This document shows, in pieces, positions 1-39,499 of a stretch of DNA of 39,499 bases (the first letter of the stretch is position 1; the number at the start of each line of letters is the position of its first letter). The stretch is from a virus (taxonomy: Duplodnaviria > Caudoviricetes). The DNA lies in the IMG/VR virus record IMGVR_UViG_3300030376_003158, positions 1 to 39,499 of that record. One strand, written 5' to 3'. The translations under genes were made by a program, and so were the position numbers. Below the pieces are notes generated by a model. The model had not been told where the DNA came from and made no database searches. It saw nothing but the letters and a program-made list of their open reading frames with translations.

Positions 1-3000
1 AAAGCCATATTTATGGCAGGGGCAGGTTTGTATGGAGGAATTAAAGGCCTGTATGAAGGCGACCTCAAAGCTGCGGGAAGCGCTTTATATTCAGGTCTTG
101 AAGAAAGCGGCAATGAATTAGGTTTGTTTCTTACTGGTAATATAGAAGTTCCGTGGTTTACAAACAAAGATCTTGAAAGTGCTTTTGATCTAAATGAAGA
201 CAGTTACGTAGATATTTTTGAAGTGTTCGGTACTGAAAATACTTACGGTGTGATGGGTGATATTGCTAACATAGTTGTTGCAGCTGTGACAGATCCGTTG
301 ATGGGTGCTGGCGTTGGTAACAGGTTTTCTCGTAACGTTTTAAGAAACATTGCGACTGACTCTTTATCAGATAGCTCAGCAATAGTTCGTGCTGCAGCTA
401 AGCTAGGAGTTAACGAACCTGTAATAGTTGGTAAAGGTTTTAAGTCTGCCATGATTAATCTTAAGACAGATGGTTGGAAAGCTCTAACTGTTACTGAAAA
501 AAATATAATTGAAAGAGTTGTTAGAGAACAAATAGAAATGGCGTATGAGCAATTCCCTAAAACACGTAGAGTGCAGGGTGCTATAGCTAGAAACGCAAGA
601 GGAATAAATGCTATAGAAAATGATCTAAGAATAGTTTTGAAACAACTAGAGCGTGGAGGCAGAGATGGATTCAGGTACTACGGGAAAACTTTAATACCGG
701 CATCTGCAGTCAGAAGCGGAGTTAATAGATTTGCAGCTGCAAATGCTGGTAATCGTTTCGGTAAATATCAAGCTAAACCAACTAGCCGTAGTGATTTTAT
801 AGTTCATTCTGATGGTAGTGTAACAGAGCTTCCTCCTTTTATGAAGGACCAACCTACATTGTTTGATGAGGCTGCTGAATTTGGCGAGGACATGGTGCAC
901 GATTACAATGTCCTAGCTAAAGAGCAGCTAACTCCTGAGCAGTATCAGGTATTTAAGAACGCCCAAGGTTTTTATGCGACAGATAAAGAAGCTTTTGAAA
1001 TGGCCGCTAAACATTCAGACATGGACCCAGATCTAAGCCCGACTACTCTTAAGGGTTCGGATTCATACAACTTTGACATTTACGAAGACTACTTTCCTAT
1101 GTACTCTATGGGCTACGGAGACGCTCCTACCCCTTGGGCACAAGGAACCCCTACACCTACTAAAAACCAAATAGACTGGTTTAATAGTATGGTTGGTCTT
1201 CAATGGATAAAATATGACTTTTACTTTCCTTTAACAGGTAAGCAGAAAATAACAGAAAAAGCAGCTGGCACAGCAAAAGGTGTTCAAAAAACAGAAGAAT
1301 TTTATCAAGGCCAACTATTCAAGGTAACTGATGAAATAAGTGACGACATCCCTCGCCCTTCCGGTATGGGCAGTGCTACTGAATTTGACAGCACCGTGTC
1401 AAAAATACAAGGAGAAGTGTCAGCAGCAGGTCAAATGGAACTGCCATTCCAAAAGACAGCAGATGATCTAGCAAGATATCTTAGTAACGAGGTGATCTTC
1501 CCCCCTACTCCCGCAGGTCAGGCTGCTAAAGCTGCGTACCTTCAAGAGCTTGTACAGACTGTTAATGCTCCAATTATGCGTTTAGTCATGGAGAAAATGC
1601 CTAGCCTTTCTCAAATGTTTTTCTATCAAAAAGGTTTAATTTCTTCGTTACGTCATAGTTTTTCACCTAGATTTGAAATAGCGCAAAAGCTAGGTAAAGA
1701 AGCTAGTGACGATGTGCGAAACGCAATGGTAAAAGTGGATCAACGAGCGGCTCTAAAGTTCCAGCAGTGGGCTGACAGAGTTTTTAGAGTAGACACTTTC
1801 GGTGGCACGTCTTTAGCTATGAGAGCTAAGCAAGCATGGGAAGGTTTACCAGAACAAATTGTAAAAGGACAGACAGTAGCTAGAAGTTTTGAGATTGGAC
1901 CTAAGTCGTTAATTGGGCAGTTCACTAGCAGTAAAGTTGAACGTGATTTACTGCTGCGAGAGTTTCCTGCAGGCACTGACGTTGGTGATTGGCTTCGTGC
2001 GTTTGACGAGTTGAGAGATGCTATATGGGATATGATACCTAAGAAACTTAAAGAAGCCGCAGAGTTAGATCGGTACGCTTACACCCCTAGAGTTTCATCT
2101 CAAGTGTTTAATAATTTATCTGACCTGCCTGCTAAAGAACGCTTAGCCAGATTTTTGAAAGATGAGATAGTCGGTATACCTCCTAGAGATCAAACAGTTT
2201 TAGCTAAATGGGTTAAAGGTATAGAAGATACGTTTGGTACACAGTTTGTGAACTCACAGTATTTTCAAAACTTAATAATAAAAGTTAGCAAGCAATTTGC
2301 AAAAGATGTTGAGGGTGCCGGAAGAGCCGCTACATCAGTCGGAGATGTCTTCACAAAGCAAAGAAGCATAGCTCCTGAAATACAAGATCTTATAATGGTA
2401 AACAAAGAGTTTAGAGACTATATTGTTAAAGTGTTTAGCGATGACTTAGCCACCATGAGGAACGTTGTAGGTTTTCAATGGGCGGACGAAATGGAAGGGG
2501 TAGTTAAGCTAGCAAAAGACCCAGAAAAATTAACTGATTTATTTTCCACTAACTACTTAGATGCTTGGACAGTCAGAACTAAGGCTGCTTACAACGCCCA
2601 CATGATGAGCGATTACTTAGGTGAGCTTCTTAACGTGACCGATGAAATAGGACACCCCGTTGCTAGGAAGATGACGTTGAATCAAAAGCAAATAGACGAC
2701 ATTGCTGAAACAGGTATGACAGGCGGCATGGACGATACAGGTCAATACTTCCTAGGGCAAGGAAGAGACGATCAGTTTGTAGGGCCATTTAACACTGTGC
2801 AACCAGAGTACGTTCCTTTAAGGAATGCCGATGGTCGGATGGTCAGAGACTTCATGGAAGATAATAGTATGATTTTTGTCAGAAAAGAAGTTGCAGATGA
2901 CGCTATTAAGATATTTGATTTACTGCAGAACACAGAAAGCCAGAAAGCCCTTAAAGCTATAGTACAAACACAGTCAGATAGGTGGGCTAGGTTCGCACTT

Positions 3001-5442
3001 TTAAGCCCTGCGTTTATTACCAGAAACGCACAGAGCAACATGCTGTTAGCTTACCTTGGAGGTTTACGTAACCCTGCTCATATCATAACATCTATGAAAT
3101 TACAGAAACTCAGGACTGAAGCTAGACTTTTACAAAGAAAAACTGGTAAGGATTTAGACGAGATATATGAAGAGTTTATTGCAACGGGTAGAATGTCAAG
3201 CACTGATGTTGAACTGTTAAAAGAACTAAACACTTACGGCGTGTACAACACACAAGCAGACGACATATTTTCTACGGTTGATCTAGGTAAGTACAACATT
3301 ACAAAAGCAGCTAGGTCAGTAAACTCAGCAGTTGAAAACAACGCTAGAGGTGCATTGTTTTTATCAGGTAGAGCGCAAGGCATGGACGCAGCTACTGCAT
3401 CTATAAACACTAGAAAATACTTGTTTGACTATAAAGATTTGACACCAGCAGAGCAAGCGATACGAGACAGGTTCAGCCGTTTCTACACGTTCTTTAGGAA
3501 GAACACTACTGTGCAGATAGGCGCAGCTTTGACAATGCCAGCACGTGTTGCTAGTGCTGCTAGAATTGAAAAAGCTTTTACAGACAACATGACTGAGTTT
3601 TTCTTAGGAGAGCAACCTACTAAGGCAGGTGAGTCAAGGACACCGTTACCTTACTGGGCAGTCATGGCTGGTATGCGTGACTACAACGGCACTTTAATAG
3701 GTATGGACGCTCCTTTGACATCTGCGTATCAAACACTATCAGCTATAACAGGCGTGCCTGTGTTGGCTTATCAAGGGTTAAGGTGGCTTTCTGAAAAGAA
3801 CTTACCTAAGACTGATATAAGTTTTAATGATATACCTTTTACTAACAAATTCTGGGCTTTCTCAGACCCGATAATGAATATGTTTGGAGCTGATAGAGAC
3901 ATGGCTGAAAGGCTTAGAAACACAGTAGGACTGTTCTCAGGTTGGGGTCCAAACATTATTATGACAACTGCTAACTTAGTCAGCGGAGTCAACTGGTTTA
4001 CTAGAGGAAAGATAGATACACCTTCAGAAACTTTTGCCCAAGTATCAAACATATTTAACCCTGCTATAGCTAGAGTAATGACTTATCAGAAGCACTTGAC
4101 TAGCGACAGGGACGCCATGCTTAACATAATGAATATACTAGGGGGCTTTAGAGTTTATGACCCCGTAAAGTTGGAAGGGTCGCAGTATTATTCTCTTAGT
4201 AATTTATTGAACCAAATTAAAGAGTATCTTCCAGAAGAAATGAGGCCGTCAACCGAAGAGGTTAGGGCTTTAGGCTACTTGCAGGCTCAGTCTAGTTTAT
4301 GGTCTGACTTAGTTTACGGCAGGTTTGTTGATTATGATGATGACGGCAGGGTAGATGTTGTGCCTCCCGAAGAGTTCTGGCCTACGCTTATGGAGAAGAT
4401 AGGGCTGTGGACTCCTGAAGAAGGCGAGTACGCTCATTCTAATTACTTTACTAAGGTAGGTGACAACCTTGACTTGACTACTCCAGCAGGTAGAGATGCT
4501 TTGGATAGACAAACACAAATACTAGGCAAACAAATAGCTGATTTAATGGTTGCTTGGCATCAGATGCCAGAAGATATAGCTTCAAGAGACATACTCTTTC
4601 CGAACTTAGAAACATTAAATATGTTAGACCCTACGCTTATTTACAGAATGGCTATGGCAGCTCAAAGTCTACCCACGCAAGAAGCTGCGTGGCAGACACA
4701 AGATAGTTTATTTATGAAGAATGCTTTTATAGAAGAGGGAGAACCTCCTACAGGTAGCGGTGCTGTAGGAGCTGCAAAGGCTGTAGAAGTAGCATTGGAA
4801 TTGACTGGCGCTTCTCCAGAAACTATTGAAGCTATCAAAACCATGTTTCCTGTGACAAATACAGTTACGATGTACTTGGAAATGGCAGACAACGCAATAG
4901 CTGAAGGAATAATTACTAAAGATGATAAAAGAGATTGGCTAATTGAAAACGTAGCATCTAACACTCAGCTGATAATATATAACTCTCTGCAGGCGCTATC
5001 AGAACAAGAAGTCGGAATAACTGGACAAGCATTAGGTTTCGTACAGGGGGTTGAAGAACAATATAAAGTAGATAGTCAAGTAGAGCTACTGTCGTTTGAA
5101 GAAGTAGAAACAATGCTAGAGCGTGGAAGATTCGTGCACATGAATAATATAATGGCGATTATGGATTCTTTGGGTCAACCCTTAACAGAGAAAGAAAGGC
5201 AGATAATACTAGAGAATGTCATGGCTAGTGAATCAGGATTAGGTGCAGATTATCTGCTAGCTTACGACATGATTTCACGAGAAACGTGGAACAGGATTAG
5301 AACTAACTCAGGCATGACTGTTGATATTGACCAAGAATCAGTGAATATATACAATCAATGGCAGAATGCAGAGACAATGAGAGACGCTACCGAAGCAGTA
5401 CTTGCTAAGAACAGGTTTGCTATGGATTCGCCGCTGAATTAA
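1..5442 (+). CDS. C-terminal 1809+ aa of a giant (~2202 aa) putative internal virion / DNA ejection protein; begins at 38304 and crosses the contig junction
   Basis: ATG at 13 equals ATG at 39483 in the terminal overlap and is in frame with ATG 38304; last gene of the structural arm; segment FDYKDLTPAEQAIRDRFSRFYTFFRKN resembles large phage internal proteins. Confidence 0.65.
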   Translation, partial: KAIFMAGAGLYGGIKGLYEGDLKAAGSALYSGLEESGNELGLFLTGNIEVPWFTNKDLESAFDLNEDSYVDIFEVFGTENTYGVMGDIANIVVAAVTDPLMGAGVGNRFSRNVLRNIATDSLSDSSAIVRAAAKLGVNEPVIVGKGFKSAMINLKTDGWKALTVTEKNIIERVVREQIEMAYEQFPKTRRVQGAIARNARGINAIENDLRIVLKQLERGGRDGFRYYGKTLIPASAVRSGVNRFAAANAGNRFGKYQAKPTSRSDFIVHSDGSVTELPPFMKDQPTLFDEAAEFGEDMVHDYNVLAKEQLTPEQYQVFKNAQGFYATDKEAFEMAAKHSDMDPDLSPTTLKGSDSYNFDIYEDYFPMYSMGYGDAPTPWAQGTPTPTKNQIDWFNSMVGLQWIKYDFYFPLTGKQKITEKAAGTAKGVQKTEEFYQGQLFKVTDEISDDIPRPSGMGSATEFDSTVSKIQGEVSAAGQMELPFQKTADDLARYLSNEVIFPPTPAGQAAKAAYLQELVQTVNAPIMRLVMEKMPSLSQMFFYQKGLISSLRHSFSPRFEIAQKLGKEASDDVRNAMVKVDQRAALKFQQWADRVFRVDTFGGTSLAMRAKQAWEGLPEQIVKGQTVARSFEIGPKSLIGQFTSSKVERDLLLREFPAGTDVGDWLRAFDELRDAIWDMIPKKLKEAAELDRYAYTPRVSSQVFNNLSDLPAKERLARFLKDEIVGIPPRDQTVLAKWVKGIEDTFGTQFVNSQYFQNLIIKVSKQFAKDVEGAGRAATSVGDVFTKQRSIAPEIQDLIMVNKEFRDYIVKVFSDDLATMRNVVGFQWADEMEGVVKLAKDPEKLTDLFSTNYLDAWTVRTKAAYNAHMMSDYLGELLNVTDEIGHPVARKMTLNQKQIDDIAETGMTGGMDDTGQYFLGQGRDDQFVGPFNTVQPEYVPLRNADGRMVRDFMEDNSMIFVRKEVADDAIKIFDLLQNTESQKALKAIVQTQSDRWARFALLSPAFITRNAQSNMLLAYLGGLRNPAHIITSMKLQKLRTEARLLQRKTGKDLDEIYEEFIATGRMSSTDVELLKELNTYGVYNTQADDIFSTVDLGKYNITKAARSVNSAVENNARGALFLSGRAQGMDAATASINTRKYLFDYKDLTPAEQAIRDRFSRFYTFFRKNTTVQIGAALTMPARVASAARIEKAFTDNMTEFFLGEQPTKAGESRTPLPYWAVMAGMRDYNGTLIGMDAPLTSAYQTLSAITGVPVLAYQGLRWLSEKNLPKTDISFNDIPFTNKFWAFSDPIMNMFGADRDMAERLRNTVGLFSGWGPNIIMTTANLVSGVNWFTRGKIDTPSETFAQVSNIFNPAIARVMTYQKHLTSDRDAMLNIMNILGGFRVYDPVKLEGSQYYSLSNLLNQIKEYLPEEMRPSTEEVRALGYLQAQSSLWSDLVYGRFVDYDDDGRVDVVPPEEFWPTLMEKIGLWTPEEGEYAHSNYFTKVGDNLDLTTPAGRDALDRQTQILGKQIADLMVAWHQMPEDIASRDILFPNLETLNMLDPTLIYRMAMAAQSLPTQEAAWQTQDSLFMKNAFIEEGEPPTGSGAVGAAKAVEVALELTGASPETIEAIKTMFPVTNTVTMYLEMADNAIAEGIITKDDKRDWLIENVASNTQLIIYNSLQALSEQEVGITGQALGFVQGVEEQYKVDSQVELLSFEEVETMLERGRFVHMNNIMAIMDSLGQPLTEKERQIILENVMASESGLGADYLLAYDMISRETWNRIRTNSGMTVDIDQESVNIYNQWQNAETMRDATEAVLAKNRFAMDSPLN
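2..26 (+). repeat. Terminal overlap copy 1 (circular assembly)
   Basis: AAGCCATATTTATGGCAGGGGCAGG identical to 39472-39496. Confidence 0.92.
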
Positions 5443-6172
5443 CATGACTACGTTTACGCTCGCTAAAGTAATGACCATTCTCGCACATGTATTGTTTATA
5501 CTCTATACCAGATTTAGTTCTTCTGTTGCCACGTTTTTGAAACTTAAATGAGCCACACCTAGGGCATACTAAATCTTGACACTCAGCTGTCAAAACATTT
5601 GGATGGCTCTTGACAAACGGGAGAATACGTTTGTAGACTTTACGTAGCAGTACTACGTCTTGGCGGTTGTATTTTTTCATTGATGCCCACGCTTTACGGT
5701 TACCGCTCATACACCCTAACCACATCTTAAAGCCTTGATGCTCTACTTTCTTGCCTAGTTTTAAGTGCTGGCCTAACGAGTCTAAGTTGTTAGCGTTAAA
5801 CTGGAACGCTGACCTAGCCATCTTTAATGTGTCTATAGAGATGTAAGGAGTTGGCGCTCCCATATCATGTGCTACAAACCTAGCGTTTAGTTTCTTTAGA
5901 TCAAACCTATCACCGTTGTGGGCTACCACAAAATCTGCTTTATCTAAAAGATCCCACACTCTAGTAAGCAACTCTTTGTCATCACGATAATCATATTTCG
6001 TAACGTTCTTAGGGTACACGTCTTTGACTTTGCCTTCATGTTCCCACATGTAGCACATTCCTAGTAGTCGCCATTCCTGTATAAACTCAATAACGTTCTG
6101 GTCCCACTTACCCCACGTATAGCCTACGTTAGGTGACGTCTCAATGTCAAGATAAAGAATTTTTGCAAGCAT
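5420..6172 (-). CDS. RNase H-like (DEDD) 3'-5' exonuclease with C-terminal zinc ribbon
   Basis: ExoI LDIETS, ExoII AHNGDRFD, ExoIII YNRQDV; CPRC...CENGH at the C-terminus. Confidence 0.85.
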   Translation of the reverse strand: MLAKILYLDIETSPNVGYTWGKWDQNVIEFIQEWRLLGMCYMWEHEGKVKDVYPKNVTKYDYRDDKELLTRVWDLLDKADFVVAHNGDRFDLKKLNARFVAHDMGAPTPYISIDTLKMARSAFQFNANNLDSLGQHLKLGKKVEHQGFKMWLGCMSGNRKAWASMKKYNRQDVVLLRKVYKRILPFVKSHPNVLTAECQDLVCPRCGSFKFQKRGNRRTKSGIEYKQYMCENGHYFSERKRSHVNSAANP

Positions 6173-6352
6173 TTAACGGGGAATCTGTCTCGGCAATACT
6201 TCTTCTAGCTCTTCTATTCTTCTTTCGTGGTCTTTTAAAGTAGCAAACATACCACTAGTTTGTTGGCGTATGTCCCATATCTGCTTAGAAATCCATGCAC
6301 ACCACGGGCCTGCTACACCTAATCCTATGCTAAACGCTACTTCTAGTTCCAT
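6173..6352 (-). CDS. 59-aa membrane/coiled-coil protein, putative lysis accessory (holin-like); not in ORF track
   Basis: MELEVAFSIGLGVAGPWCAWISKQIW...LKDHERRIEELEE; fills the gap between amidase stop and exonuclease start. Confidence 0.6.
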   Translation of the reverse strand: MELEVAFSIGLGVAGPWCAWISKQIWDIRQQTSGMFATLKDHERRIEELEEVLPRQIPR

Positions 6353-6353
6353 G

Positions 6354-6947
6354 TTATGCTTTCGTTAGTTGGTCTATGACTTTATCTATAGCTGTTTTAG
6401 CTTTATTTAATTCTGACAGTAGTGTGTCATCTTTCGGTAATGCTTTTGGTTGTTTGACAGCTTTTCGTATACTATCCAGTGTACCATATAAGTACTCACC
6501 ACAGCATTTCGTAGCGGCTACGTCCCTGTGTGCTAGTATCTTCACATCTTTACGTATAGAGCCTCGCTCTATGCCTTCTACTATCCAATCTCCTATAGCT
6601 TTAACCATAGCTCCGGTAGGTAGTTCTGTTTCAAAGTTCCCTATAGCGCAGATACTAAGAGACTTGCGGTCATGTTTGTAGCCTGCGGCTCCGCCTTGCC
6701 TGTCCCAACCACGCCCCTCATACACAGTTCCTGACTGCCCTACTCCAAAGTTGTACGCTATATCCGTCCAACCTCTAGTAGCCATGTGGTATAGCTGTAT
6801 GTTTTTCCACTGCTTAGCTTCTTCTGTCCAGCCTGTTACTGAGTGATGTATGTGTACTTCTTTGACAGGGTAGACAGGTAGCTTGTATATCTTTTTAGCG
6901 TTATTAGCGTGCCAATGCTTGCGACTTATAATGTTCAAAATACTCAT
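6354..6947 (-). CDS. N-acetylmuramoyl-L-alanine amidase endolysin (PGRP/Amidase_2 type)
   Basis: IHHS, GWTDIAYNF, YEGRGW, AHRDV..TKC zinc-amidase motifs. Confidence 0.9.
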   Translation of the reverse strand: MSILNIISRKHWHANNAKKIYKLPVYPVKEVHIHHSVTGWTEEAKQWKNIQLYHMATRGWTDIAYNFGVGQSGTVYEGRGWDRQGGAAGYKHDRKSLSICAIGNFETELPTGAMVKAIGDWIVEGIERGSIRKDVKILAHRDVAATKCCGEYLYGTLDSIRKAVKQPKALPKDDTLLSELNKAKTAIDKVIDQLTKA

Positions 6948-9370
6948 TCCTCAATTCTAGCATACGGTATCTCTAATACACGTATTTGCCTGCCTGCAAA
7001 TCGTTTTCTTTTCTCTTCAGCACCGTACACGTCTATCAAATAGTCTTTCAATCCACGTGTATTCGTGACAGGTAGTGTAAACGTGCCTGCTTTACGTATC
7101 TCTACTAGTAGTGAGTCGGCAGATATACATATCATATCGTTGTCGTCTTTCCATACACAACCCAGCCCTGACTCCATAGCCCATAGTACTGCGTCTAGTA
7201 TCGGGTTTTCTGATGCGGCTGTTGCCGCTTTCTCCCTAACCATTGACACGTCTATGTCAGGTATTTGTAAGGCAGGGTACGCCGACTCTACAAAGTCTCT
7301 TAGGTAACGCCAGCCCAAATCAATAAACCCCAAGTTGTAACGTTGCCTGTCATTCAATGACGTGTCAGAGTGTAGCTGTACTTTAGGGTCGTGATCGTTA
7401 GAGGCTATCCATGACAAATAAGAGTGTGCAAATCCTGCAGTATCTACTGACGATATAGTGTCAAGTGAACCTTTCTTTCGTTTAGTTAACCGCAGTAGTA
7501 TTGACCTGTCAGTTAAACTAGTCTCTATGACGCTATCTTCCCCTGAGACGACCACAGGCACGTCACTAGCGTACGATATAAGTCTCTGCTTGTTCTCGTA
7601 TGCTCCGCCTTTTTGGCTCCTCTGGCCCGTGTAGGCGTCTCTAAGCATCTGATCTAGTTGTTGCTTAGCATCTTGTCGTGCTCCAAACCTGTACTCATCA
7701 AACCAAATAGGGAATGCGTTACTAGCCCCAAAGAAACTAGCCACTGCGTGTGCTGTGGTGTTAGTCAAAGTAGCATTTATACTTGAACCACTAAAGACTT
7801 CTAGTACTTTCTCAACAAGTGTAGTCTTTCCCGTTCCTGAAGCACCAGACACTACTAGCGAAGGGAACTGCTTAAACAAAGGACGTATCGGCGCCAACGC
7901 TAGCCACGCTAAGAAGGGTGTCATCACATCACTAGAGTACATCTCCATCAAACCATGTAGTACTGCTGGTGTATTGACGGGGTTATTGACTACGCTTATC
8001 TTACCTTTAACATCTATGTCATTTAATGGTGGAACGTACGTCCATGAGTCTGTGCCTAAATGCCCGTCATGCCACACTATATCTCCGCTGTGGTATCCCA
8101 CCCTGCTGGTCATACGTCCTTCAGGGACTAGAAAGCTGTCGTGCTGTAGCAGTTGCAGTAGCTTATCATGATCTTGTGCACTCCCTGTCCACGCTACTTG
8201 ATTACTAATACACCAACGAACTAGGGAAGCACGTGAACTTAAAGCATCTGACGGTAGAACCACTACCTTATTTGTAGGCAGTAGCACCCCCTCAAAAGCT
8301 TCTTGACCTTCATCCCCTACTAAACGTTTGTTAAGTAGTAAACTCCAATTTGACACCGGCGTGTCATTTTCTCCTCGCACCTTAACATACTGATTAAGTC
8401 TTCTCACCAGACCTTCAGGTTTAGGCATCTGCACTAGCGCTCTATCAGGTAAAGACGCTACCTCTTTCGGAGACATACTAGCTATGTCGGCACCATCCGG
8501 CATAGGTATGTTGTATATCTTACAGTTATGTGCTGACAAATACCTGTGCCATTTGCTTAAAGCGTTTCTACCCGCTTCGTCTCCATCAAATGCCATGTAA
8601 ATTGTACGACCAGCCAGTGCCTCTGCGCCGAGCTTCTCAGGTTGGTGTCCTGCCCCTGCTACACCTAGAGCATGGAAGGAGGTAAGGTGTGCTTGAGCGG
8701 CCCAACAATCAGTCTCGCCCTCACAGAGCATCACTGGCTGGTCTTCGTGTGAGTCCCCCAACTTCCATAAACCATACAGCACCATGTTAGCTCCTTTAGC
8801 GTTTAGTTTGGTACCGTCAGGTTTACGAATTTTGTAACCCACAAGATCTTTTTCGTCCATGTAAGGAACTAGTACGTCATTACCGTCTGAAGATAACTGC
8901 CATTCCTTAACCAAATACTCTGGGTTAAGGTGAGCTATCGCAGGGTGAGAGTCTATCATTCTCCAGAGCATAGCGTTTACCGCATTGACAGCGTTGCTAC
9001 GTCCCCTAGCTAGGTAGTCGTGGGCTGACTCGTAGTCAAACTCTTTCTTAGCTTCTACTAAGGTAGGGTTCTCGTACCTGTCAACCTTCTGTTTGACGAC
9101 CAGCTCATAGGCTTTATCTATAGCTTCCTTGTCTGTCAATGACTCAAAGCGTTGCACTAAATCTATGCTACTGCCTTGTGTCCCTTCAGCAAAGTCGCCC
9201 CACCGCCAACCTCTTTCTGAGTCGTACCACACGTCAAATGACGGGTTGTTGTCAACTCTGAAAGGGTTGTGGTATTTAATCCTTGAGCTAGTTTGTTCTA
9301 CTGCATGGTGCCCGTACTGCTCCATCACGTATGGAACAGCTAACAGGTGTCTAAGATCTGATAACTCCAT
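6944..9370 (-). CDS. Primase-helicase (degenerate zinc-binding domain, TOPRIM, C-terminal P-loop helicase, DUF927/Cch-like)
   Basis: TOPRIM LCEGETD and FDGDEAG; Walker A GASGTGKTT; Walker B IWFDE. Confidence 0.85.
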   Translation of the reverse strand: MELSDLRHLLAVPYVMEQYGHHAVEQTSSRIKYHNPFRVDNNPSFDVWYDSERGWRWGDFAEGTQGSSIDLVQRFESLTDKEAIDKAYELVVKQKVDRYENPTLVEAKKEFDYESAHDYLARGRSNAVNAVNAMLWRMIDSHPAIAHLNPEYLVKEWQLSSDGNDVLVPYMDEKDLVGYKIRKPDGTKLNAKGANMVLYGLWKLGDSHEDQPVMLCEGETDCWAAQAHLTSFHALGVAGAGHQPEKLGAEALAGRTIYMAFDGDEAGRNALSKWHRYLSAHNCKIYNIPMPDGADIASMSPKEVASLPDRALVQMPKPEGLVRRLNQYVKVRGENDTPVSNWSLLLNKRLVGDEGQEAFEGVLLPTNKVVVLPSDALSSRASLVRWCISNQVAWTGSAQDHDKLLQLLQHDSFLVPEGRMTSRVGYHSGDIVWHDGHLGTDSWTYVPPLNDIDVKGKISVVNNPVNTPAVLHGLMEMYSSDVMTPFLAWLALAPIRPLFKQFPSLVVSGASGTGKTTLVEKVLEVFSGSSINATLTNTTAHAVASFFGASNAFPIWFDEYRFGARQDAKQQLDQMLRDAYTGQRSQKGGAYENKQRLISYASDVPVVVSGEDSVIETSLTDRSILLRLTKRKKGSLDTISSVDTAGFAHSYLSWIASNDHDPKVQLHSDTSLNDRQRYNLGFIDLGWRYLRDFVESAYPALQIPDIDVSMVREKAATAASENPILDAVLWAMESGLGCVWKDDNDMICISADSLLVEIRKAGTFTLPVTNTRGLKDYLIDVYGAEEKRKRFAGRQIRVLEIPYARIEE

Positions 9371-9864
9371 TAAAAATCAAAGTCATCTTCTTCTGTAGTT
9401 TCTTCAGTAACTACTACTGTGTTGCTAGAACCGGCAGATTCGTAGGTGTGATCTGCCCATAACTTTGCGCTATCGTTCTTATCTTGTTTGTATTTAGCTT
9501 TGACCTTGACTGCGTTGCCACTGTTCTTTGCAATTTCTGACAACTGTTCGTCAGAAAGTTCCTGATCTAGTACGTCAATCGTAAGACCGATAAGCTCTAA
9601 GTAATGAAAAGTCCTAGCATCAATCTTAGGATACTGTTGTGTTAGGTTCCAGTTGTCCCAGAACTTCTTACCTTGATCGTCACCTTCTGTGACAGTAAAC
9701 ATTACTCCCCATCTAGGAAGACCTGTCCTTGTAGTAGACGCTCTCACCAGTGAAGCGGAAACAGTGTAGGTTTCGCCCTCTACAGGCTCCCAATTATCAC
9801 CGCTAAAGGAAGAGATGTCTTCATTCTTTGATTGATCGTATAGATCTCTGAGTGATAAGCTCAT
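9370..9864 (-). CDS. Putative single-stranded DNA-binding protein (DUF669/gp2.5-like)
   Basis: Beta-rich body, acidic aromatic-ended tail EETTEEDDFDF, located between Sak4-like ATPase and primase. Confidence 0.7.
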   Translation of the reverse strand: MSLSLRDLYDQSKNEDISSFSGDNWEPVEGETYTVSASLVRASTTRTGLPRWGVMFTVTEGDDQGKKFWDNWNLTQQYPKIDARTFHYLELIGLTIDVLDQELSDEQLSEIAKNSGNAVKVKAKYKQDKNDSAKLWADHTYESAGSSNTVVVTEETTEEDDFDF

Positions 9865-10148
9865 TCTTTTTCTCCTATTGTTGTTGTATCCTTTAAGCCA
9901 AGTGCTTCTGCTAATTCTAAGTCACATACTATAGGCATTACGGCTATGTTATCCACGCCTTTTACCTGCAGTATTAACTCTAATGTGCATATCTCACCCA
10001 ACTCTGGGAAATTTACATTCTCGCCCCGATCTACGTATGCGCCTACCATAATAGCGGGCATCATAACCGGAGCGTTTTTTATATCTAAAGCCTCTTCTAA
10101 TTCCTTAGCGTCAACTTCAAGAACTTCATTGTCACTTGGCGTTTGCAT
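9861..10148 (-). CDS. Hypothetical acidic protein
   Basis: Overlaps both neighbours, with an SD-like GAAGGAGAG upstream. Confidence 0.65.
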   Translation of the reverse strand: MQTPSDNEVLEVDAKELEEALDIKNAPVMMPAIMVGAYVDRGENVNFPELGEICTLELILQVKGVDNIAVMPIVCDLELAEALGLKDTTTIGEKE

Positions 10149-10917
10149 TGCTCTCCTTCTTATTTACTACTGACAACATCTTACGTATGTCAGGGTTTAT
10201 AATCTCTGTACCATGCTCAAGTTGTAAACTGTGTAGCCTGCATTTAGCTACAGCTGTAGGTGTTGGTGTTATTTGTAGAACTCGTACTTCTTGTTGCTTC
10301 TGGTCCTGCGCTGTACGAAGATACCCCACCACATCGTAAAAGCCTGTAACAACTTTACGAGAGCCTCCTTCAAGTAGAGGCTTATGAGGGATAAGCTCGT
10401 CATCAGTACCGCATACTAGCACAACGTTTACACGTTTAGGTGAACTAGTCCTAGTTAAATCCCGTAGCTCTCTAAATAGAAGACCCATGTTGTTCTTCAA
10501 ACGCCCCCATGCTTGGTGCTGGAACACAGCGTTAGGGTCATACACGCCTTCGGGATTAGCCACTACTCTCTTTAGCTGGTCCTGTAGCTCATGCACGCTG
10601 TCTATTATCACGCTTTCAAACGGGTGGTCGCCTGACCGTAGTATGTTCATCACATCTTCTATTACGCCCCACTCGTTAACGTCCACAATAACTGACGTCT
10701 CCTTGTCAAGATCTTGTGGCACAGGGCTAGTCGGGTCCCACATAATGTGCTTACCCTCTGTGTCGTGATAGCCACCCTCTGTGTCCAGCACTAATCTAGG
10801 TGCAGGTGCGCTAGCTGAAAGCCAAGACTTACCTGCTCCCCACCAGCCGTGTATGAAGATGCTTATTCTTCTATAATCTTTATTAGCCACCAAAGGCTCC
10901 TTCCTTCTGATACTCAT
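10132..10917 (-). CDS. Sak4-like / AAA_24 ATPase (single-strand annealing recombinase)
   Basis: Walker A GWWGAGKS, LDTEGG, Walker B VIIDS, DVVGYL; adjacent to nuclease and SSB. Confidence 0.8.
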   Translation of the reverse strand: MSIRRKEPLVANKDYRRISIFIHGWWGAGKSWLSASAPAPRLVLDTEGGYHDTEGKHIMWDPTSPVPQDLDKETSVIVDVNEWGVIEDVMNILRSGDHPFESVIIDSVHELQDQLKRVVANPEGVYDPNAVFQHQAWGRLKNNMGLLFRELRDLTRTSSPKRVNVVLVCGTDDELIPHKPLLEGGSRKVVTGFYDVVGYLRTAQDQKQQEVRVLQITPTPTAVAKCRLHSLQLEHGTEIINPDIRKMLSVVNKKESNANAK

Positions 10918-11710
10918 TTACCAAGACGCTCTCGTAATCTTCGCCTTCGTCTACCATACCGCATACGTCTACGAAATCACAACCCCATGAACAAGTATTA
11001 TCTGGAACAGGGTAGAGTTGTGGGCTACGTACAGATGTAGAAGCCTCGTGAGCTTTGAAATGCTCTTGACACATGGTTGTCAGGTACTTCCTCCACCAGT
11101 CTAATGCTTCACTAGTGACACGTATACGGTTACGCTGTGTGTATGGGGGCTTGGCTCTGCCTGTACGTTTGTTGCGTTTAACTATGTTGTGCTCCATGTA
11201 GTCAACGGGGTAGTCGTTATCGTGTAGCACTACTGCGTACACCATCAACTGAAAGTCGTTATCAGAAGTGTTAAAGAAAGAGGCAGATGTCTTGTGGTCC
11301 TGCCCTATTAAAGGTCTACCTACTATAGCAGTGTCGTGGTATAAGTGGTCTACTTGACAAGACACACGGTAGAACGTATCCTCCGACACCTGTATTGGTG
11401 CTGTGAACATACGCTCTTCTACAAACACAGTCTCTTGACCGGCGTCCATGCCTGTCTCTTCCATCTCTGACACGTAGGTGTCAAACATAACTTGTGATGT
11501 CTGCACATCATCAGGGTTAAACTTAATGTTTTCGTCAGGCTCTACATCACCATAGTAGTCAGCCATTAAACCGTGAAAGTGTGTGCCCACACCACGTACG
11601 TCTGACTCTTGCGTTGGCTTAGACCAGCCCTCTGTGTACTGCAAGTATGATGCACGGCGACACCGTGTCCACCTCTTCAGTTCTGACTGTCTAACTATTA
11701 TTTCCTGCAT
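10883..11710 (-). CDS. PD-(D/E)XK (Cas4/RecB-like) exonuclease; start revised to 11710
   Basis: SELKRWTRCRR, GTHFH, QVD...QDHKT, QLMVY, C-terminal CSWGCDFVDVC; AAGGAG upstream of ATG 11710. Confidence 0.8.
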   Translation of the reverse strand: MQEIIVRQSELKRWTRCRRASYLQYTEGWSKPTQESDVRGVGTHFHGLMADYYGDVEPDENIKFNPDDVQTSQVMFDTYVSEMEETGMDAGQETVFVEERMFTAPIQVSEDTFYRVSCQVDHLYHDTAIVGRPLIGQDHKTSASFFNTSDNDFQLMVYAVVLHDNDYPVDYMEHNIVKRNKRTGRAKPPYTQRNRIRVTSEALDWWRKYLTTMCQEHFKAHEASTSVRSPQLYPVPDNTCSWGCDFVDVCGMVDEGEDYESVLVNEYQKEGAFGG

Positions 11711-11837
11711 GTACAGTTCTCCTTTTCTTGTAGTAATTGTTCCATGCTTCTCTGCATTCTTCACATGTGTCCATGCCACGTCTACGCTCTTGCTTGTATC
11801 CTTGCCATGTTCCATGCGCTATAGGTTTTATATTCAT
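11691..11837 (-). CDS. 48-aa HGT...CxxC zinc-finger microprotein; not in ORF track
   Basis: MNIKPIAHGTWQGYKQERRRGMDTCEECREAWNNYYKKRR; ATGA overlap with the SNF2 stop. Confidence 0.7.
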   Translation of the reverse strand: MNIKPIAHGTWQGYKQERRRGMDTCEECREAWNNYYKKRRTVHAGNNS

Positions 11838-13528
11838 ACGTCTCCTATCATTGCGCTCTTGTACCAGTCCCTGTCTCGCACCAGTCTTTGTAGTTGTTCT
11901 TCTTTATAATCACAAGCTCGGTGCACAGTTTCATCTACAGTGTCTGCAGATATTAGCGTTATAATCTGGACGTTACGTTCTTGACCTATCCTATGTATAC
12001 GGTCATGCGCCTGTTTGTTGGCTGTGTTACTCCAACTTTCTTGCGCCACGACTAATCTATTAGAAGCTGTCAATGTAATTCCTTCCGCACCTGCTCCTGT
12101 GGTAGCTAAGAGTATATCAAGTTTGCCAGACTGAAATGCGTCTATGTTACTTTTTCTTTGTTCAGGCTTAACTTTTCCTGTAAGCAACCCAGTGCTGTAT
12201 GATTCTGACAGCTCTCTGTCAAAGAACTCAATAAGTCTACGGCTCTCTGCGTACACTACGAGAGGTACACCGCCTTCCTCTAGTATCTCCTGTATCGCTA
12301 TCAACTTGTTGCTAGGTGTACGCATAGAGATCTCGTCATCATGTGTGCCAAACTCTACAAACGCCGATGCAAAGTACCTTAACCTGCCCAGTGCAGACAA
12401 AGGGTCAGACGCCATAAGCAAACCATTCTCCACCTCAGCCATCATGTAGTCCACCATCTGCTTGTAGGACTTAGCCTGCTTAGATGTCATAGGTATACGG
12501 CGCTCGTCAAACGTCTTCTCAGGTAGATGTGGTAGTACTTCAGCCTTCGTACGTCTAATCATTCTAGGCTTTAAGAAGACATCTAGCTCAGGTATGCGTT
12601 GTTTAATCAAGCCTAAGTTCTCTAAACCACCATGCCAACCAGCCGAGACGTGACAGTAACGCTGTCTAAATCGTGATCTTGACAGCCATTCGTCAGGACA
12701 AACGAAGTGCATGATAGACCACAAGTCGTCAGGGTTGTTCATAATCGGCGTACCTGTCAAGCCAAACCTGTACGTAGCGCCTTTGCTAACACCCCACAAT
12801 GCACGAGTCTGCTTAGACTTAGGCTCTTTAGCCTTGTGTACTTCGTCCGCTATGATAGCTACAAAGTCTATCTCGTTTAACTCTTTAGGCTCTGCTTCTT
12901 TAGGGCTAGTGACTGTGTTGCCGAAAGAACCCAGCTTAGAATGCAACCGGAGAGACTCGTAGTTAATGATAAGAACAAACTTATCTAATTCTTGACAGCT
13001 AGCTATCAACTTTTTACGTTGAGGTGCAGTGCCCTCAATGACTACCGGAGTGGCAGTGGTCCATGTCTCTACCTCTTCAGCCCACTTGTGCTTCATAGAG
13101 TTAGTGCACACAATCAAAGCGGGAAAGGCTTTAGCTAGTTCCAACGTAACTAACGATTGCACTGTCTTACCTGTGCCCATCTCGTCAGCTAATAGAACCT
13201 GTTTGCCTTTACCTAAGAACCTAACGCCTGCATTCTGGAAAGGGTACAGTCGTGGCTCTTTCGCAATGGCAGACTGGTCTTGCCGTGCTACTTCCTGTAG
13301 GTGTGCCAGATACTCTAGCCTTTTCTCTGCTCTCAATGCACTCTCAGCCACGCTTAAGTGTAAGCCGTACATCTTACGTATGGCTGTGAACGTAGCTAAG
13401 TTGAGTGGGCATTCCCACACGTCACGGTCCTTACGGTATCGTGACCCTGCAATCAGCTTAATGTTTTTAGTGTCACGAGGTGACGCATCTATGTACAGTT
13501 TATCGTCTGCCGACAGTAGCCGTATCAC
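11834..13528 (-). CDS. SNF2-family SF2 helicase
   Basis: LADEMGTGKT, DEVH, LTGTP, GAEGITLT, QAHDRIHRIGQ. Confidence 0.92.
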   Translation of the reverse strand: MIRLLSADDKLYIDASPRDTKNIKLIAGSRYRKDRDVWECPLNLATFTAIRKMYGLHLSVAESALRAEKRLEYLAHLQEVARQDQSAIAKEPRLYPFQNAGVRFLGKGKQVLLADEMGTGKTVQSLVTLELAKAFPALIVCTNSMKHKWAEEVETWTTATPVVIEGTAPQRKKLIASCQELDKFVLIINYESLRLHSKLGSFGNTVTSPKEAEPKELNEIDFVAIIADEVHKAKEPKSKQTRALWGVSKGATYRFGLTGTPIMNNPDDLWSIMHFVCPDEWLSRSRFRQRYCHVSAGWHGGLENLGLIKQRIPELDVFLKPRMIRRTKAEVLPHLPEKTFDERRIPMTSKQAKSYKQMVDYMMAEVENGLLMASDPLSALGRLRYFASAFVEFGTHDDEISMRTPSNKLIAIQEILEEGGVPLVVYAESRRLIEFFDRELSESYSTGLLTGKVKPEQRKSNIDAFQSGKLDILLATTGAGAEGITLTASNRLVVAQESWSNTANKQAHDRIHRIGQERNVQIITLISADTVDETVHRACDYKEEQLQRLVRDRDWYKSAMIGDV

Positions 13529-14022
13529 TTTAACAGCACCTTAGCTAGTCGTGGCAATATGTTAGTCGTAAAGATCTCAGGGTATGAGTCACGTACCTGC
13601 AGTACCATGTGTCGGCTAGCATCGTTAGCGTGTCCGTCCTTACTTGGTGTAAACCAGTCAAGGATCTTTAGCTTCTCGTCTGTAGAAAATGACTTAGCAC
13701 TGGCGGCAGTCCGTAAATGAAACTCCACGTTATGCTTCTCACAGAACAGATCAAGCCAACCAATTAAACGCAAGGCGTTGTGATCCTGTGCTGTCTTAAT
13801 AGTACGTTGTGAAATAATAAAGTTCTCACACGCTATCGTTACCTTGTTGTCATTGTTCAGTACTAGATCTTCTACCACGTCACGTACCTTGTACCTTGTT
13901 GGTATCTCAGTCGTTATCACACGGTCAGGATAATTAGTTACCCAGAGAGACGCTCCCGTAACCTTACCCACATCTAGTGCTAGTATTATTTCTGCCTCTT
14001 TGGGCAGTGCATTATCAAACAT
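13525..14022 (-). CDS. RuvC-like / RNase H-fold Holliday junction resolvase; start revised to 14022
   Basis: ILALDVGKVTG, IACENF, HANDASRH acidic catalytic pattern. Confidence 0.7.
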   Translation of the reverse strand: MFDNALPKEAEIILALDVGKVTGASLWVTNYPDRVITTEIPTRYKVRDVVEDLVLNNDNKVTIACENFIISQRTIKTAQDHNALRLIGWLDLFCEKHNVEFHLRTAASAKSFSTDEKLKILDWFTPSKDGHANDASRHMVLQVRDSYPEIFTTNILPRLAKVLLK

Positions 14023-15775
14023 ATTTGTCACCCCAATTGTTGAACGGACCCTCTGCCTCAGCAACGATAGGTACCTTGAACCAATCATCGTTCGTCATTA
14101 TGTCCACTATTTCTTTTACTGTTTCTTCTGAATCTTGACACGGAATGTCAAATAATAATTCATCATGCACGGGTAGCAGAATATGATCTGCTAGTCCCGC
14201 CTTATCTAAACGACACACTGCCTCCTTGAGCACGTCAGCTCCGGAACCCTGTATCAAATAGTTCGTTAGCGCATACATCTGGTCTTGAAAGCTCTCAACC
14301 TTACGACCACCTCTAGTTACCACGTATGCGTGACCCTCCCCTGCCATTCTACCTGCTCCGACCCTTTGTAAGTCGTTGATAAACTCGTAGATTTGAGGGA
14401 ACTTCTGCTTGTAGGTGTTCAGAAACAACTTAACCTCGTGCTCTGTTAGCCCTGTGCCCTGTGCTAGCTTAGCGGGTCCGGCACCGTAGACCATAGCAAA
14501 GTTAAATGTCTTAGCTTGGTCCCGCTTTATGCCTAGCATCTTAGACACCATCGTATGCGGGTCCGCCTGTCCGTTTGTGAACTCATCTAGCCACGCCTCG
14601 TCCTTAGAATAAGACGCCAGTATCCTGTACTCCTGTCCGCTGTAATCCACAGCGTACAGCTTAGAGCCGTCATCAGGTATGACAGCGCTACGTATGTGTG
14701 GCGTATGCGGTAGTGTTTGTAACGGTGGGTTTGTTATAGAGCTACGGCCAGTACGTGCTCCCATCGTTTTTATAGATGGGTGCACTCTACCGTCACCGTC
14801 CACACTTGACAAGAACGTGTCAAGATAGGTAGACTTCCACTTGCTAAGTCTGCGAAACTCTATCAACTGCCTAGCATGGGTGGCTATGTGAGATGGCATA
14901 TTAGCTATCGCATCAAGCACGCTCTTGTCTAGCTGTGCTTTTCCTGTCTCTGTGAATAACTGCGGGTGCCAACCCGACTCCTTAAACGCCTTCTCAACCT
15001 CAGCGTTACTGTGTGGGTTGCTTATCCCTGCATCTTTAAGACATAAGTATAGGTTACGTAGCTTAGTTTCCCACTCCGTAGATAGTGAACGGCAGTAGTC
15101 TAAGTCAATACGTAACCCTCTCTGCTCCACCCTGTACATGATCTCTAAATACGCCATCTCTCTGTCGTATGCGTCCTTGTCCACCCAATCATGTGACACG
15201 TACTTGTCATAAACCATACGAGTAAGGATCGTATCGCACACTCCGTAACCCCAATAGTATGGATTATCTACGGGTACATTAGTCCAGTCCCATTTGTTCT
15301 TAGCCATGACACCCTTCAATGCGTCCTGCCCTGTGCCAGCCCATCGTCCGAAGTCATGCTTAGCTATGCTCTTCAAGGCATGACTACGTAGTGGCTGTGA
15401 TAGGTGGTGTAAGATCATAGTGTCCTGTATGCGTGACCACAGTGGCACGGTAAAGCCGTCCGACTCTAAGGCGTGCATATCAAACGTGGCGTTGTGCATT
15501 ACTACGGGCACAAGGCTGTCACGTATTCTTGACAGTGCGTGGTCAATTAACTTACGGCACCAGTCAACCGGCAACGCCCAACCAGATCGGTCACTGCCAA
15601 ACTGTACGAGTCTCGTAAAGTTAGGCTCCCACCAATCCAAGCCACACGTCTCAGTATCTATAGCTATCGGTTCACGGGTAGCTAGCTGTCGGGTCAGCCA
15701 GTTGTTGAACTCTACAGTGTCCGCAACAAAGTCGTCAGACTGTCCAACTAAATTCAATTCTAAATCAGGTAACAA
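14015..15775 (-). CDS. polA: Family A DNA polymerase with 3'-5' exonuclease, no 5' nuclease
   Basis: DTET, HNATFD, TGRSS, motif A DYSGQE, motif B RDQAKTFNFAMVYG, motif C VHDE. Confidence 0.95.
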   Translation of the reverse strand: MLPDLELNLVGQSDDFVADTVEFNNWLTRQLATREPIAIDTETCGLDWWEPNFTRLVQFGSDRSGWALPVDWCRKLIDHALSRIRDSLVPVVMHNATFDMHALESDGFTVPLWSRIQDTMILHHLSQPLRSHALKSIAKHDFGRWAGTGQDALKGVMAKNKWDWTNVPVDNPYYWGYGVCDTILTRMVYDKYVSHDWVDKDAYDREMAYLEIMYRVEQRGLRIDLDYCRSLSTEWETKLRNLYLCLKDAGISNPHSNAEVEKAFKESGWHPQLFTETGKAQLDKSVLDAIANMPSHIATHARQLIEFRRLSKWKSTYLDTFLSSVDGDGRVHPSIKTMGARTGRSSITNPPLQTLPHTPHIRSAVIPDDGSKLYAVDYSGQEYRILASYSKDEAWLDEFTNGQADPHTMVSKMLGIKRDQAKTFNFAMVYGAGPAKLAQGTGLTEHEVKLFLNTYKQKFPQIYEFINDLQRVGAGRMAGEGHAYVVTRGGRKVESFQDQMYALTNYLIQGSGADVLKEAVCRLDKAGLADHILLPVHDELLFDIPCQDSEETVKEIVDIMTNDDWFKVPIVAEAEGPFNNWGDKYV

Positions 15776-15792
15776 GGGGAACGGTTCTTTCT

Positions 15793-16029
15793 TTAGTAAG
15801 TCATAACGCTTCGGTCTTCACGAGCTACGGGTGTAACTCTACGTATGATAGCAATTATACCACATAGAAATGCGACAGCCTGTCCACCATACTGCACCAC
15901 AATCGGGTACTGCATGATGACATCTTGTGTCAAGATATATTGCAGTACTGCTACGACTGTAGCTATCCACGTGACTGATGCTTTCGCAACTACACGGGAC
16001 TTATCAATCATCTTCATTGCTTGTTCCAT
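15793..16029 (-). CDS. Two-TM membrane protein, putative holin; start revised to 16029
   Basis: Two hydrophobic helices ending IIRRVTPV; GAGGAG upstream of ATG 16029. Confidence 0.55.
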   Translation of the reverse strand: MEQAMKMIDKSRVVAKASVTWIATVVAVLQYILTQDVIMQYPIVVQYGGQAVAFLCGIIAIIRRVTPVAREDRSVMTY

Positions 16030-16486
16030 TTGACTCCTCAATGTCAATTATTATTTCGTCATCACTTGCAAGTGCACGGGACTCAAGCTCTCTCTGTAGC
16101 TCCATAACCTTATCTAATTGGTTCCCGCCCACCGTTAGCTCGTGAGTGTGTTGGTGTTTTATTGTAACATCATTCTTCTGTTCCATGTGCTTGTACTGTA
16201 AGAATGTCCGCAACATGTTGTGCCTGTCCTTGATAGCAATAGAGTCATCACTAATCCACTCGTTTAACAAACGGAACTTAGGGTCTAATGCCTCTTGCTC
16301 AGCGGATACTACATCATCAAGGAACTCAGGATCACGCCGTAACTGACGCCATAACGTAGCACGATGGACGCCAGCCAGCTCAGCCGACTCTCCACGTGTG
16401 TGCCCCTGCCGTAACAAAGACAGCACTAGCTCACGCTTATGAGAGCCGTCTCCCAGAGACACGACACCTCTACCGTTGCCACTCAA
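16004..16486 (-). CDS. HTH protein resembling terminase small subunit; start revised to TTG 16486
   Basis: LLRQGHTRGESAELAGVHRATLWRQLRRDPEF..AEQEALD, then beta tail; AAGGAG before TTG. Confidence 0.6.
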   Translation of the reverse strand: MSGNGRGVVSLGDGSHKRELVLSLLRQGHTRGESAELAGVHRATLWRQLRRDPEFLDDVVSAEQEALDPKFRLLNEWISDDSIAIKDRHNMLRTFLQYKHMEQKNDVTIKHQHTHELTVGGNQLDKVMELQRELESRALASDDEIIIDIEESNGTSNEDD

Positions 16487-16739
16487 CAGCCTGCTCCTTT
16501 GTAGGTAGAGTTGACACATCACTGTCAATCCACAATCTGCGGTTAGCTCTGATCTGATACTTGTACATGTCTCCGAAGTACACAAGATCTAATGCACACT
16601 CGTCAATAACAGAACAACGTTGACACACTCCCAATGCTTTCTCGCATTTCTTAGGAGACATACGTTTATGCTCTGACGGTAAGAACATATCAGTTGATAG
16701 GCTCCTACATTCTGCTTTCTCTAGCCAGTCAGTCTTCAT
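16470..16739 (-). CDS. whiB: WhiB-like (Wbl) Fe-S transcription regulator, divergent; start revised to 16739
   Basis: W-x3-A-x-C...MF...A-x2-VC-x2-C-x-V-x3-C four-Cys pattern; GVWGG turn absent. Confidence 0.75.
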   Translation of the reverse strand: MKTDWLEKAECRSLSTDMFLPSEHKRMSPKKCEKALGVCQRCSVIDECALDLVYFGDMYKYQIRANRRLWIDSDVSTLPTKEQAVEWQR

Positions 16740-17118
16740 TGTTAATGACTCCAGTGTGAAAGATAAGAGAGCATAACCGGACAACGTGGTTCTCAATGTA
16801 GTCCATGTGTTCTTGTGACAATGGCTTGTCATCTTCTGTCTCCCAGTCCGGATAACTTTCCAGACTAAAGAACAATGACAAGATGCCAGCCATAAAGTAC
16901 CAAGCATTCTCGGCACTAGCTTTAGGGAATAAGTCCTTCCACTGCGCCTGTACTTGATCTAAGTAGGCAAGCATAGCGGGGTCTTCCGTATCAAACATAA
17001 CAAGGAACTCATTAAACGGACTGTCCTCTGACCATGCAAAGAACGGTGACGGTAAATTCGTTCCATCAAATATAAGTGGTAACTTCATACCATCTATATT
17101 ACCATACGCTTCAGTCAT
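16729..17118 (-). CDS. Hypothetical acidic protein
   Basis: Overlapping member of the leftward operon. Confidence 0.65.
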   Translation of the reverse strand: MTEAYGNIDGMKLPLIFDGTNLPSPFFAWSEDSPFNEFLVMFDTEDPAMLAYLDQVQAQWKDLFPKASAENAWYFMAGILSLFFSLESYPDWETEDDKPLSQEHMDYIENHVVRLCSLIFHTGVINNED

Positions 17119-17389
17119 CTATTTCCTGCTTCCAATTTGGGTACTTTTCTTCTAACTCTCTCATACGATCTTTGCAACAAGTCCATTCACTCCATAGGTA
17201 CAGTGCCCAATCGTCTAAGTTCTCTAGCAATTCTTGATTAGGCTCTGTCTCCTCACTCTCTAAGTTTTCCATTAGGCTTAGAAACTTCTCTATGCCTTGC
17301 AACATCTGCACATCGTGTGCAAAGGATTCGTATGTCCGCCTGTCACATGCTTCCTGTTCAGTCATCGTTGTTTGACACCTCGCTGTCAT
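17111..17389 (-). CDS. Hypothetical acidic helical protein
   Basis: Overlapping operon member; start uncertain. Confidence 0.6.
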   Translation of the reverse strand: MTARCQTTMTEQEACDRRTYESFAHDVQMLQGIEKFLSLMENLESEETEPNQELLENLDDWALYLWSEWTCCKDRMRELEEKYPNWKQEIDD

Positions 17390-17588
17390 CTTCTCGGTAA
17401 TCAGTTATGTTCCAGTTGTTTTGATTGAGTAAGTCTTTTACTTCTTGTAAGGTTTCAAAGTAATACGTGTGCTCACTGTCACCAGCTGTAATCTCAAGCA
17501 CTGCGTAGTCTTTTCGGATACGTACCTCAACGCCTCTTGCGTCCTCGTCCGCAAATCTTACGTGTGTGGATATTCTTGTAGTAGTCAT
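17358..17588 (-). CDS. Hypothetical protein
   Basis: AGGAGG SD and ATGA coupling. Confidence 0.65.
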   Translation of the reverse strand: MTTTRISTHVRFADEDARGVEVRIRKDYAVLEITAGDSEHTYYFETLQEVKDLLNQNNWNITDYREDDSEVSNNDD

Positions 17589-17719
17589 TCTTCCTCCTGC
17601 TCTTCTTCGTTAGTTGACTCTTCCGTGTCAACTCCTAGTAACTTCAGCTGTGCCTCAGTCATCTGTTTGAATAAGTTAAATAGTGTTTCACCCTCTGGTG
17701 TCATTCTTCCTCCTGCTCT
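17584..17719. repeat. 20-bp direct repeat flanking the microprotein gene
   Basis: GTCATTCTTCCTCCTGCTCT at 17584-17603 and 17700-17719. Confidence 0.9.
17585..17704 (-). CDS. 39-aa acidic microprotein; not in ORF track
   Basis: MTPEGETLFNLFKQMTEAQLKLLGVDTEESTNEEEQEEE; AGGAGG SD, ATGA overlaps at both ends. Confidence 0.6.
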   Translation of the reverse strand: MTPEGETLFNLFKQMTEAQLKLLGVDTEESTNEEEQEEE

Positions 17720-17889
17720 AATGGGTCGGCGTCTATTGCATGTGCCAGCCCTTCGCTGTGTTGTAATAGAAAGCCCTTGTCGTCTACGTACTGTATCAGC
17801 TCGCTAATAGCTAAGCCAACCTGTCTATCGTCAATAGCTTCCTCTGTCATTATAATTTGCAATACAGTTACTTTACTGCTCAAGGTCAT
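17701..17889 (-). CDS. Hypothetical acidic protein
   Basis: GAGGAG SD; overlapping operon member. Confidence 0.6.
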   Translation of the reverse strand: MTLSSKVTVLQIIMTEEAIDDRQVGLAISELIQYVDDKGFLLQHSEGLAHAIDADPLEQEEE

Positions 17890-18091
17890 ACTCCTCTACT
17901 ATGATGTTCTTAGCCATTAAACTGACGCCGAACCTGTGGTTATCCCCTATTGCATTGATAGCATCTCGGACAATGACTTCTAGCGGTGGGCAATAGTCTT
18001 CATCGTAGTGCTTGTACTCATCGTCAAGGTAATCCTCATCAAGTGACAGTGTGATGTCAAGTTTTACATTATTTATTTTTCCGGTTGTCAT
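17873..18091 (-). CDS. Hypothetical acidic protein; start revised to 18091
   Basis: TAATG stop/start coupling with the upstream gene. Confidence 0.6.
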   Translation of the reverse strand: MTTGKINNVKLDITLSLDEDYLDDEYKHYDEDYCPPLEVIVRDAINAIGDNHRFGVSLMAKNIIVEEYDLEQ

Positions 18092-18315
18092 TATGGACAC
18101 CATCCTTCTAGTATTTGATCGCACTCTGGTTCGCCCAAGTGAGTCTGAACCTTTATAGCGTCATCGGCTAACTTATCGTACGCAGACTGGACCATGCCAT
18201 TCCAAGTGTCATCTTGGTAGTCAAACTCAAGAATATCGTCATCGTCTACTTCCCAATCAATGAGGACACTAGTGCACCAGCCATCCCCGTAAAGCCTTAC
18301 TGTAAATTGTTGCAT
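18091..18315 (-). CDS. Hypothetical highly acidic protein
   Basis: GAGG SD, D/E-rich, tightly packed. Confidence 0.6.
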   Translation of the reverse strand: MQQFTVRLYGDGWCTSVLIDWEVDDDDILEFDYQDDTWNGMVQSAYDKLADDAIKVQTHLGEPECDQILEGWCP

Positions 18316-18317
18316 TA

Positions 18318-18626
18318 TTATTTTACCTCTCCTGTTATATGTTTAACATGCTCTGGTCGGATACAGCGTAGCTCGCCTTTCATCGTGGGTGTGTCAAACT
18401 TAGATGACTGCCAGTACGTGTGTATCTCATAAGCTCCTGTGTCTACGTGCTGTACGATGTACTGCACCTTGTGTATTCCACGCTCTCCTTTAACCTTGAT
18501 GATGCGTCCGGCTTCAAGTGGGTAACGTTTGCCATCTAATGACAGCGACCCCACCCTATGCCAGAGCTTCTGATAATTTGACAGCGGTCTGTCAATCTTT
18601 CTCTTTGATCTACGGGTTAGCTTCAA
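18318..18626 (-). CDS. Basic beta-rich hypothetical protein (possible SH3/KOW-like barrel)
   Basis: GRIIKVKGERGIHKVQYIV...LRCIRPEHVK; AGGAGAG SD. Confidence 0.6.
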   Translation of the reverse strand: MKLTRRSKRKIDRPLSNYQKLWHRVGSLSLDGKRYPLEAGRIIKVKGERGIHKVQYIVQHVDTGAYEIHTYWQSSKFDTPTMKGELRCIRPEHVKHITGEVK

Positions 18627-18780
18627 TGTTCTCTCCTATCACTAAGCGGAACGGGTAGTTGGTTGTCAACAGATTAAACACTGCGAGATTACGAAAGCAG
18701 AACTGTTGACACTCTGCCAGTGAACCAGTAAAGATAGCATGCTCTCCATCTATCCATGTTGGGTGTACTTCGTAACTCAT
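18610..18780 (-). CDS. 56-aa hypothetical protein; start revised to 18780, possibly leaderless
   Basis: TGC-TATACT extended -10 lies 7 nt before ATG 18780; the upstream part of the tracked ORF is hairpin/repeat DNA. Confidence 0.5.
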   Translation of the reverse strand: MSYEVHPTWIDGEHAIFTGSLAECQQFCFRNLAVFNLLTTNYPFRLVIGENIEANP

Positions 18781-18903
18781 ACTGTATAGTATAGCATATA
18801 CTTTTTCACGTGCCGTCTGTGTCACCCCTGTGACGGGGTTTGTGACGGGCATGTATCCCTCTATATCCCAATAAACTAAAGGAATAATAAAAGATTCTTT
18901 ACT

Positions 18904-18999
18904 ACTGAGACAACTGTGACAGATACCCCTACCCCTTATAGCAAAGGAGGGGGAGATAAATTTTAAGTAGGTAGGGGCACCTGTCACAGTCGTCTCAGT
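18904..18999 (-). repeat. 30-bp inverted repeat with 36-nt loop
   Basis: Arms 18904-18933 and 18970-18999 match 27/30; all three mismatches become G-U pairs on the minus strand. Confidence 0.9.
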
Positions 19000-19004
19000 T
19001 GACA

Positions 19005-19193
19005 TCACGCTGTCAACTCCTGAACAACATGTACATCTGGCGTTTGTTCTGTTAGCTCTGGCTCAAAGGGTAGGCAGTACTTTTCGGGGTCGTGTTCTAC
19101 CATGTAGACTGCCCGCTCTGCGTTCTCTGCCTCAACCTCTGCCACCTCGTCTGAACAGAAATTGCGTGTGTAATAAACTTCAAACTTTGGCAT
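19005..19193 (-). CDS. Hypothetical acidic protein
   Basis: MPKFEVYYT...VEVEAENAERA pattern typical of small phage early proteins. Confidence 0.6.
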   Translation of the reverse strand: MPKFEVYYTRNFCSDEVAEVEAENAERAVYMVEHDPEKYCLPFEPELTEQTPDVHVVQELTA

Positions 19194-19196
19194 GTT

Positions 19197-19580
19197 CTAG
19201 CTCTTCTCAATTCTTGACATGTGCTCGTCAATTACTTGCACTATAACTTGCTCGCCTAAGATGAATACGTACATGTTAACGAGTCTTTCCGGCTCTTCCA
19301 TGTAGGTAAATGTTTCACCATAGTTGTCTAGCTCATAGTCTTTTACAGTTTGTATTACATCAAATACATTCTCTGCAGATTCTAGCCATTCAATAGCTTT
19401 GTATCTTCCGATAATGTAGTAATCGGTGTTAAACAGTTCGTGATGTGCCTCACTGTAGTCACCGTCTTCGGGATTAAAGAATGATAGAGAACCGTCTTGC
19501 GGGTCTGCGTAATCAAGTATGCGTTCTTCTGCATACGCTCTAACCTCTTCTGTCTTGTTGTACTCAAAGGTACTAGTCAT
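19197..19580 (-). CDS. Putative Ocr-like antirestriction (DNA-mimic) protein
   Basis: Acidic helical 127 aa with HHELFNTDYYIIG..A.EWL and PERLVNMYVFILGE, recalled from phage antirestriction-annotated proteins. Confidence 0.55.
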   Translation of the reverse strand: MTSTFEYNKTEEVRAYAEERILDYADPQDGSLSFFNPEDGDYSEAHHELFNTDYYIIGRYKAIEWLESAENVFDVIQTVKDYELDNYGETFTYMEEPERLVNMYVFILGEQVIVQVIDEHMSRIEKS

Positions 19581-20542
19581 GCTATCTCCTGTTCATGGTA
19601 TGTAAATTTGTTTTCATTAATTAGTGACACAAGCGTGTCAACTTCTTGTGGGAACTCAACGTGATCATCATCTAATGCCATGAGATAATCATTGGTTGCC
19701 AGTAAATCTTCGTCCTTGTCAGTAGCTACACCGGCATAGTCTAGTAAGCCAACCATAACTCCGAGTGTGAGTTCAGACCAGACCCGAACATGTGGCACTA
19801 AGAAATCCACTTGGTCCTCGTACTTCTTAGGACCGAATACTCGTATCTGGTATTCGTTGCTCTCTGGTGTCTTCGGTGGGAAGACAGTAAAGACTTTAGG
19901 CTGTGTTCTTGGGGTAGAACGAGGGGCAACGGGGCGACCCTTGTTAATTGGTAAATCTGACATGAGCATGTCAAGTTCTTTCTTATATAGTTCCCGTGTT
20001 TTATCTGTGATGCAAACATTAGAGAACCCGATTGTTACATCTGGTACTAACTTGAGGACTTCCTCGCCTTGCTTATTAATAGTCATTCGGTAGTTCTGCG
20101 GGTCGTCATAGGTTAGCGATAACTCTTCTGCTATATGCACGAACTTCTTATTGTGGTAGCGGTTCTGTCTTGTCGTCTCCTTGATGCCTCGCACGGCACA
20201 TAGAGCGTGTACTGCCTCATGTAGCACCGTCTGCAGTACTTGAAGAGGACCACGAGAGAGGCAGTCACCGCTAATATTGATCTCATGAACGGCGTCCTCT
20301 GGTGAACAGATAGTGCCGTTATCAAATGCACCTCGTAAGAAATGACCAAGAACAATAGAATTGCCCTTGCGTCCGTTCTGCTTGATGGTGAATGAAACGT
20401 TAGCGGGAAGATCGGGTGTCAACTCTCTTGCACGTTGGTACACACGCTCTAAACACTGCACCGCCTCACTTCCATACGTTGCATTAACTGTTCTTATGTA
20501 TTTGTACTGTGTTGAATTATCCGGTGTTATTGTTAGTAACAT
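19577..20542 (-). CDS. SprT-like zinc metalloprotease domain protein
   Basis: VLHEAVH (HExxH) followed by RYHNKKF third-ligand motif; AAGGAG SD. Confidence 0.75.
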   Translation of the reverse strand: MLLTITPDNSTQYKYIRTVNATYGSEAVQCLERVYQRARELTPDLPANVSFTIKQNGRKGNSIVLGHFLRGAFDNGTICSPEDAVHEINISGDCLSRGPLQVLQTVLHEAVHALCAVRGIKETTRQNRYHNKKFVHIAEELSLTYDDPQNYRMTINKQGEEVLKLVPDVTIGFSNVCITDKTRELYKKELDMLMSDLPINKGRPVAPRSTPRTQPKVFTVFPPKTPESNEYQIRVFGPKKYEDQVDFLVPHVRVWSELTLGVMVGLLDYAGVATDKDEDLLATNDYLMALDDDHVEFPQEVDTLVSLINENKFTYHEQEIA

Positions 20543-20579
20543 GGCAGGCTCTCCTTTGCTTGGGGAATCGGTACTACGT

Positions 20580-20604
20580 ACACTAGCACAGATGTATACC
20601 GTTT
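20580..20604 (-). promoter_or_regulatory. Leftward early promoter (extended -10)
   Basis: AAACGGTATACATCTGTGCTAGTGT, colinear with 21701-21725. Confidence 0.6.
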
Positions 20605-20693
20605 TAGTTTATTTAACGATAAACAGCGAAATTAACGGTGCCTACAACGATTATCGCTGTTGCATCACCGCTACCGCAACGCCGATTCAAATA

Positions 20694-20729
20694 TGACACG
20701 CCCGTGTCAAACATGACATTCGGGTGTCA
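20694..20729. promoter_or_regulatory. Tandem TGACA-N6-TGTCA palindromes
   Basis: 20694-20709 and 20714-20729; further copies at 29239 and 36866. Confidence 0.6.
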
Positions 20730-20762
20730 TTTATTTGAGGAACGCCGACGCCACCGAAAGTT

Positions 20763-20777
20763 CGCCACCGCAGCGCT
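20763..20777 (+). repeat. 15-mer cassette-boundary repeat, copy 1
   Basis: CGCCACCGCAGCGCT. Confidence 0.85.
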
Positions 20778-20803
20778 TGGACCTTTACTTTTTTAGTAAA
20801 TAT

Positions 20804-20838
20804 AAAAACCCCCACCCTCCGGAGAGGGCAGGGGCTTT
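20804..20838 (-). terminator. Intrinsic terminator, leftward
   Basis: Minus strand GCCCCTGCCCTC-TCCG-GAGGGTGGGGGT followed by TTTT, just after the 20844 stop. Confidence 0.75.
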
Positions 20839-20843
20839 GTTTG

Positions 20844-20987
20844 TTATGTGTCGTAACGATCACAGCTATTGCATTTGTGTTGCATATCGTATATAGGCCA
20901 GCCATCATCATCGTGTGATGGACCGTCTTCCATATCGTTAGTCCATTCTAATTCACAGATTTGGCATCGCTTGAATTTGCTAGTCAT
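20844..20987 (-). CDS. 47-aa CxxC...CxxC zinc-ribbon microprotein; not in ORF track
   Basis: MTSKFKRCQICELEW...HKCNSCDRYDT; SD AAAGGAGGT. Confidence 0.7.
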   Translation of the reverse strand: MTSKFKRCQICELEWTNDMEDGPSHDDDGWPIYDMQHKCNSCDRYDT

Positions 20988-21033
20988 AGTTACCTCCTTT
21001 CGTTAGCTGGGGGGCATTGCACCCCCCTGCTGG

Positions 21034-21312
21034 CTACCTTAACGGTTCCAGTGCTAGTAACACCTGCATTGATGGTATCTGTCTAGACGGGTGCCTAGGG
21101 TCATTTTCCATCTCATCTATCTCCGCAATAAATGCGTCATAGAATCTGCGGTAGTCAAACCTGTCGTTGTCCGCATAGCACATGTCGGCTATGGATTCAA
21201 CAACGGGCACTATGTTGGCTAGCTGTTTCGCTAGAGCCTTGGAGCCGTAAGGCTTCGTTGGCTTGGCTAGTGCTTCGGCTAGTGCTTGATAGTGTTTCCT
21301 GCTCATTCCCAT
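21034..21312 (-). CDS. Hypothetical phage early protein
   Basis: MSRKHYQALA...DNDRFDYRRFYDA, a pattern common in small phage proteins; AAGGAGG SD. Confidence 0.75.
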   Translation of the reverse strand: MGMSRKHYQALAEALAKPTKPYGSKALAKQLANIVPVVESIADMCYADNDRFDYRRFYDAFIAEIDEMENDPRHPSRQIPSMQVLLALEPLR

Positions 21313-21342
21313 AGTCCCTCCTTCCTTAGGGCTAGTGGTTCT

Positions 21343-21386
21343 TCCCCCATTCTGTTGCCAACTCTAGGGGATTGAGTCCGAGTCTT
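21343..21386 (-). ncRNA. Candidate pseudoknot RNA motif, copy A
   Basis: AAGACUCGG-ACUC-AAUCCCCUA-GAGU-UGGCAACAGAA-U-GGGGGA. Confidence 0.6.
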
Positions 21387-21429
21387 GCGGAGCCTTTACA
21401 CTTGCGCTACTCCCTCACTCTTGCATTGA

Positions 21430-21669
21430 TTAGCCCTGTTGTAGTATGTCGGCTAGCATTCGTAATATTTCTACTGCGACTGCTTTAGCGTCTACCACTT
21501 CATGACGGTCATCAAGTTGGATTGCTACTTCGTCCTTGATGAGATCCGTAAGACCATCAATGTCGTCAACGTCAATATCAAAGTATGCTTCGGCAGTATT
21601 AACAGTTACATCCGTAACTTCTACTTCTACTTCTACTTCAACACAATCGTCAAGATTGATGTAAGGCAT
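21430..21669 (-). CDS. Highly acidic hypothetical protein
   Basis: GAGGAGG SD; VEVEVEV tract; first gene after promoter 21701-21725. Confidence 0.7.
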   Translation of the reverse strand: MPYINLDDCVEVEVEVEVTDVTVNTAEAYFDIDVDDIDGLTDLIKDEVAIQLDDRHEVVDAKAVAVEILRMLADILQQG

Positions 21670-21700
21670 ATATTTTTCCTCCTCTCTTTGCTATATACCG

Positions 21701-21725
21701 ATTGTAGCACATATATATACCGTTT
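21701..21725 (-). promoter_or_regulatory. Leftward early promoter (extended -10 TGC-TACAAT)
   Basis: AAACGGTATATATATGTGCTACAAT. Confidence 0.7.
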
Positions 21726-21728
21726 ACC

Positions 21729-21748
21729 TGTGGATAACCTGTGGATTT
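21729..21748. promoter_or_regulatory. Tandem DnaA boxes
   Basis: TGTGGATAA (perfect TTATCCACA) at 21729-21737 and TGTGGATTT at 21740-21748. Confidence 0.55.
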
Positions 21749-21861
21749 CGTGTTTTTTAGAATTTCTTTTGTCTGCAATTCAAGGGCTTATTTAATGACA
21801 CACATTAAATCAACTTGCTGTTTGTCTACCAAATGGTAGAGAGATAGTGCCCCAACATGTC

Positions 21862-21876
21862 CGCCGCCGCAGCGCT
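21862..21876 (+). repeat. 15-mer cassette-boundary repeat, copy 2
   Basis: CGCCGCCGCAGCGCT. Confidence 0.85.
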
Positions 21877-21994
21877 GAGACTTCTCTAATACATAGACCT
21901 TGTATTTTGCTGTATTTGTGTTACATTTGTGTTACAATCCCACCGTTAAAATCGCTGTTCTTGATGCGATTATCGTCTTTTTTGTGGTAGGTGG

Positions 21995-22022
21995 TTGACT
22001 CTCTATATATATGGGCTACATT
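21995..22022 (+). promoter_or_regulatory. Rightward sigma70-type promoter
   Basis: TTGACT-N16-TACATT upstream of SD AAGGAGG and ATG 22059. Confidence 0.5.
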
Positions 22023-22058
22023 GAGAACTCAACCTATTAACTGCGAAGGAGGCAGATA

Positions 22059-22466
22059 ATGCTAGATATATACAACCATCAAGTGGCTGAGGGGGTGTAT
22101 TCAGAGTATGAGCGTGTGCCGTCATTTATGACAGAGGAGCACAGTGGAGGCGCCCTAATAGAGATGGGTGACTTGTGCATAGCCCACTACTGTGATTGGG
22201 AACCCTACTCTCTGTGCTACTACACGGGCAGTATGAGAGACACCCATTACAACCCATCACATAGGTGGTATTACTTCAAGACAATTCAAGGCGGTTACAC
22301 CTCATGGAACCCGCACAGAATACTATCAATGAAAAGAGTGATGGCTAGACCCGACTATCACGTGCACGAGGCTATCTCAGAGCGTGCCTCATGGGTCCTG
22401 CCTAAGTCTGGCAGGTTCAGCTTAGCCAATGCTGAAGCGTGGGTACACGAGTACCTTACAAGCTAA
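22059..22466 (+). CDS. Hypothetical Tyr/His/Trp-rich protein, lone rightward gene in the early region
   Basis: AAGGAGG SD, own promoter and terminator. Confidence 0.75.
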   Translation: MLDIYNHQVAEGVYSEYERVPSFMTEEHSGGALIEMGDLCIAHYCDWEPYSLCYYTGSMRDTHYNPSHRWYYFKTIQGGYTSWNPHRILSMKRVMARPDYHVHEAISERASWVLPKSGRFSLANAEAWVHEYLTS

Positions 22467-22470
22467 CTAC

Positions 22471-22516
22471 AAGCGTCTCCCGTCTACTACATGGTAGGCG
22501 GGGGCGCTTCTTTTTT
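22471..22516 (+). terminator. Intrinsic terminator, rightward
   Basis: AAGCGTCTCCCGTCTAC...GTAGGCGGGGGCGCTT stem then CTTTTTT. Confidence 0.8.
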
Positions 22517-22531
22517 CGCCGCCGCAGCGCT
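22517..22531 (+). repeat. 15-mer cassette-boundary repeat, copy 3
   Basis: CGCCGCCGCAGCGCT, extended by CAGATC as in copy 4. Confidence 0.85.
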
Positions 22532-22565
22532 CAGATCCCCCTATTCTTGGGCTAAAAGAAAAAGT

Positions 22566-22613
22566 CCTTTCTCCCCTTTTTCTGTTGCCAAGGTGGGGAA
22601 CCTCCGAGTCTTA
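22566..22613 (-). ncRNA. Candidate pseudoknot RNA motif, copy B
   Basis: AAGACUCGG-AGGU-UCCCC-ACCU-UGGCAACAGAA-AAA-GGGGA. Confidence 0.6.
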
Positions 22614-22632
22614 GTCAGTATCCTCTAGGTTG

Positions 22633-22884
22633 TCAGTCTAGAGGGGCTGGCCCGTAGCCAACAAACTTACTTTCGTAAGCTTGATGACCAGCCACTTCGT
22701 TGTCACAGTAGTGACCCCAGAAGCAACTGTAGGTAACGCCGTCTTCGCTGGCTATGTGCCAAGCTACAAACGGATCGTTAGTGCTAAAGTGTGCTAGCAC
22801 CTTGCCGATGAACTTTTGTTCACCTGCCCTACCGTAACCAATTTCACAACGAATTACCGTTGCGCCATTTGATAGTGTAATCAT
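22633..22884 (-). CDS. Hypothetical protein; start revised to 22884
   Basis: MITLSNGATVI...PFVAW...CFWGHY; SD GGAAGGAG. Confidence 0.7.
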   Translation of the reverse strand: MITLSNGATVIRCEIGYGRAGEQKFIGKVLAHFSTNDPFVAWHIASEDGVTYSCFWGHYCDNEVAGHQAYESKFVGYGPAPLD

Positions 22885-23093
22885 GCGCTGTCTCTCCTTC
22901 CTACCACTGGCTTGAGCTATGTGGTGTCCTCTTTGCATGCCCCTATTATATACCCTTTAGCCCAACTGATCGCCGTCAATTTCGCTGTTCTCACCGTCAA
23001 TTTCGTTGTACCCCTACATATAAGGCTATATATGGGTAGATCTGAGATATCTTTAATCTGGTCAAGGTGACTAGTGGCAAGCCCAAAATACCA

Positions 23094-23108
23094 CGCCACC
23101 GCAGCGCT
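23094..23108 (+). repeat. 15-mer cassette-boundary repeat, copy 4
   Basis: CGCCACCGCAGCGCT followed by CAGATC. Confidence 0.85.
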
Positions 23109-23130
23109 CAGATCTCTCAGTGTTTAGGAC

Positions 23131-23160
23131 AAGAAAACCCCACCCTTTCGGGTGAGGCTT
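23131..23160 (-). terminator. Intrinsic terminator, leftward
   Basis: Minus strand GCCTCACCC-GAAA-GGGTGGGGT then TTTCTT. Confidence 0.8.
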
Positions 23161-23166
23161 CCTGTC

Positions 23167-23292
23167 TTAGTGCACGTGTCTGGCACCGTCTGGGATTATT
23201 CCCAGTGCTAGCCCTAGTGCGGCTACGGATGCTAGCGTCATAAACACTAGCCACACTGTGTCATTGTTCATTATGTCTATTAGCTTCTTCAT
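23167..23292 (-). CDS. 41-aa single-TM microprotein; not in ORF track
   Basis: MKKLIDIMNNDTVWLVFMTLASVAALGLALGIIPDGARHVH; SD AAGGAAG; terminator follows. Confidence 0.6.
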   Translation of the reverse strand: MKKLIDIMNNDTVWLVFMTLASVAALGLALGIIPDGARHVH

Positions 23293-23301
23293 ATACTCAC
23301 T

Positions 23302-23351
23302 TCCTTTCTCCCCCTGTTCTGTTGCCAAGTCGGGGGCGACTCCGAGTCTTA
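23302..23351 (-). ncRNA. Candidate pseudoknot RNA motif, copy C
   Basis: AAGACUCGG-AGUC-GCCCCC-GACU-UGGCAACAGAA-CA-GGGGG. Confidence 0.6.
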
Positions 23352-23371
23352 CTCATTTGCCAGCTCTGGAC

Positions 23372-23575
23372 CTACCTCTTGAAGGTCATGCCCAGCACTT
23401 GTTGCCCGTAGGCTACAAGATACTGTTGCGTGACATCCACTAGATCCTCATCACTGAGGGACGAACCGTTTCGTTCCTCAAATGCTTCAGAGCCAAGCAT
23501 ACGGAACACAGTGTTCGGATGTGCTTCTTGCTTAAGAGCCATCTTTAGCACTGCATTTAGTTGCTGTCTTGTCAT
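23372..23575 (-). CDS. Hypothetical protein, first gene of the leftward arm; start revised to 23575
   Basis: SD AAGGAGGT before ATG 23575. Confidence 0.7.
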   Translation of the reverse strand: MTRQQLNAVLKMALKQEAHPNTVFRMLGSEAFEERNGSSLSDEDLVDVTQQYLVAYGQQVLGMTFKR

Positions 23576-23598
23576 CTGATTACCTCCTTCCAATATCT

Positions 23599-23627
23599 AA
23601 CGTAGATCATGAATGTATACCTGTCAA
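23599..23627 (-). promoter_or_regulatory. Leftward sigma70-type promoter
   Basis: TTGACA-N17-TACGTT with GGTATA in the spacer. Confidence 0.65.
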
Positions 23628-23856
23628 ATTGGAGAGAGATTTTTTTAGGTCTCTGACCTGCACAAATAGAATTTTTTGAAATTAATTTTTGAAATTGTTT
23701 TTTATATATAGAGGCGATTGTTTATTTAATGACCATTGAGTTAATTAATGACATACATTAATACGGGGGGCACCCCCCTTGGTGGGGGTGGCTATATTAT
23801 TACCCGTCTTTTTCTGGAAAATGCAAACACCTAAAGGTGCCGATATACCGTTTGAA

Positions 23857-23867
23857 TGTGTTACACT
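23857..23867 (+). promoter_or_regulatory. Rightward extended -10 promoter of the packaging operon
   Basis: TGTGT-TACACT upstream of SD GAAAGGA and ATG 23896. Confidence 0.55.
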
Positions 23868-23895
23868 TAATTGATAGCTATTTTGAAAGGAAACA

Positions 23896-24183
23896 ATGGC
23901 ACTTAAAGGTGATGATGTAACGGTTGCAGCTTCTGCTACTTTGCTATTTACTGCTACGTCCGCTGCATCTGCTACGAACCCCCAAAAGATTATTATTCAG
24001 AACAACACGAGCACTGTATGTACGGTTGGCGCTTCTGATGTAGCTGCAGCTTCTAATGGTATTGTGCTTCCGGCTAGTGGAAATAACAAGGTAGAACTAA
24101 ACTTAACTCAGCCTGCTGAGGAAGTCTACGCTATTTCTTCTTCCGGTAACATATCTATACAGTATTTAGTTGACAACGTGTGA
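23896..24183 (+). CDS. Small beta-rich protein, possible virion component
   Basis: A/T/S-rich, IIIQNN...VYAIS pattern; coupled to TerL. Confidence 0.6.
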   Translation: MALKGDDVTVAASATLLFTATSAASATNPQKIIIQNNTSTVCTVGASDVAAASNGIVLPASGNNKVELNLTQPAEEVYAISSSGNISIQYLVDNV

Positions 24184-25925
24184 AGTTACTATCTCCTGAG
24201 CTGCTTGCTCACGCTAGCCCGCAGGAGTTAGAGCTTTACCAACATCAACTACAGTATGAGTTAGCTAAGCGTAGCCCGCTTGATCTTATGTGCTGGTTGT
24301 CTCCTGAGACAGTTAGAGCACCACATTTGGAGTATTTGAATGAGATCATTGTTGCGTTTACCGAGTACCGACTCTACAAGTCTGGAGTTGGACCAGCACC
24401 TCTATGGGTATATACGACAGATGGAGAAGACCGTCATATTGTTGACAGCCATGATGATGTGCCTTTTGATAAGGCGCTTGACTTTTGGGGTGAGAACCCT
24501 GATACGGAAGAAAGGGCGCTTCTACGGTTAGCTATCGCTATGCCGCCTAGACACGGTAAGTCGTATCTGGTGTCTGAGCATCTGCCGTTGTGGTACTGGA
24601 TGCAGCACCCCAACAACCACATAGCCTTCGTTACCTACTCTGACGACTTTGCTACAAAGACGTGGGGCAAGAAGATGCGTGACAAGTTGTTGGAGAACGA
24701 GGAGAAGCTAGGCTTGACGCTGGCAAAGGGCGAACGTCACGGCGCTGACCACTTGTACTTTAACGAAACCAAAGGTGAGATGTTCTTGGTCGGTACAGGA
24801 GGAGCGTTAACTGGTAAAGGTTTTCAATTAGGGATTATTGACGACCCTATTAAAGATGCCGTAGATGCTTTGTCACAAGCTAACAGGAATGCAGCGGGTA
24901 ACTTCTACTCGTCTGTGTTTATTAAACGAAAGACTCGTCTGCCTGAACGTGGTCTGCCATTAGAGATTATGATGTTTACAAGATGGCATGAGGACGATCT
25001 GGCAGGTAGGTTTGTGTATGACGAAGATGGCACAGCCAGAGACGACTGGTATGCTGTACGGCTACCGGCTATAGCTGAGGCTGATGACCCTATTGGACGT
25101 GAAGAAGGGCAAGCATTGTGGCCTATGGTTCGCACCAAGGCGCAGCTATTAGCTGAGCAAAAAGAAGACCCGATGTGGTTTGCTGCTCAGTTCCAAGGAA
25201 CGCCTACGTTCGGAGAAAGCGGTATGTTCCCTAAGTTTCATTTTTACAAAAAAAGTAAAAGCGAAGACGTAGAACTATACACATGTGACGCAATAAGTGA
25301 CTACGAAGTGTCAAAAATTATACGAGCAGACGAATGTATTAGGTACGCTACGTTAGATATGGCAGCTACAAACAACAGTTGGTCCGACTACAGCGTATAC
25401 AGTGTGTGGGATTTTCACAGAGCACAGCAAGTTTTGATACTGGTAGACTTCGTACGAGAACGTGTAACAGTAGATAAACACGAAGAGTGGTTACGTGCCT
25501 GCTATAGCAGGTGGCCTAGCACAGCGTTTGTCGGTATAGAAGACAAGACGTTCGGTAAAGGTTTACTACAGCAGATGGTGCGTAAAGGTGGTATGACTGT
25601 ACGCCCCCTTAAAGCTGACAAGGATAAAGTAGCTCGTGCTATGCCGTACGGTCAAGCTGCAGCTAATGGTCAGATATTTTTCCCACAAGCCCACCCTAGG
25701 ATGCACGAATGGACTAGCGAGCACGCCCCGTTTCCTAACGGAACCCATGACGACATGGTAGATACAGGAGGGTATGCGTGGGCTATAGCTAGTACAATGC
25801 CACATCTAACTGTAAAACAAAACACGGCTCCTGCTACTACTGAAGAAAAATTAGAGCGTTATATTGAAAAAAGAGAGAAAAGTAGAAAACGGCGCAGTAC
25901 ACTGTATGGTACACTAGGGCGATAA
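24180..25925 (+). CDS. terL: Terminase large subunit
   Basis: Walker A MPPRHGKS, Walker B GIIDDPIKD, TRWHEDDLAG, nuclease LDMA...HDDMVD. Confidence 0.95.
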   Translation: MKLLSPELLAHASPQELELYQHQLQYELAKRSPLDLMCWLSPETVRAPHLEYLNEIIVAFTEYRLYKSGVGPAPLWVYTTDGEDRHIVDSHDDVPFDKALDFWGENPDTEERALLRLAIAMPPRHGKSYLVSEHLPLWYWMQHPNNHIAFVTYSDDFATKTWGKKMRDKLLENEEKLGLTLAKGERHGADHLYFNETKGEMFLVGTGGALTGKGFQLGIIDDPIKDAVDALSQANRNAAGNFYSSVFIKRKTRLPERGLPLEIMMFTRWHEDDLAGRFVYDEDGTARDDWYAVRLPAIAEADDPIGREEGQALWPMVRTKAQLLAEQKEDPMWFAAQFQGTPTFGESGMFPKFHFYKKSKSEDVELYTCDAISDYEVSKIIRADECIRYATLDMAATNNSWSDYSVYSVWDFHRAQQVLILVDFVRERVTVDKHEEWLRACYSRWPSTAFVGIEDKTFGKGLLQQMVRKGGMTVRPLKADKDKVARAMPYGQAAANGQIFFPQAHPRMHEWTSEHAPFPNGTHDDMVDTGGYAWAIASTMPHLTVKQNTAPATTEEKLERYIEKREKSRKRRSTLYGTLGR

Positions 25926-25943
25926 GCGAAAGGACAGATTCCT

Positions 25944-26309
25944 ATGCCATACACTATTCACCATGATTTTGACCAGAACACTGCGTACGGGGCACGATGC
26001 ACATGTTGTGGGAACATAAAGATGCCCAACCACGAAGGAGTGTTCCGTCCGAATACGATGGACGACTTTGACGGCTTCCACGACATTTGCCAAGCCTGTG
26101 TAGAGGAAGCTGCTAACAATCTAGGGTTTGCTGCTCCGTCTGTTAACAAAAGACTTAACACTACGATAAAGAATTTACGAGAAGATTTAGCAGAAGCACG
26201 AGAGTTATTTACAGAATCACAAGAAACTATACGTAATTTATGTAGAGAGAACAACAACCTACAGGAAGAGCTGGCTGATTTAACGTCTTCGTTTGAGCCT
26301 GTAGAATGA
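25944..26309 (+). CDS. Zinc-finger plus coiled-coil protein
   Basis: CTCC...CQAC then heptad repeats; SD AAGGA. Confidence 0.7.
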   Translation: MPYTIHHDFDQNTAYGARCTCCGNIKMPNHEGVFRPNTMDDFDGFHDICQACVEEAANNLGFAAPSVNKRLNTTIKNLREDLAEARELFTESQETIRNLCRENNNLQEELADLTSSFEPVE

Positions 26310-26515
26310 TTATTGTTCTTTGCGTTTTAGCATTTTTACCGTTCTGTTCTGCTGCAGCTATGGCGTATGTTAATGTATACTTGTATAAAGAAAACGTTAA
26401 ACTTAACGAAGCGTTGATGCGGGTGCAGAACCCTATAGCTGTTAACGCCATAAAAGCGTCTGAGTCAGTAGAGTTACCTGACAAGCCGCAGCCTCCCCAA
26501 CCAATATATAGATAG
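26306..26515 (+). CDS. Small membrane-anchored protein
   Basis: N-terminal hydrophobic helix; ATGA overlap. Confidence 0.6.
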   Translation: MIIVLCVLAFLPFCSAAAMAYVNVYLYKENVKLNEALMRVQNPIAVNAIKASESVELPDKPQPPQPIYR

Positions 26516-26532
26516 TATGGTACAATTTTAGT

Positions 26533-28473
26533 ATGGCTGATTACGACAATAAGACCGGCTACGTACGTGAGATGTACAGTGACGGCGTTAAACAAATACG
26601 GGAAGAACTCCGATCATACTGGTTAAACCACGCATTTTTGCTAGGGTATCAGTGGGTGTTCTGGAACACAGACAGCCGAAGACTAGATATTATTAATCAA
26701 GACTTTGATCGTATACAGCCTACAATGAACCGTATGCGAGCTAACACTCGTACAATTATTTCTACGCTGACGCAACGTCAACTTACGTTTGAAAACCCGC
26801 CTACATCTTATGACGATGCCACAATCCAAAGCGCTCGTCTAGGTGAGGCAATTATTAAAGACATACATGATGAGCACAGTTGGGAAGTTAAACGAGAGCA
26901 GCACATGATGGCTACTATAAAAGGCGGAACAGCGGCTATAAGTGTTGATTGGGACGCAGAGAACAAGACCACCATAGAGCAGGTTCTGCCTATTGGTGAT
27001 TTTTTAGTTGAGCCTGCAGCGCTAGACCCTGAGACAGCTAGGTGGTGGATACGTAAACAAGCGCTACCGCCTAAGCAAGTGCAAGCTATGTTTGATTTAC
27101 CAGAAGAGCCACCGGCAGACGGAACTGCGGCTATAGACCCCTACATGCAACGGCTAGTAGCCGACCACGTAGGGAGCGGGACAACAAACGTGCCACGCAC
27201 ATTTGTTCTTACATATTACGAACGACCCAACCCTCTACGCCCAGAAGGTCATTTCTGTGTAGAGATAGACAACAAAGTTATTCAGCATGGAGATTGGCCT
27301 TTTCCTTGGAAAGACAGACTTAACATAGTCTGTGCTACCGAAACAGCTGTAGAGAATCGTTGGCACGGAGCTACAATTCTAGACGATGTTCGTCCGGTAC
27401 AGGTAGCGTTGAATGCTACGTGGGCTAATTTACTAGAGCATCTACGAGATGCTGGTACTGCCAGAATGCTGATACCACAATCAGCGTCAGACTTAGTGAA
27501 CCACTTATCTGACAGTGCAGGAGAGATGATAGTGTACCCAGACGGAACACCACCGCCTATGTACATGACACCGGCACAGTTAACTAACTGGCTTAGAGAA
27601 ATGCCAGATAAGCTATCTGAAATGATAGATGACTTGATGGGTGTTCACGATGTGTCTCGTGGTATGGCTCCGCCAAATATTGAATCTGGTTTAGGGTTAT
27701 CTATTCTAGCTGAAAAAGATAGCTCACCTATAGGGCGTATGATTAAAGAAACAGCACGTTGCTGGACACGTGTAGCACAGATGGTGTTGCAACTACATGA
27801 ATCTGAAACCAAGAAACCAAGAGAAACAACGTTATTAGATGGAAGCACCCCACTTAGATTTGTGTGGAAAGGTTCTGACATAGGCGGTCAGTTTGGAATA
27901 CATGTGCCGCTAGAAGCTGTGATACCTAGAAGTAGGGCAGCTATGCAGGCTTTTGCAGACAAAGCTATGCAAATGGGTTTAATATCCAATGTGGTGCAAT
28001 ACGCTAGAGTCGCTGACTTACCCGATCAAAAAGATATAATAGCTGCTGCTGCTCCCGATGCTGCGAAGGCTCGCAGGGAGAATGGTGCTTTTGTGATGAA
28101 AGAAGTCATGCTCCCTGCAGCCTTTGACGATCACACAATTCATATTGAGATGCACAATGAGTTTAGGAAGACACAACGCTACGAGCAACTAGACGAAGAA
28201 ATACGTGAAGTAGTAGATTTACACATTCAAGCTCACGAGACAATGGCAGCAGAACAATCAGGTAGAGCGACAATGCAAGCAAGCGTTAACCCTGCACTAG
28301 CAGCCTCACCTAACGCAGACGGATCAACACCGCCTGTATCTATGGAAAGTATACCTCCTCCATCTATGCCTCCTAATGTAGATATGGCTGCAGCAGAGGA
28401 GGGTATGGACCCAGCAGGTGCTATAATAAACGCATTAAGCGAAGGAAGCCCACCACCTGTACAAGGAGGCTAG
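26533..28473 (+). CDS. Portal protein (P22-like, long C-terminus)
   Basis: Position after TerL, size, GVHDVSRG...ESGLGLSILAE motif. Confidence 0.85.
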   Translation: MADYDNKTGYVREMYSDGVKQIREELRSYWLNHAFLLGYQWVFWNTDSRRLDIINQDFDRIQPTMNRMRANTRTIISTLTQRQLTFENPPTSYDDATIQSARLGEAIIKDIHDEHSWEVKREQHMMATIKGGTAAISVDWDAENKTTIEQVLPIGDFLVEPAALDPETARWWIRKQALPPKQVQAMFDLPEEPPADGTAAIDPYMQRLVADHVGSGTTNVPRTFVLTYYERPNPLRPEGHFCVEIDNKVIQHGDWPFPWKDRLNIVCATETAVENRWHGATILDDVRPVQVALNATWANLLEHLRDAGTARMLIPQSASDLVNHLSDSAGEMIVYPDGTPPPMYMTPAQLTNWLREMPDKLSEMIDDLMGVHDVSRGMAPPNIESGLGLSILAEKDSSPIGRMIKETARCWTRVAQMVLQLHESETKKPRETTLLDGSTPLRFVWKGSDIGGQFGIHVPLEAVIPRSRAAMQAFADKAMQMGLISNVVQYARVADLPDQKDIIAAAAPDAAKARRENGAFVMKEVMLPAAFDDHTIHIEMHNEFRKTQRYEQLDEEIREVVDLHIQAHETMAAEQSGRATMQASVNPALAASPNADGSTPPVSMESIPPPSMPPNVDMAAAEEGMDPAGAIINALSEGSPPPVQGG

Positions 28474-29235
28474 ATGCCTGAAGAAACAGAAATACAAGAA
28501 CAAGTTGTTGAAGAGCAGCCTGTAGTAGAAGAAGCCCCAGAGGAATCATCAGAAGTAAGTATTGATGATTTACCTGAGAACATTAAGGGCTACATTCACG
28601 AGTTACGTGAGGAAGCTAAAGATAGACGCAAAGCTCACGAACCCTACAAAGAGGCGTTCAAAGACTACAACGATACTGAGAAAGAGTATCTACTAGATTT
28701 GGTTACAACTCTTAGCACAGATCAGCAAACTGGCGCAAATACAATGAAACAATTAGCCCAGCATTTATTAGGAGAAGAAGTAACTATGGAAGAAGAATCT
28801 GAAGCACCACTACCAGAACAAGAAAATGACATTCCAGAGTCAAATTTATACTCTGGTGATGACATATCTGTATTAGTACAAGAAGAGCTGGAAAAAGAAC
28901 GTATGGTGCAAGATGTGTACCAGCAGTCACGTGCGTTAGGTTTTGAACCTGAAAGCCCAGAATGCGAAGTGCTGTGGGATTTAGCTTTAACTCCTGCTAT
29001 AAACGGAGATTTAGTAAAAGCTGCTGAATTAGCTAGAGCATATCTAGGAGATAAAGCTCCTGCTGACCCAAACGCAGAGCCTGAGTTTGAGCAACAAACT
29101 TTGTTTCCAGCTTCTGCTACTGCAACAGGGACAGGAACTGTAGCAGATATTAACCCTCAAGAAGTTCCAAGTATTAAGTCTGACTCTATGCGTGAGAAAG
29201 TTCTTGCAAGATTAAAAGCACAAGTTGGCGAATAA
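28474..29235 (+). CDS. Capsid scaffolding protein
   Basis: Very acidic, YIHELREEAKDRR helix, basic C-terminal helix; between portal and capsid. Confidence 0.75.
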   Translation: MPEETEIQEQVVEEQPVVEEAPEESSEVSIDDLPENIKGYIHELREEAKDRRKAHEPYKEAFKDYNDTEKEYLLDLVTTLSTDQQTGANTMKQLAQHLLGEEVTMEEESEAPLPEQENDIPESNLYSGDDISVLVQEELEKERMVQDVYQQSRALGFEPESPECEVLWDLALTPAINGDLVKAAELARAYLGDKAPADPNAEPEFEQQTLFPASATATGTGTVADINPQEVPSIKSDSMREKVLARLKAQVGE

Positions 29236-29238
29236 TTC

Positions 29239-29267
29239 TGACATAATTGTGTCAAATGTGTTATTCT
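29239..29267 (+). promoter_or_regulatory. Capsid promoter with TGACA-N6-TGTCA palindrome
   Basis: TGACATAATTGTGTCA then TGTGT-TATTCT. Confidence 0.6.
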
Positions 29268-29364
29268 AGAAGTGTAGAAAGATTCTACTTATAAGTTCGC
29301 CTCCTGCAGATGCTGAAGTCGCACAACAGTCATATTCAAGTCACTTAACTATAAAGGAGAAACA

Positions 29365-30582
29365 GTGGCATTAAACCTAACAGCTGCTGATTCAGCGCTC
29401 AAAGAGGATTACCAACCGGCAATCCGTGAGCAGCTTAATCAGGAGATTATGATGCTCAACCAAATTGAGCAAAATACTCGTGACGTTGAAGGACGTAGGG
29501 CTGTACTCTCAATCCACACTGGCCGTAACAGCGGCGTAGGTGCTAGGGCTGAGGGCGGCACTCTCCCAACAGCGGGTAGTCAGCAATACAAAGAAGAGCG
29601 AGTAACTCTTAAATACAACTATGGTCGTATTAAAGTTACTGGCCCTGTAATCAGAGCAATGAAGTCAGACAGTGGTTCATTTGTTCGGGCGATTGAGTCC
29701 GAAGTAAGTGGCGTTGTCATGGACCTCAAGCGTGATGTTAACCGTCAGATCTTCAATGATTCTAACGGTGCAATAGCGCAATGTGCTTCTGAATCAGCTA
29801 AAGTATATACACTTACTACACCTACAGCTACGCAACTGCGTCAGCTAGAAGTAGGCTCTCTTGTAGACGTTGGTACTGTTACCAACCCTACTTTACGAGT
29901 TACTGCAGGTACAGTATCATCTGTTGATACAGCACTGGGTACAGTCACACTAGACAAAGACCCCGCTACTGGTTCAGTAGATGCTTCAGATTTTATTTTC
30001 CGAAGTGGCGCCAAGAACACAACTTCTGGCGGAACTCACGAACTTATTGGTCTGCAAGCTATTGTTAACAACAGCGGTACTTTGTATAACATTGACCCAA
30101 CAGTAGTAACCCTATGGAAGTCAACAGTTAACGGTAACAGCGGTACAGACCGTGCAGCTACCGACAACTTGTTTGAAACCGTCATAGACGACATTGGCCT
30201 AGAGTCTGGTACATCACCAAACTTTATCGTCACAACCGTAGGTGTACGTAGAAACTATGCTTCACAGCTCAAAGCTCAAAAGCGATTTACTGATACAACA
30301 ACGCTAAAGGGCGGATTCTCCGCACTTACCGTTGACGCAGGGAACGTCAGTCTTCCTCTGGCAACAGACAGAGACTGCCCTAACAACAAAGCGTTTTTGC
30401 TTAACACTGACCACATCATGCAACATGCTTCTTCCGATTGGGAGTTCATGGACGAAGATGGTTCAGTACTAAGCAGAGTATCTGGTGAAGATGCTTACGA
30501 AGCAGTATTATTCAAATACCATGAACTAACCACTGATCGTAGAAACGTCCACGGACGAATTGACGATCTGTCGGAAAGCTAA
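29365..30582 (+). CDS. Major capsid protein
   Basis: 405 aa after scaffold, SD AAAGGAG, LKEDY...ARAEGGTLP...DLKRDVNRQIF capsid-like pattern. Confidence 0.88.
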   Translation: MALNLTAADSALKEDYQPAIREQLNQEIMMLNQIEQNTRDVEGRRAVLSIHTGRNSGVGARAEGGTLPTAGSQQYKEERVTLKYNYGRIKVTGPVIRAMKSDSGSFVRAIESEVSGVVMDLKRDVNRQIFNDSNGAIAQCASESAKVYTLTTPTATQLRQLEVGSLVDVGTVTNPTLRVTAGTVSSVDTALGTVTLDKDPATGSVDASDFIFRSGAKNTTSGGTHELIGLQAIVNNSGTLYNIDPTVVTLWKSTVNGNSGTDRAATDNLFETVIDDIGLESGTSPNFIVTTVGVRRNYASQLKAQKRFTDTTTLKGGFSALTVDAGNVSLPLATDRDCPNNKAFLLNTDHIMQHASSDWEFMDEDGSVLSRVSGEDAYEAVLFKYHELTTDRRNVHGRIDDLSES

Positions 30583-30597
30583 ACTAAGGAGTAAATA

Positions 30598-30906
30598 ATG
30601 GCAATAGCAATTAGTAACGAAGATCGCACAGTAATGGGCGACAGAGTTGTGATATTTGCTACGGTTACCTTTGATAGCACTTACCCGACAGGTGGTGAAG
30701 CCATTGCTAACACGGATTTTAGTGGTCTAAACCAAATAGACTTTATCCAATGTAGCGCCCCTAGTATTGACGATGAGGCTATTAATAGCGTTGTGTACGT
30801 CAGGTCTACGGGTAAACTTATGGTCATAGATGCTGCTGGTGCCCAAGAGGGTAACGGTACAGATCTACAAAATACAACTATGGACATAATAGTTTTTGGT
30901 AAATAG
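30598..30906 (+). CDS. Putative capsid decoration/cement protein
   Basis: TFDSTYPTGGE motif, directly after MCP with SD AAGGAG. Confidence 0.6.
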   Translation: MAIAISNEDRTVMGDRVVIFATVTFDSTYPTGGEAIANTDFSGLNQIDFIQCSAPSIDDEAINSVVYVRSTGKLMVIDAAGAQEGNGTDLQNTTMDIIVFGK

Positions 30907-30930
30907 TTCTCTCCAAGGGGAACGGTAGAG

Positions 30931-30963
30931 AAAAAAGGGCCGCCCATTACGGGCGGCTCTTTT
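30931..30963 (+). terminator. Intrinsic terminator, probably bidirectional
   Basis: A6-GGGCCGCCC-ATTAC-GGGCGGCTC-TTTT. Confidence 0.85.
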
Positions 30964-30997
30964 ATTTGTTATAATAGAATAGACGATTGGAGTTATC

Positions 30998-31111
30998 ATG
31001 CCCAAAGTAGGGACCAAAGAGTTTAGCTATACCACCAAAGGTATTAAAGCTGCAAGAGCTTATGCTAAAAAGACTGGCAAGAAAATGAAGAAGACAAAGA
31101 AGAAATACTAA
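30998..31111 (+). CDS. 37-aa Lys-rich microprotein; not in ORF track
   Basis: MPKVGTKEFSYTTKGIKAARAYAKKTGKKMKKTKKKY; GGAG SD; TGT-TATAAT promoter upstream. Confidence 0.7.
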   Translation: MPKVGTKEFSYTTKGIKAARAYAKKTGKKMKKTKKKY

Positions 31112-31539
31112 TGGCTACACCAGACCACTATTTAAGAAGAAAAAAGAAAAGAGAAGCGGGACGAAACACAGCTGGGAAAATTGCAGATATGGCTGTAAGA
31201 AAGGTGACAGATACTTATAGAGGCTATGCTTCTAGTCTTGTGGATAATCCAGCGCCAAAACCACCAGATAAACCTAGTGGGGGGAAGATGGCTTTAGGTG
31301 GTGGCATTAAAAAACCTGTTGCTAAAAAGCCTAATGAGCACATGAGACTTAAACCTAGAAAGCCGCCGACAAACGCTCGTCAAGGTCAAGGTCCAAAGCC
31401 TGTAACTGGACAAGCAATATATCCTTCTAACACTACAGCACAAAACGCTAAAGACATACGTGCTCTTGAAGCTCATGTAACCACACATGCACTAGAAGCT
31501 GCAAAGAAAAAGAAAAAGAAAAAGAAAAAGAGTGGCTAA
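31111..31539 (+). CDS. Basic low-complexity protein with poly-Lys tail
   Basis: K9 at the C-terminus, Pro/Lys-rich; TAATG coupling. Confidence 0.65.
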   Translation: MATPDHYLRRKKKREAGRNTAGKIADMAVRKVTDTYRGYASSLVDNPAPKPPDKPSGGKMALGGGIKKPVAKKPNEHMRLKPRKPPTNARQGQGPKPVTGQAIYPSNTTAQNAKDIRALEAHVTTHALEAAKKKKKKKKKSG

Positions 31540-31816
31540 AGATTCTAGAATGAAAGCACTAGGTGTGTCAGGTTTTAATAAACCTAAGCGCACACCTAAT
31601 CACCCTACAAAGTCGCACGTAGTGTTAGCTAAAGGTGCAGGTTGCCCTGATGGTAAGACTATTAGGTTCGGGCAACAGGGTGTGTCAGGTGCTGGTAAGA
31701 ATCCTTCGTCTAAAAAAGACAAAGCTAGACGTAAGTCCTTCAAGGCTCGTCACGCAAAGAACATTAAGAAAGGCGTTTGCTCAGCAGCATACTGGGCTAA
31801 CAAGGTAAAATGGTGA
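31532..31816 (+). CDS. Conserved basic phage protein of unknown function
   Basis: KSHVVLAK...KTIRFGQQG...RRKSFKARH...SAAYWANKVKW, a motif recalled from aquatic phages. Confidence 0.8.
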   Translation: MAKDSRMKALGVSGFNKPKRTPNHPTKSHVVLAKGAGCPDGKTIRFGQQGVSGAGKNPSSKKDKARRKSFKARHAKNIKKGVCSAAYWANKVKW

Positions 31817-32223
31817 AAACAGGAATACTTGACACGATACGTCATTCTGCTGTAGGCGGAGACATGCAACACATGTTGACTTACGGAATACCTGAGATAG
31901 GCTGGAACGGTGACCCTTGGATAACACTATGTTGGAATAAGCTGGAAAGCCGTTGGGAAATATGGAGCACACGTGACGAACCATACTGTGTGCATCGTTC
32001 CCGACCAATACACGAAGGCGAGCTACCAAACATATTTGAATTATGTACACACTTAAGAGATCACGACTTGCATAAGGTTAAAGTAGAAGACGTACTTAAC
32101 CGAGTAGATAAACACAACGACAAGCTAATTAAAGAGCAGCAAACTAAAGTTAAAGAAGCACAGATAGAAGCACTAGAGAAAGTGTATTGGCATGTCGCTA
32201 AAGAAGTTGGGCATCACTACTAA
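31810..32223 (+). CDS. Hypothetical protein
   Basis: Overlapping member of the operon. Confidence 0.7.
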   Translation: MVKTGILDTIRHSAVGGDMQHMLTYGIPEIGWNGDPWITLCWNKLESRWEIWSTRDEPYCVHRSRPIHEGELPNIFELCTHLRDHDLHKVKVEDVLNRVDKHNDKLIKEQQTKVKEAQIEALEKVYWHVAKEVGHHY

Positions 32224-32245
32224 ACGGCTGTGCTATAATTGAACT

Positions 32246-32395
32246 ATGTTAACTGAATCACAAAAGGCCCAAGAACTAGCTAAGATGCGTAGTAAGAAAA
32301 TGCGGTTCCCTTCCGTAGCTATGAATCAGAATCCTAAGAAAAAGAAAAAGAAGAAACAAGAGGACGCAGATGCAGCTCCAGACTATCAGGGCTAA
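32246..32395 (+). CDS. 49-aa Lys-rich microprotein, probably leaderless; not in ORF track
   Basis: MLTESQKAQELAKMRSKKMRFPSVAMNQNPKKKKKKKQED...; TGC-TATAAT 6 nt upstream. Confidence 0.55.
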   Translation: MLTESQKAQELAKMRSKKMRFPSVAMNQNPKKKKKKKQEDADAAPDYQG

Positions 32396-32993
32396 CGTGT
32401 ATGACCGTCTAGGTATGGTCAACACAGACAATGCTCTGACAAGCTCAGTACTAGATAACCTTATAAACGGTGCACTGCGTCAAATAAGTATGCAGTTTGA
32501 TTGGCCGTGGTTAACATCTACGGACGCTACATTCACAGCAACTGTCGCAGGCACACAGGACTACACCCCACATGCTACGTGGAAGTCTACACAGTACATA
32601 ATTACTGACACAGATAATCTACTTAAAGCAAAGCAACCAGCAGATGCTGCACGGTATTCTAACTTTGAGGGCTACCCTCAGTTCTATTCTATTGAGGGCA
32701 GCAAGATACGATTGTTCCCTGTACCTGATGCGGTGTACACGGTACGCCACGTGTTCACTAGATTTGAGCCACCGCTTACTGGGGACACAGACGAACCGCT
32801 AATGCCAGACTGGGCGATAGATTTGTTAGTTATAACTACAGCACACATGGCTGCAGGTAGATTACGTGACAGGGATTTACAAGCAGCTTTACGGCCAGAA
32901 CTTGACAGATTAATGTCAAGTATTAAAGACGAAGTACGGAGGACTCGTGCAACGGTAGACCCACAGCACCGCCGTGATATAGGGTGGGGTTAA
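32370..32993 (+). CDS. Head-tail adaptor (T7 gp11/P22 gp4-like)
   Basis: LDNLINGAL..I...WPWL, TVAGTQDY, IRLFPVPDAVY, DEPLMP motifs. Confidence 0.75.
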   Translation: MQLQTIRANVYDRLGMVNTDNALTSSVLDNLINGALRQISMQFDWPWLTSTDATFTATVAGTQDYTPHATWKSTQYIITDTDNLLKAKQPADAARYSNFEGYPQFYSIEGSKIRLFPVPDAVYTVRHVFTRFEPPLTGDTDEPLMPDWAIDLLVITTAHMAAGRLRDRDLQAALRPELDRLMSSIKDEVRRTRATVDPQHRRDIGWG

Positions 32994-34768
32994 TGGACCG
33001 TCAACGCATAGAGACTAGAGAATTTGATGACTGGCGCAAAGGTCAGGTATTTGCAGACGTAGTACGTATGCCTCGTAATGACGATTCATACTGCTCTATG
33101 AACATGCAAGTATACGACTCCGGTGCGTTAGGCCCACGTCCTCGGTTAAGGAAATGGGCAAACACAGGTTTTACTGATGCTAGTGATTTACTTCTGTCAA
33201 ACAACAGCTGTATACAGTACAAAGAAAGTGACACTACAATGGGTGACGCTTACGGTCATCTTTACTTATATAAGATGAGCGTTGGAGGTGCTAGTGCTCA
33301 AGCGTACTACTATAATTTTGATTCTACCAGTTCAGCGATAGGCTGGAAAGATGGTTCAGCTTTAGGGGCTTTTACGCTTCCATCAGCTACTGAGTGGTCA
33401 GCTAAACGAGCGGGTTGGGGTACGGCAGTAGAAGATAAAGTAGGTAACTCTCAATCAGATGCTTTAGGGCCAGAAGATTTTGTTTTCTTAGGCCAGAAAA
33501 AATATGACGGCAGCTCAGTCACCGCAATAGACTGGGGCAACGGTTCTGTACTGAACACAATCACTAACGCCGTTTTTTATCGTGGAAGGTTGTGGGGTTG
33601 GTCACAAAGCAATTTAGCAAAAAACAGACTGTACTACACAGACATAGATGATTACACAGATTCTGATTCTGCGTTGCAGTACATAGACATAAGTAATTCA
33701 AGCGGTAAAGTATTTATTAAAGGTTGCTGGCCTGTGCGAGATTCTTTGTTGATTGCACTAAGTGACGACAGTTGGTATGCCTTCACAGGAACACCAGCTA
33801 CAGGAACGCTACGATTTATAGGTAAGTACGTTACCCCGTCCCACGGAGCAGCGGCCACGATATTAGGTAACGCTGTGTATTTTATGGGTCCAGATGGGCA
33901 GGGCGTATGTGCGGCTACTCCTTCTGGCGTAGACACTATTACGCATAAAGATAAAGTTCCTTGGGTGCATGATGGCAACTGGAATATATTTACAGAGTAC
34001 AGATCTCTGTCGTCCCCTGATCGCAATGCTTTACATTTAATGACGGTTGACGGCTCTACAGGTTACATGGGCGCAGCAATAGAAAAAGTAAACGATCAAT
34101 GGTATTTAACGTCTTATGGCAACGGAAACGATTACTTTGGAAGTATTGTCGGAACTAATGGTTACGGGATACTACGTGATTGCGCTACTATTAATTTTGG
34201 TAACGCTTACGCCTTTGTAACTTACGGAAGCTACTTTAGTGGTGGCACTAAATATGCGTTAGGCCTATTAACTAGAGATATTGTCTTAAACAGACCGTCA
34301 CGAGACGATGATGTTTTTTCTGATAAAGTAGACGCAGGCAACGTTCTTAGCAGTACCGTAGTTTCCGATGCTGGTTCAAGCATTATACGTTTATCTCCAT
34401 ATAGCGCTGACTATGGCGAGGAAGCTCGTGTAGTAAGGATAGTTATTGACTTCACTTACTGGAGAAGCAGCGGAGACAACTATGCTACACCTACTATGGA
34501 ATTAAGAATAAAAACGATTACTAATACTACAGACAATATTTATAGTGACGCAACTTCTTTTAACACGTGGGCAGCTAGCACAAGTAATTTACCTAACATA
34601 ACTTATAGTTACAGAGGAAGGCAGGCACGTTATGTGTACGACATACCTCTAGGGGATTTCAGCCCTGATATGTTTGTAGAGCTTCATAATATTGAATCTA
34701 TAGCTCTAAACAAAGTAACAGTTGATTACGAAGTACGACCAGATAATTTTACAACTAGGAACTACTAA
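32993..34768 (+). CDS. Tail nozzle / stabilisation protein (beta-propeller, P22 gp10/T7 gp12-like); start revised to 32993
   Basis: FYRGRLW, NRLYYTD, GNAVYFMG propeller blades; follows adaptor; TAATG coupling. Confidence 0.7.
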   Translation: MDRQRIETREFDDWRKGQVFADVVRMPRNDDSYCSMNMQVYDSGALGPRPRLRKWANTGFTDASDLLLSNNSCIQYKESDTTMGDAYGHLYLYKMSVGGASAQAYYYNFDSTSSAIGWKDGSALGAFTLPSATEWSAKRAGWGTAVEDKVGNSQSDALGPEDFVFLGQKKYDGSSVTAIDWGNGSVLNTITNAVFYRGRLWGWSQSNLAKNRLYYTDIDDYTDSDSALQYIDISNSSGKVFIKGCWPVRDSLLIALSDDSWYAFTGTPATGTLRFIGKYVTPSHGAAATILGNAVYFMGPDGQGVCAATPSGVDTITHKDKVPWVHDGNWNIFTEYRSLSSPDRNALHLMTVDGSTGYMGAAIEKVNDQWYLTSYGNGNDYFGSIVGTNGYGILRDCATINFGNAYAFVTYGSYFSGGTKYALGLLTRDIVLNRPSRDDDVFSDKVDAGNVLSSTVVSDAGSSIIRLSPYSADYGEEARVVRIVIDFTYWRSSGDNYATPTMELRIKTITNTTDNIYSDATSFNTWAASTSNLPNITYSYRGRQARYVYDIPLGDFSPDMFVELHNIESIALNKVTVDYEVRPDNFTTRNY

Positions 34769-36738
34769 TGCCTTTTCAATTTAACGGGGAGCTAGGAGCA
34801 GCGGTAGCTAACACAGACATAGAGTTAGCAACTGCTGTAGAGCAAAGACTAGAAGCCTACCTAGAGAACGTAGCAGGTACATTAACTGGAGTAGACGCAG
34901 GCTTAGGTATTTCCGGCGGAGGCACTTCTGGAACTGTGGCTGTGGCTTTTGCTCCGTCTGAGTTAAGTAGTGCAACTGTTGCGACAGATGACAAAATAGT
35001 TATAGCTGACACAAATGATAGTGACAATCCTAAAACAGTTACAGTGTCTTCAGTTGTAGCTTTAGCGCCACAAGGAGATATAACGGGCGTTACTGCAGGA
35101 CTAGGGATAGGGGGCGGAGGCACTACTGGAACTGTTGAAGTTACTTTTGACCCGTCTGAGTTAAGCTCAGTAACGGTAGCATCTGACGATAAAGTAGTTG
35201 TTGCAGACACAAGCGACAGCGATAACCCTAAAACTGTGACAGCTTCTTCTATTGCAGGTTTAGTAACTGACATTAGCGGAAACGCTGCTACCGCAACTGC
35301 CCTACAGACAGCACGAACTATAGGCGGCGTGTCATTTGACGGCACTGCTAACATAGATCTCGCAGGCGTAAACACTGCAGGTAATCAGAATACGTCTGGT
35401 AATGCTGCGACAGCTACTGCATTGGCTACAGCTAGAGCTATTAACGGCGTTGACTTTGATGGGACAGGAGATATTACGGTAACTGCTGATGCAAACACAT
35501 TAAGTGGAACAGAGCTAAAGTCTACTGTTGTCACATCTTCTTTAACTAGCGTTGGCACTCTTAGTTCTTTGACTGTTAGCGGGGCTATTACTCCTGCTAC
35601 AGTAACTGCTTCAACTGTCACTGTAGCTGCAGATGACCTTGTGCTAATTGCAGACACATCTGACAGCAATAACATTAAGAAAGTCACAGCTCAGTCTATA
35701 GGGAATTTAGGTGGAGGCGGAGGCGGAGGCTCTCCTGCTGGCGCAGATCATCAAATACAATGGAATGACAATGGTTCTTTTGGAGCAGACTCAGGCTTAG
35801 TTTATGACGGATCAACATTTACTTTTGACGCAACAACATTTAGCGCTGCAGGAACCACTAACAGGTTTTATTCTAGTGCTGATATTTTACAGCTACACAA
35901 TACGTCATCAGCAACAACAGGTGGTTATATAGGGTACTATTCAAATGACGTTACTCGTCTTGGTTATGTAGGGTATCCAGCTAATGATGACCTTTACATG
36001 AAAAATGAAGCTGCTGATGGAAACATGTATTTCGTTGTTAACGGTAATAAGTCAATGTATTGGTATATTGAAAATACTGGAGAAATGAAACTAACTAGCG
36101 CACGATTACAACCATACGCAGACTTAGGCCTGTCTCTTGGTAATGCGTCAAACCGTTGGAACGTTCTTTATGTGAATGAAATTGAAGCAGATTCAGGTTC
36201 TGCTACTGACCCTTCTTACACATTTAACGGTGACGAAAATACTGGCATGTACTCTGGAGGAGCTAATGTTGTACGAATAACTACTGCAGGCTCAATACGA
36301 ACATTGTGGAGTAGCTCTGGTACGTATTTACGAACTCCTAGTGGCTACTCATCAGGCATCAGCACCTTATACCGTAACAACAGCACTGGGTATATTGTGC
36401 ACTTTTCTTCGTCAGAACGTTATAAAACTGATATAGTGGATATGCCAGCTGAACAGTGGCAGAAGATATACGACTTACGACCTGTTAAATTTAACTGGGA
36501 CGTGAACTCAGACATAAATATACCTGACGAAAACGATGTGGAAGGCTTTGGTTTAATAGCTGAAGAAGTAGTAGAGGTTTATCCTAAGCTAGTACACACA
36601 ACACCTCTTGAAGAAGATAATGAAGGGAATATGAGTGGAGAACAAATAGAAGGTGTAAACTATGAAATGTTGACACCTTATTTATTAGCAGCAGTACAAG
36701 ATATTAACACTAGACTATCTACCTTGGAGGATACATGA
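34768..36738 (+). CDS. Tail fibre/spike with internal repeats and C-terminal intramolecular chaperone (peptidase S74-like)
   Basis: G/T/S-rich repeats; SSERYKTDI...LRPVKFNW...GLIAEEV..VYP..V...VNY chaperone signature. Confidence 0.88.
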   Translation: MPFQFNGELGAAVANTDIELATAVEQRLEAYLENVAGTLTGVDAGLGISGGGTSGTVAVAFAPSELSSATVATDDKIVIADTNDSDNPKTVTVSSVVALAPQGDITGVTAGLGIGGGGTTGTVEVTFDPSELSSVTVASDDKVVVADTSDSDNPKTVTASSIAGLVTDISGNAATATALQTARTIGGVSFDGTANIDLAGVNTAGNQNTSGNAATATALATARAINGVDFDGTGDITVTADANTLSGTELKSTVVTSSLTSVGTLSSLTVSGAITPATVTASTVTVAADDLVLIADTSDSNNIKKVTAQSIGNLGGGGGGGSPAGADHQIQWNDNGSFGADSGLVYDGSTFTFDATTFSAAGTTNRFYSSADILQLHNTSSATTGGYIGYYSNDVTRLGYVGYPANDDLYMKNEAADGNMYFVVNGNKSMYWYIENTGEMKLTSARLQPYADLGLSLGNASNRWNVLYVNEIEADSGSATDPSYTFNGDENTGMYSGGANVVRITTAGSIRTLWSSSGTYLRTPSGYSSGISTLYRNNSTGYIVHFSSSERYKTDIVDMPAEQWQKIYDLRPVKFNWDVNSDINIPDENDVEGFGLIAEEVVEVYPKLVHTTPLEEDNEGNMSGEQIEGVNYEMLTPYLLAAVQDINTRLSTLEDT

Positions 36739-36884
36739 ACCTAAATGCTGAAGATGTGGTAAACAGAATGCGACAACGTTGGCCTAAAGAAGCCACTATT
36801 TGCATTCAAGAGATGATTATAGAGGAATTAGAAGCAAAACAATGTGATTGTGAAGACCAAGAAGATGACACTGAAGTGTCATAA
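36735..36884 (+). CDS. 49-aa helical microprotein, possible fibre assembly factor; not in ORF track
   Basis: GGAGG SD, ATGA overlap; MNLNAEDVVNRMRQRWPKEATICIQEMIIEELEAKQ... Confidence 0.6.
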   Translation: MNLNAEDVVNRMRQRWPKEATICIQEMIIEELEAKQCDCEDQEDDTEVS

Positions 36885-36895
36885 TATGTTATAAT
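36866..36895 (+). promoter_or_regulatory. Promoter of ejection-protein operon with TGACA-N6-TGTCA palindrome; leaderless
   Basis: TGACACTGAAGTGTCA, TGT-TATAAT at 36890-36895, ATG at 36902. Confidence 0.65.
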
Positions 36896-36901
36896 AGCTA
36901 T

Positions 36902-37441
36902 ATGGCGCCTACGTATAATTCTGTTCTTGAAGCATTGGGTCAATTAGATTTTGGAAAGCTGGCTGGGTACGCCCCTCCACCGCCTCCAGACTATCAAGCA
37001 CCACCACCACCACCCCCACCCCCTCCTCCTGTAGCTAGGAGAAGAAGAAGATGGCAGGACGACCCTACCTACATGGCGTTTCTACGTCAGATGGGGTTGG
37101 ACGAATCTATGGTTAGCGAAACACTAGAAGGCATAATACTAGCAGGAGCACAAGCCGCAAAAAGAGATGCAACGTTTTTTGAAGATCAAAGAATGATACA
37201 GGAAAAGTCAATAAACGAAGGCGCTGAGGAACGAGGAATGTTCCGATCCGGCAGGCGAGTACGAGATGTAGCAAGAGCAAAGTCAGAGATAGATCTTCAA
37301 GAAACAGAAGGCATAGAAGACAGAGCAAGTCAATTAGCTCAAGCACAAATGACAGCTGCAAATGAAAGAACACAAATAGAAATAGACAGGCAGGAAGCAG
37401 AGTTGGCAGCACGTGACAGAGCTGCCAGACAAAATGCGTAA
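36902..37441 (+). CDS. Putative internal virion protein, poly-Pro N-terminus
   Basis: ERGMFRSG motif, helical A/E/Q-rich; precedes the giant protein. Confidence 0.6.
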   Translation: MAPTYNSVLEALGQLDFGKLAGYAPPPPPDYQAPPPPPPPPPPVARRRRRWQDDPTYMAFLRQMGLDESMVSETLEGIILAGAQAAKRDATFFEDQRMIQEKSINEGAEERGMFRSGRRVRDVARAKSEIDLQETEGIEDRASQLAQAQMTAANERTQIEIDRQEAELAARDRAARQNA

Positions 37442-37443
37442 TT

Positions 37444-38292
37444 ATGGCAACAGGCGACTTATCAGAATCAGCATTAACGAGTTCAATAGACTCATCTAAA
37501 AAGAAACAACTAGAAGCGTTAGCTAGTGGTGGTCAAGCAGGATTGACTGCTTATGAAGAAGCAGACACACAGACTACAGCATTAGAGACGGCAGCTAGTA
37601 AAGACATAATGCGCTTAGCAGGTAAAGATAACGCAGCAGCTGTTGCCGAATTGCAAGCTGCTAGAGAGGCTCTTTTAGGAGGAGCCGAAAGTGCAGCTGA
37701 ACTAGGACGTCAAGGATTTACCGAGCAGTCAACAAGACTAAAACAGAATGTAGAAGACTTTGCGACAACATTCAAGAATCAGGCACCTGCTTACGCTAAG
37801 ATAGAGAACGAGTATCGTTCGCAGGCGGCAGCTAGAAGATTAGCGGCTAAGAAGAAAGCGCAAGAAAAGGCGTTCAAAGCGGCGAGAGATGCAGCGAGGT
37901 CTGCAGCAGAGTTTAGCGCTAAGTACCCTGAACGGGAAAATATACTACTTGAAAGAGATACTAGTGCTCTAGTGGCTTATTTAGAAGATCAAAACGTTAA
38001 CCCTGTTATAAAGGGAGTTATTAATGAGCTAATTAACCCTGCTAGCCCATTGGAGATGAACACTGTAGTACTAAACTATATTGGTAATCCTACTATGTTC
38101 AACGAACAAAACGCACAAGCTATCGTACTAGCGGTCAATCAAATGGACCCCACAATAGATGCAGGCGCAGTTCTAGAACAGATTAATGAGATAAGAGCTA
38201 CCTTTGAAACTGGCTACGAACCACCTTCTGAAGACACAGGGTTTAGTTATCCACCTGCTGAAGAAGATGCTGTAGTAAACAAATACGAGTAA
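37444..38292 (+). CDS. Putative internal virion (ejection) protein
   Basis: Ala-rich helical protein between 36902 gene and giant protein. Confidence 0.6.
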   Translation: MATGDLSESALTSSIDSSKKKQLEALASGGQAGLTAYEEADTQTTALETAASKDIMRLAGKDNAAAVAELQAAREALLGGAESAAELGRQGFTEQSTRLKQNVEDFATTFKNQAPAYAKIENEYRSQAAARRLAAKKKAQEKAFKAARDAARSAAEFSAKYPERENILLERDTSALVAYLEDQNVNPVIKGVINELINPASPLEMNTVVLNYIGNPTMFNEQNAQAIVLAVNQMDPTIDAGAVLEQINEIRATFETGYEPPSEDTGFSYPPAEEDAVVNKYE

Positions 38293-38303
38293 GGCAGGCC
38301 AAT

Positions 38304-39499
38304 ATGTCAGATATGTCAAGCGGCGGTGGCGGCTGGGGCGGAGATGAAGATGATGATAAAGGTTTTTTGGAGAAACTTGGTGATCTTCTCGGGGGCTTAG
38401 GCAGTGGCACTAGAGGCGGAGCGCAAGCTGAGGGTGCAACGCAAGTTATTCAAGGCATCGGTGAAATAGGTGAGATAACGTATGCTAGAGATGAAGCATA
38501 TCAGGCGTCTCTAGCTGATTTTATAGCGGACCAAAAGAAAAAATACTACGAGGAGCAGTACTTAGCTAACTTAGAAGCACAAGGCTATATAGCTGGACAA
38601 CCACCTAGCGTAGAGACAGGCATAGAGGAACTAAATTTAGGCAGATACTTAAAGTATACTCAAGAAGATTTCACAAAAGAAACAACTAAAAACAGATTTA
38701 TAACCCAGAACCCTATATTGCTGAACCCTAACTATCTGCCTCAAGCGGAGGGGCAAAAAGCATTAGAGGCTTACAGAGAGTTACCCATAGAGCAACAGTA
38801 CGACCCGACTTCGTATGAATTAGATTTTCAAAACACAGATCAAGGTTTGGTATTCAGAGGCATCTCGGCACCGCAAGACCCGTTTGCTACTTTATCAGTT
38901 CCGATAGAGAATTTTGAAGAACTAAAAGAAAACCCGACTGAATACAAAGCTGCTAAAGAACGACAACAAGATTTCCAAGAAATTTTAGACGCATTAAACA
39001 CTGGCGATGTTGAAAGAGTAGATGACTGGGCTGACTTAAGTAGACAGTTACTAAACTTTTACGCATACTTTTCTATGTACTCTGATGTGAAAGAAAGAAT
39101 TGAAAGTACGATAGAAGGGTTTGGTGACTTCCCTGATATTCAAAAATTTAACGCTGAAAGAATTTTGAAAAATGAGTTTGAATCCAAAGGCGTAGAGTTT
39201 AACGATGATTTAATAACTGGTCTTCTTGAGTTAGAAGACCCTTCAAGCGTTAAGAGAGCTTTAGAGGTAATAATGTACAACTACGCTGACCCGTTACGCC
39301 CGCATGTGGCGACATGGTTAGGCACTAGTGATGAAGAAGTATTAAATGAGTACTTAAATAAGCCACTAAGTAAAGGCGAAAAACTTAAAAACTTTGGTGG
39401 TAAACTAGTTGGCGAACTATACAGCACTCCTGTTCTAGGTGATTTCTTAGAATGGATAGACAGGCCTTCTCAAGCCATATTTATGGCAGGGGCAGGGTT
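38304..39499 (+). CDS. N-terminal ~393 aa of the giant internal virion protein (continues at position 13)
   Basis: Stop-free frame MSDMSSGGGGWGG...DRPSQAIFMAGAG to the window end. Confidence 0.85.
   Translation, partial: MSDMSSGGGGWGGDEDDDKGFLEKLGDLLGGLGSGTRGGAQAEGATQVIQGIGEIGEITYARDEAYQASLADFIADQKKKYYEEQYLANLEAQGYIAGQPPSVETGIEELNLGRYLKYTQEDFTKETTKNRFITQNPILLNPNYLPQAEGQKALEAYRELPIEQQYDPTSYELDFQNTDQGLVFRGISAPQDPFATLSVPIENFEELKENPTEYKAAKERQQDFQEILDALNTGDVERVDDWADLSRQLLNFYAYFSMYSDVKERIESTIEGFGDFPDIQKFNAERILKNEFESKGVEFNDDLITGLLELEDPSSVKRALEVIMYNYADPLRPHVATWLGTSDEEVLNEYLNKPLSKGEKLKNFGGKLVGELYSTPVLGDFLEWIDRPSQAIFMAGAG
39472..39496 (+). repeat. Terminal overlap copy 2
   Basis: Identical to 2-26. 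Confidence 0.92.

What the first reader, a model, noticed from the sequence alone, without database searches (positions are those of the whole stretch)
20763..23630. Early region built as an array of self-contained expression cassettes delimited by a directional GC-rich 15-mer
Seen: CGCCRCCGCAGCGCT at 20763, 21862, 22517 and 23094, all intergenic and same orientation, plus a degenerate CGCTACCGCAACGCC at 20669. Each interval holds its own promoter, 1-3 small genes and a terminator or U-tract; copies 1, 3 and 4 lie about 22-27 nt beyond a leftward U-tract. Inference: either recombination joints for swapping host-takeover cassettes (no site-specific recombinase seen, but a Sak4-like ATPase, nuclease and SSB are encoded) or polar protein-binding roadblocks analogous to mycobacteriophage L5 stoperators.
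Basis: partly seen in the sequence, partly recalled or inferred. Interest (0 to 1): 0.85.

Follow-up and report, generated by a model that had tools for sequence, protein, structure and literature searches.

The report
Shuffled early-gene cassettes in marine phage
A short GC-rich box marks every gene-cassette boundary in the early region of an uncultured marine phage, and related phages gain, lose and reorder cassettes at that box, likely by short-homology recombination much as is known for T4-type phages.

Summary
Observation confirmed: four exact copies plus one degenerate copy, same strand, intergenic (chance 0.59); a genome-wide matrix scan finds no other good copy. The window is a complete 39.5-kb phage with a WhiB gene and no integrase hit. 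Eight related arrays carry the box at cassette junctions (30 copies in 9 arrays, 7 positions invariant) and differ in cassette content and order. Filled and empty sites are seen; paired copies share only 15-21 identical bases. Alignment edges are 3.1-fold enriched at the box (25 of 148), but ribosome-binding sites (2.4-fold), an RNA pseudoknot and terminators are joints too. No copy-to-copy joint appeared in contigs of 8 runs. Best reading: a PeSL-like shuffling array whose invariant core is likely a protein-binding site doubling as a recombination seed, not an L5-type stoperator; 'host takeover' is unsupported. Side findings: a conserved palindrome TGACA-N6-TGTCA (35 copies, none in the array) and an RNA pseudoknot without an Rfam match, shared with 19 unrelated virus sequences.

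The parts
20763..20782 (+). Box copy 1 (15-mer plus NNGAY extension), left border of the array
21862..21881 (+). Box copy 2, between a leftward promoter region and the rightward promoter region
22517..22536 (+). Box copy 3, between two convergent transcript ends
23094..23113 (+). Box copy 4
20669..20683 (+). Degenerate box left of the paired TGACA palindromes (7.5 bits; function doubtful)
20694..20729 (.). Two tandem TGACA-N6-TGTCA palindromes 33 and 53 nt left of box 1; last members of a 35-copy genome-wide family
20805..20838 (-). Terminator hairpin with U-tract ending cassette 1
20844..20987 (-). Small gene f4 (47 aa), moves to another cassette in L003, L046, L048
21034..21312 (-). Small gene f2 (92 aa), in 7 of 7 arrays that cover it; function unknown
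21336..21394 (-). Pseudoknot RNA motif copy A, between f1 and f2
21430..21669 (-). Small acidic gene f1 (79 aa)
21701..21709 (-). Extended -10-like element (TG-N-TACAAT) for cassette 1; promoter inferred
   Evidence: sequence
21792..21808 (.). Palindrome TTAATG-N5-CATTAA, 53 nt left of box 2
21826..21839 (.). Palindrome CTACCA-N2-TGGTAG, 22 nt left of box 2
21995..22022 (+). Sigma-70-like promoter (TTGACT-16-TACATT) of the rightward cassette; inferred
22059..22466 (+). Rightward gene f8 (135 aa), replaced by unrelated f9 between the same ribosome-binding site and terminator in relatives
22471..22516 (+). Rightward terminator hairpin and U-tract abutting box 3; its stem holds a CTACCA-type palindrome
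22566..22620 (-). Pseudoknot RNA motif copy B, followed by a U-tract
22633..22884 (-). Small gene f0 (83 aa); its 577-bp cassette is absent at this place in L003, L046, L048, L049
23122..23166 (-). Terminator hairpin ending cassette 4
23167..23292 (-). Small hydrophobic gene f5 (41 aa)
23304..23359 (-). Pseudoknot RNA motif copy C; a gene-swap joint (f3 vs f6)
23372..23575 (-). Small gene f3 (67 aa, predicted four-helix fold, no informative match)
23599..23627 (-). Sigma-70-like promoter TTGACA-17-TACGTT with A/T-rich upstream tract; inferred
   Evidence: sequence
23745..23761 (.). Palindrome TTAATG-N5-CATTAA at the right border; no box follows it
9370..11815 (-). SSB-like (E 6e-5), Sak4-like annealing protein (E 8e-27) and PD-(D/E)XK exonuclease (E 4e-22): candidate recombination machinery

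Best explanation
The box is the invariant core of a composite junction (palindromes, box, spacer, terminator) that separates small gene cassettes, and related phages gain, lose and reorder whole cassettes at it, likely by short-homology recombination. Inferred steps: (1) the box is kept because a phage or host protein likely binds it together with the palindromes to its left, probably for transcription control; (2) being the only identical stretch common to all junctions, it likely seeds single-strand annealing by the phage's Sak4-like protein, SSB and exonuclease; (3) the same machinery likely swaps single genes and promoters at other repeated bits (ribosome-binding sites, terminators, the pseudoknot RNA). 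Shown: conservation, position at every junction type, filled and empty sites, recombined flanks. Not shown: any protein binding, the recombination enzyme, circles, or what the genes do.
For: Box at cassette junctions in 9 of 9 arrays from the window and close relatives, 30 copies, 7 of 15 positions invariant, no conservation directly left of it. Gene order and content differ among arrays. Filled/empty sites: window 22517-23093 is missing between fused flanks in L003, L046, L048, L049; the rightward cassette is missing in L055 and L002; L055 has an extra cassette ahead of the one that L003 and L046 carry first. Among 20 boxes of the 6 closest arrays, 9 left-flank and 10 right-flank types occur in 15 combinations. 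Eight tested pairs of copies share only 15-21 identical bases. 25 of 148 merged alignment edges lie within 15 nt of a box, which covers 5.4% of the length (3.1-fold, the highest class). The box stands at terminator/promoter, promoter/promoter and terminator/terminator junctions alike. The patch +6 to +22 is 40% mismatched among 4 orthologous junctions against 1-6% beyond it and 4-16% at fourfold sites of terL, as repeated patchy exchange would give. Sak4, exonuclease, SSB present; no integrase hit. Sak4 anneals single strands with its cognate SSB (PMC5928155, abstract).
Against: 123 of 148 edges are not at the box; ribosome-binding sites are nearly as enriched (32 edges, 2.4-fold). Edges are not independent and an alignment that includes a shared repeat stops at the repeat's edge by construction, so the nominal P values (4e-7 against all positions, 0.004 against intergenic ones) overstate the case. 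Some junctions share about 80 nt (box plus terminator), so the crossover is not confined there. L055 has a hairpin-plus-promoter-like junction without a box (about 4810-4850). No joint between two copies in contigs of 8 runs (contigs drop rare variants). 15-21 nt is short for homologous recombination (own knowledge). No binding protein identified.
Confidence: 0.6

Rival explanations
1. The box with its phased palindromes is a dedicated site-specific recombination or nicking site (att-like), acted on by an unrecognised phage protein or a host recombinase, so that cassettes enter and leave as circles.
For: Crossovers confined to 15-21 nt; 28 of 30 boxes have one of four palindromes within 5-59 nt to the left, clustering near 20, 30 and 52 nt (no shuffle control run); strict polarity; hypervariable patch just right of the box; lineage-specific box variants (L053/L004 A at 11, L005 A at 6).
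Against: No recombinase hit among 52 window translations scanned in PHROGs (35, 17; 35 in Pfam); swaps at unrelated repeats show general short-homology recombination is active; the palindromes differ from junction to junction; no circles or joints seen.
Confidence: 0.13
2. The box is only a regulatory protein-binding site; breakpoints near it reflect selection for intact promoter-gene-terminator units after recombination of any kind, plus the way alignments end at repeats.
For: Only 17% of edges are at the box; edges are non-independent; sequence strongly conserved down to about 75% genome identity.
Against: Fused flanks meet inside a 15-21-nt shared stretch in several arrays, where 100-200 nt of intergenic room would be tolerated; the rightward cassette is flanked by direct copies where arrays without it have one.
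Confidence: 0.15
3. L5-type stoperator or termination roadblock: a repressor bound at the box blocks leftward RNA polymerase just past each terminator.
For: Asymmetric 15-mer, one orientation, 22-26 nt beyond three leftward U-tracts.
Against: 4 sites in 3 kb, none elsewhere, against 20-30 genome-wide sites in cluster A phages (PMC6550527, passage); spacing to the terminator ranges about 25-55 nt in relatives; copy 2 has no terminator on its right; no repressor or integrase hit. The genome-wide palindrome TGACA-N6-TGTCA is the better operator candidate.
Confidence: 0.06
4. The box is a DNA-metabolism signal (replication priming, Chi-like hotspot, packaging or entry stop), and cassette shuffling is a by-product.
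For: Polar G+C-rich box followed by an A/T-rich patch and preceded by a hairpin-forming palindrome; a DnaA-box-like 9-mer (motif recalled) at 21729-21737 and in L055, L004; array lies next to the packaging genes.
Against: Copy number follows cassette number (1-5 per array) rather than being fixed; genome ends could not be located (contigs run through); no resemblance tested.
Confidence: 0.06

Closest known systems
PeSL (promoter-early stem-loop) cassettes of T4-type phages (Arbiol et al. 2010, PMC2839356, parts 2-3 of 6 read; Comeau et al. 2014, PMC4122927, part 1 of 3 read)
   Same: Repeated intergenic units joining a terminator and an early promoter in a region of variable orphan genes; close relatives differ by insertions, deletions and replacements bounded by these units; filled and empty sites.
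   Different: PeSL homology is spread over about 100 bp and centres on a sigma-70 promoter; here promoters and terminators differ between junctions and the common core is a 15-20-nt polar box that is neither. 3-4 junctions in a 39.5-kb phage with a P22-like portal, against about 50 in T4-type myoviruses. Mini-circles are shown for PeSLs, not here.
Stoperators of cluster A mycobacteriophages L5/Bxb1 (PMC6550527 and PMC9283540, passages)
   Same: Short asymmetric intergenic site in one orientation in a phage with a WhiB gene and a leftward early arm.
   Different: 4 sites in 3 kb, not 20-30 genome-wide; no repressor, integrase or parABS hit; sites coincide with cassette exchange.
Integron cassette arrays (own knowledge)
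   Same: Row of swappable small-gene cassettes, one repeated site per cassette.
   Different: No integrase hit; site is a direct-repeat box, not an attC hairpin; cassettes carry their own promoter-like elements.
Self-cleaving ribozymes between phage genes (hammerhead incl. permuted forms, PMC10085705 sections 11 part 1 and 17; theta ribozymes, PMC10879173 search listing only), for the pseudoknot side motif
   Same: Small structured RNA just after stop codons, in some viruses near tRNA, tmRNA, pistol or twister-sister genes.
   Different: No Rfam match; lacks CUGANGA; simple hairpin plus H-type pseudoknot; cleavage untested.

Membership tests
PeSL cassettes | Junction holds both a stem-loop terminator and an early promoter | tested here: inconclusive
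   Terminators strong in 3 of 4 intervals; promoters only promoter-like, no excess in the consensus scan
PeSL cassettes | Repeat is a conserved sigma-70 promoter unit of about 100 bp | tested here: not met
   Paired copies share 15-21 identical bases; promoter regions differ
PeSL cassettes | Located in a hyperplastic region of orphan genes | tested here: met
   Variable content in 9 arrays; no family hit at E<0.001
PeSL cassettes | Indels between close relatives bounded by the repeats | tested here: met
PeSL cassettes | Excised mini-circles | tested here: inconclusive
   No joint in contigs of 8 runs; contigs drop rare variants
PeSL cassettes | Promoter and terminator activity in vivo | not testable with these tools
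   Uncultured phage; no RNA holder listed
PeSL cassettes | T4-type phage | tested here: not met
   39.5 kb, P22-like portal, family A polymerase
L5-type stoperator | Asymmetric site of about 13-14 bp | tested here: met
   Asymmetric 15-mer
L5-type stoperator | 20-30 sites throughout the genome | tested here: not met
   4 strong sites, all within 20763-23113
L5-type stoperator | [quoted passage not shown] | tested here: inconclusive
   Constant relative to the leftward arm, not reversed around the one rightward gene
L5-type stoperator | Cognate immunity repressor in a temperate phage | tested here: inconclusive
   No repressor, integrase or parABS hit; orphan proteins remain unassigned
Integron | Integron integrase and attC-type hairpin sites | tested here: not met
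   No tyrosine recombinase hit; site is a direct-repeat box
Hammerhead ribozyme (pseudoknot side motif) | CUGANGA and GAAA blocks with stems I-III | tested here: not met
   Leader reads YGANYA; no Rfam hit
Self-cleaving ribozyme of any class (pseudoknot side motif) | Site-specific self-cleavage | not testable with these tools
   Needs in vitro transcription

The most novel reading that the evidence does not exclude
The box with its helically spaced palindromes is a dedicated, polar recombination site used by an as yet unrecognised recombinase, making this an integrase-free, integron-like cassette system in a small lytic-looking phage, in which promoter-bearing cassettes move as circles.
Probability: 0.13. 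Interest if true: 0.75.

Novelty: new variant of a known kind. Interest (0 to 1): 0.42.

Why it matters
It extends PeSL-type cassette shuffling from large T4-like phages to a small uncultured marine phage, likely of an actinobacterium, and shows exchange on only 15-21 shared bases at a box that is neither promoter nor terminator. That makes a clean test of whether phage annealing proteins alone explain modular evolution or whether dedicated joints exist. The principle itself is known and recurs often in this scan, so the gain is moderate. The pseudoknot RNA, shared with many unrelated viruses and without an Rfam match, is cheap to test for self-cleavage and may be the more novel lead.

Tried and rejected
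Exact 21-nt box scan of viral contigs gave 1 hit, L001, an unrelated 58% GC contig with the match inside a gene: chance. Box-plus-terminator scan gave only 2 contigs already held. Duplicates dropped before counting arrays: L045 (identical to the window), L047 and L052 (as L046), L049 and L062 (as L003), L051 (L005), L006 and L054 (L053), L050 (as L004), L021/22/33/34/66/67/68 (re-fetches); L007, L044, L063 do not cover the array; L061 covers only box 1. Distant relatives L008, L010, L011, L056-L060 have no box in a matching place (one 14-bit hit inside L010's late genes) and 8 regions tested show no analogous repeat. No close cultured phage (terL at most 34% identity); f0 has no match in the phage collection and 7 homologues in the protein search. 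Host not found: genome scan gave two contigs at about 50% capsid identity in unrelated-looking bins; amidase search gave no host name. No RNA holder listed. No tRNA in the window. Atlas and fold searches for f3 and f2 gave nothing usable (f3 model pLDDT 90, best Z 6.7; f2 model pLDDT 58, not searched). f7 of relatives has only weak HNH/Lar-like hits (E 0.012-0.027). First pair count for the RNA motif was one column out of register and was redone. Text search for four motif strings found no paper holding two of them; supplements of PMC10690425 gave no hit in the files searched, but files 1, 2 and 4 were not searched, so the motif may be among those candidates. Earlier findings by place and by sequence: nothing.
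Full report
Setting. The window is a whole circularly assembled phage genome (28-nt end overlap; one contig), 44% GC. A leftward arm (5420-23575) holds replication genes and small orphans; a rightward arm from 23896 holds terminase, P22-like portal and capsid. A WhiB gene (16470-16916) points to an actinobacterial host; that is inference (WhiB is called actinobacterium-specific in PMC7771536, passage). Two marine metagenome runs of one study not flagged as a possible source hold near-identical sequence (X7, X9). No cultured phage is close. No integrase or repressor hit was found among 52 window translations in PHROGs or 35 in Pfam; the open frame 38304-39497 was not scanned.

Observation. The four copies and the degenerate one are where stated; 5 matches against 0.59 expected. 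A matrix scan of the whole genome finds no other strong copy. Intervals hold 3, 1, 1 and 2 genes, one of them rightward. Terminator hairpins are strong in three intervals and absent in the third, which ends in a U-tract after an RNA pseudoknot. Promoter-like elements precede each leading gene but the consensus scan shows no excess over shuffles.

Relatives. Scans with terL, the 95-aa gene next to the array and the SprT-like gene gave 12, 17 and 3 loci. After dropping duplicates and loci that miss the region (listed under Tried and rejected), 8 distinct arrays remain besides the window, two of them partial (L002, L004). With | for a box: window |f4 f2 f1|f8+|f0|f5 f3; L003 |f7 f2 f1|f4|f8+|f5 f6; L046 |f7 f2 f1|f4 f0|f9+|f5 f6; L048 |f2 f1|f4 f0|f9+|f5 f6; L055 |f0|f7 f2 f1|f17 f16 f3; L005 |f2 f1|f0|f3'|f20 f3; L053 |f2 f1||f0||f24 f23 f3 with doubled boxes. 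Across 30 boxes, 7 of 15 positions are invariant, positions +3 and +4 are G and A in 25 and 26 of 30, and nothing is conserved directly to the left. Variants are lineage-specific. More distant phages lack the box.

Breakpoints. The 577-bp cassette between copies 3 and 4 is missing in L003, L046, L048 and L049, where the left flank of copy 3 meets the right flank of copy 4; those two window copies share 21 nt with one mismatch. The rightward cassette is missing in L055 and L002, which show one box where the window shows a flanked cassette. L055 carries an extra f0 cassette in front, but there the shared stretch is about 80 nt. Among 20 boxes of the six closest arrays, 9 left and 10 right flank types form 15 combinations (types include adjoining gene sequence, so some splitting reflects gene swaps). 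Of 148 merged alignment edges, 25 lie at a box (3.1-fold over length share), 32 at ribosome-binding sites (2.4-fold), 10 at the pseudoknot RNA (1.8), 18 at stop/terminator edges (1.5), 33 in other intergenic DNA (0.9), 30 in genes (0.4). These edges are not independent and stop at shared repeats by construction. So the box is the cassette-level joint in a finer mosaic: f8 is replaced by f9 between the same ribosome-binding site and terminator, also seen in contigs of runs X10, X13, X15 and X17, and promoter blocks are duplicated within L003. No copy-to-copy joint was seen in contigs of 8 runs; such contigs drop rare forms.

What the box is. It stands between terminator and promoter, between two promoter regions (copy 2) and between two transcript ends (copy 3), so it is part of neither signal. 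28 of 30 boxes have one of four palindromes within 5-59 nt to the left, mostly near 20, 30 or 52 nt (no control run), which suggests a protein-bound complex. Just right of it, +6 to +22 is 40% mismatched among four orthologous junctions against 1-6% beyond and 4-16% at fourfold sites of terL; the junction facing the rightward promoter lacks this variability. I infer that the box is kept as a binding site and serves as the seed for annealing by the Sak4-like protein with its SSB and exonuclease (Sak4 activity from PMC5928155, abstract). Confidence 0.6. A dedicated site-specific system (0.13), a purely regulatory site with passive breakpoints (0.15), a stoperator (0.06) and a replication or packaging signal (0.06) remain.

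Comparison. It works like the PeSLs of T4-type phages (PMC2839356, parts 2-3 of 6; PMC4122927, part 1 of 3) but is not a member: the shared unit is not a 100-bp promoter repeat and circles are not shown. It fails the site-number feature of L5 stoperators (PMC6550527, passage). Other windows of this scan report similar arrays (AI notes, leads only). 'Host takeover' has no support: array proteins have no family hit at E<0.001, and Atlas and fold searches were uninformative.

Side finding 1. TGAC-N8-GTCA occurs 35 times (0.6 expected; other spacings 0-5), 29 in the leftward arm, 6 in the rightward arm, 0 in the array, with a tandem pair at its left border. In 7 relatives the arms differ at 4% of positions against 20% in spacers and 16% in flanks; G001 has 29. 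This is the better candidate for a genome-wide operator; its protein is unknown.

Side finding 2. Three copies of an RNA motif (YGANYA-AGACUCGGAG, hairpin, CUUGGCAACAGAA, tail) lie in the array. An exact pattern found 31 stretches in viral contigs; 19 distinct sequences are from unrelated viruses of 31-58% GC. In 13 of 19 the hairpin loop pairs with the tail over at least 5 Watson-Crick pairs (tail-shuffled mean 1.3, maximum 7 in 5000); the stems pair in 87.5% of cells with 33 double changes, 0 of 500 shuffles as high (the conserved letters were fixed by the search pattern). In 12 of the 17 that have an upstream frame it starts within 32 nt of a stop codon. No Rfam match in the window, in 14 loci at gathering score or in one locus at E up to 5. 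Two text searches found no description, but the main supplements of PMC10690425 could not be searched.

Verdict. Real, well supported as a shuffling array, a new variant of a known kind. Interest 0.42.

Noticed in passing
window 1386-36866 (35 sites; list): Genome-wide palindrome TGACA-N6-TGTCA, mostly inside genes, densest in the leftward arm near the array, absent from the array, arms conserved in relatives: operator- or stoperator-like system of unknown protein.
   Followed up: partly
window 21336-21394, 22566-22620, 23304-23359 (minus); L014-L043: RNA motif with co-varying hairpin and H-type pseudoknot just after stop codons, shared with 19 unrelated virus sequences, no Rfam match; candidate ribozyme or processing element. 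Its GGCAACAGAA stretch recalls an RNase P loop (from memory, untested).
   Followed up: partly
window 21729-21737; L055 2767 and 4007; L004 907: DnaA-box-like 9-mers (motif recalled) just upstream of cassette promoters, often with a second imperfect copy.
   Followed up: no
window 21792-21808, 23745-23761, 21826-21839; L003 3122-3139: Three further palindromes confined to array junctions (TTAATG-N5-CATTAA, CTACCA-N2-TGGTAG, TAATAA-N6-TTATTA), spaced about 20-53 nt left of the box.
   Followed up: partly
window 21002-21030; L003 1803, L046 2032, L055 3258: Hairpin with a GGUGCAAU loop before a ribosome-binding site, shared by four arrays in front of different genes (f4 or f7).
   Followed up: no
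L053 901/920 and 1436/1455: Tandemly doubled boxes 19 nt apart, and a duplicated palindrome block at about 800-870.
   Followed up: no
L003 about 2481-2657 and 2941-3117: About 177-bp promoter-leader block duplicated in front of two different genes.
   Followed up: no
window 16004-16585: Small-terminase-like HTH gene sits in the leftward arm, 7.6 kb from the large terminase and on the other strand.
   Followed up: no
window 18904-18999: 30-nt inverted repeat (90% complementary, 36-nt loop) inside an orphan gene.
   Followed up: no
window 38304-39499 and 13-5442: One very long frame likely runs across the assembly junction (about 2,200 aa), candidate internal virion protein.
   Followed up: no
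L055 5284-7285: The 95-aa gene before terL is duplicated around an extra tail-fibre-like gene, so the late side of the border is also plastic.
   Followed up: no
L029, L037, L039: Viruses that carry the pseudoknot motif also carry pistol and twister-sister ribozymes (L029), a permuted tmRNA directly upstream (L037) or a GOLLD RNA (L039).
   Followed up: no

Follow-up and report, generated by a model that had tools for sequence, protein, structure and literature searches.

The window analysed here, the whole 39.5-kb (39,499-nt) stretch of DNA from a tailed phage, carries on its minus strand three copies of a hairpin followed by an H-type pseudoknot, and raises the question of what this element is and what it may do behind the phage genes that it follows. 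An earlier note on this DNA had described the three sites, P1 stems differing from copy to copy (AGUC/GACU, AGGU/ACCU and ACUC/GAGU in copies 1, 2 and 3, its copies C, B and A) and a CCCC stretch complementary to a downstream GGGG, and all of this was recovered in each minus-strand copy. Its core was correct, with a true start 4-5 nt further 5', where a hairpin (P0; YGA-N-UNAGA-N-UCGG) had been overlooked; the CCCC/GGGG pairing stood as a pseudoknot helix, with a length of 5-7 bp and not 4. The consensus architecture consists of P0, stem P1 and this helix, with UGGCAACAGAA as the loop.

Copy 1 occupies 23310..23355 (minus strand), with P0 at 23355-23343 (UAAGA loop), P1 at 23341-23338/23331-23328, a pseudoknot helix of CCCCC (23336-23332) with GGGGG (23314-23310), and the loop UGGCAACAGAA at 23327-23317. 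Copy 2 (22572..22618, minus strand) has P0 at 22618-22604 with C.C at the loop-closing pair, and pairs UCCCC (22599-22595) with GGGGA (22576-22572). Copy 3 (21343..21390, minus strand) has a divergent P0 (CCG..CGG, CAAGA loop) and a pseudoknot helix of 7 bp (21371-21365 with 21349-21343). Exact matches in the window numbered three for AAGACTCGG and four for TGGCAACAGAA, the fourth of the latter (5521-5531) being a bare 11-mer that lies in the ORF of a DNA-polymerase exonuclease and lacks both the stem and the 5' portion. When up to one mismatch was allowed, TGGCAACAGAA gave seven matches in the window against 0.9 expected; AAGACTCGG with one mismatch alone gave five against 6.3 expected, which is not above chance. 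The window copies were scored by a covariance model with E values of 7e-18 (a training member), 1.8e-15 and 1.1e-5 (both outside the training set). No fourth full copy was found in the window by the model, the next match being the bare 11-mer (E 0.002). Single-strand folding z-scores (ViennaRNA) were unremarkable (-1.2, 0.5 and 0.2), and because pseudoknots cannot be folded by this program the structure rests on covariation and not on energy.

The minus strand of the window carries replication genes, and the plus strand encodes terminase, portal, capsid and tail proteins. The copies sit between these two arms, among short minus-strand cassettes of a promoter-like site, small ORFs and a terminator, and from this layout their transcripts are probably early. 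A WhiB gene is encoded in the window and the capsid protein is 34-35% identical to the capsids of Arthrobacter, Microbacterium and Cellulosimicrobium phages, which together suggest an actinobacterial host. All neighbouring ORFs named here are on the minus strand. Copy 1 follows a small ORF (23372..23593; 73 aa from TTG, with a later ATG following a GGAGGU SD) in which no PHROG or Pfam family was found and whose stop ends 23 nt before the GACUCGG of the copy. The ORF before copy 2 (22633..22938; up to 101 aa, no family above the cut-off) ends 22 nt before GACUCGG, and that before copy 3 (21430..21669; acidic, 79 aa, strong SD) ends 45 nt before it; these three distances are as claimed earlier. 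Since a 41-aa ORF with an SD (23167..23292) starts directly behind copy 1, as had also been noted, and a 92-aa ORF with an SD (21034..21312) follows 30 nt behind copy 3, two of the three copies are intercistronic. Copy 2 does precede a U-tract, in the form of a weak hairpin and a U-rich tract extending to about 22553. By inspection, a terminator-like hairpin and U tract also follow the 41-aa ORF behind copy 1, at about 23131-23160, a site absent from the list of the terminator scan. No tmRNA or tRNA gene was found in the window (ARAGORN; no RF00023 or RF01849 match to the genome), and this genome has no tRNA-like domain and tag reading frame of the kind that define tmRNA genes (RF00023, RF01849, RF04321). 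The window copies are therefore free-standing.

Pattern scans covered viral, metagenome and genome contigs and returned 236 distinct anchored matches, 105 of which pass the stem and pseudoknot filters. One locus (L197) was removed as a probable chance match. About 100 distinct homologues were obtained from unrelated viral and metagenome contigs, with 1-5 copies per phage contig. Of 119 loci from the least constrained scan, 26 belonged to the family; with matching stretches in the collection (IMG/VR) estimated at ~900, this extrapolates to roughly 200 contigs with the element. Loop variants were found (CAC for CAA; CCG or CAU for CAG), and because the searches were anchored on the loop sequence the apparent invariance of the loop is partly built in and other loop types are hidden.

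Covariation was tested on 43 equal-length copies. The score was 0.489 against 0.162 for shuffled alignments, none of 500 shuffles reached it, and every slid control was lower. Pairs of P1 and of the pseudoknot helix vary on both sides, and the four outer P0 pairs on one side only. The loop-closing pair of P0 was Watson-Crick (G-C, A-U, C-G or U-A) in 27 of the 35 copies in which it was left free by the query, with 10.7 expected. The UCGG could form pairs in two ways, within the 5' hairpin or with the UGG in the loop, and the -1/+1 position is G-U in 107 copies and G-C in 2. A GCAA-tetraloop mini-hairpin drawn in the long loop by MFE folds was rejected, as natural variants break its pairing without compensation. 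Positions were analysed in 89 copies from 65 clusters, after removal of 5 doubtful copies, 4 embedded in tmRNA and those with less than 200 nt upstream. A same-strand ORF of 45 or more codons was found within 70 nt upstream of 79 of these 89 copies, compared with 21% of 2212 random positions, and the mirror test gave such an ORF in 17/88. The element thus acts as RNA; double covariation together with the strand bias makes a DNA site very unlikely. The earlier proposal of a structured sense-strand cis-RNA with an H-type pseudoknot was right.

A blastn comparison of one copy with 50,697 named phage records produced three matches, all at chance level. With the model, no copy was found in five capsid relatives (Jasmine, Shocker, DS1 and two Manatee Spring records; one partial match of 13.6 bits), nor in 81 genomes of the phylum of G005. 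Only weak matches were obtained in 101 genomes of the phylum of G004, and among 101 genomes of the phylum of G002 strong matches were limited to G002 itself.

The earlier note had recognised no named family, and for the stand-alone element this holds, since the window and one copy, scanned against Rfam, yielded chance matches only; the fold, nevertheless, is a known one. The last 40 positions of the alpha_tmRNA consensus (RF01849) close with the same CGG-stem-UGGCAACAGAA-pseudoknot. This link surfaced through homologous loci, two of which (L250 and L271) have a two-piece tmRNA ending in the motif. The search model was derived from 43 copies of phage and metagenome origin, including one embedded in a tmRNA (L177), and its top 23 matches among 151 Pseudomonadota genomes were all 3' ends of two-piece tmRNAs, the last knot of which is called PK2 (review PMC3985003). 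An identical loop is internal, right after the stop-codon helix H5, in one-piece tmRNAs (L587 and L551/L593), and a close variant, also internal, occurs in the tmRNA of Streptomyces phage Jay2Jay. The phage element shares with PK2 an H-type knot with covarying stems 1 and 2 (43 sequences), the 5' CGG and loop UGGCAACAGAA of the RF01849 consensus, and a hairpin directly 5' of the knot and downstream of a stop codon. Judged by these sequence features, the knot is tmRNA PK2, terminal in alphaproteobacterial two-piece tmRNAs and internal in some one-piece tmRNAs. P0, whole or partial, is also carried by the phage tmRNAs of L188, L250 and L271; because L188 has both a stop-codon hairpin and a P0-type hairpin, P0 is H5-like in position and not always H5 itself. 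An alignment of the phage UNAG with E. coli U131-G134 was dropped, those bases being the 3' strand of H5.

A tmRNA lies upstream of only 4 of 105 members (ARAGORN), so most copies are free-standing. Neither an Rfam family nor a publication was found for a free-standing tmRNA PK2; the supplement files searched of the phage RNA survey PMC10690425 gave no match, and the motif may be among the candidate RNAs in its other files. The fold is thus known, and its free-standing use appears to be new.

Identity with PK2 also bears on the possibility that early polycistronic RNA is divided at the element, by self-cleavage as in a ribozyme or at a processing site, which had been among the first suggestions. 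Several copies between small phage genes, with a short conserved core and variable stems, are what such a ribozyme might look like, and CUGA with GAA resembles the hammerhead as U-GG-CAA resembles HDV. An HDV-like fold is a nested double pseudoknot with P3/L3 between the 5' strand of P2 and the 3' strand of P1. An HDV-like ribozyme was rejected, as only 0-3 nt are present where P3/L3 would lie and Rfam gave no match. All hammerhead permutations need CUGAnGA and GAAA blocks next to stems I-III and a cleavage-site stem (PMC10085705); the element has neither, its consensus being YGA-N-UNAGA and GAA-N, and a hammerhead in any permutation was rejected. Likenesses to pistol, twister and known riboswitches were considered and also rejected. 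No Rfam ribozyme matched the motif, other ribozymes being nearby only in L268 and L461, and tmRNA keeps its knot attached, so self-cleavage is unlikely and the ribozyme or processing reading as a whole very improbable.

The distance from the upstream stop to GACUCGG is bimodal among the 89 copies. One mode, at 19-25 nt, comprises 31/89 copies compared with 2.6% of random positions, and places the start of P0 11-17 nt past the stop. Counted by cluster, 22 of 39 outside the mode with the stop inside P0 fall in this interval (p 1e-12 against uniform), and 6 of 11 extra copies found by the model in whole contigs lie at 19-23 nt, these 11 sharing contigs with known members and one having an uncertain register. 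In the other mode (24/89) the stop is a UAA or UGA inside P0, which parallels the tag stop in H5 of tmRNA; some of these are chance ORFs closed by the motif's own stops, and nine are longer than 100 codons. Terminators of viral loci started in the matching window in 0/14 cases, a small control.

An H-type pseudoknot downstream of a stop, starting 7-11 nt past it in 24/89 copies, could be a recoding signal that stimulates readthrough or frameshifting. In the 19-25 nt class, however, the gaps occur in all three frames without preference (9, 9 and 13), and 16 of the 31 frames close within 12 codons, so that recoding is hardly probable at all. The ORFs that precede the element are short, with a median of 91 codons, and show no relationship to one another, 49 of 58 having no PHROG family and the others being mixed; in the L206 lineage the motif follows a tRNA, with no ORF.

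Downstream of the knot, a terminator or U tract is present in 21/88 copies and an SD-led ORF within 60 nt in 24/88; under strict rules 45 have neither, several of these showing hairpins by eye. The copies ahead of an SD, the compact pseudoknot with conserved loops and the alternative pairing of UCGG, which could form a switch, would suit a riboswitch or antiterminator acting on a downstream gene or terminator. Such an element would be expected in the 5'-UTR of related genes with an overlapping expression platform. Instead, the tie is to upstream stops and not to downstream starts, the neighbours are unrelated, the same knot is structural in tmRNA, and the terminators begin 0-28 nt after the knot without overlap. 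The antiterminator and the ligand sensor suggested earlier are thus not supported, since the element is 3' of unrelated genes and downstream terminators and SDs begin after the knot; we regard this reading as decidedly improbable. Riboswitch, ribozyme, recoding and DNA-site readings all fit poorly.

The explanation that we favour, tentatively, and that the earlier note had not considered, is a cis-acting ribosome anchor: the free-standing H5-like hairpin and PK2 may dock on uS3 near the mRNA entry channel and hold the translating ribosome on the phage message. In E. coli, a C-A-A-A stretch in the loop of PK2 makes the contact with the KH2 domain of uS3, in all three trans-translation states (PMC8363625). 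This CAAA is nucleotides 183-186 of E. coli tmRNA, with which the long loop of PK2 opens, and the phage loop has CAAC there; the CAA or CAC of the phage loop would make the same putative contact. In the post-translocation state of E. coli tmRNA on the ribosome (PMC8363625) the A site holds the resume codon, and 15 nt separate this codon from H5. We infer a cis anchor because P0 starts 11-17 nt beyond the stop codon, a distance near the 15 nt of tmRNA, and because the CAA of the loop is shared. With a stop codon in the A site, a hairpin 11-17 nt on would, like H5, remain folded immediately outside the helicase site, and phage mRNA at the stop would match tmRNA in both shape and position. The ribosome so held could be re-used on the same short early gene or on the next cistron, with a higher output of early protein; as possible side effects, the site at which tmRNA docks would be occupied and the message protected at its 3' end.

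The observations from which the anchor is reasoned are the three covarying helices, the PK2 identity, the absence of a tmRNA gene, the sense-strand position and the sharp stop spacing. It would account for terminal and intercistronic copies, for copies backed by terminators and for both spacing modes. The mapping of CAA onto the phage loop is an alignment by eye, and it is only in E. coli that PK2 has been shown to contact uS3. According to the review PMC3968760, the main roles of PK2-4 are in folding and maturation; the review also cites work titled to the effect that three of the four knots can be replaced by single strands; PK2 may for this reason be a weak anchor. Docking also needs no single spacing, as the gap from stop to knot in tmRNAs ranges from about 5 to 50 nt; this counts against the anchor, as does the 45 nt of copy 3. 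The motif behind a tRNA in L206 and the size of the terminator control (14) are likewise on the unfavourable side.

The nuclease block of the earlier note is still a strong rival, given a knot always 3' of a gene, and is possible, although the anchor is preferred to it. Here the compact knot would be a portable 3'-end cap against 3'-to-5' exonucleases (PNPase, RNase R, RNase II), one that sets where the message ends or shields an upstream cistron inside an operon in the manner of REP hairpins, and the spacer would just spare the knot from the terminating ribosome. The knot ends 206-213 nt from the 5' end of the coding piece in alphaproteobacterial two-piece tmRNA, and the mature coding piece of S. 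meliloti is 214 nt long and highly stable (PMC2873474). A tRNA follows the knot in L271 and a T-arm module follows it in 4/89 copies, so RNase P could leave the knot as a 3' end. A hairpin start 2-10 nt past the stop was seen in only 2/79 copies, and most of the 19-25 nt class has no terminator behind it (a terminator or U tract follows in 4/31, compared with 15/31 where the stop is within or next to the hairpin; p 0.005), both as expected of a cap. A spacing peak would also be expected of a cap if deletions shrink the spacer to the edge of the ribosome.

Other features fit a cap less well. The identical loop is found in the internal PK2 of one-piece tmRNAs, where the knot caps nothing, and an intrinsic terminator directly behind 12/88 copies already gives a protective hairpin. 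A cap would also add little to the 15 copies that have their stop within or next to the hairpin and are backed by a terminator or U tract. The hairpin that is conserved and covaries is on the 5' side, away from the incoming exonuclease, and gaps of 26-41 nt are few (5/89), an upper edge sharper than that of terminators. Cap and anchor can both be true.

A protein other than uS3 (e.g. S1, or a decay or termination factor) could also bind a site shared with tmRNA PK2 and so mark early transcripts. Strong conservation of the loop sequence across unrelated phages would agree with this, as would the statement that S1 can interact with the pseudoknot ring of tmRNA (review PMC3968760). Such a site leaves the stop-codon spacing unexplained and has no common neighbouring gene, the 89 copies falling in 65 clusters behind ORFs mostly without a PHROG family, and we consider it quite unlikely.

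The element is real and appears to be a new use of a known RNA domain; its function we infer. More tentatively still than the anchor itself, unrelated phages may have taken the ribosome-docking domain of tmRNA for use in cis, as a 45-nt uS3 anchor one footprint past the stop that would boost translation of early mRNA and block tmRNA. In about 200 IMG/VR contigs, by extrapolation, a domain of a core housekeeping RNA serves as a portable module. An element of 45 nt is easily made, and renders testable both the role of PK2 in tmRNA and the possible holding of ribosomes by bacterial mRNAs from the 3' side of a gene. If either anchor or cap is true it would be a small, useful expression part, and an anchor, if true, would parallel in bacteria the 3' translation enhancers known from plant viruses.

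Among known systems, REP stem-loops, terminator hairpins and viral exonuclease-resistant RNAs are 3'-stabilising structures. Like the phage element they are structured and lie behind a gene, at the end of the message or between cistrons; no relation to it in sequence or fold was found, and we know of no fixed stop-codon spacing for them. PK2 of alphaproteobacterial two-piece tmRNA is alike in its CGG, its stem of 3-5 bp, its pseudoknot helix of 5-7 bp and its loop UGGCAACAGAA, and in the hairpin directly 5' and the location 3' of a stop codon. In contrast to that tmRNA, the phage element has no tRNA-like domain or tag frame and sits behind ordinary protein genes, and its 5' hairpin is a UNAGA pentaloop stem of 4-5 bp that includes the CGG, whereas the bacterial PK2 hairpin is longer and ends before the CGG. 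H5-PK2 of one-piece tmRNA (RF00023) is alike in its UAA-loop hairpin directly before an H-type knot and in the CAA of the long loop, although the loop sequence of E. coli PK2 differs from that of the phage. In tmRNA, H5-PK2 acts in trans on a stalled ribosome, whereas the phage element would act in cis.

The sequence AGCGCTGCGGYGGCG occurs four times on the minus strand of the window, at 20763-20777, 21862-21876, 22517-22531 and 23094-23108, against 0.02 expected. Three of the four copies are followed after about 150-180 nt by a promoter-like GGTATAYA site, and the sequence is possibly a phage protein-binding site placed at the head of each early cassette. It was present in only 23 of the 635 fetched loci, apparently close relatives. 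The stretch at 21880-22520, which follows one AGCGCTGCGG box and has the size of a cassette, yielded no convincing minus-strand gene; it contains several hairpins and a 135-codon plus-strand open reading frame belonging to no family, and may be a non-coding RNA or an origin.

Among the fetched loci, the motif was located directly 3' of a 461-aa gene in L282 and L446 (and in L294, L305 and L395), assigned by PHROGs to an RNA-binding protein (DUF2828/DUF7788). In this group the stop codon of the gene falls in the motif hairpin, and a U tract lies downstream of the knot. In L460, L461, L472 and L267 the knot is joined directly on its 3' side by tRNA-like acceptor and T-arm modules; cleavage by RNase P would turn the knot into a 3' end. 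In L140 and L154 (1490-1750), a knot that resembles the motif but has a longer loop stands at the start of a larger region, conserved and structured over about 200 nt, for which no Rfam match was obtained; a second repeated hairpin, preceding Shine-Dalgarno sequences, was found near this region.

The UAAGA-loop hairpin was also found with the knot absent in nine loci (L342, L358, L375, L405, L324, L401, L421, L327 and L409), where it sits inside an apparent three-way junction, in most cases with a terminator-like hairpin downstream. Several of these hairpins are located 3' of a gene whose end resembles that of T4-type single-strand-binding proteins. An Rfam scan of four of the nine loci gave no match. 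This hairpin appears to be a T-loop-like module that can be reused.

The one-piece tmRNA of L551 and L593 (G002:C92:3229-3598), which carries the motif loop internally, seems to have a very short tag frame; the same genome, G002, also contains another tmRNA and two motif-like matches that are free-standing. The alphaproteobacterial two-piece tmRNAs of L581 and L582 bear two PK2-type knots in tandem near 1450-1540, the first of which has a C-G pair at the base of P1, whereas the phage copies have G-U at that position.
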